A stretch of 64,000 bases of DNA, from positions 27,377 to 91,376 of the forward strand of contig JAHLWS010000068.1 of the NCBI GenBank assembly GCA_019057795.1, in the 5' to 3' direction. The DNA is from Promethearchaeota archaeon. Its GTDB lineage: Archaea; Asgardarchaeota; Lokiarchaeia; Sigyniarchaeales; SOKP01. The notes beneath the pieces are model-generated. The model did not search any database and had not been told where the DNA came from. It saw only the letters and a program-made list of their open reading frames with translations. Positions 1 through 64,000 of the stretch are shown in pieces; positions within the stretch are counted from its first letter, which is position 1, and each line of letters opens with the position of its first letter. The position numbers and the translations under genes were made by a program.

Positions 1-3000
1 ATTTTAGAATACTTATCGAAGGTTTCTTTGCTGCGCTTTTCTACGCCTTCTATTTCGAAAGATACGTTTTCGCAATTAGTAAGGAAATCCGTCAATTGTT
101 CGTTAGAAAACGGAAAACCCTCTAAATTTGATATTGACGCGATAAATTTGTTGATGTCTGCGCTCGTAACCGCGTAATTAACGCTATAATAACTGTTATA
201 AGTAGCGTGAAGGAAATTTCTAAGCAAATCTTTTCCGATTTTAAGCGATTTCTCGAATTCTTCGCTATTAATAGATTGATACATTTTAAAATGTTCGTAG
301 TTTAAGATTGTAGCGAAATGTGTGGCAAAAGCGTTTTTAAGTTTTTTAGCGTTAATTTCTTGTACCTGTGAAGAACTTTCAGAATTGTAGGAATTATCGG
401 AATTATGGGACTCTATATCTAAAGGTTCGTAGGAAATTGACGCCTCTCTCTGAGCTTCGTAATAGTCTTTTAAGGCTTCGTCGTAGTGTGGTCCGACCGC
501 GAAAGAAGTTTGTAGCGATTCCGAACCGTTTGCTCTTCGAGGATGGCTCTCAATTAAGTATCGATGTTTTACCAAAATTTCGAAAGTTTTGTTTTTGATC
601 TCTTTCTCTCTCTTTTTATCTTTAGTTACCTTTAAAATGTACGGGTGAAGCCATTGCGTTAGCTCTTTCTTAACTTTTTGCTCGTACAAGTTGCCTATTT
701 GGTCTAATTTTTTTAAGTTGTTTAGAAACTTTATTATACCCTCGATTAAAACGCTATAATCTCCGAAATCCTTCTGAAATAAAGTTTTCTTTGCTAGCTG
801 TATTATTTGCTTTTCGGTATTTTTTACGTCGTACCCTTGCTTTCCCATGTTGCTTATAATTTCTTCCCAAGATAGAGGGGTGATTTCTCTAATAACTTTC
901 AAATCAAATTCGACAGGAAAAGGTTGGTAAATGTCTTCTCGTTTAACCACGGCCTCGTCTTCTTTCATGCTCGCGATGTACCTCAATTGGTAGCTTTCTT
1001 TTCTAGTGCGACTATAGTGCCCTATCCCGTGAAGCGACTCTAAGTTCATAAGAGATTTAAGCGTTGCGCTATCTCTTTTATCGGTCGCTTTAAAGGTAAC
1101 TAAGTTTTGGAAGTAATTGAACGCGTTAGAGTGTAAATACCTGATTTGAGAAGCCGAACAGATCGTCCCAAAATTATCTTGCTGAAAAGGTTCGAGAAAC
1201 TTGTCGATTATACCGTAATTAACTTTCCTATCTATGAAATCCCCGTTGAAAACCACGTCTAAGTGCGGTACAATTAAGAACTTAGGGTAATAACTTTTTC
1301 CGGTTTTTAAGTAGTGGATAAACTTAGAAAGAACTACGAAGGTAAAAAAACACTTCTTGTCGTAATTTGTAACGTCTGAAAAATCGATAATTACCGTTTT
1401 GTCTTGAGTAATTAGCTCGTAAGAGAGAATGATTCCTTGTTTGTCTAATTGTTGGCGTTGCATGAATTTTATGTCTTGTTGGGTAAATTCGCTGAAAAAC
1501 GATAGTATCGAATCGTTAACAGGGGACTTTTCCCAGTCGCTCGTAGTAGATAGGTCTAAAGTTAAAGTAGAGAGGTTTATTTCGGTATTTTTCGCTAAAG
1601 ATTTCTTGAAAGCTTCGATCGCCCTTTCGTCTTTTCTGAAGCACAACCCAAAAGCGTCGAACATATATTCCAAATAGCCCATGTTGTCGTTGTCGTAGGG
1701 GATTTCTGAAAAAAGAGGGTTGACCAGAAAAGTTTTGCCCGCTTTAAGGTACAAAAACTTATCTTCGTATATAGTTCCTTCAAAAAATCTCATTAATTTG
1801 GACCAATTGCCTGTGAAATCGAAAATAACGGAGGGATATCCCGCTTTCACGAGTTCCAAAACTATTTTTTGGCACAACGCTTCCCTACTCGAGTTAACCC
1901 CGTTGACCACTAATAAATTTCGCAATTGTTCGAGTGTAAACCCCATCGGAACTTCTTTTTCCAAGAACTCGGTGTTTATGGTGTTCCCAACCGTAATAAG
2001 GTTAGTCAAGTGTAGGGGCGTGTTAAACTCCGCGGCTATCCTCGTTTCGATCCCCTTTTTGAATTGGTCGGATATTTCAGTTATATACGTAAGAGGTTTT
2101 CCTTGAAACAACGAGTAACCCAAGTGGGTACCGTTCCTTCTGAAGAGTCTATTCTTAAAAGCTTCGAACAAGAGCCCCGATTCTAACTCGTTTTTTCTAA
2201 GTTGTTTTAACTCGAAATTAACGAAGTTTTCCTTGAAGCTTAATCGCAACACCGAGTTTTGGTGTTTTAGCTTTTGCTCCATTTCGTCGAGCACCTCGTA
2301 GTTGAAAGAAAGAGTTTTTGATACTACCGAAGTGGAATAAGTTATAACGGTGTTCCAGATACCCGAGCGAGAGTTTAACCATAGTTTTCCATCTATTTCT
2401 GATCTCGTTCTCGCTAGCAATTTTGCTTTCTCCACCTCTTTTAAGAACTTAAAACCTTCTTTTTTGAACTCGTCAAAATCTAAAGGATTAATCTCGATCG
2501 TGGCGGTAAAAGGCATTTTTTCTTTGATAAGGGCTCCATAAAAATTACTTGGAGTACAATAAGGCGGCGGATAGGTAAAATACAGGTTATTAATCTTGAT
2601 CCCCCCGATTAATTTTTCCTCGACTTGGTAAAAAATAGTCTCGGGCGCTTCCGGTACCTTGAAAAACCTAACTTTAGAAAAGGGATCGACGACCTTGATA
2701 TCGTTCGATTTGAACAACTTGTTTTTGATTAGAAAGAAAAACATTTCGCGCCACCAAATTACTATTATTGCTATAAGAATTGCAAGAATCCCTATAGATT
2801 GTATTCCTACGGGCAAGTTAAATATTAAGAGCAACCGATCCAAGCATATAACAATCGCTAAAACGTAGCTTGCTTTCAATATCGTAGGCTTTATTTTAGG
2901 TCTTATCGTTTTACAACTAATTCTTTTCGAGTCTCCTTCGATTTGTACGTCCTGTTTCAAAACTGCGATTCTATAAGCGTTTAATAATTTTTCTTCAGAA

Positions 3001-3734
3001 AACTCAACGACCTTAAAGTGGTGAAAGTTGGAAGCAAAAGCCGAAGTTAAAGAAACTGCGTATTTTCGTAGTACTTCGCCCATTGTTTCTAATTTCGATT
3101 CAGTAATTTTTCCTTTAATTTTGTAGAAGGTACTAAAGTAAAGCATCATCTCAAAAGTCGAAGATTCGGAACCATCGCTGTTGATACTTGTTTGAAGCTG
3201 TTTTTGAATTATTTGGTACGAAAACGGCACTTTAAGGGCTTGCAATCCTAAATAAACTTTGTTTAAGTTAGCGTGAACGTTTTCGGGAATTATTTTAATT
3301 CTAAAAACCCTTACTCCGGTAGTGCTGAGCTCCTTGTGATTCGTAAAAAATAAAACCGACTTGTCTTCTTTCATCTGCCAAAAAACAAAGTCTCTAAACG
3401 GATCGAAAGAACGAAAATCAAGTACATGGCGCAAGCTAAAAAATTGCTTGTGGAAGACCACAATAAAACTAATCGCTACGATCCCTGCAATAACAATCGA
3501 TAGCACTATGTTGTAAGTCGCGTAAAGCACAGATATAAAGTATAATAGCCCAATTACAACTAAGGGTATCGCTTTAAGAACCGATTCGGTCGAGTTAATG
3601 TCGTCATAAGCGGGGTTTTTATCCCATATGTCCAAATTCGCATTTTTTTTTTCCTTATCGTCATCGTCCATATCTGGTTTAAACCTATTGTTATTATATG
3701 AATCTTTCAAAAAATCTCCGTAAGCTTTTACCAT
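1..3734 (-). CDS. Large (>=1244 aa, 3'-truncated by the window edge) membrane-anchored HerA/VirB4/FtsK-like ATPase-fold protein with degenerate Walker motifs
   Basis: Not in the ORF track. I translated it by hand: ATG at 3734 (MVKAYGDFLKDS...), AGGAG RBS at 3745-3749, no stop down to base 1. It has two TM-hairpin modules followed by HerA/VirB4-like segments: ITVGNT..EVPMGFTLEQLRNLLVVNGVNSSRE..KIVLELVKAGYPSVIFDFTGNW, KTVIIDFS, KFLIVPHLD and FGTICSASQIRYLHSNAFNYFQNLVTFK. Confidence 0.8.
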   Translation of the reverse strand, partial: MVKAYGDFLKDSYNNNRFKPDMDDDDKEKKNANLDIWDKNPAYDDINSTESVLKAIPLVVIGLLYFISVLYATYNIVLSIVIAGIVAISFIVVFHKQFFSLRHVLDFRSFDPFRDFVFWQMKEDKSVLFFTNHKELSTTGVRVFRIKIIPENVHANLNKVYLGLQALKVPFSYQIIQKQLQTSINSDGSESSTFEMMLYFSTFYKIKGKITESKLETMGEVLRKYAVSLTSAFASNFHHFKVVEFSEEKLLNAYRIAVLKQDVQIEGDSKRISCKTIRPKIKPTILKASYVLAIVICLDRLLLIFNLPVGIQSIGILAILIAIIVIWWREMFFFLIKNKLFKSNDIKVVDPFSKVRFFKVPEAPETIFYQVEEKLIGGIKINNLYFTYPPPYCTPSNFYGALIKEKMPFTATIEINPLDFDEFKKEGFKFLKEVEKAKLLARTRSEIDGKLWLNSRSGIWNTVITYSTSVVSKTLSFNYEVLDEMEQKLKHQNSVLRLSFKENFVNFELKQLRKNELESGLLFEAFKNRLFRRNGTHLGYSLFQGKPLTYITEISDQFKKGIETRIAAEFNTPLHLTNLITVGNTINTEFLEKEVPMGFTLEQLRNLLVVNGVNSSREALCQKIVLELVKAGYPSVIFDFTGNWSKLMRFFEGTIYEDKFLYLKAGKTFLVNPLFSEIPYDNDNMGYLEYMFDAFGLCFRKDERAIEAFKKSLAKNTEINLSTLTLDLSTTSDWEKSPVNDSILSFFSEFTQQDIKFMQRQQLDKQGIILSYELITQDKTVIIDFSDVTNYDKKCFFTFVVLSKFIHYLKTGKSYYPKFLIVPHLDVVFNGDFIDRKVNYGIIDKFLEPFQQDNFGTICSASQIRYLHSNAFNYFQNLVTFKATDKRDSATLKSLMNLESLHGIGHYSRTRKESYQLRYIASMKEDEAVVKREDIYQPFPVEFDLKVIREITPLSWEEIISNMGKQGYDVKNTEKQIIQLAKKTLFQKDFGDYSVLIEGIIKFLNNLKKLDQIGNLYEQKVKKELTQWLHPYILKVTKDKKREKEIKNKTFEILVKHRYLIESHPRRANGSESLQTSFAVGPHYDEALKDYYEAQREASISYEPLDIESHNSDNSYNSESSSQVQEINAKKLKNAFATHFATILNYEHFKMYQSINSEEFEKSLKIGKDLLRNFLHATYNSYYSVNYAVTSADINKFIASISNLEGFPFSNEQLTDFLTNCENVSFEIEGVEKRSKETFDKYSK

Positions 3735-3795
3735 TTTTTATTTTCTCCTTTTCTTTTCATTTTTTTTATATCCTTTAATTTTTTTTTACTTTCCT

Positions 3796-4656
3796 CTACT
3801 TTCTTTTATTACTAAAATAAGTTTTATTTACGAAATAAAGCACAATAATGGCCCCAAAACAGACGAGCAAGTTGTAGCTAATGACAACCGACAAGAACCC
3901 GTACATTAGTGCCTCAATTAAAGAAATACTCCCGACCATGGCAAATAAAATTATAATTCCGATAACTAAAAATTGCCCGACCTGTTCCTTCGATTGCGTG
4001 TAAGAAATGTTATCTTTTAGCGAGCCCGAAATAACGATTTTTCTGCTTTTTTTCTTCTCGATGCTTTTTCTAATGGTTTTGAGTTGTATAATTTTCTCAA
4101 ACGAATTCTTATCGAACTGGTCTTTGAGCTTGTATTGAAGCGCTTCTTCTTCTTCTCTAAATTTTTGAAGCAATATTGGATTAAATTTGCTTTCGTCTCT
4201 GTTTTTTCCACTTTGACCGCCTGACAAAAAAGAAAGCAAAGAAATCGTGCGATTTTTTTCGACTACTTCTGGGTTAACGCTGTCGTGTAAGTTGGGAACG
4301 TCCAACTTGCGAAGCTCGTAATAAACCTCAAATATCTCCTTAGCGTATTCAAAGCGAAGTTCTCCTTCCTTTTTTAAGAACAAAAGCTCTACTCTCTTTA
4401 ACACGTCGATTAATTCCGGTCTAAACACGTGAACGCTGAAATTTACCCCAAAAACCTTGTTTACGAGCTCCATGTATTCGAATATTTTCTCTCCCGCGCT
4501 TTTTTCCCTCGAGCGCATTCCTAGCTTGATTCCGATCTCGTCGACTGCGTTGCTCGTAAGCACAAAACTTACTACCGCTATCTTTTTATGGTTGTGAGTT
4601 TCTTTACAGAGCTGGATCAACCGCTTGAGCTTTAAATCTAACAACTGTTCCTTCAT
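3796..4656 (-). CDS. Hypothetical protein, helical N-terminal domain plus 2 C-terminal TM helices
   Basis: 286-aa ORF with two hydrophobic stretches at the C-terminus and a basic tail; 4 bp from the upstream gene. Confidence 0.75.
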   Translation of the reverse strand: MKEQLLDLKLKRLIQLCKETHNHKKIAVVSFVLTSNAVDEIGIKLGMRSREKSAGEKIFEYMELVNKVFGVNFSVHVFRPELIDVLKRVELLFLKKEGELRFEYAKEIFEVYYELRKLDVPNLHDSVNPEVVEKNRTISLLSFLSGGQSGKNRDESKFNPILLQKFREEEEALQYKLKDQFDKNSFEKIIQLKTIRKSIEKKKSRKIVISGSLKDNISYTQSKEQVGQFLVIGIIILFAMVGSISLIEALMYGFLSVVISYNLLVCFGAIIVLYFVNKTYFSNKRK

Positions 4657-4660
4657 TCTC

Positions 4661-5395
4661 TTACGTTCGCCCCCGAATCTTTTGTGCTTCTCTTTTAGAC
4701 GTTGGAGATTCTTTCAAGGACTCGCTTGCAGATTCAAGCTTAAATTCTTCTTGTGATATCAACTTGTCCCAATCCAATTCTTCTCGAACGCTTTCAACGT
4801 GCCGTTTTATCTTATTTTCTGCGCTAGATTCCTCTTTTTCGAAGGTATTAATTACTGAATGATTGAATATTGCAAAAGGAAAAGTGCAAGCAAACGAGAT
4901 TAGTTGGAGAAAATATCCAGGACCGATCGAATAGTAAAAAATAACTCCTAAATCGTAATCGTAATACGCTAAGAAAGGGTAGTACAAACCGTTCGGGAGC
5001 AAGAAAAACAACGGGTATATTAAAACGAAGAATCCAATCAATGTTACCAAAGATAAGTTGACGAACCCGAATTTTTTTAATCTAAGTAGGTTATCTTTGC
5101 GTTCCGCATCGACAAATAATACTGAATATGCGGACAAAAAAATAACTATTAAGAAAGCGATAACAATGCCAACAGGTAAAGAAGCGTTTTTAGGTTCGTA
5201 AAAATCGTTAATGACGGCGCCTTGAGAAAACGTGGTGCTCCAATCGAACAGCGCGTTGTAAACCCAATAAACTACTATTTCACCGGAATCGCTTACTCCT
5301 TGAAAGTAATACCAATCCAAAAAGACCGAAGCAAACCCGAGCATCAGACCAACAATAAAAACAATTTTATATCCTGATTTAAAATTTATCGTCAT
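4661..5395 (-). CDS. Hypothetical 4-TM membrane protein with a charged C-terminal tail
   Basis: 244-aa ORF with four hydrophobic segments. Confidence 0.75.
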   Translation of the reverse strand: MTINFKSGYKIVFIVGLMLGFASVFLDWYYFQGVSDSGEIVVYWVYNALFDWSTTFSQGAVINDFYEPKNASLPVGIVIAFLIVIFLSAYSVLFVDAERKDNLLRLKKFGFVNLSLVTLIGFFVLIYPLFFLLPNGLYYPFLAYYDYDLGVIFYYSIGPGYFLQLISFACTFPFAIFNHSVINTFEKEESSAENKIKRHVESVREELDWDKLISQEEFKLESASESLKESPTSKREAQKIRGRT

Positions 5396-5517
5396 ATTAA
5401 CTTAGACTCTATTAATTTTTACTAGTAGAACTAAAAAGAAGTATGGTTTTATAAAGAAAAAATTAAAGATTTTATGGAAATTTGTTTTATAGTTTTGCAA
5501 AAAAATGTTGTAGATTG

Positions 5518-7530
5518 TTAATCGTCAAAAAACGAGCTGTATTTTACTTCGCTTTTAGGTTTTTCTTTTATAGAACTATTTCTTGGTTCCGGATCTAATT
5601 CGTATAGTTGAGGGGCGTCTCTCTCTTGTTGTTTTGCTACTAAGTTTTCTTTAATGTTATCTTTTTCGATTTGTTCTAACACCTCAGAATCTTTGTCTTT
5701 TCCAAAACACTCGTAGCCAAATTGAGCCATCTGTTCGCCTGTGAACTCTTCTTTAACGCACAACAAATCGGTTTCGCTAAACTGCGCGTTCTGTAAATAA
5801 TAAGGGGTTTCAAATTTGGATGTTAAATCTTTTTTGGTTTTGTAAAACTTAAAGTAGAAGTACGCTATCGTGAAAAAGTAGATCCCTATGGCAGCGAACC
5901 CGATGCTGTTGAAAAGTCTCAGAAGGAAGTACAGCTGCGAAAAATAGATAACAAGCAGTACTACAGAATATCCGAGGAATGGAAGCGAAGCCATCTTTAG
6001 ACTCGAACGAAACTTAGTGTCTGCGTTTTGGTATATCTCGATCGAATTAGTTTTTTTAGCTCGAGACTCGATTAGTTTGTACTTTTTTTCCAAAAATCGT
6101 AGTAGAGTGGCGATGTTAGGCCAATCGATAACGTGTAGATTTGTTTTTCTCTGGTATGGGAACAAAACTGATTTCTCCATGCATTTCGCGGGAATTTTAG
6201 TTAGTAAGATGGGTTCGATTAAAATTTTGTACTGAGTTTGGCCTGAGACAAAATATAGTTTCTTGCTTCTTGCGCTTTTTTCAGCCGTAAATTTTACTTG
6301 CAAGTATTTTTGAAAGAATTCTTGAAAATTATCGCCGTTAACAACGTCTTCAAACACAGCGTCTTTAGCTTTTAAAAGGTCGATTGCGTAGTTGCGCACT
6401 TTAAGTAACGAGTCAGATTCTTGAGCCTTCGAGTGAGGCTTGTAGTCTATTTTCTCTTCGTGTATTAATATCCTTCCTTCTAAGTCGCAGAACTTGATTG
6501 GTACGAGAATTATAAGCTTCGAGTTGTCGTTAACGCTTACGAGCTTGCAACCCACATAATCGACATCTTGGAAAAACGGTCTTAGAGCTTCGATTCCGTT
6601 TGGAATTGAGTAATATCCTATGTCTTTTAACGATTCGGCGATCTCGCTTGTAAGATCTTCTCGGCGATTTAATATCCTTGAACTCGTTGAAGCTTCTGAA
6701 ATCTCTGGAATATTTGTATCTACTAAAACTTCTGGAATATTTGTATCTTCTGAAATCTCAGGAATTTTAGTAACTTCAGGAAACTCGGTATAAGTTGGAG
6801 TAACAACGTATTCTTCTCGAGGAACCTCTTCTTTTGGTAAGGGCGCTTCGCTCTCGAAGGGTTCTACGGTTGCGTTGTTTTCAAATTGTTCTGGAATTTC
6901 TTCTTGGTATTCTTCGATTTCTTCTTCCTCTTCTTCTTCGACTTCTCTTTGGAACTTTTCCTGTGGGAGTTCCTCCTCAACAAATACTTCGGCAACTTCG
7001 AAGGTTTCAATATTATCAACTTCGGTTTCAGCTTCAATTTCTTCCAGTTCAAGAATTGCGGTTTCAATTTTAACGTCTGGTCGCGCAAGCAATTGCTTGT
7101 AGGGCGTAGCATTTCTTAGTTGAATGCCTTCCTTACGCTCGAAATCCTCTCCAACTTCAATCTCAGCGATTTCGTTAGTTTTAAGCTCTTCCAACATGGC
7201 ATCTTCCTGAATTTTTTGAACTATAACGGGTTCTTCTTTCGAATGTTCGGGTATTTTGACTTTATTACCTTCCTTTATTCCTTCTAAAAGCTTTTTCGCT
7301 TCTTCAATAAATTTTCTAGCCGTAGCTATACCAACTCCGGGAGCTTCCGATAATTTCTCGGGAGTTATTTCTGCAAGCTGTCGATAGGTGTAGATTTTCC
7401 TAACATTTAGCTTCTCGGCGGTGCCCGAGCCAATACCTTTGATTTTTGTGAGGTCGTTGGTAGTTTGAGACAACGCAATCGTTTTTTCTTCGGGAAGTTC
7501 AACATTTATCTTTTCGTATACATCTGTCAT
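5518..7530 (-). CDS. Helix-hairpin-helix (HhH) DNA-binding protein with acidic linker, globular domain and 2 TM helices
   Basis: Tandem HhH motifs (DLTKIKGIGSGTAEKL...LSEAPGVGIATARKF), a Glu-rich linker with short TNIPE repeats, and a TM pair near the C-terminus. Confidence 0.75.
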   Translation of the reverse strand: MTDVYEKINVELPEEKTIALSQTTNDLTKIKGIGSGTAEKLNVRKIYTYRQLAEITPEKLSEAPGVGIATARKFIEEAKKLLEGIKEGNKVKIPEHSKEEPVIVQKIQEDAMLEELKTNEIAEIEVGEDFERKEGIQLRNATPYKQLLARPDVKIETAILELEEIEAETEVDNIETFEVAEVFVEEELPQEKFQREVEEEEEEEIEEYQEEIPEQFENNATVEPFESEAPLPKEEVPREEYVVTPTYTEFPEVTKIPEISEDTNIPEVLVDTNIPEISEASTSSRILNRREDLTSEIAESLKDIGYYSIPNGIEALRPFFQDVDYVGCKLVSVNDNSKLIILVPIKFCDLEGRILIHEEKIDYKPHSKAQESDSLLKVRNYAIDLLKAKDAVFEDVVNGDNFQEFFQKYLQVKFTAEKSARSKKLYFVSGQTQYKILIEPILLTKIPAKCMEKSVLFPYQRKTNLHVIDWPNIATLLRFLEKKYKLIESRAKKTNSIEIYQNADTKFRSSLKMASLPFLGYSVVLLVIYFSQLYFLLRLFNSIGFAAIGIYFFTIAYFYFKFYKTKKDLTSKFETPYYLQNAQFSETDLLCVKEEFTGEQMAQFGYECFGKDKDSEVLEQIEKDNIKENLVAKQQERDAPQLYELDPEPRNSSIKEKPKSEVKYSSFFDD

Positions 7531-8011
7531 AGGGATCTAATTTTAAGATATATTCCCATATTTAAAGAAAAAAAAATATCTTCCCAATCTATTAGATTCC
7601 TTAAATGTTAAATCACCGAGGAAATAAAGAATATCTTTTGGTCTTATACTTTCTTCTATGTTTTGTAGAATAGTTTTATTTATATCTCAATATTCTTAAA
7701 TGGGCGATTACAATATTTTAATATATTTTTGTGTGATAAATGAAAATCCGCTGTAAAGAAAATCAATATAATTCACATTTTTTAGGAAAATATTAATTTT
7801 GAGATGGAAATTTTAAATTCATTATATCTGCTTTCTCTACATTTCTGATATTTTTTGCTTTAAGATAATTTTAAATAAAACCTTTTTTATCATAATTTTA
7901 ACAAAAAATAGATCAAAAATTTGTCATATTTTTTTGAAAAAAAATGATAACAAAAGAAGTGTGCGAGAAAACTTTATATTAAAACATGTTTTAAAAAGGA
8001 AGTAAAAAAAA

Positions 8012-9802
8012 ATGAAAAAAAAAGTAATGGTTTTAGCGGGAATTATAGTATTAAGTATGTTCTTATTTGTTAAACCTATAATAGACGAAAATAAAGAATC
8101 CTCGCCAAGAAATGCGGGGTATTGGAATATAGATCGTATATTTATCAATGGCAACGATGACTGGGAAGCACTTGCTAATACTTATGATTGGTGTAGTGGT
8201 TCTGGTGCAATTGATGACCCTTATATTATCGAGAATGTTACGGTTAATGATGATATTTCAATTGGAGGCTCAAGTGTTTACTTTGTAATTAGAAATAGTT
8301 CAGTTAATCGTGGTATTTCAATTAGAGACTCAAGTGTTTACTTTGTAATTAGAAATTGTTCAGTTTACGAGGGAGGATATTACGGTAAGGGAATCGAGTT
8401 AAATAATGTAACTAATTCGATGATTTTTAATAATACAGCTTATAACAATTATTATGGAATATATTTAACGGATAGCAATAATAACACACTCTTAGACAAT
8501 ACAGCTTATAACAATGATTTTGGAATATATTTAACGGATAGCAATAATAACACACTCTTAGACAATACAGCTTATAACAATTATTATGGAATATATGTAG
8601 CCTATAGTAGTATCAACATGATTTCGGGAAATACTGCAAATGACAATAAATATTCAGGAATACATTTATATTATAGCTACAATAACACGGTTTGGGATAA
8701 TACCGTAAATTTCAACGATTATACTGCAGGAATATGTTTAGATTATAGCTACAATAACACGGTTCGGGATAATACCGTAAATTTCAATGTTAATATTGGA
8801 ATATTTTTATCTGATAGTTACAATAATACAATTGAACTGAATAATGTTAAAAATAATTATGGTGATGGTATAAGTTTATGGGAAAGTAATAATAACGATA
8901 TCTTGAGAAATGAAGTAAATGATAATGATAGATATGGAATATATTTATTCGGATATATGGGGATTAGTAATAATAATAATGTCTCAGAGAACACTGTAAA
9001 TTCCAACGATGGATTGGCAGGGATTTATTTACATGATGCCCATTATAATATAATTTCAGGAAACACCGCAAATGACAATAGTGGTGATGGGATACAATTA
9101 TCTTACAGTGATTATAATACCATTTTGGGAAATACAATTATGGACAATAACGAATATGGGGTATTTGGTCATTACAGCGAAAATAATCTTATTTATAATA
9201 ATATATTTATTGGGAACATATTTGGGAATGCCGTAGACGACTCTTTTAATATTAACTATTGGGATAATGGAACTCTTGGAAATTATTGGGCAGACTATGA
9301 GGGTTTTGATAATAATGGCGATGGAATAGGCGATACTCCTTATTCCATAGGTGGAATAGCGGGAGCGATAGATAATTATCCAATATGGGATATACCAAAG
9401 CCAGATCCCGAATTTCCAACATCATTCACACTTACTTCTAATGCTGATACTCCCGATACAGATGGTATCTTTACATTATATTGGACAAATTCCGAATACG
9501 CAAATAACTATTCTCTTTACCAGAACGATGTTTTATTGGTTAGTGGATTAACAGGGCTTTATTGTTCAATGAAAATCTATTCAAATGGTAGTTATAGCTT
9601 TAAAGTAATAGCTTTTAATAACTATGGATATACGAGTTCAAATGAAATAATTGTTGACATAGAGATACCAGTAGAACCAGAGACAACACCAGATTTGATA
9701 CCAAGCTTTAACCCATTAATAATTGTTGGATTAATTGTTGGAATATCTAGCATATTGGCTATTGGAATTAAGAAAAGAATGTTATTGCGAACTGAATTGT
9801 AA
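8012..9802 (+). CDS. Secreted right-handed parallel beta-helix (NosD/CASH-like) surface protein with an FN3-like domain and a C-terminal sorting/TM anchor (Loki-CTERM-like)
   Basis: N-terminal signal, GSG..DPYIIEN motif, many GIYL..S.NN....N repeats, GNYW.DY...D.NGDGIGD.PY, and C-terminal IPSFNPLIIVGLI..KKR. Confidence 0.85.
   Translation: MKKKVMVLAGIIVLSMFLFVKPIIDENKESSPRNAGYWNIDRIFINGNDDWEALANTYDWCSGSGAIDDPYIIENVTVNDDISIGGSSVYFVIRNSSVNRGISIRDSSVYFVIRNCSVYEGGYYGKGIELNNVTNSMIFNNTAYNNYYGIYLTDSNNNTLLDNTAYNNDFGIYLTDSNNNTLLDNTAYNNYYGIYVAYSSINMISGNTANDNKYSGIHLYYSYNNTVWDNTVNFNDYTAGICLDYSYNNTVRDNTVNFNVNIGIFLSDSYNNTIELNNVKNNYGDGISLWESNNNDILRNEVNDNDRYGIYLFGYMGISNNNNVSENTVNSNDGLAGIYLHDAHYNIISGNTANDNSGDGIQLSYSDYNTILGNTIMDNNEYGVFGHYSENNLIYNNIFIGNIFGNAVDDSFNINYWDNGTLGNYWADYEGFDNNGDGIGDTPYSIGGIAGAIDNYPIWDIPKPDPEFPTSFTLTSNADTPDTDGIFTLYWTNSEYANNYSLYQNDVLLVSGLTGLYCSMKIYSNGSYSFKVIAFNNYGYTSSNEIIVDIEIPVEPETTPDLIPSFNPLIIVGLIVGISSILAIGIKKRMLLRTEL
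8243..8790 (+). repeat. Near-identical in-frame intragenic tandem duplications (periods 60, 66 and 72 bp)
   Basis: 60-bp copies start at 8243 and 8303; 66-bp copies at 8432, 8498 and 8564; 72-bp copies at 8670 and 8742. Confidence 0.9.
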
Positions 9803-10207
9803 ATTTAAATTTTTATTTATTATTTTTTTTCGTTTCTTAAATTTAATATCTTTCCTAATTTGTACTCTTTTCATCTTAAGACAATATTTAAGACAATTTT
9901 GGCAATAATAGGTTGTATTTGCCAAACAATAAAAACCAATCTCAATTGTAGCCATACAATCCCTAAATTATAACAACACTCACTAATAAAATTAAATTGG
10001 TTTTTTTATTTATATACTTTAAGCTGTTTTGGGTAGTATGGTCCTTGTCGAATTACTTTACATACCATCTAGACTAGACTTTTTTTCCCCTAATGGGTTT
10101 TTTCGCCTTTTTTCATATTTCATACTCGTTTTTAACAAATAGGTAGGTAAATCGGCAAGTACTTTTCTTTTTTTTTTCTTTATATTTGAAGGCAATTAAC
10201 TCTTTAC

Positions 10208-10537
10208 ATGGAAAGTAAAAGCACAAGTAGAAATAGAAATTTTGAAAGGAAAATAAGCGAGTTGTTAAAGCAAAACGCGAAAAACCTCCATACTTGCCCG
10301 TTGTGCGGAGAGAGGATCGAGATCGGGATCGAAAAAGGAGTTTTATCTGAGATTTCGAAGGACGGTAATTACCCGTTCCCTCACATTCACCTACACGGAA
10401 GCCCTCTTCACGCTATGATCTGCTACGTGGACACGCACTTTGTCGTTCGAGGGGTAGGGAGCGTTCGCAGTATCGAGATTTCCCGAGACTCAGACACTTT
10501 ACAGCAGTTCGTGAAAAAATGGTCGAACGCGTATTAA
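10208..10537 (+). CDS. Small Zn-binding hypothetical protein (CxxC plus HxHxH)
   Basis: CPLCG...YPFPHIHLHGSPLHAMICYVD; co-oriented with and adjacent to the helicase. Confidence 0.7.
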   Translation: MESKSTSRNRNFERKISELLKQNAKNLHTCPLCGERIEIGIEKGVLSEISKDGNYPFPHIHLHGSPLHAMICYVDTHFVVRGVGSVRSIEISRDSDTLQQFVKKWSNAY

Positions 10538-10550
10538 TTGGTGATAAAAG

Positions 10551-13073
10551 ATTTCTTTAACTAACTTTACAAGCGCTCCAAAGGATAAGAAAGACCTAAA
10601 AGACGAGGAGATCTTTAGGTATATACAGGACGAAAGAATACTTCGAGTTTTGTTCGAGCTAAAGATATTTAACTTGCGAGAAATTCAGAAAGAAGCGATT
10701 CAGAGAGGGTTATTTTTTCGCAAGTCCTTTTTAGTGTGTGCTCCCTCTGGAAGCGGTAAGACCTTAATAGGAGAAGTGTGTGCTGTTAACAACGTGTTTC
10801 AAAAGTTCGGTAAATCCATATATCTCGTGCCGTATAAAGCTTTAGCCACCGAGAAATACGTTCACTTTAAAAAAAGCTACAAGCGTTTTGGGGTTAAAAC
10901 CGAGCTGTCCATCGGCGATTACGACGTGGATGACGACAAGTTAGAACAAGCGGACATAGTGGTAACCACGTACGAAAAAATGGATTCAATTCTAAGAAAT
11001 TTTTACGACAAAGAATGGATTTTCGATATATCTACCATAATTATAGACGAAATACACATAGTCGGTGAGTCCGATCGTGGCCCTCGTTTAGAATCTCTAA
11101 TAGTAAGATTGAACGAGTTTTTACACAACCCGCAAATTATAGGGCTTTCGGCAACCATCGCGAACCCCGAATTTTTTAACGATTGGCTCACATCTTTAGG
11201 AAACCAAACTACTCTTATCATCTCGGACGACCGACCTGTGCCTCTCCACTATAGAATTGAAGTGACTCAGAACAAAGATTCTACCCTTAAGAAAATAATT
11301 AAGGCCACTCTAAACGATGGCGGTCAAGCGTTGATTTTTCTAAACAGAAGAAAATCGACTCAAATGACGGCTCAAAACTTAAAAAACTTAGTTAAAGCGC
11401 TCATCTCCGAAAAAGAGCTGAAAGCGTGCAAAAAAATAGGCGACAAACTCAACAAAATTAAAGGAAGGCACAGCGAGTTAAAGAAAGTAGTAAAATGTGG
11501 GGTTGCGTTCCATCACGCGGGATTGCTTCCCAAAGAAAGAAAGTTCGTCGAGGACGCTTATCGGAAACACGCCTTAAAAGTTATCTGCTGTACCACTACA
11601 TTAAGTGCGGGCATAAACGTCCCTGCTCGAGTAGTGGTATTAAAAGACTTCAAAAAATACGTCACTTCAGGGCACAACATAAAGAATTTTAAAGGATTTT
11701 ACGAAAACGGAGACGGATTTTCTTACTTTAAAGCGTTTTCCGCTAACGAGGTGTTTCAGATGCTTGGTCGCGCAGGTAGACCCGGTTTAGACGAAGTTGG
11801 GTACGGTATCGTGCTAGTAAAGGGTGTTGAGGAGCGGGATTGGGTAGAAGATCACTACTTTCAAAATTCTTTTCCGTCTAAAACTTATTTACCGAAATAC
11901 AACGATTTGGTTTCTGGGTTAAACAGAATAAACACCTTAAAAGAGCAAGTTCTACTGCGCGTGTACGAAGAGAAGCGCATAACGCTCGAAAAATTAAAAG
12001 AATTCTTTCAGAAAACTTACTTTTGGTACGGCGTAAAAAACAAGATGAAAACACAAGACATTCCCATCGACCAAATCCTAATGATTAAAGAAATCACTCC
12101 GAAAAACATTTTAAAGCTTCATTCCGACCCTCAAAAAGTAAAAAAACTGACTAACAACCACCATCAAATAAAAATTACTAAGCTTAACAGTTCAACGATT
12201 TCGGGTTATATCAAGACCGATTTTGGCGTGTTTCTTTGCGAGTTCGACGTGGACCTCGGTATCAGGTGCTCTTGTGGTTTTGAAAACGGTATATCCGATA
12301 ACTACGCAAACGACCAGTTTTCCTTCGAGTTTTGCGACCACATCACCGCCTTTTTGCTTCATCTAATAGAAATACCGGACAAGAACTTCCAAAAATACGT
12401 GAACGACATTGTACCAAAATCCGTTAAGAACCAATACATCCTCAATTATCTCTTCGAGAAAGGATTGATTTTAAAGCGCGAGGATGGTACTATTAAATGC
12501 TCGCAGTTTGGTAAGCTTATAATTCGGCTTTACCTATACCCCGTCTCTGGAGTGTTGATAAGGTACAAGCTGGAAAAAGTCGAAATAGAGACTGTTAAAG
12601 ACGTCGTAAAAGCAGCTTACGAAGTTCTGAAAGCAGAAGGGAGAACGAGGAACTACAAGTTGCTCCAACCGGTATTAGAGTGGTGCGACGAGGAACCGTT
12701 AGACGATATTTTAGAAAGACACAAAATTATGGCGGGCGACCTTTACAGTACCAGAGACAACCTCGAGAGGATTATTACTTTTATAGGAATTATTGCTATG
12801 CACTTGGCTGAGTCCGACTTCGACTTGCAAGACAAGTTGATAAACATAACCGAGATGGCGGAAACGCTAAGAATTAGGATGCATTACGGAATAAGAGAGG
12901 AATTGTTCGACTTAGTGCTAAGGTTAGACAACGTGGCGAGGGTTCGAGCGCGGATGTTGTATAACGCGGGTTATCACACGGTAGCGCAGGTCAGGAAAGA
13001 AAACCCCTACGTATTAAATCGAAAAACCGGGTTAGGGATTAACCTGTGTAAAAAAATAATTGGAAAAAATTGA
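10551..13073 (+). CDS. hel308: Ski2-like (Hel308-type) DExH helicase with an inserted SWIM zinc finger and C-terminal HhH
   Basis: APSGSGKT, DEIH, LSAT, FHHAGL and QMLGRAGRPGLD motifs; CSC-x21-CDH SWIM; C-terminal RVRARMLYNAGY. The frame is open from 10548; the start is proposed at ATT 10551 after GGTGAT (ORF track gives TTG 10650). Confidence 0.85.
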   Translation: MSLTNFTSAPKDKKDLKDEEIFRYIQDERILRVLFELKIFNLREIQKEAIQRGLFFRKSFLVCAPSGSGKTLIGEVCAVNNVFQKFGKSIYLVPYKALATEKYVHFKKSYKRFGVKTELSIGDYDVDDDKLEQADIVVTTYEKMDSILRNFYDKEWIFDISTIIIDEIHIVGESDRGPRLESLIVRLNEFLHNPQIIGLSATIANPEFFNDWLTSLGNQTTLIISDDRPVPLHYRIEVTQNKDSTLKKIIKATLNDGGQALIFLNRRKSTQMTAQNLKNLVKALISEKELKACKKIGDKLNKIKGRHSELKKVVKCGVAFHHAGLLPKERKFVEDAYRKHALKVICCTTTLSAGINVPARVVVLKDFKKYVTSGHNIKNFKGFYENGDGFSYFKAFSANEVFQMLGRAGRPGLDEVGYGIVLVKGVEERDWVEDHYFQNSFPSKTYLPKYNDLVSGLNRINTLKEQVLLRVYEEKRITLEKLKEFFQKTYFWYGVKNKMKTQDIPIDQILMIKEITPKNILKLHSDPQKVKKLTNNHHQIKITKLNSSTISGYIKTDFGVFLCEFDVDLGIRCSCGFENGISDNYANDQFSFEFCDHITAFLLHLIEIPDKNFQKYVNDIVPKSVKNQYILNYLFEKGLILKREDGTIKCSQFGKLIIRLYLYPVSGVLIRYKLEKVEIETVKDVVKAAYEVLKAEGRTRNYKLLQPVLEWCDEEPLDDILERHKIMAGDLYSTRDNLERIITFIGIIAMHLAESDFDLQDKLINITEMAETLRIRMHYGIREELFDLVLRLDNVARVRARMLYNAGYHTVAQVRKENPYVLNRKTGLGINLCKKIIGKN

Positions 13074-13258
13074 AATTAGAATAGATTTCAAGCTCAACTA
13101 CCATCGAAACAATAGCTTAATCTTAGGGAAGAAATAAGTTAAGTTTATTAATTAAAACGATTCTTTATAGCCTTGGTTTCTATTTTTTGACCTTTTTCCT
13201 TTTCAATTGCTCAGGGTTATTTATTATTCATAATTTTTTTGCTTCTAAATTTAAAACT

Positions 13259-14794
13259 TTAGCTAAAATCAAATTCAAAATAGGGAGGAAAAACAAATAA
13301 TCTAATTTTGATTAAGTTGCTACCTGATGTTTTAGAATAACCGCTAAGCATTCCTTGGATTTTTAACATTAAATTAGTATCAATTTCTGATTTCAATACA
13401 ATTGGTGAATGAGATTCAACAATTTTATCTATTGACGAATGTTCAATTTTGTCGGATGAGAAAGATTGATTATAATCATATACAATATCCAAATTAATCC
13501 TTTGTGTTATTTTAAATTCTTCATTACTAATTTCCATATCAATTGATTTATCGTACACATTCTTTATAGAGCTATGTTTTTGGTTCAGTTCCTCGATAAT
13601 AGGGAATAATTCGCTATGTTTTTCGTAATTATTTTTTTGGAATTTATTTATTTCTTCAAATGATGCAGTCATAGCGATGTCCTTGAAAGGGTAATTAACT
13701 TTTAAGGTTTGGAAACATTTATTGCGCTTATAAAACTTAACTTTATCAGATTTAATGATGCTAAATAATATTCTTTCTATCAGAAGGCAAAAACAATTCA
13801 TATCTTCGTGAAATTTTTTATCATTTGGATCAGGAAGGATGCCATTATGAAAGAAATTATTTCTATGTTCATAGAATTTATCAATAATATTGTAAATATC
13901 TTTTAAATTTGATCTTGATATCTCCAGATCCTTATGATTTGGTAATAATGCCTTATCGGCAAACAACTTAACCTTCTTCCTTATTGATATATGGTTATTT
14001 AATTTGTCTTTAACTTGGTCAACAAAATCGTCTTTAAGATCTTCTATACAAACTAATTCGCTTCTAGGTATTTTTTGTACAAATGATTTTAGGTTTTTTT
14101 TTAATTCTCCTAATTGCTTTCTAGTAAATAATTTCAAATTATAATTATGTATCTGCTTGAAATATAAAGTAGATAAAACTTCAAGGCAAATCCAATAATC
14201 AGATATTTTGCGAATTATCTGCGTTGCAGTCTTACCTTCTTTATATAAAAACCAGCATAAGAAGAAATTATAATAGAAATCATTGATATTGCGTATATCT
14301 TTCACATTATTAAAAGATTCATTTAGAAATGATTGTAAATTTCCTGTATGAATACGTTTTCCAAAAATAAACGGATCTGTGGTTTTAAGTTCTCTCTTTA
14401 TTATATAATCATAGATTCTTACAACTCGATATTCATTCTCAACCAGTTCCAAAATATTGACAGTTTCGAGCTTTAAATGATTTGTAAATATTAATCCAAT
14501 TAGAGAGATAAAAAAATCGTAAATCTTAGGAATTATGTCTGAGACGTTATTGATATCAGAGTTAAATTGAATATCTTTTTTTAATTGAACATAGATTTCA
14601 GATTTATTATTCCATTCACAGGTTATATCTGGGATGTTGGTATTATCTTTACATAGTTCTAAAAGTTCGTCTAATTTTTGTTTATAATCTGATGGAATTA
14701 TGAATAAAAGGTCTGTTTCTATAATATACGATATGTCTAAACCAGAATATTTGAGACACATAAAGTATTTCTTATTTCCTTTTGTCATACTCAT
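13259..14794 (-). CDS. HEPN-domain protein (ApeA-like architecture), putative RNase toxin/defence protein
   Basis: YWICLEVL helix and an R-x4-H motif (YEHRNNFFHNG). Very AT-rich compared with the flanks. Likely start is ATG 14794 or 14788. Confidence 0.65.
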   Translation of the reverse strand: MSMTKGNKKYFMCLKYSGLDISYIIETDLLFIIPSDYKQKLDELLELCKDNTNIPDITCEWNNKSEIYVQLKKDIQFNSDINNVSDIIPKIYDFFISLIGLIFTNHLKLETVNILELVENEYRVVRIYDYIIKRELKTTDPFIFGKRIHTGNLQSFLNESFNNVKDIRNINDFYYNFFLCWFLYKEGKTATQIIRKISDYWICLEVLSTLYFKQIHNYNLKLFTRKQLGELKKNLKSFVQKIPRSELVCIEDLKDDFVDQVKDKLNNHISIRKKVKLFADKALLPNHKDLEISRSNLKDIYNIIDKFYEHRNNFFHNGILPDPNDKKFHEDMNCFCLLIERILFSIIKSDKVKFYKRNKCFQTLKVNYPFKDIAMTASFEEINKFQKNNYEKHSELFPIIEELNQKHSSIKNVYDKSIDMEISNEEFKITQRINLDIVYDYNQSFSSDKIEHSSIDKIVESHSPIVLKSEIDTNLMLKIQGMLSGYSKTSGSNLIKIRLFVFPPYFEFDFS

Positions 14795-15097
14795 CCCTAC
14801 TCTAACGCGAGTAGTTTCCCTTTTCGTTATTTTTGTCTTTGTTTTTACTTTTACTTTTTGGGCTTTACAATTTTCATTAAAAGAAACAAAGTGTAAAGAT
14901 CCAAAAATTCTATCGCTCCTGGCATAATCACCACAAATCAATTTACCTATTTAAATCATTGTTCGGGATTAGTAATAATTGTTTATTTTTGGTATTTTTT
15001 TTTATTTTTTAATAATTTTATAAGTTTTGAATCTTCCAGCAACCTAAAACTATTAAAATTTTTCCTTTTTAAATTCTTAATCTAAGATCTTTCTATA

Positions 15098-15382
15098 ATG
15101 GACTCTAAGACTAAAGACGATCCGTCTGATCCGTTTGACCTGAACTTCAAAAGAAAAGTTAGGATAAAGGATTTTTTAGTCTTCAAAGAATCGAAGGACG
15201 ACCAAGATAACTACGTAATCAAACGATTCGAAAAAACAAAAGAGCAGAACCTTGAAGTTTTACAATTCATCCAGAAAATGATTAGGAGCAATCCGGACAT
15301 GAACTCGAGTCAAGTAAAAATTTATTTAAAGCACCAACGTTTCTTTATAAAACTATATTTGAAAGAAATCAACAAAGAATAA
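15098..15382 (+). CDS. Hypothetical protein
   Basis: 94-aa ATG ORF with coding-like composition; no motif recognised. Confidence 0.55.
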   Translation: MDSKTKDDPSDPFDLNFKRKVRIKDFLVFKESKDDQDNYVIKRFEKTKEQNLEVLQFIQKMIRSNPDMNSSQVKIYLKHQRFFIKLYLKEINKE

Positions 15383-15463
15383 TAATGATATATAATTTTT
15401 TTTTAAATACATGTGCGATTTTTTGGTAGTAAAAAAACATAAATCGTAAAAAAGCAGATTAAA

Positions 15464-16495
15464 ATGAGTTCACAAGCAGAAAAGAAAGAAAATCGCGAAC
15501 CGCTCATAGTAGAGGTTTTGGAGTACGACAACCTAGAAATTATTATTTCGAAAATAGTAGTCCCTTTTTCTAATTTTGAGAAAACCTCAAACGCTCCCGA
15601 CTTATATTCTGGTAGCGAAAAAATACCTTTCCAAGCGCGCGACCCGCTATATAAAAGTGCGATGAGTCTTTCGATTTTCCAGAAACAAAAAGAAAACCTC
15701 AACGATAGTTTCAAAAGGGAATTTGCCGAGCTTAAAAAGGTAAAAGCCAAAAAGCTCGATCAGAACATCGCCACGCCAGAGTTTGACCGAAAAAGGTTTA
15801 CCGTTCTATTATCGTTACAACTTAGAATCTTTTCCGAGGATTTTAACAATCTAATACCCAACTCTGAGAATTTTACAACCGATTTAGAAGGAAAGTGGCT
15901 CGATTTATTAGAAGTTTTTAAGGACTTTTGCAACCGCGTTTTCAACGGTAGAGGGTACTTAAAAGCAGAAAAGAGCTTCCGAAACCTGCAAAGTGAGATC
16001 GCTTCTGATTACGCTTATAGTACGGATAGACTCGAACAAGCTCGTAAAAGAATAGTTCAACACAACCAATTGGTAGAGGAACTATTTAACGGAAAGGAAG
16101 ACGAAATGAAAGTCAATTTCGACCAAATACAAAGAGGAACGCACTTATATTTTGTTACTTCAAAGGGTAAAAGCAGTTTCAATTTTAGACAAAGTTCGGA
16201 TTATTTCAACATTGGAAGAAGTAAAAGAGGGGAAAAGTGGGAAGATGTAGACCTCTCCTCAGTAGACAGTTTTCGAACCTACGACCTTTCTGAGACTCAA
16301 GAAGTTCCAGAAAACCCCATCTACAGAGTTAAAGAGGTTAAACCTAACGAGATCGTGCTTATCGACACGGACACGAAAGAGACCGTAAAAATCTTAGCGA
16401 ACAGAAAGTACTCCCCTCAGGTTATTTACTTTCACCACCAATACAAGCCACAAGTTAAAACTTACAAGAAAACCGACCTAAAAGAGTTTTTTTAA
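15464..16495 (+). CDS. Hypothetical protein
   Basis: 343-aa ORF; no motif recognised. Confidence 0.7.
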   Translation: MSSQAEKKENREPLIVEVLEYDNLEIIISKIVVPFSNFEKTSNAPDLYSGSEKIPFQARDPLYKSAMSLSIFQKQKENLNDSFKREFAELKKVKAKKLDQNIATPEFDRKRFTVLLSLQLRIFSEDFNNLIPNSENFTTDLEGKWLDLLEVFKDFCNRVFNGRGYLKAEKSFRNLQSEIASDYAYSTDRLEQARKRIVQHNQLVEELFNGKEDEMKVNFDQIQRGTHLYFVTSKGKSSFNFRQSSDYFNIGRSKRGEKWEDVDLSSVDSFRTYDLSETQEVPENPIYRVKEVKPNEIVLIDTDTKETVKILANRKYSPQVIYFHHQYKPQVKTYKKTDLKEFF

Positions 16496-16654
16496 CCTTT
16501 TTTAACAAAAGTTTACAGTTTTCTTATCCTCACCGTATTTAAACAAAAAAAAGAGATAGGGTATAATTAGTTTGCTAATTATATAAAAGTTGAAATCACT
16601 TGTTTCTTTTAATAATAAATAAATCTTATTATTTGATTCGTATAATTTATTATT

Positions 16655-19252
16655 ATGTTAATTTGCATAAGTAACTTAATTGAAACTGAAAGAGATTCAG
16701 AAGAGATTTCGCTGCTTCCAAGCCCTCTCTATTATAAGCTAATTAATTCTCAACTTTTACAATTCAGCGGAAAATCTTTAATTTTAACTGATATACCTAA
16801 AGAAAATTGGTTTGTTTTAGATCAGTTTATAGATCATTTTCAGCATTATGAAAAAGAATTTGAATTAGATATACAGTACGACATGAATCATTTGAATACA
16901 GCAGAGAACGATAAAGTGATTTCGAGTTTGTGTAAAAATTATTTCCCACAACTAGATTTAAATAGTATTAAAACAAACCAAAACGCAATCGAACAAGGAT
17001 ACTTTCTTTTTTCTAAAAATTCGACAGTACATTTAAAAGCAGATTCTCTTCAAGGATTTTTCTATGGGATTCAAACTTTAATTCAACTGATGAATTCGAC
17101 TTCGACTAAGAAATTGATAAGTCAAGTAGCCATTATTGATTACCCCCTATTAACAATTAGAGGAGTGTCGGATGATATTTCGAGAGGTCAAGCAGCAACG
17201 GTAGAAAATCTCAAGAAGTTTATCAAAGTACTGAGTCATTTCAAAATAAACCATTATTATTTAGTTTATATGCAGGATATGTTTAAATTTGAAAAATATC
17301 CTGATATTGGCAAAGGCAGAGGAGCTTATTCTAAAGCAGAAATAAAAGATTTATTCGCTTATGCGAAAAAACATTTTGTAGAATTAATACCTATTTTTCA
17401 AACGATTGGTCACTGGGACAACATTCTTCACAATGAAAAATATTGGCAATATGGGGAATTTCCAGGCTCAAATAGTTTGAACATCGCAAACGACAAAATC
17501 TATGAGATATTAGATTGTATGATAAGGGATTTAAGTGAAGTGTTCAAATCGGAATACTTCCATATAGGCGCAGATGAAAGTTGGGATGTAGGGAAAGGAG
17601 CTTCAAAAGAATATGTAGACAAGAGAGGAATTGGTAATGCGTACTTAAAACATTACAAAAAGATTTACGAAATCGTTAAAAGTCATGGATATAAAAAAAT
17701 CATTATATACCATGATATCCTCTACAAATATCGAGAAGTTTTAGAAGGTTTACCCAAGGATACGATTGTAATGTATTGGAAATATAATACCAAAGAAAAC
17801 CATCCAATTTTAAAAAAAATAAAAGAATTTAAATTTCCCATAATTGTTAGCCCTTCTATTAAAGATTACAATCGATTGTTTCCATCGTTCACCCGCTCTG
17901 AAAAAAACATATCAAACCTAATTAAAAACGGTTATGAAAACGGAGCTATAGGAGAAATAAGTTCGAGTTGGGGAGATTATAGAAACAAAGAAATCAGAGA
18001 AAATAGAATTTACGGATTTATTTACTCTTCTCAAGTAGGCTGGAATCCAATAAAGGATGTAAATCCAATTAAATTTTGGAAAAGTCTTTTACTTCATTTT
18101 TATGGAATTAACGATCTTAGGTTATTTAAAATTATAAGAGCCTTAAGAGCTGTTGAAGATAAAAAGCGTTTACATACAAGACCTACTTTTTATTATAATC
18201 ACTTTTTCAGCCACCCATATAACAAAAAAAGTTCGTTATATAGAAAAAATCTAAAGACTTCTAAATTTGATTCTTTAATCAAAAATATGGATGAAATCAT
18301 TGTCATATGTAAGGATTTAGAGAAAACTGTGCCAAAGAACAAGGAAAACATTAGAGTCCTAGCCTTCATTGCGAAGCATATTAAATTTTACTGCAATAAG
18401 AGAATTAACTCTAAAAAATTAGTTGATTTTCGGCCTAAAAGGGTAAAAGACGAATATTTATTACTCGTAATAAAAGAAATCGAGGCTTTAAAAAGGGAGT
18501 TAAACGAACTCCTAAAGGAATACGAAATCTTGTGGTTGAGCGTTGCAAAAGAAGATGGTTTTGAATCAATAAAGAGGAAATATTTGTGGTTACTGAAATT
18601 TTACGATGAAAAAGTCGAAGAAACTCAAAACAGAAGCAAATGGCGGGACCCAAATATTCCTAGTGAATTAATTTACCTAGATGCTAAGAAAAAGCACCAA
18701 ATTCACACTACTTACTTTAAAAAAACGATTGAAATCGACGAAGAAATTGAAAGTGCTTACTTACAAGTAATTGGAGGGACTTTTGCAAAAATCAGCCTAA
18801 ATAAGAATCATATCGGCCATGTAATAACTAAACATTCGTTAAATTATGTAGTTTTAGAAAATAATATTCAAATATTTGATATTAAAAAGTATCTAAAACA
18901 TGGTGAAAATCAAATCATTATCGAAAATAAGGATTATAGCGGAGGAATTGGACCAATTAACATATATGGCGAAATTAAACTAAAATCAGGTCAGACAAGT
19001 CTAATTAAATCTGATAAGACATGGTTAGGGGCAAGAAATCACGATGGTCCATGGAAAATTGTTAAAAGTTTTGGTAGCCCTCCTAAAGTTACTGGAGGAT
19101 TATGTTATCCCGATTTTGAGCACAATATTCATTCATTAGAAGGCGATATGATGACTGTTTTTAACGCTTTAATTGGTCGGATTCCAAGAAAGTTATATTG
19201 GGTTTTAAAAATAGTTATAAAGCTATTTCACCGTTACGACATTCTAGAATGA
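16655..19252 (+). CDS. Glycoside hydrolase family 20 (beta-N-acetylhexosaminidase-like) with a C-terminal beta-sandwich domain
   Basis: [15 protein letters not shown]...[18 protein letters not shown] and catalytic HIGADE; no signal peptide. Confidence 0.9.
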
Positions 19253-19307
19253 ATATTAAGATGATAAAATTAAAAAAAAAAAAAAAAATAAATAAGTTGC
19301 TCAATTA

Positions 19308-20600
19308 TCAATCTTTTTCTCTTATTACAATTGGTTCAGGATTGTAAAGAATTTCTTGTATTTTAAGCCTATCTCCTGCGTCCGCTCTTCCTTTCGAAAG
19401 AATTGCAATTGTCAACCATTCAAAGGACCCCTTGAACTCTACTTTTTCCCACAGTTTTACTATTATATACCAAAAGAGAACAACAATAGCAAGAAGTAGC
19501 AAAAGTTGGTAACCGTTTAGTTTTCCATCTAAAGCACCCCACCCGGTTACGGCATCGAAAATCAATACAGGGAAGATAGTAAGCCATTGAAAACTCCAAA
19601 TTGTCAATAACAACATGTTGAATCGTCTAAAGAAGATAGTTTTCTTTCCAAACTTTTCTGCTTTTCCCCTATAATCTACTAAATGAAGAATTAAAGTACC
19701 AATGGCTATCTCTCCAGCTGCTACAAAACTAAACAAGAATAAACTATCGCCTTCTAAATCAAAACCAAGTATTAACCCTGAAATAATCGCAGTTATGAAA
19801 AGGAACAAAGCGCTCAAATAAGACCATTTTAAAAAATTCTTTGTTATTCTTCCCTCGCCTATATAAGAGCCCGCAATCAAACCAAAAAGTGAAATCGAGA
19901 GAAAAGGGATAAGAGGAGTAAATCTATTTATAAACGGTACAATTAAGATATAGGTGAAATTAGTCCAAAAATCGCGATTAATCCAATTGTTCCAAGGACT
20001 CCTGAAATCTACCATGTAGGCATTCCCTAATTCAGTTACTAAGGGGCGTAAAAGCAAAATGATAATTAAGAGAGTAAGAGAAAGGATTAGAATCTTCTTA
20101 GTAGACCATCCTTTATACAAACAATAAGCGTAAATTCCACTGATAATTATGGTGGCAATACCTACAGTTTGCAAAACATTGATTCGAAATAATTCATTCC
20201 CCAGATTCAACCAAACATCGCTTTCACCTAAGATTACATCTAATAGCAAGCCATTAAGCAACCCTTCTGATATAAAGCCAAAAACCCAAATTATAAAGCC
20301 CCGTATCGCTTGATTTTTAAATACTTTTAAGGCTGCCGGTTTTTTCTCCATTATCTCGATATTCTTATTCCACTGTCTTCTAGTTGAAATTGTATTGCCA
20401 ATGGCAGACATTAAGATAAAAAGACCATCGAAATATCCTAAGTAAACCAGAACTACGCCTAAAAGCAATATTAATATGTGAGCATCTCCAGCTATGATCT
20501 TGTCAATTTCATCAGAAAACGCAACATTTAGAACATGAAAGCATACAACTCCCAAAATACCAACGCCTTTGATAAAGTCGAAACTTATATATCGTTTCAT
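19308..20600 (-). CDS. Multi-TM membrane acyltransferase-like protein (DUF1624/HGSNAT/OpgC superfamily)
   Basis: N-terminal RYISFDFIKG.....V..FH, NVLQTVG, C-terminal KGSFEW; about 10 TMs. Confidence 0.65.
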   Translation of the reverse strand: MKRYISFDFIKGVGILGVVCFHVLNVAFSDEIDKIIAGDAHILILLLGVVLVYLGYFDGLFILMSAIGNTISTRRQWNKNIEIMEKKPAALKVFKNQAIRGFIIWVFGFISEGLLNGLLLDVILGESDVWLNLGNELFRINVLQTVGIATIIISGIYAYCLYKGWSTKKILILSLTLLIIILLLRPLVTELGNAYMVDFRSPWNNWINRDFWTNFTYILIVPFINRFTPLIPFLSISLFGLIAGSYIGEGRITKNFLKWSYLSALFLFITAIISGLILGFDLEGDSLFLFSFVAAGEIAIGTLILHLVDYRGKAEKFGKKTIFFRRFNMLLLTIWSFQWLTIFPVLIFDAVTGWGALDGKLNGYQLLLLLAIVVLFWYIIVKLWEKVEFKGSFEWLTIAILSKGRADAGDRLKIQEILYNPEPIVIREKD

Positions 20601-20776
20601 TTTCCATCAATCTTTTTGTGAAATTTATTTATTTAAAAATTAAATAACACTTTGCTGTTAAAGTATATAAAATTGAAACATATTTTAGAAAGAATATAAT
20701 TTTTTAGCCCAAGTTAAGAGAAGTTCCATTTCATCAAATATTATCACTAATTAAGATCTTCTTCAAATAATATCAA

Positions 20777-21943
20777 TTAAGTATCTTCCCTTAATTTTTT
20801 CTCAGTAATATCTTGAGCAATGACTTGGATTAAAATCTCTTCATGCAATCGAATTAATGTAGCTGTGTAACAAACCCATATTAATTTTCCTTCCTTATTA
20901 TAACCTTGAATTTCGCTTTGTTCTACATCTTGTCCTTTAATTAATCGCTCGTATACTTTATGAAGAATGGATAAGGTACTTGAAGGTAAAGCCATGAGTT
21001 GTAGAAAGTTTTTACCAACCAAATCTTCTTTTTTGTACTTAAACAACTTATAAGTAGCATAATTACAATCTATTATAGTACCTCCAAAATTTAAGATTAC
21101 TACTGCGTTTGGGGAAGTTTGGAATAAGTGCCGAAACTTTTTATCCGAATCTTTTAAAGCTAGTATTTTCTCACGATATTTATTTTCTAAATCCTTTTCT
21201 AGGTTTTCATATTTTAATATATATTCTTGTATTTCTTCATCGAATTTTTTTTGTTCTTCTATTTCTCTAATAACTGAAATAAACCTAAAATTTTCATTCT
21301 CCATAAAAACGCCCCCTTTTGCCGAGACTAAGATGTAATGTCCATCTTTATGGCGAGTTCTGTATTCTGCTGAACGAAGCTCCCCCTTATTTATTGCTTC
21401 CTCGAGTTTTTTAATAATTTTGGGTAAATCTTCTGGATGGATAAAATTAAACGCGTTTAAACCTATCAATTCTTCAGGTTGATAACCAAATAATTTGAAA
21501 GTTTGAGGACTACAATAAAGAAATGTACCATCTGAATCTATTTCCAAAATTACATCCAAAATATTGTTAATAAGATAACGATATTGGTCCAATGTATTCT
21601 TTTTAACTACTCTTTTACGTTTATCTTTATCCAAACTAGTTAATTCTGATTCAGAAGCGCTAAGATCGTCTAATTTTTGTGTTTTCTCGTAAAAATTTTT
21701 AATTTCGTTCAGTTCTACAGTAATTAATGTATGATTTGTATGGACTCTTTCAAACGATTTTATTTGATTTTGATTAGTCGGATCGTTCGGATTAATGGTT
21801 ATATATTTCTTACATCTAACACACGCTCTAACTCTAATTTCCTTCTCATCCCATTGTTGTTGAATAAAATGCAAAAATGATCTTAAACTTATACTATTAT
21901 TTGTAAAAATTTTAAAATAATTAAACTTTATCTGTAACCTCAT
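20777..21943 (-). CDS. Tandem PAS/PAC sensor with an N-terminal CxxC..HxxH module and no output domain
   Basis: Two PAS domains (FGYQPEELIG..FNFIHPEDL; FKYKKEDLVGKNF) ending QDITEKK. The start is uncertain (ATG 21943 or ATA 21892). Confidence 0.8.
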   Translation of the reverse strand: MRLQIKFNYFKIFTNNSISLRSFLHFIQQQWDEKEIRVRACVRCKKYITINPNDPTNQNQIKSFERVHTNHTLITVELNEIKNFYEKTQKLDDLSASESELTSLDKDKRKRVVKKNTLDQYRYLINNILDVILEIDSDGTFLYCSPQTFKLFGYQPEELIGLNAFNFIHPEDLPKIIKKLEEAINKGELRSAEYRTRHKDGHYILVSAKGGVFMENENFRFISVIREIEEQKKFDEEIQEYILKYENLEKDLENKYREKILALKDSDKKFRHLFQTSPNAVVILNFGGTIIDCNYATYKLFKYKKEDLVGKNFLQLMALPSSTLSILHKVYERLIKGQDVEQSEIQGYNKEGKLIWVCYTATLIRLHEEILIQVIAQDITEKKLREDT

Positions 21944-21954
21944 TTTTTTTGACT

Positions 21955-22046
21955 TTTCCCACCTTCCTAAGATTTTGACGCACACGCCGAGCAAATCTGC
22001 TGCAAAAGCAGATTTTCCTTAAGCTTCGTCGTAAAAGGGAGGGAAA
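21955..22046. ncRNA. Candidate structured RNA or palindromic element (nested hairpin)
   Basis: Nested pairings TTTCCC/GGGAAA, CCTT/AAGG, TTTTGACG/CGTC..AAAA and AAATCTGC/GCAGATTT form a GC-richer island in AT-rich DNA. Confidence 0.35.
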
Positions 22047-22339
22047 TAAATTAAACTCAATTTTGAAATAATTAGTTTTAAAGCTCTTATGATATTTTGG
22101 AACGAAAATAAGAATCTAATTTATTTGTCTTATTTTTTGTCTTATATCTCTTTTTCCCACTAGATCCAACCGAACATTTCGAAACATACGATCAAAGCGA
22201 GGTAATTAACGAACTTGGCGACTTTAGATGATATTCCGAAAATTTTTAACATTATACCAATACCACGAAATAGCAAATCCCTATTTTCAAATGGGCGAAA
22301 TTCTATATAAATTAAAAAAAAGTAAAGAAATTGATTTAA

Positions 22340-23299
22340 TTAAAAATTCGAGTAAATCATAAATTTGTTTGCAGAACCTAAACTGTAAATTTCGAATTTG
22401 CTACCGCGCTTTGTCTCGCAAAACATTTGGATCATCGGAAAAAGATATATTTGCGTGGTGATTTGTGCTTCCTTATCTTTTGAGTGACTTTTGTAGTCGC
22501 TTCCTGCTGAATTAATCGTTTTTTTAATGTTTTTATTCCAATAACCTAAAGAGGCTTCCGCTTTCGACTCTAGATCTTTAAAATCGTTAAATCTTATACC
22601 CTCAACTTCTTCTATAATTTGGTGAAGATCTCGCTCAATTTCTTTTTCGTATTTTGTTTGTGCGCTGCTATGGAGTACTGGAATTCCAGTAACGACAGTT
22701 TTAAAAGGGACGGGTAGAATTTGATATTTAAACAAGCTTTTATGACCTTCACAATCATTACATTTTACTTTACTCGTACCTGTGCCAAAACAGACCCCAC
22801 ATGGATAAGAAAACGGTTTATTCTCCTTTTTCTGTTCTTCACCAGTTAACACAGTCAATTTTTCTTCGATTTTTCCTGTTCCTTTACATGTTTTACATTT
22901 TTCTTCTATAAAACCTTTACCGCTACATTTTTTACAAGAAACTGCTTGAATTGTTTCGTATGTAGGTACTTTTTCATCGCCTTTCCAATTTTCTTTATTA
23001 AGCTTACCTGCACCCTTAAAAGAGTAAAATGTTTCTCTCACAACTCTTGGGGCAAGAACAATTTTTTCTTCCGTACCTTTGGGTACCGCACCAATAGTTT
23101 TTTTAATCGCAAAATAAATTGCGGCTTCCTTTTGGGTATCTTTTACGTATTCCGCTGCACTTACAGCGTCTAACGAAAAAACAGCACCTTTGGTGCCAAA
23201 TTGTTTTTCCATCTTTTTCTTATCTTTTCTTATGGCACGTTGCTTCCACTTTTCAAAAATTTCGTCTAAATTAGGAGTCTTTATTCTTACATCTGGCAT
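22340..23299 (-). CDS. DnaJ-type Zn-finger (CxxCxGxG x4) protein without a J-domain, SSUH2-like
   Basis: CKKCSGKG, CKTCKGTG, CGVCFGTG and CNDCEGHK; the C-terminal QIYLFPMIQMFCE...FEIYSLG pattern resembles the SSUH2 C-terminus. Confidence 0.7.
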   Translation of the reverse strand: MPDVRIKTPNLDEIFEKWKQRAIRKDKKKMEKQFGTKGAVFSLDAVSAAEYVKDTQKEAAIYFAIKKTIGAVPKGTEEKIVLAPRVVRETFYSFKGAGKLNKENWKGDEKVPTYETIQAVSCKKCSGKGFIEEKCKTCKGTGKIEEKLTVLTGEEQKKENKPFSYPCGVCFGTGTSKVKCNDCEGHKSLFKYQILPVPFKTVVTGIPVLHSSAQTKYEKEIERDLHQIIEEVEGIRFNDFKDLESKAEASLGYWNKNIKKTINSAGSDYKSHSKDKEAQITTQIYLFPMIQMFCETKRGSKFEIYSLGSANKFMIYSNF

Positions 23300-23419
23300 A
23301 ATAATATCACATTAATTTTTTAATACTTGAATATATTTATTTAATAACTTTAGAATTAAATAAATATAAAATAGAATAATTTATAATTTTATTAAAACTA
23401 AATTAAAAAAAAAAAGAAA

Positions 23420-23581
23420 ATGTCAACAGAAGAGCGTCAAAGTGTAGAATACTTCTTACAATGGATTAAACAAGGAGGATTGAAGGATTGGATTCAGCAC
23501 TTCATTGACCAAGGAGATGAGGTAAAGTTAAGGCAAGTAAAAGATATTTACGATAAAATCAAAACTGTTTTTGGATTTTAG
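23420..23581 (+). CDS. Small 53-aa amphipathic helical protein (below the ORF-track cutoff)
   Basis: MSTEERQSVEYFLQWIKQGGLKDWIQHFIDQGDEVKLRQVKDIYDKIKTVFGF*; coding-like GC within AT-rich spacers. Confidence 0.55.
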   Translation: MSTEERQSVEYFLQWIKQGGLKDWIQHFIDQGDEVKLRQVKDIYDKIKTVFGF

Positions 23582-23719
23582 TTTCTAATTTTTGTTATTT
23601 TAGTTTAATAAAAGTTCTTAAAAATTGAACGGTTTTTCTTTTGGCTACTCCTTCTAAAGATTAAGAGATTTTTCAAGCGAAAAAAAAAAAGAAAATATTA
23701 ATTGTTATAGGTTTAAGAA

Positions 23720-24120
23720 TTAATTCGAGATTTTGCTATTTTCAAGCGAAAAAAAAGGTTTAGTAGAAAATACTCTTTTAAACTTTGAATTTTCTTTTAA
23801 AAAAATTGGAATATCTTTTATAGGATTATTTCGTAAATCAAAAGTACTCAATTTTAAAGTCTTGAATATGTCTGGAATTGACTTTAAATTATTATTCTTT
23901 AAATATAACGATCTAAGATTCTTAAGATTTCCAAATGACACGGGTAAACTTTCTACCTGATTATAGGATAAATAAATTGATTCCAATGAAGTTAAACTCC
24001 CCATATTAGACGGAAGGTTTTTAATATTATTGTTTATTAAATACAACCTTTTTAAATTTTAATATTATTGTTTATTAAATACAACCTTTTTAAATCACTA
24101 AGTTTTCCAGTAATTGGACT
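23720..24120 (-). pseudogene. Leucine-rich repeat protein fragment, frameshifted by a 38-bp tandem duplication
   Basis: LxxLxLxxNxLxxLP repeats; duplicated unit at 24023 and 24061. Confidence 0.8.
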
Positions 24121-24494
24121 AGCGAAAAGTTGGCATATATAAAAATACTTAGAATTAAACCGACTTGAAACGCATTCAAACCTAAAGATAACCCTAAAAA
24201 TGGGATTATGGGCATCACACTGCTAAATCCTAAAACTTCCGTAAATTGGATCATGAAAATGATTAATAGGCGTTTATCGAACTTTTTATCTTGATCTGCT
24301 TGTAGCGAACTAATTAGTCTTCACATCACTAAAAATTGATATCAAAAATTAGCTTTTATAGGAGAGAGATGTAAATAAATTAAGTTTTATGTCTATATAA
24401 AATTAAAATTATGACTTTTTTTTTGGCGTAAGTCTTAAAAAAAATAATATTTAAATAACATAACAATGAAAACATTATATGTAATACGACAAAT

Positions 24495-25157
24495 GTGTTA
24501 AAAATAATGGAGTTGATTTATGACTTGGACGAATTAAAAAAATCAATTTTAGAAGGAGATCCAGAATTAGCTGAAGAGTTAGCTAAAAGCATTCTGGAAT
24601 CCGGAGTTAGTAGTTTGAAGGCTATCAAAGATGCAGTAATTCCAGGCATCCTTGAAGCAGGAGAGCTTTGGAAACAAGGTGTGTACTTTGTTCCAGACAT
24701 AGTATTAAGCGCTGAGGCTTTTAAAAGCGCAATGGCAGTCCTTGAAAAAGAACAAACTGGTGCTAACAGAAAAAAAGTAGGAAAGTTTCTCATTTGTTCG
24801 GTTGAAGGAGACATTCACGACCTTGGTAAGAATATTGTAAGTTCAATGCTCAAGGCATCAGGGTTCGAGATTCATGATATAGGCGTAGATGTCCCCATTT
24901 CAAAGTTCATTGAGAAGGTAAAGGAGGTCCGACCTGATATCGTTGGGTTAGGTGCCTACATGAGTACGACTGCTGCAACTATTAAAGATTACATACAAGC
25001 TCTTGAGAGTGAAGGTTTGAGAAGCGGTCTAAAAGTGATGGTTGGAGGGGTCAGGATAAGCGAGCAGTACGTGAAAGAACTTGGCGCTGATGAATGGGGA
25101 AGAGATGGGGTTCATGCAGCGGAAAACGCTTTGAAACTCATGGGGGGTGAGAGCTGA
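24495..25157 (+). CDS. Corrinoid (cobalamin-binding) protein, MtaC/MttC family
   Basis: Cap domain plus EGDIHDLGKNIV (DxHxxG) and VMVGG. Confidence 0.92.
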   Translation: MLKIMELIYDLDELKKSILEGDPELAEELAKSILESGVSSLKAIKDAVIPGILEAGELWKQGVYFVPDIVLSAEAFKSAMAVLEKEQTGANRKKVGKFLICSVEGDIHDLGKNIVSSMLKASGFEIHDIGVDVPISKFIEKVKEVRPDIVGLGAYMSTTAATIKDYIQALESEGLRSGLKVMVGGVRISEQYVKELGADEWGRDGVHAAENALKLMGGES

Positions 25158-25159
25158 GT

Positions 25160-26440
25160 ATGTCACCTACTATAGGAGAAGCATTGAAGGGAATATTATA
25201 TACGAAGGGGTTGAAATTCATCAAGCTCACTCCTGGAAGTAGGGCTGTAGCTTCTATGTTTGGAAAACCAGACTATTTCCCATCACTCGCTGCCCAGATG
25301 CATGTTCATTCGATGTCCGTAGCTAAGGCCGATCCAGAGAGGTTCATCTACACGGATGGCCGATATTGCACTGGTGTACAGATATCCGTGCAGAAGTGGT
25401 ACGGTTTCGAACAACCCGCGTTATTTCCCCCCGGAAATTATAATTACGAAGTTGAAGCATTAGGGGGGAAGGTCAAAAAAAGTGGAAATCATATGCCCTC
25501 CCTAGATCAATCGGATCCATTGATTAAAAATCCAGAGGATATCGAAAAGGTCAAAGTTCCGATTGAAAGAGATTCAGGGAGCATTCCCTATGTTATAGAT
25601 TCCTATAAAGCAATTGAAGAGTTTACAGGATCTAAAGGTCCTGGTTATGTCACAGCGCCTTTCAGTTTTATTTGTGGCATCCATTCATATGTCAGAGTGA
25701 TTCGAAATATTAAGAAGAATCCAGAGTTCATTCATAGACTTTTAACATGGAGTGTTGATGAAGTATTACTACCCTTTATGGAGCTTCTCAAAAAGGAAAC
25801 AGGGTTTAAAACCTACACCGCTCCTGATGCATGGGCGGCAGTACCGAATACTAATAAGATGATACTTGAGGAATTTATCTTTCCATGTTATGAATACTTT
25901 GCTGAACAAGCTAAGAAGAAAAAACTAAGAGTAGTTGCCGCAGGCGCTGGAGATTATTGCGAAGAAAATCCAGATCGATTCGATCCCGAGTTCATGAAAT
26001 GGTGCTGGTACCAAATGGGAAAGTCATATCTAGGTAGACCAGCTTTATTCATGGGAATGGGTCAAACTCAACTTTGGCCCATTGATGTAATGAAGGAATA
26101 CATCGAAGAAAATACTACAAAAAAGTGGAGACCACCGATAATTGCTGGTTGTAGTGCTAGTTTCATAAGGGATGCTTCACCTCAAGATATTATCGATTAC
26201 GTCAAAAAAATCATTGACAATCTTGGCAGAGAGGGAAGCATGAGCTTTATGCTCATCCAGGTACCAGTTGATACACCGCCATTGAACGTACACACTTTTA
26301 ATAAGGCTGTCAAGGTTTATGGGAAATATCCAATAGCTGAAAATTTGGACGATATTGAGTACACTCCCCCTGAATACAAAACATATGAAGAGTGGTACAA
26401 AACTGCCGTTTCTGAAGGAAGAGCACCAGATTATGAATAG
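25160..26440 (+). CDS. Uroporphyrinogen decarboxylase-fold methyltransferase (MtaA/CmuA family)
   Basis: YNYEVEALG, APFS, KKNPEFIHRLL, EEFIFP and VPVDTPPLNVH. Confidence 0.8.
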   Translation: MSPTIGEALKGILYTKGLKFIKLTPGSRAVASMFGKPDYFPSLAAQMHVHSMSVAKADPERFIYTDGRYCTGVQISVQKWYGFEQPALFPPGNYNYEVEALGGKVKKSGNHMPSLDQSDPLIKNPEDIEKVKVPIERDSGSIPYVIDSYKAIEEFTGSKGPGYVTAPFSFICGIHSYVRVIRNIKKNPEFIHRLLTWSVDEVLLPFMELLKKETGFKTYTAPDAWAAVPNTNKMILEEFIFPCYEYFAEQAKKKKLRVVAAGAGDYCEENPDRFDPEFMKWCWYQMGKSYLGRPALFMGMGQTQLWPIDVMKEYIEENTTKKWRPPIIAGCSASFIRDASPQDIIDYVKKIIDNLGREGSMSFMLIQVPVDTPPLNVHTFNKAVKVYGKYPIAENLDDIEYTPPEYKTYEEWYKTAVSEGRAPDYE

Positions 26441-26494
26441 TAAATTAATTTATTTTTTTTATTTTTTTTTCTAATGTAATTATTCTAAAAGAGC

Positions 26495-27412
26495 TTGAGA
26501 TTAATGTTCAAATACGATAAAGAGCAGGAGATCTATAATATAGCCGGGGTGAAATTAGGAGGTCAGCCAGGCCAATTACCAACTGTATTGTTTGGAAGTA
26601 TATTCTATGACGGACATGATATCGTCAAAGATGCAAAGAAAGGTGAGTTTGACAAAGAAAAAGCACAGCAACTTATCAAAACTGCGGAAGAGCTGTCAGA
26701 TCAGACGGGTAACCCAATAATTTTTGATGTATGTTGTTCGTGGCCCGGTGCTTTTGAGAAGTTTATTGATTTTGTGGCTCACAATAGCGATAGTCCATTT
26801 GCGATAGATGGGACTACTGCTGAGGTAAAGATGATTGGGGCTAGATATGCTAAGGATACTGGATTATCTTCAAGGGTTGTTTACAATTCGATAATGCCAC
26901 ATGCAAAGGAGGATGAAATAGTGGCAATCAAGGAGTCAGGAATCGAATCTGCGATTTTACTTACTCTAAACACGACAAAACCTACACTTACGGGTAGACT
27001 TGAGGTCATGGATGATGTGCTTAGTATTGCACAACAGGCAGGAATCACCAAACCAATTGTGGATACAACTGTTATCGATAAACCGGATATAGGTCCCATT
27101 AGTAAAGCCATCCACATGGTCAAGGACAAATACGGAATCCCTACAGGAGCGGGTGTACACAATGCAGTTGCCAGGTGGGCTGAAATGAGTGATTTATCCC
27201 CTAAAAAGCAGGATCTTGCAAGCGCAGTTGCCAACTCATTTCCAATAGCTTATGGAGCAGATTTTTTGCTATATGGACCAATCGATCAATCAAAAGAGGC
27301 TTTTTTCACAAGTTCCTTGGCTGATGCATATGTTGCGTTTAATGCAAGACAGGAGTTCAGAATGCGCCCGTTAACAAGTGAACATCCATTGATGAAGATT
27401 TTCAGAACTTGA
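26495..27412 (+). CDS. mtrH: MtrH/CmuB/MtgA-like methylcorrinoid:pterin methyltransferase
   Basis: MFKYDKEQEIYNIAGVKLGGQPGQLPTVLFGSIFY, GADFLLYGPI and HPLMKIF. No other mtr subunits are adjacent. Confidence 0.88.
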   Translation: MRLMFKYDKEQEIYNIAGVKLGGQPGQLPTVLFGSIFYDGHDIVKDAKKGEFDKEKAQQLIKTAEELSDQTGNPIIFDVCCSWPGAFEKFIDFVAHNSDSPFAIDGTTAEVKMIGARYAKDTGLSSRVVYNSIMPHAKEDEIVAIKESGIESAILLTLNTTKPTLTGRLEVMDDVLSIAQQAGITKPIVDTTVIDKPDIGPISKAIHMVKDKYGIPTGAGVHNAVARWAEMSDLSPKKQDLASAVANSFPIAYGADFLLYGPIDQSKEAFFTSSLADAYVAFNARQEFRMRPLTSEHPLMKIFRT

Positions 27413-27438
27413 GATTGAATTTTATTAAATTTACTTTA

Positions 27439-27816
27439 CTACTCTCTCTTGACATTTCCTTTAAACGATGAAAATTGATTAAATATCTTTGCATCCCCTT
27501 CAATCTTGGCAAAAATATTGACCGGTGATGCTGCTCGTGGTTTTTCATCTTTACTCACGGGAGTTGGTCCAAAAAAAATGCAGAATCCTTTCCCATCGGG
27601 CCAATATCCAATATCACCTACTTCACAATCAACCTGTGAATTCTCCTTTTCAATTGAGACTGGGATTTCTCCATAGAGTTCTTCACCCCATCTAGACAAA
27701 TTCAATTCAAAAGGCAGTTTATCCCATATTGCCTTACAAGTTTCAGGATTTTTATTAGTCAGTAATTTAGCTTTAATTTGACCAATTTTCTCGTTTTCAA
27801 TAATTATGTAATCCAT
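27439..27816 (-). CDS. Cyclophilin-like fold protein (DUF369/TM1367-like)
   Basis: PET...IWDKLP...RWGEELY...GDIGYWPDG..FCIFFGPTP.S...PRAASPVN. Confidence 0.85.
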   Translation of the reverse strand: MDYIIIENEKIGQIKAKLLTNKNPETCKAIWDKLPFELNLSRWGEELYGEIPVSIEKENSQVDCEVGDIGYWPDGKGFCIFFGPTPVSKDEKPRAASPVNIFAKIEGDAKIFNQFSSFKGNVKRE

Positions 27817-27946
27817 AAAATAATCACTAAAATAAAGAATATTACATTAGATAATTACCTTTCATATTTAAACAGAGTTTTAATAAACAATAAGATTATT
27901 AAACATAATAAAAAGAAGATATTAAGGGAATTTAAGTTGAAATTTT

Positions 27947-28744
27947 ATGATCTTAGAGAGCACCGTTAAACTTGTTCTAGATATCTACAAATATCATAAA
28001 ATCATACCACCAAGAGTCAGCAAAGTAGTTATTGGGTTGGGATATACGGGCGTTGAATTAGAAGCATTAGCTTACGGTCCCTTTTTAGGGTTAGCGGCGA
28101 CTCTACCCGCTATGATACAATCAACCGATTGGCAAGAAGATAATCCTTTTACTGAAGAACAAAATCGAGAAAATTATAGTCTAACTTGGCTTTTTAGTTC
28201 GGGAGACCAAAACAGATTAAATACTGATTTTCAAAGTTACGTTAAAAATAAAGAAGATGGCATAAAACGGAGGCTGAGATTAAGCAACGTTGAAGACGCA
28301 CCAGAAGACGTTCTAGACGCGCTCGATAGATATAGAAAAGAAGTTTACAACAAAATCTTAGCAGATTTAAGGGGCAAACAAGCTGCGCCTTCAATGGCTA
28401 TTACGGGGAGCTCAAATTACAAAGGTAACTTCGACAAAAGAGAAAGCATCGAAAGAAACGCGTACGAGAAATACAAAAAAGTAGATAACGCGGTAGATAG
28501 GGTCGTAGGGCAATACGCAAACTTAAAAAAAATCAGAACCGCTGAGGAGAGAAGGCAAGAATACCGAGAAATGATCACGCCTAAATTAATAGAAGCTAAG
28601 GCAAAAGGAAAGAAAGCGTTTTCTTACCTTGATAATAGATGGTACGACATAATTAGAGTGAACAAGAAATCCATAACGGTTCGTTCGGATTTTATGGGAG
28701 ATTTTACGATATACAAGCACTTCATCAAATCAATTGAGAAATAA
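27947..28744 (+). other. Chimeric ORF: N-terminus of a DUF4213/DUF364-type gene fused to a phage/plasmid-like domain
   Basis: The first ~61 aa (MIL...RVSKVVIGLGYTGVEL...LGLAATL) match the DUF364-family start. The remainder (APSMAITGSSNY...WYDIIRVNKKSITV) resembles DUF3560/polyvalent-protein domains. Confidence 0.55.
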
Positions 28745-29034
28745 CGAGGTTAAGAAATTGGCTAAAAAACTCCGATACCTTTTTCCCCAAGATCCTGACC
28801 AGCAAAACCCTTTACAACAAGCTATTTGAAGAAATCTGATTCTAATTTTCAAGAATAGTGTTTGGAATCGAATTTAAATTTTTAACTTGACATTTTGTTA
28901 AAATAATCATTATCTTTGATTTTATTTGACTTTAGCAGCAATTTTGCTATAATTTAATAAAAATATAAAAATATAAAATAGAATAATTTATAATTTTATT
29001 AATTTATAATTTTTTTTATTTTTGAGTTTTTCTT

Positions 29035-31698
29035 TTGACTACCACTTCTAAGGATTATTTCATTGTCTTTGATAGAAATTTTCAAAAAAAACTATATTTC
29101 AATGTAAACTTCTTTTATCTGAAATCGTATAAGAAAAAAAGACAAATCTTTTCTTACATCAATAAGCCATTCTTTAGAGGTTTAGTACTTTTTGGGTTAG
29201 ACTTTAAAGATAAAGTACGCCCCGTAAATTTTTCCAAGATTCAAGAAAACGACCATTTAGAGCAAATAAATCCGCGGCTCCTTAAAAAATTTTTAATTGA
29301 CGAAAAAAATAAATTTATTGGTTTTTCAAGCCAAACTGATCCAGAAGAATTCAAACTAATAAAACAAATGCTTGAAAATTTTCAGTTCGACGAAAATAAT
29401 ATTGTCTACCTAACATTTTGCAAATCTTGTTTAGAGGATAAAAAATTCACTATTTTAAGCGAAAAAACCAAGATAAAATCGTTATTAAATCAATATATTT
29501 GCTCTGATTGCGCGTTGGATATTGTTCTAAAACAAGCACAAGTTGCGGGCCTTATTTCTTCTCATAAAATCAATCTTAAACTTAAGAATTTTTTTAATCA
29601 TTTAATTTTAAAATTTAGGGATACTAATAGAGTACTAAAAGCTTTTAAAGTGGATTTTAACCCCGTTAAAAACAAGGACTTGACATTGTATGATGTCGAC
29701 AGAAATCCTCCAATTAGCAAAAAATACCTCAACTATTCGATTGATAACCTTAAAATTCACAAAGATTTTAAAGCTTTGTTAAAAACGCTTAATATTTTGA
29801 CTTTACTACCGATACAAGTAATTTCAATTGAAAGAGGTTTGATAGAAGAGCATAATAATCAATTGGTTATGGCACCCACATCTGCAGGTAAAACTTTAGT
29901 TGGCGAATTAGCAGGGATTACAAGAGTGTTGAGTGAAAAGCGTAAAATGCTTTATTTAGTACCGATAGTAGCACTAGCTAATGTTAGAACAGAAGAATTT
30001 AAGAGTAAATATAAAAAACTTAACTTAAAAATTATTAAGAAAGTCGGAGAATCTATCCTTGAAAAAAAAGGACCGGACGATTTAGGCACACTGAGAACCG
30101 CTGATGTGATTATCGGTACATACGAAGCTATTGATTACATTTTAAGAAGTGGTAATAAAGAAAAACTAGGAACAATAGGATCAATAATTATCGATGAGAT
30201 TCAGACTTTAAGCGATCAAAACCGAGGGTTCATTTTGGATGGTTTTATAGCGAGATTAAAGTCTATCTTTAAAGATGTGCAATTTTTATATTTAAGCGCA
30301 ACAATAGGTGCGCCAGAAGCTTTAGCGAAGAAGTTGGGTTGCATTTTGATTAATTACAATAATAGACCTGTTCCTATTGAACGCCATTTAATATTATGTC
30401 TCAATGAATCAATAAAGCTCAGAAATATTACAAAATTAGTGCGAGCTGCATACTCAGAAACCTCTACATATGGGTTTAGAGGTCAATCTATAATATTCAC
30501 AAATTCAAGAAAAAAGTGCGAATCACTAGCTAATTACCTACAAAATAAAGGATTAAAAGTGATGTCATATCACTCTGGGCTAACACATGAAGAGCGTAAA
30601 GTAATTGAATTTAAATTTCAAAAGCAACATATTTCAGCAGTTGTCGCAACAGCAGCTTTAGCGGCTGGAGTAGATTTTCCGGCAAAACAAGTGATTTTTG
30701 AATCGCTAGTTATGGGGATCAGCTTATTAACTGTTGCCGAATTTGAGCAAATGTTAGGAAGGGCTGGAAGGCTAAAAAAACATGATGTTGGATTGGCATA
30801 TCTACTTGTAGAACCGGGAAAAATATGTTCTCATGAAACTAAAATAACCGAAGAAAATATTGCTATTAACTTATTAAATGGAAAAATAAAAGACTTTGAA
30901 TTACAGCTTGACGAGGATAAATTTTTAACGGAGCTATTAGCGTTCATCTCAACATATAATGAAGGAGTCGAGAAAGAGAAAATATATAAATTCTATAACT
31001 TTTTAATTAATTCTGATTACGAATTAGAAGAGTTTTTAAAAAAATTATTAAAACTTAAACTTATTCAAATACAAAATAATTCTCTATATAAACCCACTTT
31101 ATTAGGTCAAGCCGTTGCTAAATCTTTTTTAACCGTTGAAAAAAGCCTGGAAATTATTAATAGCTTAAAAAAGAAAGAGAAAAAGATTATTGATATTGTT
31201 CTTGAATTAAAAGCATTGAGAAACGTTTATTTAACAAAAAAAGTTGTAGCAGATTTATCGAAAAACTATCAAAGATCAAAATATTTTTCTAATAATTTCT
31301 TCAGCGCAGCAGTCTTATCGTTGATGGATGCTAATTATGTGAAGAAAAGAAAAACATTTTCCCGCGAATTTATAGAATATATTGTTAAATGGACAAGAGA
31401 AATTTTCAACTGCGATTGTAAGGATAGCCCTTATTGTGAATGTGGAAGGTTGAACTTAGAGAGAATCATCTTGAATTTAAGAATTGAGGACAACTTCTCA
31501 ATTGAAGAGCTTAGTAATTACTTAGAAGAAGAATACAACATTTTAGTATTTAAAGGGGATCTTATTAACTATCTGGAAAGTTTAATATATTCGTTTGAAA
31601 GCATATTTAATATTTCAAAAGGGCTGCCCAAGCTGGATTCTGATTATAAGAAGGAACTTTTAGAGATTCCCGAAATAATAGAAAGAATTAAGAATTGA
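29035..31698 (+). CDS. Archaea-specific Ski2-like DEAD/DEAH helicase with a C-terminal Cys cluster (ASH/DUF5814 type)
   Basis: APTSAGKT, DEIQ, LSAT, AAGVDFPA, QMLGRAGR, CDCKDSPYCECG, and N-terminal CxxC...CxxC. Confidence 0.88.
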   Translation: MTTTSKDYFIVFDRNFQKKLYFNVNFFYLKSYKKKRQIFSYINKPFFRGLVLFGLDFKDKVRPVNFSKIQENDHLEQINPRLLKKFLIDEKNKFIGFSSQTDPEEFKLIKQMLENFQFDENNIVYLTFCKSCLEDKKFTILSEKTKIKSLLNQYICSDCALDIVLKQAQVAGLISSHKINLKLKNFFNHLILKFRDTNRVLKAFKVDFNPVKNKDLTLYDVDRNPPISKKYLNYSIDNLKIHKDFKALLKTLNILTLLPIQVISIERGLIEEHNNQLVMAPTSAGKTLVGELAGITRVLSEKRKMLYLVPIVALANVRTEEFKSKYKKLNLKIIKKVGESILEKKGPDDLGTLRTADVIIGTYEAIDYILRSGNKEKLGTIGSIIIDEIQTLSDQNRGFILDGFIARLKSIFKDVQFLYLSATIGAPEALAKKLGCILINYNNRPVPIERHLILCLNESIKLRNITKLVRAAYSETSTYGFRGQSIIFTNSRKKCESLANYLQNKGLKVMSYHSGLTHEERKVIEFKFQKQHISAVVATAALAAGVDFPAKQVIFESLVMGISLLTVAEFEQMLGRAGRLKKHDVGLAYLLVEPGKICSHETKITEENIAINLLNGKIKDFELQLDEDKFLTELLAFISTYNEGVEKEKIYKFYNFLINSDYELEEFLKKLLKLKLIQIQNNSLYKPTLLGQAVAKSFLTVEKSLEIINSLKKKEKKIIDIVLELKALRNVYLTKKVVADLSKNYQRSKYFSNNFFSAAVLSLMDANYVKKRKTFSREFIEYIVKWTREIFNCDCKDSPYCECGRLNLERIILNLRIEDNFSIEELSNYLEEEYNILVFKGDLINYLESLIYSFESIFNISKGLPKLDSDYKKELLEIPEIIERIKN

Positions 31699-31742
31699 AG
31701 AAATTTCACTCCTAATACTTTTGTGCCATCGAAGATTGGAAT

Positions 31743-32279
31743 TCAAACTTGCTTTCCAATGAGTTCACTTCCACAAAATTCACAAATTTTTTGGTTTTCT
31801 TCAGTAATTTCCTTTTTACAAAATGAACAATATTTATCATAAGGTAAATTCTTAGGAATTTTTGTCTGAATTAAGGGATACTCAAGTTTTTCTTGGGATG
31901 GCATTATTATAAATTTCCATGTAAAAGATAAATTCGAAATTTTACTACCAAAAGAGATTTTATGTTTTCCTGATATAATATTTGAACGATTTGGGAAAAT
32001 TAAAACGAAATTATCTATTGGAGTTATATTTTCATTAAAAATTTTAGAGAGATCTTGATTATTATAAAAAACACCGTTTAACCTTATATGAAAACTATTA
32101 GGGAAGAGATCTATGTCAAAAATTATAGTTCCATCTATTTTAATTGTTAAACCTTTTAATTCTTCCAAGAAATTCCGTTTTAATGTTTCAACTTTTATAG
32201 AAAATTCTAAGTAATCGCCATTTATTTCTACTTTCATAAATCTTTTTAACAAAAATGAAGGTACGCGCAGTAAACACAC
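31743..32279 (-). CDS. Hypothetical protein with a C-terminal zinc ribbon
   Basis: CSFCKK...ICEFCGS at the C-terminus. A possible CTG start lies at 32270, after AAGGTG. Confidence 0.65.
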   Translation of the reverse strand: MCLLRVPSFLLKRFMKVEINGDYLEFSIKVETLKRNFLEELKGLTIKIDGTIIFDIDLFPNSFHIRLNGVFYNNQDLSKIFNENITPIDNFVLIFPNRSNIISGKHKISFGSKISNLSFTWKFIIMPSQEKLEYPLIQTKIPKNLPYDKYCSFCKKEITEENQKICEFCGSELIGKQV

Positions 32280-32399
32280 CTTACTTAATTTTTTTATTCT
32301 CTATATATTTTATAAACAATCATTTTACAATATTTAACTAAGAAATAAAATAATATTTTTAGTAATTAATTGATTAAGGTTATTTTTAATTTCCCTTCA

Positions 32400-33700
32400 T
32401 GGAATTAAAATTTTATTCTATTATTGAATTTTATAATTATGAAACAGCAATAGAATACGGATATAACCCTATACCCTCTATCCCATCAACCAATACGGCA
32501 TTTGGGATTACTTTCTTAATTATATTATACCCCGCGTTGACATCGGCGTTCAAAATAATTCCTTTCTTGCTTCGAAATAGCCCCCTGTTAATTCGCTTTC
32601 CGGCATAGTTTTTTTGTTTTTGAATCGATTCGCTATCTAAAAAACTGCATTTAGAGGTATAAGATTCCTCTTCTAAGATAACATCGATTCCTACTAATTT
32701 GGATTTGTATTGAATTTGAGAAATCAATTTGAAATAGGGTAGCTGAACGAATCTTTGGTTATTTCTCCGCCCCATGTTTATTTTTTGTTTCCAGAATCGA
32801 TTATAACCTATAATTATCGTTCCAAGATTATTATCGACGCAATAATTAATAATTATTCTTGAAATTTTGTGAAATTGGTCGTTAATTTTATTATTTCGCT
32901 TTTTAGTTAGTTTTTGAATTCTTCTCGTTTCAAACGCGATCCCTCGCTTATCTTTAACGCTTTTATATCTTGCTAATTGTTTGTTATAGAACTGATTAAT
33001 GGCCTTCGCAATACCGCCTTTAATAATTGCTGGTTGTAGTCCGGCATTATTTACCATAGTTACGATATTTACCAATCCTAAATCAATCCCTAAAATTCTT
33101 TTTTTATCTAACTTTAGATTTTTTACGTCTTTCTCGTATATAATCTCTACAACGTAGTATATTCCCTTAGGAACGAGCCTTACCTGATGTAATTGGCTTT
33201 TAATTCGCGCTTTTATAGGAGTTATGGCTACTTTTTCAGGATAATACAAATAACCTTCCTTGATTCGGCATTGTTGATTAGTGAAAATAAGCACGAACTC
33301 TCCGTTCTTCTTCTTATATTTTGGAGGTCTGGGTCGGCTTTGATACTTTCTTGGTTGAGCCCTCCATTTTTTAAGGGAATTAAAAAACGATTTCAAATTC
33401 TTATCAACTAATCTTAATATCTGTTGGGCTGTTTGTGAGGGAAGTTTCTGATACGCCTCTTTATCTTTTAACATGTACCATAAATCGTAGTATCTTAGCC
33501 AGTTTCCTAAATAAAAAAATTCTTGCCTTACATAATAATTTGCCACATTATAGATATTTTTGGATAAATGGCATAAACACGAGAGGTTTGCTGTCTTTTT
33601 TATCTGGATTTGTTCAGTCAGTCTCATTCCTATGAGTTTCAAAAGACATTTACACTAATATAAAACGAGAGGGTGTAAATTTACAGATAATTTAGAGGCA
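32400..33700 (-). mobile_element. tnpB-only (IS1341-like) insertion element
   Basis: tnpB with no tnpA; subterminal hairpin ATTTACAC (33648-55) / GTGTAAAT (33673-80). The element ends are approximate. Confidence 0.65.
32437..33627 (-). CDS. tnpB: IS200/IS605-family TnpB RNA-guided endonuclease
   Basis: RuvC motifs GIDLG, EESYTSK and NADVNAGYNI; also LPSQTAQQ and PRPPKYK. Likely start is ATG 33627. Confidence 0.92.
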   Translation of the reverse strand: MRLTEQIQIKKTANLSCLCHLSKNIYNVANYYVRQEFFYLGNWLRYYDLWYMLKDKEAYQKLPSQTAQQILRLVDKNLKSFFNSLKKWRAQPRKYQSRPRPPKYKKKNGEFVLIFTNQQCRIKEGYLYYPEKVAITPIKARIKSQLHQVRLVPKGIYYVVEIIYEKDVKNLKLDKKRILGIDLGLVNIVTMVNNAGLQPAIIKGGIAKAINQFYNKQLARYKSVKDKRGIAFETRRIQKLTKKRNNKINDQFHKISRIIINYCVDNNLGTIIIGYNRFWKQKINMGRRNNQRFVQLPYFKLISQIQYKSKLVGIDVILEEESYTSKCSFLDSESIQKQKNYAGKRINRGLFRSKKGIILNADVNAGYNIIKKVIPNAVLVDGIEGIGLYPYSIAVS

Positions 33701-33816
33701 TTTTAAGGAATTTGTAAATGAATAAAAATAAAATAATTGAAATATTATATAATAATTAATTACTTGATTAAATCGAAGATAAAAGTAAAGAATTAATAAA
33801 ACAAACTTCTAATTAT

Positions 33817-34764
33817 ATGATTTATACTATTTTTCTTTATCAAAGCCACACAGGTTTACTGATATACGATAAGAATTTTCAAGAGATAAATGCTGGAAAA
33901 ATGGAAATGTTTAATTCATTTTTTTCTACAATAAAATCTTATGTTTCCGAACTAGTACTTGACGGTTCAAAAGAATTAAAAAACGTCGAGCTAGGCGATT
34001 ATACGGTTTCAATTACTTCGCTCTCTAAGGTTAAAGTTGATATGGTTATTATCGCTGATAAAGAGGATGCTAAAGTTATAAACAAATTAATTCCTAAGTT
34101 AATTAAATTACTTCAGAAGTACGAACAACAATTTCTTTCTTGGGATGGGAAAAGCGAAGAATTTAAAATATTGGATCATCCACTTACTGAATTAGTATTA
34201 GCAAATGTAAAAGATGTGAAGAAAACATTGCTTAAAAGCCCTGAGCAGATACTTAAATCAATATGGCCTCATAAAAAGAAATTAACAGAAGAAGAGTTTG
34301 AAAATCTAGTCCAGGAAAGAGATCTCTTGATTTTTAAGATAGAAAACGCTGTTAATATCCCAAGTAAACTAGCGAAGTCTTAAACGGTTGTAGAGCTTTC
34401 AGAAAAATTACAAGATGAGGACACATTTTTGAAATACCAAGGTGAGGTAAGCAAATTTAAAAATGAATTGAAGGATGCAAAGTTCAAATTGAATTATTAT
34501 TTAAACAAGATCAAGACTTCGCTAAACGAAGCTATTGATAATTTAGGTAATAACCCAATTCATTTGGGAGATTTTAAAAATTCTTATCTAAATTTGTACT
34601 CATTTAGCACAAAATTAAAACTAGTAAAGGAAAACGGTTGGGAACTTTACCGTGAACTAGCAAGCAAGCTCATTGATAAAGATTCTTTGTCCGATCATGA
34701 ACTCTCTGAAATCGTTCAAACTTTATTAAATATGAGTACTAATGTGGAAGATTATCTAAATTAA
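33817..34764 (+). pseudogene. Longin/roadblock-like domain protein with a helical C-terminus, interrupted by a single in-frame TAA at 34381
   Basis: ORFs 33817-34383 and 34429-34764 are in the same frame (...KLAKS*TVVELSEKLQDE...). The N-terminus (IFLYQSHTGLLIYDKNF...FNSFFSTIKSYVSEL) is longin-like. Confidence 0.7.
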
Positions 34765-34790
34765 AAATTTTTATGAAGAAAACTTAGCAC

Positions 34791-35990
34791 TTATTTTATG
34801 TGTAATTCTATAATATCATTTTCTTTTAATTCGTAATCTAATCCCACTTTCTTCTTTAATTGTCGAGCATCTTTTCGAATGACTATTGCGTAATCAAAAG
34901 ACTCAAAAAATTTACGGTGTATTTTTATGGATACATCTCTTACCGTTGGGATAGGATCAATATCCAAAATTAAAGGTTTTTCAGCAACAACACCCTTATT
35001 CATTGTATAAACCTTCATTTTTTTTAAATGGTTTAAGATCACTTCCCCAAAATTATTGGGAATCACTTTCTTTCTTACGCTTGTCCCAATTATTAGGGGA
35101 AATTTATCTGAATACAACTCTTCTAAGTTATGAAATGTATTTTCTGTTAGCGATAGGTCTCCTTTTGTTCCCAGAATAATTGCTTTTTTATAAACTACGG
35201 AAGAATTTAAAGTATCGACAATGTGGTCGAGAGTAATCTTCCCAAAAACTCTTACAATAGCATTTCGTATACCTCCTGCGTGTGTTATTTCTCTGATTCT
35301 TTCAGTCAATTCTTCAATGTTGTTGTTATTTTTAGATTCACTAGTTAGATAGAATACTTGTATCTTATTGGCTCCCGATTTTTCAATCGTAATTGGAGGA
35401 GGGGGCACATTGATTCTTACATGAGATTTGCTCAGCTCGCTTAAAAGTAAATCCATTTGCTCCTTATAGTCTCGAGATAAATCGACGCAAAAGCACAGTA
35501 AATCCGCCGCTCTTAATTGCGATATGATTTCTTTACCATTTCCTATTCCAATTGAAGCTCCTTCCATAATCGAAGGCATATCAACAATTTGATAGCGGAC
35601 TTTATCGTATTCATATATTCCTATCTCCGGGATAGATGTGAATTTGCCAATTTTTTCTTTAGCAGCCCCCGTCAATAAATTTAATAGAGAGGTTTTTCCT
35701 ACACCGGGAGTGTGATAATCGCTTATTAATATTACTTGAATGCCTTCCTTTTTAATCGAGAAAGGACTAACCATTTTACTGATGGATTTGACTCGTGCTT
35801 TTTCCGAATCTTGTTCTCTCCTAAGTTTTGCGAGGCGAGATTTATTCAAAGCCACTATTTTTTCTGTAGATTTATGTTTCGGAACTAAAGATAGAAATTC
35901 TTCAAGACGTTTTATTTTCTCGTCTATAGAAGAAGCATCCAGATACTTATTGTATGCTGCTTGAGCTTCAGCCCCAATATTTGAGCTCAT
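34791..35990 (-). CDS. DRG/OBG-family GTPase with TGS domain (divergent)
   Basis: PKHKSTE, GVGKT, QIVDMPSIMEGAS.G.GNG, TKGD and KVGLDYELKENDIIELH. Confidence 0.85.
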   Translation of the reverse strand: MSSNIGAEAQAAYNKYLDASSIDEKIKRLEEFLSLVPKHKSTEKIVALNKSRLAKLRREQDSEKARVKSISKMVSPFSIKKEGIQVILISDYHTPGVGKTSLLNLLTGAAKEKIGKFTSIPEIGIYEYDKVRYQIVDMPSIMEGASIGIGNGKEIISQLRAADLLCFCVDLSRDYKEQMDLLLSELSKSHVRINVPPPPITIEKSGANKIQVFYLTSESKNNNNIEELTERIREITHAGGIRNAIVRVFGKITLDHIVDTLNSSVVYKKAIILGTKGDLSLTENTFHNLEELYSDKFPLIIGTSVRKKVIPNNFGEVILNHLKKMKVYTMNKGVVAEKPLILDIDPIPTVRDVSIKIHRKFFESFDYAIVIRKDARQLKKKVGLDYELKENDIIELHIK

Positions 35991-36002
35991 AAAGATAATA
36001 CC

Positions 36003-36458
36003 TTAAAAAATTGATCGAAATCTATCTTCCGTTTTTAATTTCAAATCTCCTATGATATCGTCGACACGGCTTTCAAATTTCTTAAAGAATTTTTCTTTTT
36101 TTGAAAAAATATCATTAAGAGAATATCTATTAAGAAAATGCGATTCAATTTCTTCTAGATGTCTTTTAACGATCCCTGAGTCCGTTTCTTTTTCGGTAAT
36201 AGCAAAAGAAATCAATGGTTGTTTATTTGATTCATCATTTGGTAATGAAATTAATTCACAATAACAGACTAGTTTAAACGAGGCTAAAGAAATAACATTA
36301 ATATCATCTCCAAAGACTTCTGTTGTGAAGCTTTCAAGAGCAGATAGAAATCCCGCCCTCAATTCTGGGTCTAACCCCACTCCGGTATCTGAATCGTAAT
36401 ATCTTATGTTTAGGATATTACGTATGCCTAAATTTATACCAAGTTCTAAAATAGCCAT
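36003..36458 (-). CDS. Longin/roadblock-like domain protein (Asgard type)
   Basis: DPELRAGFLSALESFTTEVFG...LEEIESHFLNRY...F...VDDII pattern. Confidence 0.6.
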   Translation of the reverse strand: MAILELGINLGIRNILNIRYYDSDTGVGLDPELRAGFLSALESFTTEVFGDDINVISLASFKLVCYCELISLPNDESNKQPLISFAITEKETDSGIVKRHLEEIESHFLNRYSLNDIFSKKEKFFKKFESRVDDIIGDLKLKTEDRFRSIF

Positions 36459-36626
36459 ATTTTTAAAAATTTCTTAATTTTTAAGATTGGGATAAAATTT
36501 AATCCTAAGCATATTAGGTCGTAGATATATTAATAATTTAACTTATATTTTTAACTATTTAATAGACCATTTTTGATTCCGTTTTTATATGATTTTTTCG
36601 TTTATAAGAATGGTCTATTGTAACAT

Positions 36627-37478
36627 TTATAACTGCTTTTTATACGCGTTAAATGTGTTATGAAGCAAAAAACTAACCGTCATAGGACCAACTCCTCCAG
36701 GATTTGGAGTAATCCACGAACATTTGTCAAAGACTCCTTCAAAATCTACATCTCCAGATAACTTTCCATTTTCTCTCGAAATCCCTACATCGACAATTAC
36801 TACGCCTTCTTTTACCTTTTCTTTAGTAATGAACTTTGATTTTCCTACGGCAACGATTAAAATATCAGCTTTTTTGGTATAACCATCTAAGTTTTTTGTG
36901 TATGAGTGGCAGACTGTAACTGTAGCGTTTCTTTTTAATAACATGAAGATTAAAGGTTTGCCAACTAAGTTAGAACGATTAATTATAACAACATTTTTAC
37001 CCTGTATTTCAATGCTGTAATGTTCCAGAAGCGTAATAATGCCTTTAGGAGTACAAGGTACAAAATCTTCGTTGTAATCGAACAATTTGCCCCGATTTAT
37101 GGGATGCAACCCGTCTACATCTTTTATCGGATCGATTTGCTCAATAAATTCAGAAGTATAGGGCCGTAAATCTCTTGGCAATGGTAATTGTAGAAGTATT
37201 CCATGAACAGTTTTGTCTTTATTTAGCTTCTCAATTTCATCCAACAATTTGCTTTTTGTTATATTTTTGTCTAAATCGACCAATATAGACCCTATTCCTA
37301 TCTCAGAACAAGTCTTCCTTTTAATGTTTATATACAATTTTGAAGGGGGGTCGTCTCCAACTAAAACAGCAGCTAATTTAGGGATGATCCCACTCGTCTT
37401 AATATAAGAAGATATCTTATCTTTTAATTCTAAATTTAATTTTAACGCCAATTCTTTTCCATTTAATATTTTTCCCAT
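36627..37478 (-). CDS. folD: Bifunctional methylene-THF dehydrogenase/cyclohydrolase
   Basis: HGILLQLPLP, KDVDGLHP, PCTPKG, RSNLVGKP and TPNPGGVGPMT. Confidence 0.97.
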   Translation of the reverse strand: MGKILNGKELALKLNLELKDKISSYIKTSGIIPKLAAVLVGDDPPSKLYINIKRKTCSEIGIGSILVDLDKNITKSKLLDEIEKLNKDKTVHGILLQLPLPRDLRPYTSEFIEQIDPIKDVDGLHPINRGKLFDYNEDFVPCTPKGIITLLEHYSIEIQGKNVVIINRSNLVGKPLIFMLLKRNATVTVCHSYTKNLDGYTKKADILIVAVGKSKFITKEKVKEGVVIVDVGISRENGKLSGDVDFEGVFDKCSWITPNPGGVGPMTVSFLLHNTFNAYKKQL

Positions 37479-37595
37479 AATAATCTTGAGGATGGTAAAC
37501 TTTGTTTAAATAAATTAAATAAAATATATGTTAAAGTAGGTTTACAATGAAATAAATAGATATTATTATTTACTTATTAAAAATTTAATAAATGT

Positions 37596-38702
37596 TTAAA
37601 TTCTTCTTTTACGCCAAGTTAGATAAATGGCTGCTATGATAATTCCAATAATTGACAGAACTATAATTAGTGTTAAAAAATTAAACTCAACCATGAAAAT
37701 ATCTTCGTATAAAAGATCTAAGGAATCAAAACCTTTAAGTATTTCAAAGGCATAGTAAGAGGCGCTAATGGAAGAGAGTTCCTGATCATTTTCTTCAACA
37801 TGATCACTAAAACCGCCGTCTCGAAAGTTTTGATGGTTTAGAACCCAATTTACAGTTGCTAATTTATTCAATTCGTTACTATCTATTAACCTAATTCCTT
37901 CGACGCAAAAATAAGTGCTGCTTAATAAGGAATTTTTGGCAAACGCGTCAGGTAAATATCCACCGAAATTTTCGAGATTATCAGAATCGTTTATGTAAAA
38001 TGATTTCAGATAATTCAATGTGCTATTCTGATTTGCTAAATCACTAACATTTCCTAATTCATTAACTAAATAAATGGCGTAATAAGTAGTAAGCAAGGTA
38101 GATGATAAAGTTTGGTTTCCTCCATAGCCACCATCTGCATTGTCGCACGATAACACCCAATCTTTATGAAGTGTTTGATCCTCAACTGTTTCGTTGATTA
38201 AAGTAAATATATTATATATATAGAAAGTCGAGATCAGATTTGCATTAGTAGATGTACTAGTAGGACTAAATCCACCCGTAATTTGAACCGTCTCATTTAT
38301 ATATTCATAAATCTTATCGTGTAAATCTAAATCTAAATCTAACGGAGATCCAAGTGAATCTAGCGTACTTAAAAGGTAAAATAAGTCATAGATATCAATT
38401 TCTTCTTCGTTAAACATAGAAGTAATTTCATCTTCTAAGTATACTTCTAAAGTTGGAATATCTACTTTTTTAATCGCTTGTAAAAAACCTTCAATAAGAT
38501 ATGCGCTATAAAAGTCTATAATTTCTATAGCGTTAGCAGTATCTTGTGTTGATATGCCAAAACTCTCGTCGCTATTATGGTTTTCGTAAAGAAAATCAAC
38601 TATATGACTCTGCCGGGTTTTTGCGGACGCTATGGGGGTAATACCCAACAACAAGGTTATTATTAGCGTTAAAAATGTTAAACTCCGAAGTTTATATTTC
38701 AA
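37596..38702 (-). CDS. Prenyltransferase/squalene-oxidase-repeat (alpha/alpha barrel) protein with a signal peptide and C-terminal TM anchor
   Basis: Repeated (Q)..DGG[FY]....S.L..TY[YF]A motifs; N-terminal signal and C-terminal TM+RKRR. Confidence 0.8.
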   Translation of the reverse strand: MKYKLRSLTFLTLIITLLLGITPIASAKTRQSHIVDFLYENHNSDESFGISTQDTANAIEIIDFYSAYLIEGFLQAIKKVDIPTLEVYLEDEITSMFNEEEIDIYDLFYLLSTLDSLGSPLDLDLDLHDKIYEYINETVQITGGFSPTSTSTNANLISTFYIYNIFTLINETVEDQTLHKDWVLSCDNADGGYGGNQTLSSTLLTTYYAIYLVNELGNVSDLANQNSTLNYLKSFYINDSDNLENFGGYLPDAFAKNSLLSSTYFCVEGIRLIDSNELNKLATVNWVLNHQNFRDGGFSDHVEENDQELSSISASYYAFEILKGFDSLDLLYEDIFMVEFNFLTLIIVLSIIGIIIAAIYLTWRKRRI

Positions 38703-38855
38703 TTAAAAAAAAACCCCAATCTGGTTTTAACTAAATTTTAATTTTTTAAATTTAACGTGAAATTAAAAATTAACGATATTTTGAGTTTTTAGTTAGATTA
38801 TCTCATAAATTCATCTAAAAAACATTAAATATAATTCGGTGGGTTAAATTAAATT

Positions 38856-40376
38856 TTAAAAGATTTCGCTAATATCCTTGTATAATAAGTCGCTGTTAGC
38901 TTGAAATTCCTCGAACGTAACAAACAAACTCTGGAACGATGGTAAACTTCCTAATATACTAGCGCCATTGAATATGGCAAATTGGAGGTTTTCAGGAACG
39001 AAAAATCTTGTTACTTCGTCAGATGGGTTGTAAAAACCGGAAAATTCTCTAGCAGGAGCCGCTTGTTTAATAATATCGCGAGGTATCTCTGGTATATCGG
39101 TTGATTGAAAATTTTCCCCACAATAAGGACAAAATACAGATGCATTATCTATAACTGTTTTTTTACACTTAGAACAAATTGTTTTCCCATCCACAATCTC
39201 TGTCTTCTTCTTTATGGGAAGGCTACCAATAGAAAGCTCTGGCAAAACGACTCTCCCCCCACAAGATGGACAGAATTCCTTACCATCAGTAAGATCTACT
39301 AATACACCACAATTTGGACAATTATCTTTTTGCTTTCGTGTTTTTCCCTTTGATTCCATTTTTTGCTTTTTAGAAGGTTGAACAATTTTAGGTTTAGGAA
39401 TTTTTCCCAACTGGGGGATTAATTGGCTTAATTCTAATTTCAACCTTTCTTCAAATCCCGAATATGAGAGATTGCCACCTGAAATCATAATATGGGAGAG
39501 AAGGTCGCTCCAATAATATTTATCAATTCCTTGTAGACTGTTAATTACAGCTTGTGGAATATTTAATATGTTATAACCTAATAAACTGGGTTGAAATAAT
39601 ACCTCGGGAGCTTCATGGAAAATAAAGTTAGGAATCGCAATAATAGAACCGTCTGGCATGGTAAAACTAAAACTCTCGTTTAATTTAGGAGGGTTTTCGG
39701 GATTCAAAACGAAATAACAGTTTTTCTCTTTAATTTCTTTAATTATCTCGTCAACAGCACTGGAATCAATATTAATACCCTCCCTCATTAATAAATTCTT
39801 TAAGTGCTGATTGACATCGGTACCAGCTAAAGTCAATTTTTGAACTGATTGCTCAACAATCTGCCCACCTATAATCGGGGTGATCCATGTGATCCCATCA
39901 CCGCTCTCAATTACCAACCCCGTCGTTAAACCTACGCCAAATAATGACAAAACAGGTGTTGTAACCATTATTAAGCTTTTTACTCTATGAGTTTCGTATA
40001 AAACACGAGCAATATATTCTTTAGTTTCTCGCTGGAGAAAGGGTGGTTCAGTATATAATACTGGGTAATTAGAAAGATTTTTAATCCTTAAAAGTGAATA
40101 GAAAATGTAATTTAAAATCTCGTAATAATCGTTCCAATCCATGATCGCCCCCCTTTCGATAGGACGCTTTATTTTAAGGACACCTCGCATTTTAACAACG
40201 TCCGCACCTACATAAATGCTCCGAGCGCTTACATCGACCATAACAGCTTTATATTTTTCAGTGCCCGTGATTGTGGGAAAAACATACCTAGGGCTTGGTT
40301 CTGCAGCAAATCCTATCTTAGTATAGGCTGAACCAATGTCGACGATAATCGGAGTTCCGGGTAATGGTATTGCCAT
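38856..40376 (-). CDS. Actin-related protein with an inserted double zinc-ribbon region
   Basis: IIVDIGSAYTKIGFA, PIERG...DW, TEPP, GLTTGLVIESGDG, EIKEK, ISGGN and NGASILGSL; four CxxC pairs are inserted before the C-terminal segment. Confidence 0.92.
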   Translation of the reverse strand: MAIPLPGTPIIVDIGSAYTKIGFAAEPSPRYVFPTITGTEKYKAVMVDVSARSIYVGADVVKMRGVLKIKRPIERGAIMDWNDYYEILNYIFYSLLRIKNLSNYPVLYTEPPFLQRETKEYIARVLYETHRVKSLIMVTTPVLSLFGVGLTTGLVIESGDGITWITPIIGGQIVEQSVQKLTLAGTDVNQHLKNLLMREGINIDSSAVDEIIKEIKEKNCYFVLNPENPPKLNESFSFTMPDGSIIAIPNFIFHEAPEVLFQPSLLGYNILNIPQAVINSLQGIDKYYWSDLLSHIMISGGNLSYSGFEERLKLELSQLIPQLGKIPKPKIVQPSKKQKMESKGKTRKQKDNCPNCGVLVDLTDGKEFCPSCGGRVVLPELSIGSLPIKKKTEIVDGKTICSKCKKTVIDNASVFCPYCGENFQSTDIPEIPRDIIKQAAPAREFSGFYNPSDEVTRFFVPENLQFAIFNGASILGSLPSFQSLFVTFEEFQANSDLLYKDISEIF

Positions 40377-40537
40377 GCTTGATCAGTTATATTTTTTAAG
40401 ATTATTCTTCTATTCTTCTAAATAAATTTCCAAATTTAATTGTTGGTATAATAATAATATAATAAAATGATTTTCTTTAATTAAATAATTTTTCCAAAAG
40501 AGGAAGTATTAATTAGAATATCTTAATAGATGATCTT

Positions 40538-40672
40538 CTATTCTTTTAGGTATTTAAATAAACTTTCGATAATTGATTGTTTAGTAATTAAACCAATTAA
40601 TTGATTATCGTCGTTTACAACAGGTAATCGCTCAACTCTGTGTTTAATCGTTTTTTCTAAGACGATCTCCAT
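40538..40672 (-). pseudogene. Isolated CBS-domain fragment (44 aa)
   Basis: MEIVLEKTIKHRVERLPVVNDDNQLIGLITKQSIIESLFKYLKE*, read by hand. It is a single CBS unit with an in-frame stop just upstream. Confidence 0.65.
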
Positions 40673-40702
40673 TGTGTCAATGGCTAAATTAAAATATATT
40701 TA

Positions 40703-41125
40703 TTAATCGATTTTTAAAGATTTTTCTAGTTTCTTTTCGATCTCTTCTAATTCAATTAAAAGATTTTTGTATGTTTTCAATAAATACTGGCCCCAATCGC
40801 TTAATTTCACCCAACCACCACCGCCAAGACCGCCTTTTTTTGTTTCTACTGGAGATATTCCGGTTCTAGCTTTTATTTTATTTAAAATATTCCACGCATA
40901 TTTGTAAGAGTATCCACATTCTTTTGCCGCCTGAGTTAAAGAGATAGGGGTCTTAACATCGGGTTTATAGATGTTTTCAAGAAGATTAGCCCAACCAGAT
41001 CCTAAAATATTTTTACGGTCATCATTGTGAAATTCTAGCCAAAATTTAATTCCAAAACCTATTTTAGCTTTTAATTTTTCGATGTCGGGTTTATCATTTT
41101 GTAGTATATCGGATTCTTTTTCCAT
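40703..41125 (-). CDS. ModE-family winged-helix transcriptional regulator (N-terminal domain only)
   Basis: ILGSG..LLENI...SLTQAAKECGYSYKYAW...VETKKGGLGGGG. Confidence 0.88.
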   Translation of the reverse strand: MEKESDILQNDKPDIEKLKAKIGFGIKFWLEFHNDDRKNILGSGWANLLENIYKPDVKTPISLTQAAKECGYSYKYAWNILNKIKARTGISPVETKKGGLGGGGWVKLSDWGQYLLKTYKNLLIELEEIEKKLEKSLKID

Positions 41126-41243
41126 ATTATTTAATTTATTTTCTTAATTTTAATTATTTTTTATAACGACTAATAAGGCTAAAGAGAAAAACATTAAAGG
41201 AAAGTCATTTTTTTTTTTGTAAATATAAATTTGTTGACTAAGT

Positions 41244-41996
41244 ATGGTTTTTTCTGGTGTAAGTAGTTCTATAAAAATGGGTAAAATAGTAATCGAAAAC
41301 GTGTATTATTTTGCCGAAAATCCTATGTTGGATTGTAATCAGTTTATAATTGTCGATAAAGAAAACGATGAATTAGCGCTTTTTGACACAGGAAATGGTC
41401 TTTCTTTAAAAGGGCTAATTGAAGGGATGGATAAACTAGGTTTGAATTATGAACAAATTACCAGAGTCTATCTTACTCACGAACATGTAGATCATGTGCT
41501 TGGCATATACCCATTGATTAAATTATTAAAAAATAATCCTCCTGAGTTATATGCTTATGGTGAAACGGCGAAGATATTGAGGGAGGGGGATGAATCAAAA
41601 ATCTTTCCGGGTAATCTTGGGATCAGCCCAGGGATGTTTGGGTTAGAAATTATACCTTTAAAAGTTAGCGATTTGAAAGTAGAAGAAACGATTAGTATAG
41701 GTTCAGAATTTAATTTTCAAATTTATTACACACCAGGCCATTCTCTCGGATCAATCTGTTACTATGAGAGCAGCAAAAAAATTCTAATTCCCGGAGACTT
41801 AGTATTTGCGGGGGGCAGTTTTGGAAGGCACGATTTCCCTGGAGGTTCTTTAAGCTCTCTAATTGAATCAATTAAGTTTGTAAACAATTTAGATGTAAAA
41901 TATTTGCTTCCAGGTCACATGAACGTAAGTGATAATGGGAATCAGCAAATTGAATCTTCTTATAGAATGGTCCAATCAATAGGAAATTATTTTTAA
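41244..41996 (+). CDS. MBL-fold metallo-hydrolase (glyoxalase II-like)
   Basis: THEHVDH, TPGHS, GD and PGH motifs. Confidence 0.92.
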   Translation: MVFSGVSSSIKMGKIVIENVYYFAENPMLDCNQFIIVDKENDELALFDTGNGLSLKGLIEGMDKLGLNYEQITRVYLTHEHVDHVLGIYPLIKLLKNNPPELYAYGETAKILREGDESKIFPGNLGISPGMFGLEIIPLKVSDLKVEETISIGSEFNFQIYYTPGHSLGSICYYESSKKILIPGDLVFAGGSFGRHDFPGGSLSSLIESIKFVNNLDVKYLLPGHMNVSDNGNQQIESSYRMVQSIGNYF

Positions 41997-42159
41997 ATTT
42001 TAAATGCTTTTATCCTAGTGCTTCATTCTGTTAAGGATTTACGAATATTAATCAAGTATATTATTTGATATATGAGAACATTTTTTAAATAAAAATTCTA
42101 TATTGAAGTTAATCACTTAATTTAAAATAAATTTAAAAAAAGAGAATAAAATAAAATTT

Positions 42160-42828
42160 GTGATTAATATGACTGAGAAAAAAGTTAAGCCGATAACTGA
42201 AGTTTATCTACGGTCTTACCCGAAGATCATATTTTTCTGGCCCTTAGAGCTTGTTTCGATTGTTATGTGGTTGATACAAATGCTTAATCCATCACCAATC
42301 GCCTGGTTGGGAACCTTCTGGCTCGTTTTATTTGCTATAAACATGTTTATTGTTGCTTTCGATTTTGGTAGCATGAAATTTTTTGTTTTAATTCTTGTTA
42401 TCGCTGTTGTGGTTTTACTGGTGGTTTTTCTAGCACCTGACCTATTTGCGGGTCTTCCACTGGGATCCTTTAATGTAGGGTTAACGGCGGAGTTCTACTT
42501 GACAGTTACTCTAATAATGGGAATTATTTTAGGACTTGTCGTTCTTGGGGCGAGGTTTGATTACTGGAAGATTGAGAGAAACGAGATTTACCATAAAAAA
42601 GGGATTTTCAGCTCTGCCGAAAGGCTACCAACCAAAAGCTTAAGAATTAAGAAAGAAATCCCAGATGTGTTTGAATTTTTCATATTACGGGCAGGGTCCA
42701 TTACGCTACTTCCAGGCCATGGAGATGTCATCCATTTACCTACAGTGCTAAACATCAACAAGAAGCAGGACCAGATAGACTACCTATTAAGCCATTTCTC
42801 AATAGAACCAGACGAATTGGATGCATAA
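42160..42828 (+). CDS. Membrane protein (4 TM) with a C-terminal PH-like soluble domain
   Basis: Hydrophobic N-half, then DYWKIERNEIYHKKGIF...IPDVFEFFILRAGSITL. Confidence 0.7.
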   Translation: MINMTEKKVKPITEVYLRSYPKIIFFWPLELVSIVMWLIQMLNPSPIAWLGTFWLVLFAINMFIVAFDFGSMKFFVLILVIAVVVLLVVFLAPDLFAGLPLGSFNVGLTAEFYLTVTLIMGIILGLVVLGARFDYWKIERNEIYHKKGIFSSAERLPTKSLRIKKEIPDVFEFFILRAGSITLLPGHGDVIHLPTVLNINKKQDQIDYLLSHFSIEPDELDA

Positions 42829-42938
42829 ATCAGAGTAAACCAGAATTAAACGAATAAGATTAATCTTCTAAATTTTTTTTAATTTTTTTTTTGATTATAA
42901 TTAGATTTAAGAATTAAATTATATTTTTAGTAATACTT

Positions 42939-43664
42939 ATGTCACATCCTCCAATTTTATTACTTGATTTTGATGGCGTTGTTATCACTCAAAAAGCTTT
43001 AGAATACTCCGCTCTGATTCATCTGAGGAAAAACTTCTATAAGTGGCAAAATATTGAACCTCTAAGGCTTATAGATATTGCGAGGATTTTTGAGGAAGCA
43101 GATTCTCAAAATAAAATTAAGGCTATAATTAAGGTATATCGAGCATATAAAAGATTTATACCGAGTAGATGGAGGAGAGTCTTCTTTTTTATCAGATTTA
43201 GGAGGATGTATCCTAAATACGAAAAATACGAAACCTTTAAGCCTAATTTAGAAGGAATTTTAAACGAATTAAAGAAGTGTGGAGTAGTATTTGGGATCGT
43301 TTCAAATACAAGTGGAGAAAGGTTAGATTTTTTTAGGAAGAAATTAAATTTAGACTCATATTTTTCCGCTTTTGTTTCCCGCGATGATACTCCGTTAAGG
43401 AAACCTCATGGTTATCCTGTTTTCGTTGCATTAAAACAAATTAAACAAATCTTAAAAGCCCCTATAGATAAAACAAAAGTGTTTCTAATCGGAGACCTTC
43501 CTACAGATATAGAATGTGCAAATAACGCGGGAATCACTAGTATTGCGCTACTTAGTGGACATGGCACAAAATATGGTTTGGAAAAGGCTAATCCTAGCAT
43601 TGTCCTTAGCGAAATTAAGGAGATTTTAGAAATTGACACATTCAAAAAATTATTATTAGATTAA
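42939..43664 (+). CDS. HAD-superfamily hydrolase (phosphoglycolate phosphatase-like)
   Basis: DFDGV, VSN, KP and IGD...D motifs. Confidence 0.92.
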   Translation: MSHPPILLLDFDGVVITQKALEYSALIHLRKNFYKWQNIEPLRLIDIARIFEEADSQNKIKAIIKVYRAYKRFIPSRWRRVFFFIRFRRMYPKYEKYETFKPNLEGILNELKKCGVVFGIVSNTSGERLDFFRKKLNLDSYFSAFVSRDDTPLRKPHGYPVFVALKQIKQILKAPIDKTKVFLIGDLPTDIECANNAGITSIALLSGHGTKYGLEKANPSIVLSEIKEILEIDTFKKLLLD

Positions 43665-43677
43665 ACATTAAATTTCG

Positions 43678-46419
43678 TTGATAATGTTTAATTTGGAAGA
43701 GTTTGAACGAGATCAAGTTATTTATCCTCTAGTTGAGAAACTCAGCAAGTTTCTTGATAAGAACAAGACTGCAAAAGCAGAAAAAATAATTGAGCAACTA
43801 GATCAATTATTAAAGGAACAAGAACACATAGTTCCAATAACTTATATATTAAGTGTCTTAGCAGAACACGATTTCGAACTGATTTCTGAGAGTATCTTTA
43901 AGAAAGTAGAAAATTATTGCGATTCCAAAGATCTAAAATTAAGGATCAATGCACTAATAATAATCGGCTTTGCGATGCTAGGAAATCAAAAGTATATCGA
44001 TAAATATTTTCAAAGTTTCGTTAATAATTTGAGTAATAAAAGTAAAGATATACGAGATAATGTCCATTACTTCTTGCAAGAAATTGTTGATAAAAAACCA
44101 AAATTAATTTGTTCCTATAGAAAGGATTTGATAAATGCTTTAATTACAGAAGAAGATAATGAAAATCTCGTTTCAATAATAAATTTTTTAGAGAAGTGTA
44201 ATGGTTTTGATTTTGAAAACCTATATGATTTTAGAGACATTTCGAAAGCACTTTTAACTAAATTTTATAGTAAAGAGCACTCAGGAATTTATTCGAAATT
44301 ATTATCTTTGATTATAACTATTTTTCCATCGTTAAAGAAAATAGATGTTGAAAGTCTCGAATTAAGCGAGCTTTTGAACGAACTAGATAAGCTATTTCTG
44401 ATGAAAAGATATAACATTACGGAATTATCCGAAAAAACGGGAGTCAAATTAGAAGAATTTATTAAAATCAAAAAAAGGACAGAGAGAAAAGACCATAAAA
44501 TCTATTTTTTCATTAAGTTTAACGAGAAAAAATTAATTTATTTTTATGAGCTTGAGAAAGAGAAGTTAATTAAATTATTTGGAAAGGTCGAAAAATTACA
44601 CAAAAGAGAAATTTTCGATATATTTAAACAAGTAATCGACACCGAACTTGAGTTGAGGTCATTCTTAAATACATTAATAAAGTTGAATCATATTGATGGA
44701 TATTACTCAAAATTGGGTTATTTTTATTCTTTTAACTATGTAAAATCAAACCTGTTAGAAAGTTTAAATAAGAAGGGAATGGTGAACCTCAAAAATTTTG
44801 ACTATTTACCTCCGGAGTTTAATAGTAGAGTTATAAAATACATATCAAATTCGACTAAACAAGTATTTCTATCAGGTAAAAACAATACAGCGTATTATTC
44901 TTTAAAAAGAATCCAAAAACAAATAAATACCGAAGCTGCAAAAAATACTTCTATCGATTTAAAAACCTATCGTAAGCGATTAACGGATTTAGACTTTATT
45001 AAATTAATAAAAAACTTACCGAAGGGTTATTTAACTCCATATCGGAAAGGAACTCAATGGTTAACCAATGTAGGGTTATTAAAGGTTAAAAATGAGATAG
45101 GAAACTCTAAATTGATTGGGTATTATTCAATACCAGCTCTCTCTGAAAAGCTAAATCTTAAAAAAGTTTTACTCGTTGAAATCTTTGATGAATTTATAGA
45201 TAAAAGGAGTGGAATTTTCGATAAAAACAGAGAAATTTTTTATTACTTAAAGTTTTTAAACCAGAAGATTGAGCAAATAAATTCTATAACAAACCCAGAT
45301 AAAAAAGAAGCACAAATAAATTTAATGGCAAAGGAACTCAACATAGAAAGAAGTCACATTCTTACAAAATTAGACGAAAATTTAAAACTTATTGAGGAAG
45401 AAATAAAAGAAAAGGATGAAATCAATATCCATGAATATATTGAGAAAACGGGGATGGTTAAAGATAAATTTATAGAATTTATCAATAACCTAGGTTTAAA
45501 TTATTTTAAAAAGGGAGACCTTCTCATTTTTAACGAGTTTAAAATTAACGATGCTAAAAAAGACATTAAATCAATGCTTATAAAGAAATCTAAATCTGAA
45601 AATTCGATATATTTGGGAGATATAGATGTTACCTCAAGTATAGTTGAAAATTTATTAAAGGAATTACAAAGTGATGAAAAAATAAGAGGAATTTTTCATA
45701 ATAATGAAGGTGAATTGATTTTTTACACTGAAAAAGGAATAGAAAATTTAATGCTGGAAGATAGTTTGATGTTTTCTTTCAACGACATGTTTTACGGAAA
45801 GAAATTGAACGATAAAGAAATTGAGCTCTTACATTCAATTCTTAACCTTTTACTTAACAATAAAAAGCTAAAAGGAACTTTTGACGACGAAACGCTAACA
45901 TTTGCTAGTTCTGACGTAATTTTCGCTCAGGATTATAATATAGTACTATTTGAGTGTGAGAAAATGATAAATGCATATATTAAAACCTTCAATACTGAAT
46001 TTGAAAAAATAAAAAAAATTTTAACGAAACGGAATGAAACTATATTTCCTCAAGAAATTAAACTGATTCAAGAAACAATTGATAATATTAATGAAAAATA
46101 CGTTCGGTGGAGAAGTAGCTTAGAAGCTTTTGTAAGAAAAGCTAATACTACGCTTCTAAAAAAGCAAGGTTATTCAGTTAAAAAATACAAAGCCCTATCA
46201 TTTTCTCCCGAAAAAAAAGAGAATGTAAAATCTTTTGAGGATGATCCTGAAGTTATAGATTTAATATCTAACTTTAACAGATGGGTAAAGTTAATCAACG
46301 CTTTAGAAATAAAATATGGGAATATTATTTTTTATCAAAAAAGGTTAATTAACGATACAGATAATGTAGAAAATCGGAAAAAATTGGATGAATTGCTAAT
46401 CCAATTAAATTTAATTTAA
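43678..46419 (+). CDS. Large protein with N-terminal HEAT/ARM-like helices and tandem winged-helix/PCI-like repeats
   Basis: Repeated [yi].I.eLsekl.l....l...l..l....i.G.f motifs, e.g. YSIPALSEKLNLKK and LKELQSDEKIRGIF. Confidence 0.6.
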   Translation: MIMFNLEEFERDQVIYPLVEKLSKFLDKNKTAKAEKIIEQLDQLLKEQEHIVPITYILSVLAEHDFELISESIFKKVENYCDSKDLKLRINALIIIGFAMLGNQKYIDKYFQSFVNNLSNKSKDIRDNVHYFLQEIVDKKPKLICSYRKDLINALITEEDNENLVSIINFLEKCNGFDFENLYDFRDISKALLTKFYSKEHSGIYSKLLSLIITIFPSLKKIDVESLELSELLNELDKLFLMKRYNITELSEKTGVKLEEFIKIKKRTERKDHKIYFFIKFNEKKLIYFYELEKEKLIKLFGKVEKLHKREIFDIFKQVIDTELELRSFLNTLIKLNHIDGYYSKLGYFYSFNYVKSNLLESLNKKGMVNLKNFDYLPPEFNSRVIKYISNSTKQVFLSGKNNTAYYSLKRIQKQINTEAAKNTSIDLKTYRKRLTDLDFIKLIKNLPKGYLTPYRKGTQWLTNVGLLKVKNEIGNSKLIGYYSIPALSEKLNLKKVLLVEIFDEFIDKRSGIFDKNREIFYYLKFLNQKIEQINSITNPDKKEAQINLMAKELNIERSHILTKLDENLKLIEEEIKEKDEINIHEYIEKTGMVKDKFIEFINNLGLNYFKKGDLLIFNEFKINDAKKDIKSMLIKKSKSENSIYLGDIDVTSSIVENLLKELQSDEKIRGIFHNNEGELIFYTEKGIENLMLEDSLMFSFNDMFYGKKLNDKEIELLHSILNLLLNNKKLKGTFDDETLTFASSDVIFAQDYNIVLFECEKMINAYIKTFNTEFEKIKKILTKRNETIFPQEIKLIQETIDNINEKYVRWRSSLEAFVRKANTTLLKKQGYSVKKYKALSFSPEKKENVKSFEDDPEVIDLISNFNRWVKLINALEIKYGNIIFYQKRLINDTDNVENRKKLDELLIQLNLI

Positions 46420-46439
46420 CCTGAAACTTTTTAGAAGAT

Positions 46440-46727
46440 CTAAGTATTTCTCTTACTTTCAATTTGAGAGATAATTTCTTCGATGTTTATTTTTTGATTT
46501 GATTTGATTGTATAAGTTTTAGGTGAATAGATGCCATTCATCTCTAAAATACCTTCTTTTTCAAGGAAGTCTAGAGATCTCCAAATAAAGTTAATTTTAG
46601 ACCGATTAGAGGGTTTAATGTTATTACATCTTCTTATCCTCTTAGTAGAAACTAAATTGACTTGATTATCTATTAATTTGTTTATCGCCTCTAATGTTTC
46701 GCGTAAATTTTTAGAAAAAAAGTCCAT
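46440..46727 (-). CDS. Small winged-helix-like protein
   Basis: INFIWRSLDFLEKEGILEMNG..SPKTYTI. Confidence 0.6.
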   Translation of the reverse strand: MDFFSKNLRETLEAINKLIDNQVNLVSTKRIRRCNNIKPSNRSKINFIWRSLDFLEKEGILEMNGIYSPKTYTIKSNQKINIEEIISQIESKRNT

Positions 46728-46891
46728 AAGAGCCTCCCTTAGTAAAAAAAGAAATTTAGTAACTTCGTGTATTAATTTATTCTTAAGGATTTAAAAACTT
46801 TTATTCTTCTTAACTAAAAACGCTCAAAATGAACTACATTATAAAATTTGAAGTGTTTACGAACAAAATTTTGAATTTTTTTATAGATTTC

Positions 46892-48490
46892 TTAGTGTCG
46901 AAAAACCCTTTTGCCACAAAAAACTAAAGCGCAATTTAACTCATCGGCTCGTTCAATAACCATCTCATCTCGTATAGATCCACCTGGATTGATTATGGCT
47001 TTCGCCCCTACATGTACTGCAGCTTCTAAACCATCTGGAAAAGGAAAGAATGAATCTGTTCCCATATAAGAATTCTTTAATTCCTTTTGGTGACCAAACT
47101 CCTTTGCTTTTTGGGCTGCTAATTTAACCACATGTACTCGACTTTGTTGTCCTGCTCCTATTCCTATGGTATAAATACCATTGCTATAAATTTGAACAAA
47201 ACAAGCAGAATTAGATTTTACCCATTTTGAAACTTTATACGCAAAGATTAGAGCCTCTTTATCATCTTCAGTTACTTGCATTTTACTAACTACATTCCAC
47301 TCCTTAATAATAGGCTTACAATCATATTCTTGAACAACAACCCCTCCCAGTACGCCCCTAATTTCGGGGTTTTTATATATTTCTTCTCTTTTATCTAACA
47401 AATCGCCATATTCTATGATTCTCATGTTCTCCTTTTGTTTGAGTATTTCAAGTGCTTCTTGTTCGAAAGAGGGCGCTAGTAAAACCTCCACAAAGATCTT
47501 TTCTTTATTTACAATAAAATCAGCTACATTTGCAGTTAATTCTTTGTTTACCCCCCATATTCCTCCAAAAGCGGACATTGGATCTGTATTAAATGCCTTT
47601 TTAACAGATTCTAATTGTTCTGTCTTATCAATAGCTATCCCATTGGGGCTGGTATGCTTCAATATCGCTGTAAGATAATACTCCTTACTAAAATCTAAAA
47701 GCATTTGCATACAAGAATCTATATCAAGATAATTGTTAAAAGAGATTTCTTTGCCACTCAATTTTCTTAAATTATGAAGTCCATACACCGAAGTTGCATC
47801 TCGATAATAAGCGGCTTTTTGGTCCCAATTCTCTCCATACCTGCAATCCTGTACTTTCTCATAAATTTTAATCAATTTATTTCCCAATTTAACTTCTGGA
47901 TTATAATAGTTTTGGAGATAACTTGCAATTGCTGCATTGTAATCAGCCATTATGACAAATACTTCTTGAGCTAATTTCGCTCTAGTTTTATCGCTCACCC
48001 CTCCTAATTTCCTTAATTCGCCGATGATAGTGTTATAATGTTTAGAATTAGGTATTACTACGACGTCAGGAAAGCTTTTTGCCGCTGCTCTTATCATTGT
48101 AGGACCACCAATATCAATCATTTCTAAAGCATCAGCTAAAGTAACATTTGGTTTCGCAATTGCCTCTTTAAATTGATATAAATTACAAACTACCATATCT
48201 ATTGGTGGGATATCGTATTTTAGGGCTTCCTCTGAATCTTTTTTAATGCTACGGCGATAAAGGATTCCTCCTTCAATTTTAGGGTGCAAGGTCTTAACTC
48301 TTCCATCAAACATTTCGGGCGAGCCAGTATAGTCGGAAATTTTCACGAAATCAATACCATTCTCCTTTAAAAGCCTCCCAGTTCCACCGGTAGATAAGAT
48401 TTCAATTCCAAATTCACTTAATGACCTTACAAACTCAACTATATCGCTTTTGTCATAAACGCTAACGATTGCTCTTTCAATTTTTTTCAT
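46892..48490 (-). CDS. purH: Bifunctional AICAR transformylase/IMP cyclohydrolase
   Basis: STGGT, GRVKTLHP, IDIGGPTMIRAAAK, KHTSP and FFPFPDG motifs; ends RVFRH. Confidence 0.97.
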   Translation of the reverse strand: MKKIERAIVSVYDKSDIVEFVRSLSEFGIEILSTGGTGRLLKENGIDFVKISDYTGSPEMFDGRVKTLHPKIEGGILYRRSIKKDSEEALKYDIPPIDMVVCNLYQFKEAIAKPNVTLADALEMIDIGGPTMIRAAAKSFPDVVVIPNSKHYNTIIGELRKLGGVSDKTRAKLAQEVFVIMADYNAAIASYLQNYYNPEVKLGNKLIKIYEKVQDCRYGENWDQKAAYYRDATSVYGLHNLRKLSGKEISFNNYLDIDSCMQMLLDFSKEYYLTAILKHTSPNGIAIDKTEQLESVKKAFNTDPMSAFGGIWGVNKELTANVADFIVNKEKIFVEVLLAPSFEQEALEILKQKENMRIIEYGDLLDKREEIYKNPEIRGVLGGVVVQEYDCKPIIKEWNVVSKMQVTEDDKEALIFAYKVSKWVKSNSACFVQIYSNGIYTIGIGAGQQSRVHVVKLAAQKAKEFGHQKELKNSYMGTDSFFPFPDGLEAAVHVGAKAIINPGGSIRDEMVIERADELNCALVFCGKRVFRH

Positions 48491-48643
48491 AATTATTCAA
48501 TTTTTTAAAATCAAGATAATAAAATCAAAATGAATATTTCAAAGTAACATCCAATGTCGTTTTAAGTTAATTAATTGGCGTTTAATAAAATATATCTTTG
48601 AAAGTCCTTTAATTTATGGGAGGTAAGAAAGAAAACCAAATTT

Positions 48644-50122
48644 TTAGTACCTGCTGAGTAAGTCGTGCGGTCTTGACTCTCTCTGTCCAACATAAGATAC
48701 GACTCCAATTTTAGCTTTTTTCATTTCGGTTATTCTTTTGGCTCCAGCATATATCATACCATTTAGGAGGCCTTCTTTTAAGGAGAGTAATACACCATCT
48801 ATATCCCCTACAAAAGGAACATAATCGCTTACACCCTCTGGAAGCATTCTTGAGCTTTCTGTGTACCGATCTGAAACATATCCCGCAGTTCTTGCTTCTT
48901 TTGAGCCCATACCTCGATAAACTTTGACTTTTCTCCCTTGAATTGTATCGACATATCCTGGGCTTTCTGTAGAACCAGCAAAGAAATGACCCGACATAAT
49001 TAAATCAGCACCAGCGGTTAACGACTTGGGTAAATCTCCTGGGTTTTTAAAACCACCATCAGCGATTAAACTAATTTTTGAATTATAATCCGCGATTGCG
49101 TCAGCTACTTGAGCAGTGGCAAAAAGAGTTGGCGCTCCAACACCTGTTTGAATAGATGTAGTGCAAATAGATCCTGAACCCATTCCAACCTTTAAACCTA
49201 TAAATTTATCCTCATTGAAATCACACTTTGTAATTATATGTTCTGCCGCTTCATATGTTCCAATATTGCCTAATACAAAGTCAGATTCTAACAAATTCAT
49301 GAGTTTATTGGTGCCATTGATATCTGCTGTCTTGTAAAAATCAGCAACATCAATAAAAAAGATATCAACGTACTTGTCAATTTCTTTCAATAGGTCTTGA
49401 GCCTGAGTTGATTCGGGGTACTTAGGAGATAAAGCTAGAGCGCATATTAAATGACCTTCGTTATCCATAGATGCTAAAGGAAATTCTGGCGCTAAATCCT
49501 TTTTTGTGATTAAGCCCTTTAAATTACCGCTTTTATCAATTATAGGAAGCTTTTCTTTACGGGATTCAAAGAGAATTTTTAGTGCTTTTTGCCTAGAGGC
49601 ACCAGGTTCAATAGAAATCACATCTTTTGTCATATAATTCTTAATCTTGCCATTTTTTACATCGTTATCAGAAAAGGGAATATCTCTTTTAGTAAAAATC
49701 CCACATACCTTTTTATCTTCGTTTACAACAACAATTCCACTAATATTGTAATTTTCCATCATATACTTTGCTGTAGCAATAGGCTCATTTGGAGTAATTG
49801 TGGCTACATCATCTATTACAAAAGACCTTGCTCTTTTTACGATTCTTACCATCTCCAATTGTCTCTCATAGGAGCAGTTACGATGCAAAACGCCTAATCC
49901 ACCTAGTAAAGCCATTTTAATGGCCATCCCCTCTTCTGTAACTGTGTCCATCGCGGCTGAGATTATCGGAACATTTAATCTATGTGGCCCTAGATTAGTT
50001 GATATATCAACTTCATTAGGTTCAAAATTTGTAAATCCTGGCTGAATGAGGATATCGTCGAAAGTAGCAATTATATCTTTATAGTGAACTTTACTTCTAT
50101 AATAATCTGACATTTTTTGCAA
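48644..50122 (-). CDS. guaB: IMP dehydrogenase with a CBS pair
   Basis: SAAMDTVT, GMGSGSICTT, IADGG, YRGMGS and PEGV. Confidence 0.96.
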   Translation of the reverse strand: MQKMSDYYRSKVHYKDIIATFDDILIQPGFTNFEPNEVDISTNLGPHRLNVPIISAAMDTVTEEGMAIKMALLGGLGVLHRNCSYERQLEMVRIVKRARSFVIDDVATITPNEPIATAKYMMENYNISGIVVVNEDKKVCGIFTKRDIPFSDNDVKNGKIKNYMTKDVISIEPGASRQKALKILFESRKEKLPIIDKSGNLKGLITKKDLAPEFPLASMDNEGHLICALALSPKYPESTQAQDLLKEIDKYVDIFFIDVADFYKTADINGTNKLMNLLESDFVLGNIGTYEAAEHIITKCDFNEDKFIGLKVGMGSGSICTTSIQTGVGAPTLFATAQVADAIADYNSKISLIADGGFKNPGDLPKSLTAGADLIMSGHFFAGSTESPGYVDTIQGRKVKVYRGMGSKEARTAGYVSDRYTESSRMLPEGVSDYVPFVGDIDGVLLSLKEGLLNGMIYAGAKRITEMKKAKIGVVSYVGQRESRPHDLLSRY

Positions 50123-50295
50123 GGTTAAAAATATGTTTTATAATATATTTAATAAATATTATTTCTTATATTGAAATTTAAATATTTTTAATAAAGATCT
50201 GATTATAAGTTTTTAGGTATTAGTCTATGTAAAATATATATTTTTTTTAAAAGATTAATTAAATTATTGAAAATTAGGTAAAATAGTTTATCCAG

Positions 50296-51204
50296 TTACA
50301 TACTAATTAGATTTTTCCTCGGTAAATTCTTAATTCTTGGGTCGTTAATAAACGAATCTAAAGTTTTTATAAAAATTTCTCGATCCTCCTTAATATTTGA
50401 AGTTTCAATTGAGCAATAATTACTTACATGGTCGTTAAAAACCTGGGAATTGACATTTTCTCCAATGTTTTCAATTATATCTCTTTCTTCTTTTAAACAC
50501 TCAATGGGAGATAATAATTCAAATTCTCCGTTTTTCCATTCTTTCCAAAGCGGAGTATTAGGTAATATATTTAAAGTTCTAAAGCGGAAAATAGTCGGGT
50601 TTATCTCTGTGAGCACTCTTGCTGTTCCGTTCACATGATCTTCAGAGTACTTCTTTCCACCCAAACCAAGCATAACATATAAACTTAATTTAATTCCAGA
50701 GTTTAACACTTTCTTTCCTGCTTTAATCATTGATTCTGCGTTTGTGCCTTTTTTCATCATTCTTAATATTTTACTGCTCCCACTCTCTAATCCCATGTAA
50801 AGGATATCTAATCCAGCCTCTGCCAATCGTTTAAGTTCCTCGTCTGTCTTTCTCAAAATATCTAAGGCTTTAGCGTAGGAACTCACTCTTGGAACATTTT
50901 TAAGTCTTAATCGAACATATTCAATTATTTTAACTAGATATTCAGTGGGAGCCGAAGTAGGATTTCCACCAGCTAAAAAAACGGGATATCTATGATAATT
51001 TTTCTCGGCGTAATAATCAATTTCCTTTAAAACATCTTCTAGTGGTCTAATTGCATAATCTTGAATGTTGCCGTAAATACCTTTATATGTTCCACAAAAG
51101 CGACAGCGATTCCAACTACAACCACCTGTTACAGCGATGAGCACGCTATGCGCTTCTACTGGTGGTCTTATAATTATTTGACTCGGAGGAACTTTAGAAA
51201 ACAT
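50296..51204 (-). CDS. Radical SAM protein
   Basis: RPPVEA..GCSWNRCRFC, YMGLESG and NDHVSNY. Confidence 0.9.
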   Translation of the reverse strand: MFSKVPPSQIIIRPPVEAHSVLIAVTGGCSWNRCRFCGTYKGIYGNIQDYAIRPLEDVLKEIDYYAEKNYHRYPVFLAGGNPTSAPTEYLVKIIEYVRLRLKNVPRVSSYAKALDILRKTDEELKRLAEAGLDILYMGLESGSSKILRMMKKGTNAESMIKAGKKVLNSGIKLSLYVMLGLGGKKYSEDHVNGTARVLTEINPTIFRFRTLNILPNTPLWKEWKNGEFELLSPIECLKEERDIIENIGENVNSQVFNDHVSNYCSIETSNIKEDREIFIKTLDSFINDPRIKNLPRKNLISM

Positions 51205-51390
51205 AACAACTCTACATTAATTAAATTTTTGATTTTAATATTGCAAATTCAAATGCTATTATGTTATTTTAAGCCTTTTTACAATAAAGATTTAAGCTTT
51301 ATATTTTAACAGCAATTTCATAAAATTTTTTTTTAATAGATAATTTATAATTTTATACAAGTTTCATCACATCTAATCACACTAAGTTTT

Positions 51391-52008
51391 TTGGTATTTA
51401 AATTGATAAGTATTCGCACCCAAAAGAAGGAAATCTTATATACATGTAAAATTGCTATAGTTGGAGGGGCAAGTGTTGGAAAAACTTGTTTATTTAATCG
51501 ATTTTGTTTTAATTCTTTCAATTTTGATTCTTCTATGACAATAGGTCTAAACTTCCATTCAATTAATTTACCAATTCATAAAAAAGATGCTGTAGAGAGC
51601 GTTCCAAACAAATTTATCGTCAATTCAATTTTCGATTTTGGCGGACAGGATCGTTTTAAACCCTTAATTCCTAAGTTTTTAGGAGGGACTAACGGGGCTC
51701 TATTAGTTTTTGACTTAACTAATCCTATATCATTTGAGCAATTAAAATTCTGGTATGACCAGTTATTAGAACACGCTGAAGGCTCAAAAATTCCTAAGAT
51801 ATTAGTAGGAAGTAAAAGTGATTTATTAGATTCATCCCCGAGAGATAAGATAATCCAAGAAGAAGTTATAAAGGATTTTGTAAAAGAAAAGGAACTGGAT
51901 GGGTTTTTTAAAACATCAGCTTTAAAGAATTGTAATGTGCTTGAAGTATTTAAAGAGTTAAATAATATGATATTAAGATATAAAAATACTTCTTATGTCG
52001 TGTCTTAA
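51391..52008 (+). CDS. Rab/Ras-superfamily small GTPase
   Basis: GGASVGKT, TIG, DFGGQDRF, GSKSD and TSA motifs; no CaaX. Confidence 0.93.
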   Translation: MVFKLISIRTQKKEILYTCKIAIVGGASVGKTCLFNRFCFNSFNFDSSMTIGLNFHSINLPIHKKDAVESVPNKFIVNSIFDFGGQDRFKPLIPKFLGGTNGALLVFDLTNPISFEQLKFWYDQLLEHAEGSKIPKILVGSKSDLLDSSPRDKIIQEEVIKDFVKEKELDGFFKTSALKNCNVLEVFKELNNMILRYKNTSYVVS

Positions 52009-52025
52009 GAATATTTTTTGTTAAA

Positions 52026-53102
52026 TTAAAAAGTCCTCATAAATATAAAATCGGAGAACTCATTAAAGAAAACTTTCTGATTTTTATTTAAATCTGGATA
52101 AATATCTTTAAGATGATCTTTTGCTTGACTAATTAAATTTTTAGAAAAGTGTTCCGCAATAATTATAGCATTTGTTTCAACGAAAACATCCATTACTTGT
52201 TTGACATCGTTTTTATTCAACTCTTCTTCTTTATGGTAAATTTCATTCAAAATTTTGGATTGTTCCTCGTCTGTATTTTGAACGGCTAATATGTAAACGA
52301 TCTTTTTCTTCCTTGCTTTAATATCGTCTTGGACATCAAGTATATCGTCCCGAATCGCAAACGCTTGACCTATAAATTCCATTGCTTTACTTAATGGATT
52401 TATCTGATAATGAAGATTACCTTTGGCTAGGATAGCTCCAATTTTCGTTGATTTCTCCAATAAACTAGCCCTTAGCATTTCCGCGATGTTTAAATACTGT
52501 TCTAAAGACATAGTAATATTGTGATAACTCATATATTCCTCAACGATTTGCCCTTTCATTAAACTATCCATTGCTGAGGTGTATTCGTTTAGAGCTAATA
52601 ACTTTAAATTCTCGGGAAATTTTGAGGCTTTAATGATGTCAAAACCTAATAAATATCCTTGGGTACCGCCTAATATGCTTATGTCTCTGCCAAAATTGTT
52701 GATTAATTCATCTTTATGTGGAACCTCTAAGTTCTTATAAACCTTATTTATTTCGTTTTGAATTTGGATATGAAAACTTGGCTTACCTCTTCTTTCGATA
52801 TCGTTATCCATAAGATCGTCATGTATTAAATGACCGCTATGTAACAACTCTAAGGCCAGAGATACTTTCCTAATTTGATCTATTTGATTATCCAAATAAA
52901 GGGGATTTACAACTCCAATAAACGCAGCTATTAACAAAATTGGATGAAGTCGTTTCGCCTTTTTATTTAAAATAAATTCTTGAAGTTGTGCAAAAAAATC
53001 TTTTAATAGAATTTCGTCCTCATTATTGTTCAAATCCGAAAAATATTCTTCTAATTCTTTATCAATAGCAGCTTTCTCTACTTTTAAGAATTCTTCAATC
53101 AT
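52026..53102 (-). CDS. Polyprenyl (GGPP-type) diphosphate synthase
   Basis: ELLHSGHLIHDDLMD...RRGKP (FARM), GQ, and IRDDILD (SARM). Confidence 0.9.
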   Translation of the reverse strand: MIEEFLKVEKAAIDKELEEYFSDLNNNEDEILLKDFFAQLQEFILNKKAKRLHPILLIAAFIGVVNPLYLDNQIDQIRKVSLALELLHSGHLIHDDLMDNDIERRGKPSFHIQIQNEINKVYKNLEVPHKDELINNFGRDISILGGTQGYLLGFDIIKASKFPENLKLLALNEYTSAMDSLMKGQIVEEYMSYHNITMSLEQYLNIAEMLRASLLEKSTKIGAILAKGNLHYQINPLSKAMEFIGQAFAIRDDILDVQDDIKARKKKIVYILAVQNTDEEQSKILNEIYHKEEELNKNDVKQVMDVFVETNAIIIAEHFSKNLISQAKDHLKDIYPDLNKNQKVFFNEFSDFIFMRTF

Positions 53103-53251
53103 TGTAAAATCACAAAATTATCTTAAACAATTCGTATTAATATAGAACAAATAATAATATATCTTTTTGTGTGTTGTTAAACAACTTTTTTATTATTATC
53201 TTTACAATATTTCTTAAACTCGTAAAAAATTATAAAAAGTGTGATTAAAAA

Positions 53252-53764
53252 ATGCTTCTGGCGGTCATATCTGATTCACATGATAATAAAAGTAACATAT
53301 TAAAAGCTGTTTCAATAATTAACGATAAGGGTGTGGATGCACTTATCCATTGCGGAGATTTTATCGCTCCTTTCGTGAAACTTTGGTTTGACAAGCTCAA
53401 CGATTCAATTAAAAAGAATTTCTATGGAGTATTCGGTAACAACGATGGAGAACGCCTATACTTAACGCAACATTTAGGGCAAATTTGCGATTTCGCCCAA
53501 AATGGTAATGAATTAATAATTGAATTGGGTGGAAAACGCATATTTATTTCCCATATGCCAAGACAAGAAACTATTGAAGCTTTAGCGAATTCAAAAAAGT
53601 TTGATATAATCTTATCCGGTCACACACATATAGCGGTTAATAAAAAATATGATAACGGGGTGTTGGTAGTTAACCCGGGCGAGGTTTGTGGCTATTTAAC
53701 GGGTAAGGCTACTTTTGCGATCGTTAACACTGAAACTTTAGAAGCTGAAATTATTGAAATATAA
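53252..53764 (+). CDS. Metallophosphoesterase, MJ0936/YfcE/Vps29 family
   Basis: SDSH, HCGD, GNND, GHTH and NPGE motifs. Confidence 0.92.
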   Translation: MLLAVISDSHDNKSNILKAVSIINDKGVDALIHCGDFIAPFVKLWFDKLNDSIKKNFYGVFGNNDGERLYLTQHLGQICDFAQNGNELIIELGGKRIFISHMPRQETIEALANSKKFDIILSGHTHIAVNKKYDNGVLVVNPGEVCGYLTGKATFAIVNTETLEAEIIEI

Positions 53765-53827
53765 ACTATAATAAATTTACAAATTTTCTTAATTTTTTTA
53801 TATTAGTAAGATTTAATCTAAATTATT

Positions 53828-55045
53828 ATGAGTTTACCTTTAGAAGGAATAGTCGTTATAGATTTAACGAGAATGCTACCCGGTCCTTACGCTTCAATGA
53901 TCCTGGGTGATCTTGGAGCTGAAGTTATTAGAGTTGAGGACCCAAGATATTTTTACGGTAGTCCGCCGCCTTTTTTTCAAAAGGGTAGGTACCGCGAAAG
54001 CGCTTTTAATTCGGTATTAATGAGAAATAAAAAATCTATTACACTTAACTTAAAAAAAGAAAAAGCGTTAGAGGTATTTTATAAGTTGGTGGAAAAAGCT
54101 GATGTAGTATTAGAGACTTTTCGACCAAAAGTAACGAAGAAATTAAAAATTGATTATGAAACGCTTTTTAAAATAAACAAATCTATAATATATTGTTCTT
54201 TAACGGGATTCGGTCAATATGGTCCTTACGAGCAAACAGCAGGTCATGATTTGAATTATATTGGTATTTGTGGTATGTTAGATCTAAATAAAGAAAGAGA
54301 ATATTTAGGAAAAAAAGACCAAGAGAGAAAGCCTCTTCTTCCAGGTGTACAAGCAGCAGATATTGGTGGGGGGCTAATCTCAACGATAAGTATTCTTGGA
54401 GCATTATTTGAAAGAGATAGGAACCCCACCAAAGAGGGGCAATATATAGATGTTTCCATGACGGATTGCGTTTTTTCTTTCATGCCAATGGCGGCTGCTT
54501 TTCACTTTTCTAAAGATCTAAATGACGGAACAACTAACCCAATAAACCCTCTTCATGGTGATGTTCCCCCCTATTCGATCTATAAGACTAAAGATAATAA
54601 GTACTTATCTGTTGGCGCTATTGAATTAAAATTTTGGCGTGGAGTGTGCGAAGGTCTTGGACGTGAAGATCTAATACAGAAGGGGAATGCTTTAGGAGAA
54701 GAAAAAGAGAAAGTATTTCAAGAAATTCAAAAGGAATTTTTAAAGAAAACTCAAGATGAATGGATGGAAATTTTCGCTAATAAAGACTCGTGCGTTATGC
54801 CAGTTAAAACTTTTGGAGAAGCATGCGAAGACCCACAAATTAAGGCGCGAAACATGGTTGTTGAGATAGAACACCCCAAATTTGGGAGCATCCAAAATAT
54901 TGCTTCACCAATCAAATATTCTCGCACGCCTTTAACTATAAGAAACTTAGCTCCAAAAATGGGACATAATACTAAAGAAATTCTTCAAATGCTTAATTAC
55001 ACTGAAGAAGAAATTAAGATTCTTAAAAAAACGGGAGTTATCTAG
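53828..55045 (+). CDS. CaiB/BaiF family III CoA-transferase
   Basis: LPGPYASMILGDLGAEVIRVE, RNKKS, FRP and GHDLNY. Confidence 0.95.
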   Translation: MSLPLEGIVVIDLTRMLPGPYASMILGDLGAEVIRVEDPRYFYGSPPPFFQKGRYRESAFNSVLMRNKKSITLNLKKEKALEVFYKLVEKADVVLETFRPKVTKKLKIDYETLFKINKSIIYCSLTGFGQYGPYEQTAGHDLNYIGICGMLDLNKEREYLGKKDQERKPLLPGVQAADIGGGLISTISILGALFERDRNPTKEGQYIDVSMTDCVFSFMPMAAAFHFSKDLNDGTTNPINPLHGDVPPYSIYKTKDNKYLSVGAIELKFWRGVCEGLGREDLIQKGNALGEEKEKVFQEIQKEFLKKTQDEWMEIFANKDSCVMPVKTFGEACEDPQIKARNMVVEIEHPKFGSIQNIASPIKYSRTPLTIRNLAPKMGHNTKEILQMLNYTEEEIKILKKTGVI

Positions 55046-55130
55046 AAATCAAAAATTTCTCCAAATCTTTTTTAACATTTTTTAATATAATAATAATTAT
55101 AAATTAAGTAATCCAAAATGTGAATTTAAA

Positions 55131-55940
55131 TTGTCAAATTTAGAAAACCAAGGTAAAGTTAAAAAAGAATCAAAATATATTCTAGAACCCTCTCAACGCA
55201 AGGTTTTTATAGAGAAAATCCTTCCAACCTTGCTAATTGGTTCAATAATTTGGTTAATAGGTGAAATAGTATTCAGTTATTTTTTTTCTGAAACCCAACT
55301 CACAGGAACATTTTTAATATTTTACATTTCAATGATAATTGTTGACGCGGTTTTGTTTTTATTATTATACTTCGTTGCGAAATCTAATAAGATTCTACTT
55401 GGGCTCATAATATTTTTCTTGTTCTGTTTTATTGCGGGAATTATTAGCATACCAATAGTTATTTTTACTGAATTTTTACCCCAAGTTCATATGTTTGTAA
55501 GTTTAGCAGTAGGAGCTAATTCGATTGTTTATATAATAGCACTTGCTTTAAGACACAGATATTTTGCTAAGGGATATATATGGGCTCACGTTGTGCTTTT
55601 TATCTTTGGATTCCTATTAGTAGAAATTGTTTTTATTATTGTTTTTAACATTCAAAACTATTTACTAACAATTCCAATTACATTTGCTTATATTTGCGTA
55701 GTTGTTTTGACGGTAATGTTTTATGGATCAAAAGCAGTAAAAAAAGAAGATAAAATCCCGTGGTTATTAGTAGCTTATAAAATATTAGGAATGATGTTGT
55801 TGGTTATATTCATAGCCATAATATTTGTAGTTATTGTACTTATTATAATAGCGCTGGCAATTATCTGCGGTGATTCAAGTATCGACTTCCCAAATATTGG
55901 TGCTATAGGGAGCGGAAGAAGAAAAAAGAAAAAAAAATAA
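55131..55940 (+). CDS. 7-TM membrane protein, divergent Bax-inhibitor-1/YccA-like
   Basis: About 7 TMs, an RKVF start of TM1, LIIFFLFCFIAGIISIPIV, and a polybasic C-terminus. Confidence 0.5.
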   Translation: MSNLENQGKVKKESKYILEPSQRKVFIEKILPTLLIGSIIWLIGEIVFSYFFSETQLTGTFLIFYISMIIVDAVLFLLLYFVAKSNKILLGLIIFFLFCFIAGIISIPIVIFTEFLPQVHMFVSLAVGANSIVYIIALALRHRYFAKGYIWAHVVLFIFGFLLVEIVFIIVFNIQNYLLTIPITFAYICVVVLTVMFYGSKAVKKEDKIPWLLVAYKILGMMLLVIFIAIIFVVIVLIIIALAIICGDSSIDFPNIGAIGSGRRKKKKK

Positions 55941-56084
55941 AAATCGTATTAAATAATATTAAAAATTATTTTTTTATATTTCTTTTCTTAAATTTTCGTT
56001 AAGACATAATTTTATTTAAGAACACTATTATAATATTTTAAAGAAATTTGGATTCACTAATCTAAGTTTAAATAAAGTAGAACT

Positions 56085-57641
56085 ATGATGGAACGATCTA
56101 ATAAGTATAATGATGACAAAAAAAAAGAAAGCGAACAAATCGAGCCAGAAAGTAACAAGGAGCAAGTAAAAGAACATATAGAGGTAAAAAAAGCGGGTAA
56201 ACCCGTAATTCTAAGAGCTGAAGCATACAAAACAATAATTTTATACGCTAGCAGATATGCGAATCAAGCAATTCCTTCAAGCGATTGGAAAGAAATCTAC
56301 GGGCTTTTAATTGGTAATTACGACGATGATTTTTTATACATTGAAAAAGCAATTCCAATGACATATGGTCACGATACAGACGTTGAATTCAGTGAAAATG
56401 ATTACGGAGACGTTGAAAAGATTCATGAAGAACTAGATAAAGAAGGAAAAGGCTATTTTATTATTGGTTGGTTTCATTCTCATCCAGGATTAACATTATT
56501 TTTTTCGTATATCGATCTTATTAATCAGCTTGGATTTCAAGGTAAGTTTAGCGACGCTATAGGTTTAGTTTTTGACCATACTCTTCTCGGCAAAAAAAAA
56601 GAAGAAAAAATTGATAATAATATACTAACTAAATACGATACAGGATTTGAGATTTATAGATTAACTAATATTACACTCGATTCTAATTCGGTTGAATTTG
56701 AGACTAATTATCATAAAGTGGATTATATTGTTGAAGGTTTAAATAAATTCTTTTTTGCAAATGTTCTTACTGAGTTATCTTCTTTAGCTTTCGCAGGAAA
56801 ACCACTTCAAGAAGCTTATAAAGAAAAATTTAAACTAGAATCGGGATATAAAGATATAGACGAAGTGTTTGATAACACAAATAACGAATTATATAAAAGG
56901 AATCTTGTAGACATCCCATTATCGGAAGACGTTAAATTTAATGTTAATAAAACATATTATGATACAAGTATGAGTAGTACAATTGCAAAAGAATCTGCTG
57001 AAAAATTGATTTACGAAGGAAATCTAGCTTTTAAAAACAAAGATATGTTTACAGGCATAGAAAAATATCGAAATGGTATTGAGAAATACAAAGAGATTAA
57101 TGACGTGAATCGATTATTGGATTTATTAAGAAAAGTATCGAGAGTGTGTATTACAAATAATCATCTGGTGCTTGCTGGAGAATTTGCTGAGGAATTATAT
57201 AAATTAGCAGAAATAAACAACCAAACTTTTTATCAGGGTATCGCAAATTACATAATAGGTTACATAATTTTAAAGGAAAGAGATTTAGATGTTATAGAAT
57301 TCGGTTTAAAAAAAATTGAAGATGCAGCTATAGAATTTATCGAAGTTAAAGACTTTGCTGGAGCAGGAATGGCTTTTAATAAAATTGGGTCAGTATACGA
57401 AAAAAAAATCAAAAACGTAGGTAGTGCTTGCCTTTTTTATAGAGAAGCCATTGAAAATTATAATAACGGTTTAATTTATAGCCACCCTTTAAGAATTACT
57501 CCTTGGAGTAAACCCGAAGTACTTGCTGACAAAATCATAGAATTGAGAGATTTTATCGAAGTTTTGTTGCCAGATATAGAAGACCTTGATACAAAGCAGA
57601 AAATAATTAACGATTTAAAATCCATCCAATATAATTTCTGA
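56085..57641 (+). CDS. MPN+/JAMM metalloprotease fused to C-terminal TPR/SNAP-like repeats
   Basis: EIYGLLIG and GWFHSHPGLTLFFSYID (H-x-H-x7-S-x2-D intact); helical repeats in the C-half. Confidence 0.88.
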   Translation: MMERSNKYNDDKKKESEQIEPESNKEQVKEHIEVKKAGKPVILRAEAYKTIILYASRYANQAIPSSDWKEIYGLLIGNYDDDFLYIEKAIPMTYGHDTDVEFSENDYGDVEKIHEELDKEGKGYFIIGWFHSHPGLTLFFSYIDLINQLGFQGKFSDAIGLVFDHTLLGKKKEEKIDNNILTKYDTGFEIYRLTNITLDSNSVEFETNYHKVDYIVEGLNKFFFANVLTELSSLAFAGKPLQEAYKEKFKLESGYKDIDEVFDNTNNELYKRNLVDIPLSEDVKFNVNKTYYDTSMSSTIAKESAEKLIYEGNLAFKNKDMFTGIEKYRNGIEKYKEINDVNRLLDLLRKVSRVCITNNHLVLAGEFAEELYKLAEINNQTFYQGIANYIIGYIILKERDLDVIEFGLKKIEDAAIEFIEVKDFAGAGMAFNKIGSVYEKKIKNVGSACLFYREAIENYNNGLIYSHPLRITPWSKPEVLADKIIELRDFIEVLLPDIEDLDTKQKIINDLKSIQYNF

Positions 57642-57735
57642 TTTTAAGACAAAAGTAATAACAATTCTTTATTTGGACAATCAAAAAAATTAAATTTTAA
57701 GATATATTCTATATTCTATAACTTCTTTTGGTTGG

Positions 57736-58428
57736 TTGATTTTTATTCCACGTAGAAAACAAAAAATTAAATATTCGAGAAAAATTGCTTGTAAACATCT
57801 CACCCCTATGGGAGATATCTCAAATAACTTGCAACCACTTTGCTATTGCGCAGAGAGAGATTTAGTTCTTGGTAAAAGAGCATATATCTGTCAGGTTTGT
57901 AAGAAATACATACAAGCTAGTAAGAAAATTTCAGAGGTTTATGAAGAAAGTAGAAGAGAAGCAGAAAAAAAAATAAAGGAGAAAAAGATAGAATTGGAAG
58001 AATATGAACTCGCAGAACTTGGACATGATGACGAAATGGATTTATCACTCGATGAATTTGAAGAAGAAGAAGATGAAGAAATTTCTTTAAAATTCGAAAA
58101 AAGAAAGGTTGGAAAAGCCGAGTTAGAAGATTCTGAAGATTTTGCTGATATTGAATGTCCATTCTGTGGTGAAATGATAGTTGGCGATATTAGAACGCAC
58201 GTAGCAGAATGTGAATTTGCACCTGAGGATGTAGATATAAACGATATCTTGCCTGCCAAAGCGAGAAAGAAGAGAAAGAAGAAACCAGGGACTACTACGG
58301 GAGGTGCGGCTAAAGAGAAACAAGCCTGTCCTTATTGTGGAAAAGAATTCATACGTTTAGGGCGTCATCTTAATTCATGTCCCAAAAAACCTAAAGACAA
58401 GGATGAGAATAAAGAAGTAGCAGAATAA
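57736..58428 (+). CDS. Multi-zinc-finger protein (two C2HC/UBZ-like fingers, acidic tract, basic tract)
   Basis: CPFCG..IRTHVAEC, CPYCGKEF..LGRHLNSC and an N-terminal Cys cluster. Confidence 0.75.
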   Translation: MIFIPRRKQKIKYSRKIACKHLTPMGDISNNLQPLCYCAERDLVLGKRAYICQVCKKYIQASKKISEVYEESRREAEKKIKEKKIELEEYELAELGHDDEMDLSLDEFEEEEDEEISLKFEKRKVGKAELEDSEDFADIECPFCGEMIVGDIRTHVAECEFAPEDVDINDILPAKARKKRKKKPGTTTGGAAKEKQACPYCGKEFIRLGRHLNSCPKKPKDKDENKEVAE

Positions 58429-58503
58429 AAGTAGGATTTTGAACAAATAACTAAAAACATTCAAATATAATAGGTTATATCACATTTTTTTCCAAAATCG
58501 GAT

Positions 58504-59427
58504 ATGACAAGTAAAGAAATTTATTATTGTGAGCCTGTATTTAGACCTCCATCGGAAGGAAATTCTCTATTGATTCAATTAACTGAGGGTTGCACCTTCA
58601 ATTGCGATTTTTGTATGTCAAATCTTAGAAAAAAATTTATAGTAAGATCAATTGAAGAGGTTAAAAAAGATTTAGATATAGGGGCAAGTAAACATTATAG
58701 CTCGTTAGTGCGTAAACTATTCTTTTTAGACGGGAATGCCATGGTAACACCCGCGGATAGGCTCATAGAACTCACGAGTTATGCCATGAAAATTTTTCCA
58801 AAATTGGAAAGAATAGGAGTTTACGCTCACGCTAAAGATATATTAAAAAAGTCTGATAAGCAATTAAGGGCATTATCGGATGCGGGGTTAAAGATCGCAT
58901 ATGTAGGGTTTGAAAGCGGATATGATAAACTGCTTAAGAACGTTAATAAGCATGCCACAAAAGTGGATTTTATTGATGCTTCAAAAAAGTTAATGAAGGC
59001 AAATATTACATTATCAGCCACGTTTATTAATGGGCTTGGAGGAGGGAATAATAAAGAAATCTCTAAAGCTCATGCTCTTGAGTCGGCAGATTTAGTTAAT
59101 AAAATTTGTCCTGATGATGATAGAATATGGTATATCGCTTTTTTGTCTCTAATGACACCTCCAGGAACAGTAATGTATGAGAAAAAAAAGCGTGGAGAAT
59201 TTAAGGAAATGAATTCAAAAGAAATTTTATTGGAATTGAAGATGTTCATAGAAAGTATCAACTTTAAAAACAAAGAAGCAAATTGTATCTTCAGATCGAA
59301 TCATGCCTCAAATTATTTGCCAATTAAAGGAACTTTAGAGAAAGGGAAAGCTAAAATATTAGAAACTATTGATTATGGATTGGATCATAAAGAATTTTTA
59401 AGGCCAGAGTATTACCGCGCTCTATAA
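58504..59427 (+). CDS. Radical SAM protein (paralog of 50296-51204)
   Basis: FRPPSE..GCTFNCDFC, YVGFESG and RSNHASNY. Confidence 0.9.
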   Translation: MTSKEIYYCEPVFRPPSEGNSLLIQLTEGCTFNCDFCMSNLRKKFIVRSIEEVKKDLDIGASKHYSSLVRKLFFLDGNAMVTPADRLIELTSYAMKIFPKLERIGVYAHAKDILKKSDKQLRALSDAGLKIAYVGFESGYDKLLKNVNKHATKVDFIDASKKLMKANITLSATFINGLGGGNNKEISKAHALESADLVNKICPDDDRIWYIAFLSLMTPPGTVMYEKKKRGEFKEMNSKEILLELKMFIESINFKNKEANCIFRSNHASNYLPIKGTLEKGKAKILETIDYGLDHKEFLRPEYYRAL

Positions 59428-59439
59428 CCTAAACTCTTA

Positions 59440-60180
59440 CTATCTTTTAAAAAACACTTCTTTACTATACATTACATATTTTTTGATCGGATTTTTAGGT
59501 TGATTTTGGATGAAATTAATAATATCTTCAATCCTCTCAGGAACAATTGATAATTTCTCAGAAATCTCATTTATAGTAAGTTTTTCGAATTTTTCCGACA
59601 TTTGTTTAAATTGTATTAGGAGTAAAGTCTGATAAATGTTAAAAATTAGCAATTTCAAATTAGGAAAATTCTCATGCTTTAAATCTTTGACACAGTTTAA
59701 GATTTTCTCAGAGGCGTCATTGTAGTTTAGAACTCTATAGGAACTAATGATCGTATACAATTTCTTAATAAACTTGAAATACATATTGATATTATCACAC
59801 AGTTCTTGAAGATTATACCTATTTAGATTTTCGTCAACCTCGCTTTTCAGCATTGCTAACAATTTTGTGAAGTTTTCCAGGTTTGATTCAGTTAGGTTTT
59901 CCTTTAAAAGATTATCGTACCGTCTTAAATATATTTTGCGATGGTTATCGAATTCAACGCGAGCTTTTTGTTGTAATTCGTTAAATTCACCGAATTCATT
60001 CTTTAAATCGAAATTATTCTGGTGTTCTTCAATTAAAGTTAATGCAGATCCAATTTTTACCAACGCAGATTTGAAATCGTCAATATCTAACTTTTTTAAT
60101 ATAATAGATTTATAAACATTTAATTCTTCTAAGAGTTCTTTTTTACGCTTATATCCATCGACCTTATCATTTAAGCTCAT
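59440..60180 (-). CDS. Helical protein with a C-terminal PCI-like winged helix
   Basis: FKQMSEKFEKLTINEISEKLSIVPERIEDII. Confidence 0.6.
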   Translation of the reverse strand: MSLNDKVDGYKRKKELLEELNVYKSIILKKLDIDDFKSALVKIGSALTLIEEHQNNFDLKNEFGEFNELQQKARVEFDNHRKIYLRRYDNLLKENLTESNLENFTKLLAMLKSEVDENLNRYNLQELCDNINMYFKFIKKLYTIISSYRVLNYNDASEKILNCVKDLKHENFPNLKLLIFNIYQTLLLIQFKQMSEKFEKLTINEISEKLSIVPERIEDIINFIQNQPKNPIKKYVMYSKEVFFKR

Positions 60181-60280
60181 AATGACTTAGATAAAAAAGA
60201 GTGACTTATACCTATTATATCATAAAAGATAAATTACAAATATAAATTTATTATATTAAAATTAATAAAAAGTATAGGGA

Positions 60281-60913
60281 TTGGAAATGTCGAAAATCTG
60301 TTTAATTGTAGGTTCCCCGCGTAAAAATAGAAGTTGTAACTTTTTGATTGACCAAGCTATCGATGGCATAAAATCCGTAGACGGAGAATTTGAAATCAAC
60401 AAAATTCAAATAACTGATTTCAAACTTGCGCCTTGCAATGGTTGCGATCAATGTTTAAGACCTCCACACGATTGCCCCTTAGCGAAAGATGACGATACTA
60501 TTGAGTTAGAAAAATTATTATTAGGGTCAGATGCACTTCTTATAGCTGCTCCAAATTATTTTGGCTCCGTGAGCTCTCAAATAAAAGTATTTATCGATCG
60601 CTCAAGGCCGTGGAAAATGAAAAGTTATATGCTAAAAGATGTAATTTTTGCTCCATTAGCTTCAACAGGTTTAAGAAATGGTGGCCAAGGCGTAATTTCA
60701 GATTTAATTAATTTTGGATTAATTCATGGAATGATCGTGGTAGGTAACGCCATGGGTAGCCCAGTTCTTGAGGGAAACATACCTATAACTAGCCTCCAAA
60801 AATTTGGATTAAAAGAATTTGTTGGCAAGGGAGAAGTCGATGAACTAGGAGGTTTAATTGCTAAAAATACCGGAAAAAGAGTTGCCGAATTAATTATAAA
60901 AATGAAAAAATAA
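60281..60913 (+). CDS. Iron-sulfur flavoprotein (Isf)/flavodoxin family
   Basis: GSPRK, CNGCDQC..PHDC, PNYFG and RNGGQ. Confidence 0.9.
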   Translation: MEMSKICLIVGSPRKNRSCNFLIDQAIDGIKSVDGEFEINKIQITDFKLAPCNGCDQCLRPPHDCPLAKDDDTIELEKLLLGSDALLIAAPNYFGSVSSQIKVFIDRSRPWKMKSYMLKDVIFAPLASTGLRNGGQGVISDLINFGLIHGMIVVGNAMGSPVLEGNIPITSLQKFGLKEFVGKGEVDELGGLIAKNTGKRVAELIIKMKK

Positions 60914-60930
60914 AAATTTATTTGTTTTTT

Positions 60931-61749
60931 TTAGTCTGTATTAGGATTATCTGATTTTTCTTCAAGATCTTCTGCTTCTTCTTTAAGCTCTTCAGCTTTT
61001 TCTTCAAACTCTTCAGCTTTTTCCTCGAATTCTTTTGCTTCTTCTTTAAGCTCTTCAGCTTTTTCTTCAAACTCTTTAGCTTTTTCTTCAAACTCTTTAG
61101 CTTTTTCTACTTCAAGTTCTTTCGCGTCTTCTTTAAGTTCTTTCGCGTCTTCTTTAAGTTCTTTCACGTCTTCTTTTAGCTCTTCAGCTTTTTCTTCAAA
61201 CTCTTCAGCATCCTCTTTAAGTTCTTTCGCGTCTTCTTTTAGCTCTTCAGCTTTTTCTTTAAACTCTTCTGCATCCTCTTTTAGTTCTTCTGCATCCTCT
61301 TTTAGTTTTTTTGCTTTTTTCTCTTTAAGTTTTTTTGGTTTTTTCTCTACTTTCTCTTTAAGCTCTTTTGATTTTTTCTCTACTTTTACTTCAAGTTCCT
61401 CTGCTTTCTCGACCTTCTCTTTAAGTTTTTTTGCTTTTTTCTCTACTTTTTCTTCAAGTTCTTCTGCTTTTTCAACTTTCTCTTCTAGCTTTTTTGCTTT
61501 ATCAAGAAAACTTGGTTTTTTAAACCCTGCCCAAGCTATATTAACAATAGCTCCAGTTGTCATTATTATTACAAATATGGCTATATATAATGTTAGGCCA
61601 TCTTGAGGTTGAGGAAAAAATTGTAAAACATAGTTCATCCAACTAACCATCCAAGAACCCATAGGTGATACTATCGGGAATAAAAAAGTTAAAATGGCTG
61701 CAACAAAATCCGCAATAGCTTGAACTAACTCAGGTGTTTGAAAAATCAC
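60931..61749 (-). CDS. Membrane-anchored protein with a long heptad-repeat (KAEELKE/DAKELKE) coiled-coil tail
   Basis: Hydrophobic N-terminus followed by about 190 aa of E/K/A/L repeats. Confidence 0.8.
   Translation of the reverse strand: MIFQTPELVQAIADFVAAILTFLFPIVSPMGSWMVSWMNYVLQFFPQPQDGLTLYIAIFVIIMTTGAIVNIAWAGFKKPSFLDKAKKLEEKVEKAEELEEKVEKKAKKLKEKVEKAEELEVKVEKKSKELKEKVEKKPKKLKEKKAKKLKEDAEELKEDAEEFKEKAEELKEDAKELKEDAEEFEEKAEELKEDVKELKEDAKELKEDAKELEVEKAKEFEEKAKEFEEKAEELKEEAKEFEEKAEEFEEKAEELKEEAEDLEEKSDNPNTD
60955..61500 (-). repeat. Coding tandem repeat array (21-bp units distally, 33-bp units proximally)
   Basis: Repeated ttctttaagctcttcagcttt / ttctttaagttctttcgcgtc units. Confidence 0.85.
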
Positions 61750-62261
61750 GCTTTATCGATACCTCCTAACTGTTGTTTATATCTCTTCTCTCTAATTTTT
61801 TTCCGATTAATAATGAAATCGAAAAAATCGTATCCTTTAAGAATTATTGTAAGAAAATAAATGCCCATATACAGCATGACCATATTTTGAACATTTACAG
61901 CTATAAAACCAAAATTTGCTATTTCAATTACTATTTCGAAGCGTACTTCAGTAGCTCCGCTAAACTTATACGACCATATATACAAGCAATTTAAAATTAT
62001 TTGAATTAGCGAGAAAGTACCTTTTCTAATTGACTGTTTAGGAGAAGAATAGGTAAAAAATGCGCATGAACTAATCAGTAATCCAAATGCTGAAACCCAA
62101 AAAATTATTCTCTCATAATCTGGTTGTTCAAGTATAATGTCAACGCCGAGTATCTGAATTTCCCTGATTAAAGTAAAAGTGACAAATGGAATAACTATCG
62201 TTGTTGTTATATAAACACTCAGATATATTAAACCTTTAAAAATATTAAAACTACGCCCCAT
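61746..62261 (-). CDS. Hypothetical 4-TM membrane protein
   Basis: Hydrophobic segments; its stop overlaps the next gene's start. Confidence 0.75.
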   Translation of the reverse strand: MGRSFNIFKGLIYLSVYITTTIVIPFVTFTLIREIQILGVDIILEQPDYERIIFWVSAFGLLISSCAFFTYSSPKQSIRKGTFSLIQIILNCLYIWSYKFSGATEVRFEIVIEIANFGFIAVNVQNMVMLYMGIYFLTIILKGYDFFDFIINRKKIREKRYKQQLGGIDKA

Positions 62262-62273
62262 TTATATCACCCT

Positions 62274-62849
62274 CTATGGATAATGACCTGCCGGAAAGTT
62301 TATTATATTAACTTTAAAAGTATACAGATTAAGTGAATAAGATGCGCTAAATTTAAGGCTCGCATGAAATTCTAAAGCATAAGGTGTTCTATACCAATCT
62401 ACTTCTGTTAATGGATCTGGTAAATTATCAATAATAAATCCATCCGATGCCGTACCAGTGAAATTCGATTTTAGGAAATCTCCATGAGCTATGGTTCCAA
62501 TAAGTTCCTCTTTATCAAAGATTATTACAGTAGTCGTTTCATTTAATGGTGTTGATGCATTACCGTAAGTCAAATAAACTTGAAAACTTAATGTAATATT
62601 CGTTAAATCATATACTCCAGGATTTGAGATATTATAAGGAACATTAATATACATTGCACTTGGATTAGTAATATCAAAATTTGATGTTATATCTCCATCA
62701 GGAATGTTAATATTTTGTACGGAAGGATCAAAAATTGTCATAGCAGAGAAACCACCTAAAAGAGAGACAGCCGATAACGATAACGTGAAAACTAGCAAAA
62801 AAATTCTAATAGTCCATCTAAAGACACGTGATATCCTCATGTACATCAT
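62274..62849 (-). CDS. N-terminally anchored beta-rich protein (LEA_2/WHy-like)
   Basis: One TM, then INVPYNISNPGVYDLTNITLSF (N.N motif). Confidence 0.6.
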   Translation of the reverse strand: MMYMRISRVFRWTIRIFLLVFTLSLSAVSLLGGFSAMTIFDPSVQNINIPDGDITSNFDITNPSAMYINVPYNISNPGVYDLTNITLSFQVYLTYGNASTPLNETTTVIIFDKEELIGTIAHGDFLKSNFTGTASDGFIIDNLPDPLTEVDWYRTPYALEFHASLKFSASYSLNLYTFKVNIINFPAGHYP

Positions 62850-63083
62850 TTTTTATTTAGATATTTAAGATTAACAATAGATAGATTAAAGGAATATATA
62901 AATTTAATTTATTGATTAAAAGTTGTTTATATTGAAAAAAATTTTCAATAAAAAAATCTATCAAATCTCCTATTGCTTCTGCTTGTCTTTCGTTAGACCA
63001 TTTAAGCATTGATATTTATAAATTTATTGTCAAGTTAGATAAAAGAAGGGAAGTCTTTAAATACGGCACGGGCACAACCGTGT

Positions 63084-63120
63084 ATCACTTTATCTTCAAA
63101 AATTTTCAAGATAAGTTCAT
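63084..63120 (-). promoter_or_regulatory. Eukaryote-type (Loki) SECIS element in the 3' UTR
   Basis: RNA 5'-AUGA AC UUAUCUU GAAAAUUUUUG AAGAUAA A GU GA U-3': AUGA/GA core, 9-bp stem with one bulged A, and an A-rich apical loop. It starts 3 nt after the stop of a UGA-containing ORF. Confidence 0.75.
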
Positions 63121-63123
63121 CTA

Positions 63124-63498
63124 TTAACCGTATACATTTGAATTTTTTTTTATGAACAACAAACCTACTTTTTTACCTTCGACTTCTCCTATTGCCGCAT
63201 CCACTATAATTAATGGTTTTTTTTCCAATTCAGGAATGATTTCCTTTTCGATATATATTTCCACACGCTGATTTTTAAAGTTTTCGTTTTCAATGTCAAT
63301 ATCCTTCCATTCGACAAAATCGTGGTCGTCTAAGAGTTTGTGTTTTTCTACTAACTCGACAAAGTTACCACAGAAGCACATTGTTCAGGATTCAGCTGAA
63401 TGATAAAAAAGTACTACTACTAATTTTTCTGATTCCATTTTTTGTTGTTCTTCAAAAATATAATCCAAAGCCGTTTTTGAGAACGATAATTTAAACAA
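63124..63498 (-). CDS. Putative selenoprotein, 124 aa, Sec38 in a U-x-x-C-x-C motif (HesB/IscA-like fold suspected)
   Basis: TTG at 63498 after a GGTGA RBS; MFKLSFSKTALDYIFEEQQKMESEKLVVVLFYHSAES-TGA(63385-87)-TMCFCGNFVELVEK... The ORF track shows only the post-UGA part. Confidence 0.78.
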
Positions 63499-63677
63499 TT
63501 TTCACCAAAATCCTTTTTTTATTAGTTTGTATTTACTAAAGTATAAATTTTAAAATTATTATTTAATTTAAATCTTAAGTTTACAAGTTAAGTATCAAAA
63601 AAAAAGTTTTTCTTAATATAACTAACGACATTAATGAATTTAAAGACGTTGAAGAAAAAAGTAGGGGGGATGGATTC

Positions 63678-64000
63678 TTAATTTGGCAGTAGACGCCTTA
63701 AATTTAGCGTCTTGAAAAGCTTTGAAGCGTTTTTAGGAATTTTTTCAAGTTTCCAAAGAGGTTTTGCTTTTGGGCTGGTTAAAATTTTAAGAGCGTGTAT
63801 TGCTCTTAGTTCGCTGAGAAGCTCGTTGTAACTCGTAGGTACCGATTTTCTCGCCAATTTCAACCTGAGTAGCGATAATAAAAGCAAGGAAATCACGCAC
63901 AAGAACACATGAGCCCGGACAGAAGAGTCTGCGTGGTGATACATCGGTCGAATGGCAATAGAAGTTGGACTTTTCATGTCCCGAAAGGCGTGTTCTACAA
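63678..64000 (-). mobile_element. IS1634-family (IS4 superfamily) transposase, C-terminal part; runs off the window
   Basis: VEHAFRDMKS...IRPMYH...VRAHVFLCVISLLL. Confidence 0.85.

Follow-up and report, generated by a model that had tools for sequence, protein, structure and literature searches.

A conserved membrane gene cluster of Asgard archaea with a VirB4/HerA-fold protein lacking canonical ATPase motifs and a linked Hel308-type helicase

The gene cluster and its membrane proteins

Positions 1-7530 of the window (the whole 64,000-nt stretch that was analysed, from contig JAHLWS010000068.1 of Promethearchaeota archaeon, assembly GCA_019057795.1) hold four co-oriented minus-strand ORFs, each encoding a membrane protein. 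An earlier reading of the sequence alone had described them as such, and the ORF list and hydropathy bear it out, with hydrophobic transmembrane (TM) stretches in all four products, P0001, P0002, P0003 and P0005:

5518..7530, minus strand: gene 1, P0001, 670 aa (ORF); membrane protein with an N-terminal HhH domain
4661..5395, minus strand: gene 2, P0002, 244 aa; 4-TM protein (hydropathy)
3796..4656, minus strand: gene 3, P0003, 286 aa; helical cytoplasmic domain, then a C-terminal TM hairpin (tail-anchored; hydropathy)
3734..<1, minus strand: gene 4, P0005, 1260 aa; membrane-anchored VirB4/HerA-fold protein without canonical ATPase motifs

The intergenic gaps are 122, 4 and 61 nt. The P0005 ORF runs 51 nt beyond the left window edge (its last 16 codons and the stop; the 1260 aa are the complete protein), and its stop is overlapped by the start of an ORF adjoining that edge, which encodes the soluble 299-aa P0006, is conserved in 15 loci and makes the unit one of five genes. 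When synteny was checked in Lokiarchaeia-type genomes, as the sequence-only reading had suggested, the order P0001-P0002-P0003-P0005-P0006 proved to persist in 16 of the 22 related loci compared, even where the large protein has fallen to about 30% identity; because the same order of homologues recurs in this way, the cluster is not a chance arrangement. We found no paper in the literature that describes the module. The unrelated neighbours ThiF and GNAT are likewise syntenic in family f1, and bordering the cluster are a candidate defence cassette and a low-GC insert. Left of the window, the scanned ORFs code for ThiF, GNAT, an SDH protease, a weak PD-(D/E)xK protein, a protein with a UDG fold and a small one that is helical or HEPN-like; the active HerA/VirB4, relaxase or integrase that had been suspected on this side is absent from among them, as is any other active ATPase.

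The family of P0001 has at least 139 members, some 560-760 aa long, and P0001 itself is built as follows:

7291..7455, minus strand: HhH_5 domain, residues 26-80 (PF14520, E 9e-11)
6661..7248, minus strand: acidic linker, residues 95-290 (60 D+E against 17 K+R in 196 aa)
6016..6660, minus strand: conserved alpha/beta domain (AF2 model m97f529fd2bd0, pLDDT about 85-92 here)
5851..6003, minus strand: TM helical hairpin (hydropathy; model helices H212-246 and H250-290)
5521..5850, minus strand: cytoplasmic C-terminal tail (family alignments)

The HhH module on a long acidic tether that had been read from the sequence is thus present. Its HhH_5 match passes the Pfam gathering cut-off (42.5 bits against 27) and is accompanied by a second Pfam match (PF00633, E 3e-6), while the nearest NCBIfam matches are to the N-terminal HhH of RadA; the domain is conserved in the family alignment, with PF14520 in nearly all homologues. 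The acidic linker varies in length and aligns poorly across homologues. For the alpha/beta domain, a Foldseek search against the PDB returned nothing at E ≤ 1e-3 and no recognised fold, and a wide VIA search with the P0001 model gave matches to the helical hairpin only. Family alignments reveal conserved motifs in the tail (TPYYxQ, QFGYEC and a KYxSFLED-like peptide at the terminus). The predicted topology supports the earlier placement of the DNA-binding end of this protein as the probable orientation, with the HhH module facing the cytoplasm.

P0002 is the sole polytopic partner in the cluster, with four TM helices, a conserved Trp-rich outer loop and a cytoplasmic tail bearing the acidic motif LDxDKLIxEEE; W28, W52, N63 and P68 are invariant in the alignment (n = 16). 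Pfam and PDB-profile searches found nothing for it, and it shows no detectable resemblance to any known family; P0003 (16 members aligned) likewise has no Pfam, PDB-profile or Atlas match. Nearly all soluble parts of the assembly are predicted to be cytoplasmic, the only obvious outside part being the 36-aa loop of P0002.

The large protein P0005

The features of P0005 are listed here from the N-terminus, with the two altered ATPase motifs placed within the RecA-like domain:

3432..3590, minus strand: TM hairpin 1 (hydropathy; model helices H4-29 and H32-50)
2949..3422, minus strand: alpha/beta module 1 (model)
2724..2885, minus strand: TM hairpin 2 (hydropathy; model helices H237-261 and H265-283)
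2148..2702, minus strand: alpha/beta module 2 (model; hhalign)
828..2045, minus strand: RecA-like (ex-ATPase) domain (VIA matches; model residues about 520-925)
1875..1919, minus strand: deviant P-loop, NLLVVNGVNSSREAL (between model strand E562-566 and helix H570-586)
1248..1283, minus strand: Walker-B position, KFLIVPHLDVVF (alignment with small relatives)
495..683, minus strand: winged-helix domain, after the RecA-like domain (model helices H974-1012 and hairpin E1016-1036)
1..350, minus strand: C-terminal helical bundle (model helices H1085-1199)

The HerA/VirB4-type fold proposed for this protein is confirmed by structure prediction, by fold search and by a profile match to HerA. In the fold search, the AlphaFold (AF2) model (pLDDT 82.8) finds full-length TrwK/VirB4 as its best structural match (Foldseek E 3e-15, about 980 columns), followed by HerA, DndH-C and TrwB, and profile A5 reaches HerA among the PDB sequences (8j4u, E 6e-7; 8xau, E 3.5e-4). 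The RecA-like core of the FtsK-HerA-VirB4 superfamily of P-loop "pumping" ATPases is present, and P0005 can be superposed on VirB4 as a two-part N-terminal domain plus a C-terminal ATPase domain. No Pfam or NCBIfam family matches P0004/P0005 at E ≤ 1, nor any of 10 remote representatives, and the VirB4 sequence signature (Pfam CagE_TrbE_VirB, TraC_F_IV and AAA_10; NCBIfam VirB4) was not found in P0004/P0005. Modules 1 and 2 are homologous to each other (hhalign probability 98.5, E 2e-15) and lie within the span aligned to the TrwK N-terminal domain (model 52-67 onward against chain 6-15 onward); module 1 also exists as a stand-alone gene of 282-294 aa in other Asgard families. In small relatives, the region aligned to the winged helix matches HTH_24, PadR and MarR. 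The C-terminal helical bundle drew no match.

Both nucleotide-handling motifs are replaced, as the sequence-only reading had held in calling the protein a pseudo-ATPase. The Walker A pattern GxxGxGK[ST] gives way to NGxxxSRE (NGVNSSRE in P0005), with N611, G612 and R617 invariant in 31 sequences; across 93 sequences N611 and G612 are still invariant and R617 is at least 90% conserved, and none of the 143 best family representatives has a canonical Walker A. At the Walker B position (hhhhD[DE]), P0005 reads FLIVPH, Pro-His replacing Asp-Glu; P823 at this position is invariant in the large form, and small Asgard relatives retain LLLDE, IDD or LDD there. The 93 sequences share 49 invariant columns. 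As to the arginine finger of hexameric superfamily members, two arginines of P0005, R911 and R932, are invariant in its family. From these replacements P0005 is predicted to be unable to hydrolyse ATP in the usual way.

Linked genes and candidate functions

Transcribed divergently from the cluster is a helicase gene:

10650..13073, plus strand: Hel308-type SF2 helicase, 807 aa (Pfam DEAD, Helicase_C and Helicase_dom4_arc)

Its scores against the NCBIfam archaeal ATP-dependent DNA helicase/Hel308 models (403, 348 and 317 bits) fall far under the cut-offs (887-1216), and we therefore call it Hel308-type. The helicase adjoins the cluster in 14 of 16 type-1 loci, and a P0005-family gene and a Hel308-type helicase lie no more than 10 kb apart on the same contig in at least 57 of the 92 Asgard genomes that carry the family, a linkage spanning seven Asgard families in three distinct arrangements. 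The helicase gene stands directly downstream of the P0005-family gene on the same strand in families f7 and f26, where the operon also contains a RadA paralog (Rad51, E 1e-52) and an XPD/Rad3-like helicase. The connection to DNA made in the earlier reading is thus supported by the Hel308-type linkage and, in some lineages, by the RadA paralog and the XPD-like helicase. Within f1, the adjacency could be inherited synteny of a housekeeping gene, because the genome seems to have no other close Hel308-type gene.

The family also occurs in other settings. Genomes carry up to three paralogous P0005-family systems with differing partner sets, and in other Asgard lineages the module lies beside very large proteins with signal/TM sequences (1463 aa at locus L028, 1081 aa at L027). 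At type-2 paralog loci in relatives, the large protein accompanies a Cdc48-N-domain-only protein (E 4e-14) and TPR proteins, partners that point to protein rather than DNA clients. Together with the TM hairpins abundant in all partners, they speak for a dislocase of membrane or surface proteins or a platform for their assembly, working as VirB4 is thought to work on pilin subunits, in which the HhH and winged-helix domains would be regulatory or protein-binding. We judge such a role highly improbable: type-1 loci conserve no protein-unfoldase that could stand in for the dead ATP motor, the only ATPase partner conserved across the phylum is a DNA helicase, and the HhH domain is retained in nearly all of some 120 P0001 homologues.

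The fifth protein bears on a different possibility. An RNxxxH motif of the HEPN type is conserved in its C-terminal domain in 5 of 15 loci, the present one included (P0006 reads RNIFQH), and is found in all five long homologues; the C-terminal half of P0006 has a weak DUF4145 match only (E 0.08), and its Atlas feature matches to HEPN clusters (0.84-0.85) lie under the 0.9 guide value. An NYN RNase occupies the fifth position at one locus (Pfam E 2e-10), and a fusion to NYN (E 2e-15) occurs in one member of the family. Such nucleases would suit a defence or conflict system in which a membrane HerA-like sensor detects foreign DNA through the HhH and winged-helix domains and triggers RNases or other effectors, the helicase being comparable to HamB of Hachiman. 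Also in keeping with defence are the multiple paralogous systems with their differing partners, the faster divergence of the cluster proteins than of the helicase between two loci of the assembly (55-87% against 94% identity), the cassette and insert at the cluster flanks, and the presence among the structural matches of HerA-type rings, the cores of the Sir2-HerA and DUF4297-HerA defence systems. Even so, we consider this reading improbable. PADLOC models match none of the five cluster proteins, 10 of the 15 fifth-gene homologues have no nuclease domain, and chromosomal position and gene order are fixed across genera, unlike those of typical defence islands; linkage to a RadA paralog and XPD fits no known defence pattern, and the helicase matches HamB over the generic SF2 core only, with a HamA-like gene absent.

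With P0005 relatives beside a Hel308-type helicase across Asgard archaea, the cluster therefore looks like an undescribed membrane DNA machine. Our preferred reading, tentative and held at somewhat below an even chance, is a membrane-embedded complex of a dead ring and HhH arms that works with the helicase to handle DNA on the cytoplasmic side of the membrane. P0005, as a subunit of the VirB4/HerA clade that two TM hairpins anchor in the membrane, would form a ring by analogy with its relatives, and since its motifs do not allow the usual ATP hydrolysis, this ring would be a dock or conduit and not a motor. The winged helix of P0005 and the tethered HhH domains of P0001 would hold DNA, judging from their domain families; P0002, P0003 and P0006 may complete the membrane assembly, as suggested solely by their co-inheritance; and the conserved gene linkage suggests that the energy-using step would come from the Hel308-type helicase, a single-strand DNA translocase. 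The likeliest purpose would be to supply recombination with DNA acquired or exchanged at the envelope, or with broken DNA of the chromosome, a logic that would resemble that of the crenarchaeal Ced/Ted systems.

Pfam, NCBIfam and PDB-profile searches recognised no homologue of the VirB6/CedA channel, the VirB2/CedA1 pilin, VirB8 or a relaxase in the cluster; P0001-P0003 and P0006 gave no VirB2/B3/B6/B8-type, coupling-protein or relaxase match in these searches (a sequence-level result, with folds partly modelled), and the ORF list contains no small signal-peptide protein in the cluster. The absence of any conserved channel, pilin or surface component from family-f1 loci, the predicted cytoplasmic location of every soluble domain and the lost ATPase motifs would suit a tether or scaffold inside the cell that carries no DNA through the membrane and instead fixes chromosomal DNA (broken ends, stalled forks or the segregating chromosome) to it; the ring and HhH arms would then act as clamps that recruit Hel308 to repair DNA or restart forks, and the linkage of Hel308, RadA and XPD fits repair. 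We think this fairly unlikely, as the structures that P0005 resembles best belong to transfer machines spanning the envelope, the very large neighbours at L028 and L027 bear signal/TM sequences, and a tether would not call for as many as three diverging paralogous systems in one genome. Rather doubtful, too, is an Asgard-specific DNA-exchange or uptake machine in which an ATP-dead ring derived from a type IV secretion system (T4SS) serves as membrane conduit, a dedicated Hel308-type helicase pulls the DNA, and the RadA paralog and XPD recombine it; if true, this machine would be a DNA translocon driven by a helicase, and a candidate precursor, among prokaryotes, of eukaryotic recombination partnerships (HELQ with RAD51 paralogs).

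Comparison with known systems

Membrane association is common to P0005 and VirB4, the T4SS inner-membrane ATPase, for which our references were TrwK of plasmid R388 and VirB4 of Thermoanaerobacter pseudethanolicus (PDB 7o41, 7o42, 7o43, 8rtb, 8rtd and 4ag5). Unlike VirB4, P0005 lacks the Walker A lysine, the Walker B acids and the Pfam VirB4/TraC/AAA_10 signature, has a second TM hairpin between two duplicated N-terminal modules, and gains a C-terminal winged helix and helical bundle; no VirB2, B3, B6, B8 or D4 partners or relaxase were recognised beside it, and its family is chromosomal, vertically inherited and known only from Asgard archaea. We take its N-terminal TM hairpin to be placed like VirB3 in the known VirB3-VirB4 fusions.

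The Ced (Sulfolobales) and Ted (Thermoproteales) systems, composed of CedB/CedD/TedB with CedA/TedA and CedA1/TedC, share with the Asgard cluster a chromosomal, archaeal setting and the pairing of a VirB4/HerA-clade protein with small 2-TM proteins. They are chromosomal VirB4-based DNA importers, with recombination genes (Rad50, HerA) also present at Ted loci (PMC9905601). In CedB and CedD, the N-terminal domain matches a different half of that of VirB4 (PMC11868833), a division mirrored by the two duplicated P0005 modules, and the one-, two- and split-module Asgard forms are similar. The Ced/Ted ATPases are described as active motors, whereas P0005 lacks the motifs, and neither a CedA/VirB6-like 6-7-TM protein nor a pilin was recognised in the Asgard cluster, whose partners are instead the HhH membrane protein and the Hel308-type helicase.

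HerA hexameric translocases (HerA-NurA; Sir2-HerA, DUF4297-HerA) are the only solved proteins reached by the P0005-family sequence profile, and, like the Asgard family, they partner DNA-repair genes in archaea. HerA itself is a soluble, active enzyme whose partners are NurA or effector proteins, whereas P0005 is membrane-anchored, apparently ATP-dead and equipped with VirB4-like N-terminal modules. With FtsK/SpoIIIE, finally, P0005 shares the order of its parts, from N-terminal TM helices through a RecA-like domain of the same superfamily to a C-terminal winged helix, which in FtsK is FtsK gamma.

The five-gene membrane cluster

The left end of the window carries four co-oriented genes, and a fifth follows directly in the fetched flank:

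7530..5518, minus strand: P0001, helix-hairpin-helix (HhH) protein with a transmembrane (TM) hairpin, 670 aa
5395..4661, minus strand: P0002, four-TM protein, 244 aa
4656..3796, minus strand: P0003, protein with a C-terminal hairpin, 286 aa
3734..<1, minus strand: P0005, large protein, 1260 aa when completed with the fetched flank; last 16 codons outside the window
just left of the window, minus strand: P0006, 299 aa, its start overlapped by the P0005 stop

The gaps between the window genes are 122, 4, and 61 nt. The window spans positions 27377-91376 of contig C68 in an assembly of 4.95 Mb. The sequence-only reading had described four co-oriented minus-strand genes, all encoding TM proteins and one of them carrying HhH motifs on an acidic tether, and our ORF, hydropathy, and Pfam data match that description; its count of four stands for the window itself, but overlooked P0006. 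All four window proteins contain strongly hydrophobic stretches by hydropathy (a hairpin at residues 510–560 of P0001, four helices in P0002, the C-terminal hairpin of P0003, and hairpins at residues 49–101 and 284–337 of P0005). P0001 contains an HhH_5 domain at residues 26–80 (E 9e-11, exceeding the Pfam cut-off), followed by a linker of 196 aa with 60 acidic versus 17 basic residues. Pfam and NCBIfam returned no match for P0002, P0003, or P0005 and nothing significant for P0006; PDB-profile searches with the P0002, P0003, and P0006 families were empty, the ESM Atlas gave no usable match for P0003, and PADLOC matched none of the five cluster proteins.

The cluster is conserved as a unit. We compared 22 loci, among them this assembly's second locus and 20 that surround homologues in further genomes belonging to its taxonomic family. 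In 16 of these loci the order P0001-P0002-P0003-P0005 is preserved, at 20–90% identity, and a P0006 homologue follows in 15; synteny in relatives, which the sequence-only reading had set as a check, is borne out. An active ATPase, relaxase, or integrase, suggested to lie left of the window, was absent from the seven ORFs scanned there (approximately 12 kb, with the 233- and 214-aa ORFs left out). Genes for an SDH protease, a UDG-fold protein, and a weak PD-(D/E)xK protein further left never co-occur with the cluster in the compared loci and therefore fall outside it. This group (SDH/ClpP-like serine protease, PF01972, E 4e-22; UDG superfamily, E 9e-10; L003:8404-11172, equivalent to 23404-26172 of the window's contig, C68) sits between P0006 and ThiF/GNAT genes, which directly follow the cluster in four related loci. 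The group has the appearance of a cassette that was inserted here and may serve in defence.

A VirB4-like fold with a lost ATP site

Homologues of P0005 number at least 134, with a very uniform length of approximately 1230–1300 aa; the members listed come only from Asgard MAGs and are annotated as hypothetical throughout, and none of the 80 best loci belongs to a cultured strain. Neither phmmer nor the full-length family profile matched PDB sequences. An AlphaFold2 model of residues 45–1244, built with 93 homologues, reached a mean pLDDT of 82.8. Foldseek against the PDB placed TrwK/VirB4 of plasmid R388 first (E 3e-15, approximately 980 aligned columns), followed by HerA, DndH-C, the VirB4 C-terminal domain, and TrwB.

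Structural alignment of the P0005 model (VIA-align scores)
Full-length TrwK: 25–26 (model 52-67..924 vs chain 6-15..806)
DndH-C: 24.7
VirB4 C-terminal domain (4ag5): 24.1 (rmsd 3.8 Å, 328 residues)
HerA: 23.9
TrwB: 21
FtsK: 14.2

A sequence profile, A5, to which the large proteins contribute their RecA-like and winged-helix parts and small Asgard relatives are added, matches HerA among PDB sequences (E 6e-7), which narrower searches did not. Structure and sequence thus agree in supporting membership of P0005 in the FtsK/HerA/VirB4 clade, as the sequence-only reading had proposed, and since the N-terminal region aligns too, VirB4 serves best as an overall template. The parts of P0005 run in the order TM hairpin 1, alpha/beta module 1, TM hairpin 2, alpha/beta module 2, RecA-like domain, winged helix, and helical bundle. 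Comparison by hhalign shows homology between the two hairpin-plus-module units (probability 98.5, E 2e-15, 213 columns). This internal duplication fits a published finding on CedB and CedD, whose N-terminal domains each match a different half of that of VirB4 on superposition (PMC11868833).

The ATP site departs from the canonical form at both Walker motifs, which justifies the earlier label of "pseudo-ATPase". At the P-loop position, after the first core strand and before the helix, P0005 reads NGVNSSRE rather than the expected GxxGxGK[ST], and Pro-His takes the place of Asp-Glu at the end of its Walker B strand. The altered positions are themselves conserved: N611, G612, and P823 are invariant across 93 homologues, R617 shows no variation among 31 aligned sequences and is at least 90% conserved among the 93, and the family alignment has 49 invariant columns overall. 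An A5 search of 1.84 billion representative proteins returned 1748 relatives at E≤1e-3; none of the best 143 of these has a canonical Walker A motif, and their consensus at that position is hhhh[NG]G[TS]xxxR. The Walker B acids are retained in the smaller relatives and lost in the large form. Because it is so strongly conserved, P0005 is, judged from its sequence, functional rather than decaying.

Linkage to a Hel308-type helicase and recombination enzymes

A Hel308-type SF2 helicase gene is oriented divergently to P0001 in 14 of the 16 loci that keep the cluster order (10650-13073 in the window). Its product has DEAD, Helicase_C, and archaeal helicase domain 4 regions, and is a divergent helicase, since its scores on the NCBIfam models for Hel308/archaeal DNA helicases (317–403 bits) fall far under the cut-offs; it may be dedicated to the module. 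A SWIM-like motif, CSC-x21-CDH, is present at residue 540 of the protein. PADLOC matches of the helicases to HamB/DinG were set aside, as they covered the generic cores alone.

Outside the source's family, the VirB4-like protein takes two further forms: a 282–294-aa hairpin-plus-module gene followed by a 512–533-aa gene for the RecA-like and winged-helix (wHTH) parts, or a single protein of approximately 785 aa with one module. With A5, the family was detected in 92 of the 201 Asgard genomes sampled (48 of the 85 high-quality ones). Based on the coordinates of A5 and helicase matches, the VirB4-like gene and the helicase lie within 10 kb on one contig in at least 57 of those 92; in most of the others, the genes sit on short contigs.

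VirB4-like gene linked to the helicase, by Asgard family (f1, family of the source)
f1: 19/31 genomes, divergent; other, unrelated neighbours are likewise syntenic
f7: 29/33 genomes, helicase directly downstream on the same strand
f19: 5/6 genomes
f12: 1/4 genomes
f26: 1/1 genome, 4-nt overlap
f15: 1/1 genome
f9: 1/1 genome

Inherited synteny alone is an unlikely cause of this linkage, because three different arrangements are seen across the seven families. In f7 and f26 the two genes belong to one tight operon of approximately 11 genes (L074-L082, L028):

Gene order of the f7/f26 operon
1: two uncharacterised genes
2: RadA paralog (Rad51, E 1e-52, with HhH_5)
3: two uncharacterised genes
4: XPD/Rad3-like helicase
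5: TM-hairpin protein
6: small protein
7: VirB4-like protein
8: Hel308-type helicase
9: TM-hairpin protein

Neither Pfam nor PADLOC matches five of the operon's families. RadA-like genes number two or three in these genomes, and in f7 there are two Hel308-like genes as well, which makes the operon copies paralogs. In the genome studied here, the remaining f7-operon genes lie away from the cluster (XPD on contig C82; RadA-like genes on C36, C69, and C32). Homology between the C-terminal half of P0001 and the TM-hairpin protein encoded after the helicase in operons of f7, f19, and f26 was not supported (hhalign probability 0.5). RadA paralog clades in Asgard archaea have been noted without this operon (PMC12722695), and a Ski2/Hel308 survey was made without genomic-context analysis (PMC10946056); in the literature that we searched, neither a VirB4-like system of Asgard archaea nor this RadA/XPD/Hel308 operon is described.

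We tentatively favour a reading in which the P0005 complex is a membrane-anchored dock or conduit: an ATP-dead ring that would bind DNA and present it to the Hel308-type helicase, with which it would be in contact and which would drive any movement of the DNA. The complex might instead be a purely intracellular tether. The predicted all-cytoplasmic topology fits a tether better than it fits a dock, yet on balance we regard a tether as rather unlikely.

Variant loci and comparison with known systems

The same assembly (contamination 7.5%) holds a second full copy of the helicase and five-gene cluster (L004, C32:30001-42563). The two copies share 84% nucleotide identity over the window's first 600 bases, inside the P0005 gene, and may come from two co-binned strains rather than from a duplication. 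Between P0001 and the helicase, the window copy has a low-GC insert (7531-10200; GC 0.28 vs 0.37–0.41 in the flanks), found neither in the C32 locus nor in the other loci with the cluster order. Two products are encoded there: a NosD/beta-helix protein (8012-9802), which has a signal peptide and is TM-anchored at its C-terminus, and a 109-aa ORF bearing a CxxC motif (10208-10537).

P0006 homologues share a helical core of approximately 115 aa, which five, P0006 included, extend by a domain bearing a conserved RNxxxH motif. The domain is tentatively HEPN-like; in the ESM Atlas, HEPN matches to the C-terminal half of P0006 stayed below threshold. One homologue adds an NYN RNase domain (E 2e-10), and in one family member it is the large protein that carries an NYN fusion (E 2e-15). 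At six loci, paralogues of the large protein occur with other partner sets. These HEPN/NYN domains and the paralogy would suit a defence system, as would the faster divergence of the cluster proteins between the two copies (55–87% identity, against 94% for the helicase); we consider such a role improbable.

In one partner set, the paralogue is accompanied by a Cdc48-N-only protein, a TPR protein, and a 4–5-TM protein; at L038, L039, and L040 (relatives G171 and G008) the first of these has 171–186 aa and consists of Cdc48 N-terminal domains only (CDC48_N, E 4e-14). The Cdc48-N and TPR partners would point to a role in protein handling, to which we give little credence. In the other set, a DUF87 protein of 648–690 aa, whose Walker A (GLTGVGKT) and Walker B motifs are both intact, lies directly downstream. 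Such intact DUF87/HerA-like genes directly follow the ATP-dead protein at L046:10916-12862 and L036:481-2553, a dead-plus-live pair that recalls CedB/CedD. This genome has four intact DUF87 ATPase homologues (contigs C53, C78, C82, and C84), none near the cluster, and hhalign of the P0005 family against one intact DUF87 ATPase, P0399, was not significant. Very large ORFs (1081–1599 aa), two with N-terminal signal or TM sequences, adjoin the module in three lineages (L028:1-4391, L027:14283-17528, and L046:12894-17693) and may encode surface components.

Asgard archaea are the nearest known prokaryotic relatives of eukaryotes, in which the relatives of the linked enzymes (HELQ/POLQ, RAD51 paralogs, and XPD) are central to genome maintenance. 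The module is widespread in Asgard archaea, strongly conserved despite its lost ATP site, and physically linked to recombination enzymes. Should the module prove to be a tether or to serve in defence, a conserved VirB4/HerA ring that is ATP-dead would still represent a functional type new to the superfamily. On the favoured dock reading, recombination would probably be fed with DNA arriving at the envelope, much as Ced and Ted feed it (PMC9905601). If the complex handles DNA at the membrane, the module would follow Ced and Ted as the third archaeal branch of the type IV secretion lineage, with labour newly divided between a dead ring and a helicase motor, and would open a tangible approach to gene flow and recombination in the lineage ancestral to eukaryotes.

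Follow-up and report, generated by a model that had tools for sequence, protein, structure and literature searches.

The locus examined here raises the question of whether an in-frame TGA codon, located just ahead of a called ORF of 85 aa on the minus strand of the 64-kb window (i.e., the whole stretch of DNA that was analyzed), terminates translation or is decoded as selenocysteine (Sec). The 85-aa ORF (63381-63124) proved to be the tail of a longer frame, as the original prediction had claimed: a TTG start codon (63498-63496) opens a run of 37 sense codons, which is followed by a single TGA (63387-63385), codons for T-M-C-F-C-G-N and, at the end of the frame, a TAA stop codon (63126-63124). 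Read-through of the TGA gives a CDS of 124 codons (63124..63498, minus strand) whose 124-residue product ends in ...N-V-Y-G, and this assignment is based on the translation, full-length homologues, an AF2 model and fold matches. Three nucleotides upstream of the TTG lies a GGTGA (63502..63506) that resembles a ribosome-binding site and may function as such; homologous loci also show GGTGA ahead of the start codon. Truncation of the gene by standard gene callers had been anticipated as well, and the public entries indeed are either 85-aa "hypothetical proteins" or have the TGA read as Trp, i.e., public records misannotate genes of this family. Based on sequence comparison and structure modelling, the gene at 63498-63124 is very probably a real Sec-decoded gene for a protein with a HesB/IscA-type fold, an estimate that concerns decoding and fold and stands apart from the biochemical role.

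Conservation of the UGA codon and of its flanks

Comparison of orthologues assigned the in-frame UGA (63385..63387) as Sec codon 38. The homologous codon is TGA in 15 of 15 ungapped orthologues, and Sec is found at the homologous position in 41 loci of the fetched set L027-L073, with identities down to 43%. The position of the UGA is constant in about 45 related loci with protein identity down to 21%, and the UGA column is one of only four invariant columns in the alignment. In a search of 400 Asgard species genomes, the gene was found in 53, every one of them belonging to a single GTDB family (f1); one in-frame TGA was present within 67 of the 71 matches, and the three paralogues without a stop codon sit in tandem arrays. 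Moreover, the residue given as W in three full-length database homologues corresponds to TGA in the DNA, and the same applies to subfamily B. The notion that the TGA arose through faulty sequencing or assembly, or that the gene is a pseudogene, for which nothing speaks beyond the occurrence of a stop codon in a MAG, was rejected as having a negligible probability, given that independently assembled genomes of many genera, produced in many different studies, show the identical TGA, which is conserved in more than 50 genomes. The contamination of the source MAG was estimated at 7.5%; yet the homologues all derive from Promethearchaeota or Hodarchaeota MAGs.

A different reading would be that the TGA is an ordinary stop codon, that the products are the 85-aa protein starting from Met40 and at most an unrelated upstream ORF of 37 codons, and that the hairpins downstream form a terminator. 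This is in line with the 85-aa entries in public annotation, with the ATG that follows the TGA in the window and with the T-run after the hairpins. Against it stands the observation that the protein is conserved on both flanks of the UGA among orthologues: within codons 2-37 the differences at codon positions 1, 2 and 3 amount to 82, 8 and 131, respectively, and thus lie mostly in third positions. Furthermore, Met40 is not conserved, since many orthologues lack a Met behind the TGA and homologues show T-A, T-I, T-T or S-G at residues 39 and 40, so that the downstream part lacks its own start codon in those members. Cys replaces Sec at the UGA position in L073/P0029, P0045, P0055, P0058, P0069, P0074 and P0075, and these Cys homologues are uninterrupted single ORFs, with P0045 and P0069 being translated with table 11. 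The homologue comparison proposed originally, namely that codon 38 should be TGA or Cys with conservation on both sides, thus came out in favor of the selenoprotein. Taking into account also the SECIS features and the single-domain model described below, termination at the TGA appears very unlikely.

The residues surrounding Sec38 were only partly as first described. The UGA had been thought to open a redox CxxC/UxxC motif, which did not hold: position 41 is Cys or Ser in homologues, and the conserved motif is U-x4-C-G-N, in which Cys43 (codon 63370..63372) is the conserved partner of Sec38. Cys43 is nearly invariant in alignments A1 and A2 and is kept in subfamily B as U-S-G-x-F/Y-C, the latter having C-Q-D or C-T-D where others have C-G-N. 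Sec is directly preceded by Ser, Thr or Asn, and no Cys is present upstream of it. Among the Cys forms, the single-Cys homologues L073, P0045, P0055 and P0058 lack a second Cys, while two Cys paralogues possess a CxxCx5CxxC loop at the Sec site, whose sequence suggests metal binding.

The SECIS element

The presence of a eukaryote-type AUGA/GA SECIS element right after the stop codon, the second part of the original prediction, could be confirmed. Its core (63085..63120, minus strand) matches the lokiSECIS description (PMC4989117) and the type I eSECIS-like model (PMC11227280) and is supported by compensatory changes. The AUGA (63120-63117) is located 3 nt past the stop codon, at a distance of 267 nt from the UGA, and is followed by the 5' arm ACUUAUCUU (63116-63108), the 11-nt apical loop GAAAAUUUUUG (63107-63097), the 3' arm AAGAUAAAGU (63096-63087), which contains one extra nucleotide, and the GA (63086-63085). 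In the lokiSECIS design, AUGA is followed by a stem of 9 bp, by an 11-nt loop that has an A-run and ends in G, and by GA (PMC4989117); the criteria drawn from both papers call for an AUGA_GA core and allow 7-15 bp for the upper stem (PMC4989117; PMC11227280). The element described here shares the design and the position close behind the stop codon with those of the lokiSECIS genes VhuD, HdrA, VhuU and PrxL (PMC4989117), whereas it differs from them in serving another protein family and in carrying a bulged nucleotide in the 3' arm. Such a bulge had been predicted as a bulged A; the bulge itself was found, but its identity is not fixed, being A, U, G, C or absent across loci.

The match at the window site is more than a chance occurrence. 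A strict pattern (ATGA, a 9-bp stem with at least 8 pairs, an 11-nt loop that has AAA at positions 3-5 and ends in G, and either GA or AA behind the stem) gave only 13 matches on both strands of the 4.95-Mb genome, the window site among them, and six of the other matches stand after selenoprotein genes of the VhuD, PrxL or VhuU type. Additionally, a covariance model (R1) was built from only the six VhuD, PrxL and VhuU SECIS elements of the same genome. With this independent model the element ranked first in the window (16.7 bits, E 0.16), and orthologous SECIS sites scored up to 30.6 bits (E 9e-5). The lower score of the window element with a model of known elements is likely due to the bulge in the 3' arm and to the U instead of A before the final G of the loop (position 10), along with the G at loop position 1.

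The structure is conserved and covaries: 91% of cells were paired across orthologues compared to 34-49% in slid controls, nine pairs were changed on both sides and none of 500 shuffles reached the observed score. These pairs were counted with a hand-given bracket string for the full structure, excluding two ambiguous pairs, because RNAalifold on the MAFFT alignment recovered just five upper pairs owing to inconsistent placement of the bulge. Every UGA form possesses the SECIS, including the distant UGA form L075 with a perfect element, whereas none was found behind the Cys forms L073, L076 (the P0069 gene) and L079. The mRNA thus carries a Lokiarchaeia-type, eukaryote-like SECIS that covaries and is confined to UGA forms. 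A mere terminator is difficult to reconcile with SECIS features that are common to known selenoprotein genes and missing from the Cys forms. Core deviations were seen in a few orthologous loci, namely ATAA in L033 and ATGT in L037, L038 and L062. The MFE fold of the 3'UTR in the window does not show the SECIS shape, the stem being AU-rich and weak, and Rfam at gathering threshold gave no match in the window.

The SECIS does not stand alone: it sits in a three-way junction formed by the core and a GC-rich hairpin and closed by the pairing of the last codons with downstream sequence. The small hairpin CACGG/UUGUGC/CCGUG, likewise noted in the original prediction, is present directly 3' of the core (63082-63067, minus strand), and in divergent loci its structure is kept while its sequence is changed. 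An equivalent hairpin follows most other SECIS-pattern matches in the genome, including those of VhuD, PrxL and VhuU. In the closing helix, the 5' strand AUACGG (63128..63133), comprising the last ORF codons Tyr-Gly, pairs with the 3' strand CCGUAU (63061..63066). Comparison of loci revealed compensation here as well: pair 7-89 of alignment A3 occurs as C-G in 20 sequences and as U-A in 6, so that a synonymous change of TAC to TAT is accompanied by a compensating G to A change downstream. MFE folds of other SECIS elements in the genome show the same closing helix, and the extended three-way architecture is that of the VhuD, PrxL and VhuU elements of this genome. Past the structured element lies a T-rich tract (63041..63060) that likely marks the end of transcription, and in most loci the element is likewise followed by a T-run. 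These data provide many new covarying SECIS sequences as well as a conserved three-way junction that is absent from the main text of two previous reports (PMC4989117; PMC11227280).

Selenocysteine machinery of the genome

Decoding of the UGA presupposes tRNA-Sec, SelD, PSTK, SepSecS and EFSec, and the whole set was identified in the genome. SepSecS was found with 484 bits, and the EFSec/SelB-like gene (232 bits) adjoins the SepSecS gene; the latter match and that of the PSTK-like gene (143 bits) are below the curated cut-offs, each being the clear best match. Two SelD genes are present, each with an in-frame TGA. The tRNA-Sec gene (C73:91757-91908) contains two introns, and its spliced form is a 9/4 cloverleaf with the anticodon UCA. 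It was located via BLAST with a tRNA-Sec of the same genus and subsequent removal of the two introns, having been missed in the genome by Rfam RF01852 (below cut-off), by ARAGORN whether or not introns were allowed, and by two screens that combined regex and folding. ARAGORN detected no tRNA in the 64-kb window. By analogy to the established archaeal/eukaryal pathway, we propose that PSTK and SepSecS make Sec-tRNA-Sec from SelD-derived selenophosphate and that the EFSec-like factor would bring it to the UGA, directed by the downstream SECIS.

Predicted fold and relation to HesB/IscA proteins

Profile searches of the window protein against Pfam and NCBIfam did not reveal a credible family, all scores being below every curated cut-off. 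Neither Pfam PF01521 (gathering threshold 26.3 bits; no match at E up to 10) nor NCBIfam TIGR01911 (cut-off 66.35 bits) matched it, and just 2 of 22 family members matched PF01521, with a best E of 1.3e-3. The weak matches of the Cys paralogues were to TIGR01911 (P0045 alone, E 1.8e-4, 22.1 bits), PF01521 (E 1.3e-3), NF038090 and TIGR00049. A match of the window protein to DUF5893 (E 0.004) was not seen in other family members, and thymidylate kinase, returned by a profile search of PDB sequences, was discarded as a chance match.

The AF2 model of the 124-residue protein (pLDDT 80, pTM 0.75), in which confidence is lowest for the Sec loop (pLDDT about 62), was more informative. The best nine Foldseek matches were all of the IscA/SufA/HesB type. 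VIA-align gave Z scores of 8.1-4.5 for 7-10 chains of this type, aligned over the full length, and the next unrelated chain was at Z 2.6-2.8 whether matches were re-ranked or searched for exhaustively. In the best alignment (1r94_A, Z 8.1, 97 aligned residues), residues 2-123 of the model correspond to residues 1-97 of IscA; hence both halves of the read-through protein are needed for one domain, which argues against the TGA being an ordinary stop. According to the model, the protein adopts the fold of the A-type carriers (IscA/SufA/HesB), in agreement with the HesB/IscA-like resemblance that had been guessed from its sequence.

The predicted layout (beta1, helix, beta2, ligand loop, beta3) is that of the A-type carriers IscA/SufA (PF01521), and a comparison by eye indicates conservation of an acidic residue in the strands V-Y-I-E-K and I-V-D-A, as compared to vvvD and lDy/lDf in IscA. 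We infer that Sec38 is located in the beta2-beta3 loop, where A-type carriers hold the first Cys ligand of the cluster. Alignments with hhalign to IscA proteins from Asgard archaea lacked significance (1% and 13% probability) and were used just to place the Sec column; at 13% probability, this column fell on the Cys of GGCxG, a placement that agrees with the fold topology. In contrast to IscA/SufA, only the first of the three cluster-ligand positions is occupied, by Sec in place of Cys; an extra Cys, Cys43, follows five residues on, and the C-terminal CxC ligands are absent, which makes a canonical IscA mechanism impossible. Canonical PF01521 genes were found neither in the genome containing the window nor in 25 sampled genomes of the same GTDB family.

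Among described selenoproteins, the HesB-like selenoprotein TIGR01911 of Methanococcus maripaludis and anaerobic bacteria is comparable in that each is a small protein with a single domain of the HesB/IscA superfamily, contains one Sec and has no assigned function; judging from the weak hhalign alignment, Sec may also take the place of the first Cys of the HesB domain. However, no Sec-containing member of the new family matched TIGR01911 or PF01521. Furthermore, the motif here is U-[TLMS]-x-x-x-C-G-N and not the UxGP of HesB-like selenoproteins (PMC13188914), decoding relies on a eukaryote-like lokiSECIS and not on a methanogen-type or bacterial SECIS, and the new family is confined to one Asgard family among the 400 genomes. 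HesB-like proteins are not among the seven selenoprotein families reported for Asgard archaea (PMC11227280). The suggested resemblance to CC/Se-motif proteins, by contrast, was not borne out: four Cys-form members matched the family NF041239 from Moorella weakly (best E 0.009, 16.1 bits), far below the cut-off of 40 bits, and the CxxU motif of the latter is absent from the new family, which has no Cys upstream of Sec.

Gene neighborhood and possible function

Downstream of the gene lie three co-oriented genes (60931..62849, minus strand) for a 191-aa protein that has a hydrophobic stretch at its N-terminus, a hydrophobic protein of 171 aa and a protein of 272 aa that is rich in Lys and Glu. 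These correspond to the synteny clusters F2, F3 and F4, which are kept in 13-16 of 18 loci, in other genera too, and Pfam gave no meaningful match for the three proteins. The conserved neighbors comprise a P2-type cation ATPase and proteins that look membrane-associated and lack an assigned family; no gene of Fe-S, selenium or sulfur metabolism was found in the conserved neighborhood, which thus offers no functional clue.

As for function, we consider it plausible, though somewhat short of an even chance, that the Sec38/Cys43 pair, probably contributed by two protomers, serves to bind or transfer a metal, an Fe-S cluster or a species of sulfur or selenium. With such a role, the protein would be the counterpart, specific to Asgard archaea, of the HesB-like selenoproteins known from methanogens and bacteria. 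It is possible, though less probable, that the protein is a thiol/selenol oxidoreductase in which a Sec38-Cys43 selenenylsulfide cycles with a thioredoxin-like reductant, the HesB-type fold being a mere scaffold. A redox role based on a Sec/Cys pair is presumed for most uncharacterized selenoproteins (PMC13188914), U-x4-C is kept in both Sec subfamilies and the protein lacks the cluster ligands that IscA has at its C-terminus, all of which would fit this alternative. Nevertheless, the spacing departs from UxxC and CxxU, which are the usual ones, and the fold does not resemble that of thioredoxin. The lack of a second Cys in L073, P0045, P0055 and P0058 implies that not every member of the family could form a redox couple of two residues, and the paralogues with the four-Cys loop resemble metal sites.

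A relay or carrier of sulfur or selenium, handing on persulfide or perselenide to SelD or a thiolation pathway in the manner of DsrR, is unlikely. The IscA-fold protein DsrR, which acts in sulfur metabolism, was among the structural matches (Z 6.3), the genome contains two Sec-containing SelD genes and a lone reactive Sec or Cys on a flexible loop would suit a relay; however, genes of selenium or sulfur metabolism are missing from the conserved neighborhood, and the protein resembles neither DsrR nor Tus proteins in sequence. Binding or transfer by the Sec38/Cys43 pair is the role that we favor.

Implications for the selenoproteome of Asgard archaea

Previous surveys of Asgard selenoproteins sought mainly known families and listed seven (PMC11227280), and a 2026 review gives 11 selenoprotein families for all archaea (PMC13188914). 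The gene described here belongs to none of the families listed for archaea or for Asgard archaea, in accordance with the early impression that it is not one of the classical archaeal selenoproteins. No prior description of the family was found in the literature searched, including the published archaeal selenoprotein lists; the gene adds a family that is invisible to known-family searches. Its eukaryote-like SECIS decoding and the adjacent natural Cys and Sec paralogues provide a ready-made system for studying what Sec adds to a protein. Tentatively, and with more doubt than confidence, the gene might be seen as founding a selenoprotein family that is specific to Asgard archaea, comprises three subfamilies with members often arranged in tandem, takes the place of the canonical A-type carriers missing from these Lokiarchaeia and holds a selenium-ligated metal or Fe-S center; together with two other candidates, this would mean that Asgard selenoproteomes go well beyond the seven families that homology searches have revealed.

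A SECIS-first scan of one genome revealed at least two further conserved UGA-containing small ORFs. Those with the same SECIS pattern encode a four-Sec zinc-ribbon-like protein and a small protein with a hydrophobic stretch, and both represent candidates for unreported small selenoproteins of this genome.

Reading Frame and Conservation of the UGA Codon

The conserved in-frame UGA, the conserved and covarying SECIS element behind it, the Sec machinery of the genome and a predicted fold of the HesB/IscA type together indicate that the minus-strand gene at 63498-63124 is very probably a selenoprotein gene. Re-reading of the minus strand of the window from 63506 to 63041 reproduced all coordinates of the original prediction for gene, UGA and SECIS: a GGTGA read from the sequence (63506-63502) precedes a TTG start (63498-63496), followed by 37 sense codons, an in-frame TGA as codon 38 (63387-63385), the residues T-M-C-F-C-G-N and, at the end of the frame, a TAA stop (63126-63124). 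When the UGA is read through, the product comprises 124 residues, and the 85-aa ORF of the gene callers (63381-63124) is the tail of this frame. That gene callers truncate the gene, as had been proposed, is borne out by a word-indexed search, which returned 22 relatives cut short to about 85 aa; three others were full-length and showed 'W' at position 38, in each case a TGA read under a Mycoplasma-type code.

Scanning genome and metagenome collections for the pattern yielded 47 loci, of which 41 carry TGA at the homologous codon, at identities between 94% and 43%. These 41 loci also conserve the N-terminal 37 residues, and the motif reads U-[TLM]-x-x-x-C-G-[ND]; with the Cys forms described below, homologues thus have TGA or Cys at position 38 and conservation on both flanks. 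In an alignment of 25 sequences, only four columns are invariant, the Sec column among them. Comparison of codons 2-37 with 15 ungapped orthologues, which are not mutually independent comparisons, gave 82, 8 and 131 differences at codon positions 1, 2 and 3, respectively. This third-position excess is the signature of a translated frame, and codon 38 was TGA in all 15. Moreover, Met40 is replaced in orthologues (T-A, T-I or T-T, and S-G in subfamily B), so that the segment after the UGA often lacks its own start codon.

Only 54 relatives were recovered when 1.84 billion representative proteins were searched with a profile; they fall into three groups. Subfamily A is the window's type; subfamily B is marked by ...Y-Q-Y-S-x-R-S-U-S-G-x-F-C-Q-D, with TGA in both members checked. 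In the Cys forms, the Sec position is taken either by one Cys (P0029, encoded at locus L073, P0045, P0055 and P0058) or by a CxxCx5CxxC loop (P0069 and P0075). Among 400 species genomes of the phylum, the gene was present in 53, all in one GTDB family (52 of the 134 sampled in that family), with exactly one in-frame TGA in 67 of 71 matches and with three intact Cys paralogues standing in tandem with UGA copies. Tandem arrangements comprise a Sec subfamily A and a Sec subfamily B gene, each with its own SECIS (L043:2917-3970), subfamily A next to a Cys form with the CxxCx5CxxC loop (L076:2034-2881), and U/Cys/U triplets in two other Asgard genomes (G170:C10:78360-79679 and G175:C334:32609-33898).

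In some members, a Cys, Tyr or TGA is added after ...N-V-Y-G, at a position that is not conserved: the codon after the final Gly is a TAA stop, TGA, TGT/TGC (Cys) or TAT/TAC (Tyr) across orthologues (window 63124-63129 and L032, L034, L036, L051-L054, L057, L060, L061 and L070). The terminal TGA variant sits only a few nt ahead of the SECIS and most likely acts as a stop, judging from the minimal-distance argument of Mariotti et al. (2016; PMC4989117).

The neighbourhood consists of a divergently transcribed P2-type cation ATPase and, downstream, three co-oriented genes of unassigned function whose products look by eye like membrane-associated proteins. The ATPase and the three downstream genes are syntenic across genera; neither synteny nor Pfam searches of the neighbours gave a functional clue. 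At the upstream place where homologous loci have the divergent ATPase, the window has instead, at the contig end, an open-ended ORF of at least 106 aa without a Pfam match (63678-63998, minus strand).

Structure and Covariation of the SECIS Element

The SECIS element of the minus-strand RNA starts 3 nt past the stop, 267 nt from the UGA, and comprises AUGA (63120-63117), a 9-bp stem (63116-63108 with 63096-63087, one extra nt lying in the 3' arm), an 11-nt apical loop GAAAAUUUUUG (63107-63097) and GA (63086-63085). In Mariotti et al. (2016), the lokiSECIS, the eukaryote-like type of Lokiarchaeia, is described as AUGA, a 9-bp stem, an 11-nt loop with the first five positions A-rich and the last a G, and GA (PMC4989117). 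The window element fits this design and also the type I eSECIS-like model of PMC11227280. The proposal of a eukaryote-type SECIS directly after the stop is thus upheld by its fit to the lokiSECIS, by covariation and by its retention across UGA orthologues. The element is more conserved than the protein, being nearly identical where proteins are 67-73% identical, and in distant loci the stem changes are compensatory, CUUAUCUU/AAGAU-AAG being replaced by GCAAUCUU/AAGAUUGC, UUAAUCCU/AGGAUUAA or ACUAACCUU/AAGGUUAGU. Pairs were counted in a MAFFT alignment with a hand-given structure, two bulge-ambiguous pairs being omitted: 91% of alignment cells were paired as compared to 34-49% with slid partners, changes occurred on both sides in 9 of 18 pairs, and none of 500 shuffles reached the observed score.

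The small CACGG/CCGUG hairpin noted behind the SECIS is present at 63082-63067, next to a T-rich tract, and among loci its structure is kept and its sequence altered. Furthermore, the last codons AUACGG (Tyr-Gly) pair with CCGUAU downstream to form a closing helix, in which a C-G pair is U-A in six sequences, a synonymous TAC to TAT change being matched by G to A. Minimum free energy folds of lokiSECIS elements of the same genome (sites C5:42551, C15:5831, C22:32532, C24:23608, C42:32148, C60:5180, C63:23732 and C87:36210), those of VhuD, PrxL and VhuU among them, mostly show the same layout as window 63133-63061: sequences on either side of the element, the 5' one ahead of the AUGA, pair as a closing helix, within which lie the SECIS stem-loop and a small GC-rich hairpin just 3' of the GA. 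Since this three-way arrangement recurs in other SECIS elements of the genome, the hairpin is part of the element. Neither PMC4989117 nor PMC11227280 was found to mention the three-way junction in its main text.

Altered cores were observed in a few loci, namely AUAA for AUGA in L033:3364-3457 and AUGU for AUGA in L037:2644-2737, L038:3373-3466 and L062, the latter three being independent contigs of one clade. The remaining element and the in-frame TGA are intact in all four, and these cores may be tolerated variants or inactive copies.

Of the 13 matches of a strict SECIS pattern in the 4.95-Mb genome, six stand behind UGA genes of the VhuD, PrxL or VhuU type, one belongs to the gene studied here, two adjoin nothing recognisable and look like chance matches, and the other four are taken up below. 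With a covariance model trained on only six VhuD, PrxL and VhuU elements of this genome (R1), the site ranked first of all positions in the 64-kb window at 16.7 bits, with an E-value of 0.16 that by itself is not significant; in relatives, the orthologous site directly behind the stop scored 26-31 bits with E-values of 1e-3 to 9e-5 (L041, L042, L043, L065, L068 and L071). A very distant UGA form (L075) has a perfect element 16 nt past its stop, and no SECIS-type element was found behind the Cys-form genes in L073, L076 (P0069) and L079.

Selenocysteine Machinery

All components of Sec synthesis and insertion that were sought were located in the genome: SepSecS (484 bits, C73:91991-93292), an EFSec/SelB-like gene 3.4 kb from it (232 bits), a gene resembling PSTK (143 bits), two SelD genes that both contain an in-frame TGA, and tRNA-Sec. 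The latter was missed by Rfam and ARAGORN because two putative introns interrupt it, at 91773-91805 (D-arm region) and 91865-91894 (T-loop); a BLAST search with a same-genus tRNA-Sec located it at C73:91757-91908, a short way upstream of SepSecS. The spliced tRNA of 89 nt folds like that of the relative into a 9/4 cloverleaf with a 9-bp acceptor stem, a 7-bp D stem, the anticodon UCA, a long variable arm and a 4-bp T stem, and its acceptor stem shows compensatory changes relative to the same-genus genome that is without the introns. Following the established archaeal/eukaryal pathway, we infer that the UGA would be read as Sec by EFSec with Sec-tRNA-Sec, directed by the 3'UTR element 267 nt downstream.

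Predicted Fold and Possible Function

The resemblance to HesB/IscA-like proteins that had been suggested from sequence was recovered in the predicted fold. The AlphaFold2 model from the 25-sequence alignment (pLDDT 80, pTM 0.75) has the order beta, helix, beta, a loop with Sec38 and Cys43 at the lowest confidence, more strands and one helix. Every one of the nine best PDB matches in Foldseek (best E 3e-3) was an IscA, a SufA or a 'putative Fe-S biosynthesis' protein. VIA-align gave Z 8.1 for E. coli IscA (97 residues, rmsd 3.7 Å) and Z 7.7-4.5 for SufA, IscA with a [2Fe-2S] cluster, DsrR and other HesB-type proteins, as compared to Z 2.6-2.8 for the next unrelated chain, both in the re-ranking and in a Foldseek-independent scan of 48,161 chains. 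At the sequence level, the window protein reached no curated family threshold in Pfam, NCBIfam or a PDB profile search. Families matched by more than one member were exclusively of the HesB/IscA type, and these matches came solely from Cys paralogues (TIGR01911, E 1.8e-4; PF01521, E 1.3e-3; also NF038090, TIGR00049 and the CC/Se-motif family NF041239); the proposed CC/Se-motif resemblance is seen weakly in Cys paralogues, below the curated threshold. Profile-profile comparison with Asgard IscA, in which the Sec column falls on the Cys of GGCxG, was not significant.

Sec38 and Cys43 would together bind or hand on a metal, an Fe-S cluster or a sulfur/selenium species at a site on the loop that holds the first cluster ligand in A-type carriers, a site that probably spans a dimer. 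The four-Cys loop of some paralogues also points to a metal/Fe-S or chalcogen binding or transfer site. We tentatively read the protein as a metal or Fe-S carrier, although it is without the C-terminal CxC of A-type carriers. That the Sec38/Cys43 pair serves a selenenylsulfide oxidoreductase is somewhat less likely, and a chalcogen relay is unlikely. A search for canonical PF01521 genes found none in this genome or in the 25 genomes sampled from its GTDB family; they occur in 6 of 151 sampled Asgard genomes from other families, at one to four copies each.

Relationship to Known Selenoproteins

For Lokiarchaeota, five selenoprotein families were described and a SECIS-based scan yielded no further candidate, according to Mariotti et al. 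(2016; PMC4989117); more than 400 Asgard genomes were later searched for known families and seven were reported, according to Huang et al. (2024; PMC11227280). The tally for archaea in a 2026 review is 11 families, HesB-like selenoproteins being listed for methanogens only (PMC13188914). As had been surmised, the protein corresponds to no classical archaeal selenoprotein, the family being absent from the published lists compared, and no paper describing it was found in the literature searched. It works in the same way as selenoproteins with a lokiSECIS and like those of the HesB superfamily, yet its motif and distribution are its own, and it does not pass as a member of either TIGR01911 or PF01521. 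For these reasons, we file the family as a variant of the HesB-type selenoprotein/lokiSECIS kind that is new to the literature searched.

Further SECIS-Linked Candidates

Of the four remaining SECIS pattern matches of the genome, two stand behind short ORFs with conserved in-frame TGAs. For the match at C24:23608 (minus strand), no recognisable ORF was found upstream. At C78:176805 (plus strand, locus L102, C78:176200-176950), a site scoring 25 bits under R1 follows, after about 110 nt, an ORF ending in ...P-D-V-G-C followed by TGA TGA, and the frame is open until just before the SECIS-like element; this may be either a selenoprotein or a chance pattern match.

R1 matches stand directly behind the two ORFs with conserved TGAs. 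The first, of 69 aa (L100:357-563, minus strand, corresponding to C63:23756-23962), has a lokiSECIS-type element behind it, two CxxC pairs that look zinc-ribbon-like by eye, and four in-frame TGAs (..D-K-M-U-I-V.., ..H-G-U-T-U-V-L-C.. and ..V-P-U-L-L..). It occurs in 20 of 135 genomes of the GTDB family, representing seven genera; identities fall as low as 41%, and every match but one has four TGAs. It is a candidate multi-Sec selenoprotein, not found in the literature searched. The second, of 65 aa (L101:330-527, plus strand, corresponding to C26:53929-54123), has a hydrophobic stretch and contains G-G-G-U-L-C; 34 genomes, nearly all from the same genus, retain its single in-frame TGA, and the SECIS directly behind its stop scores 46-49 bits with R1 in four genomes.
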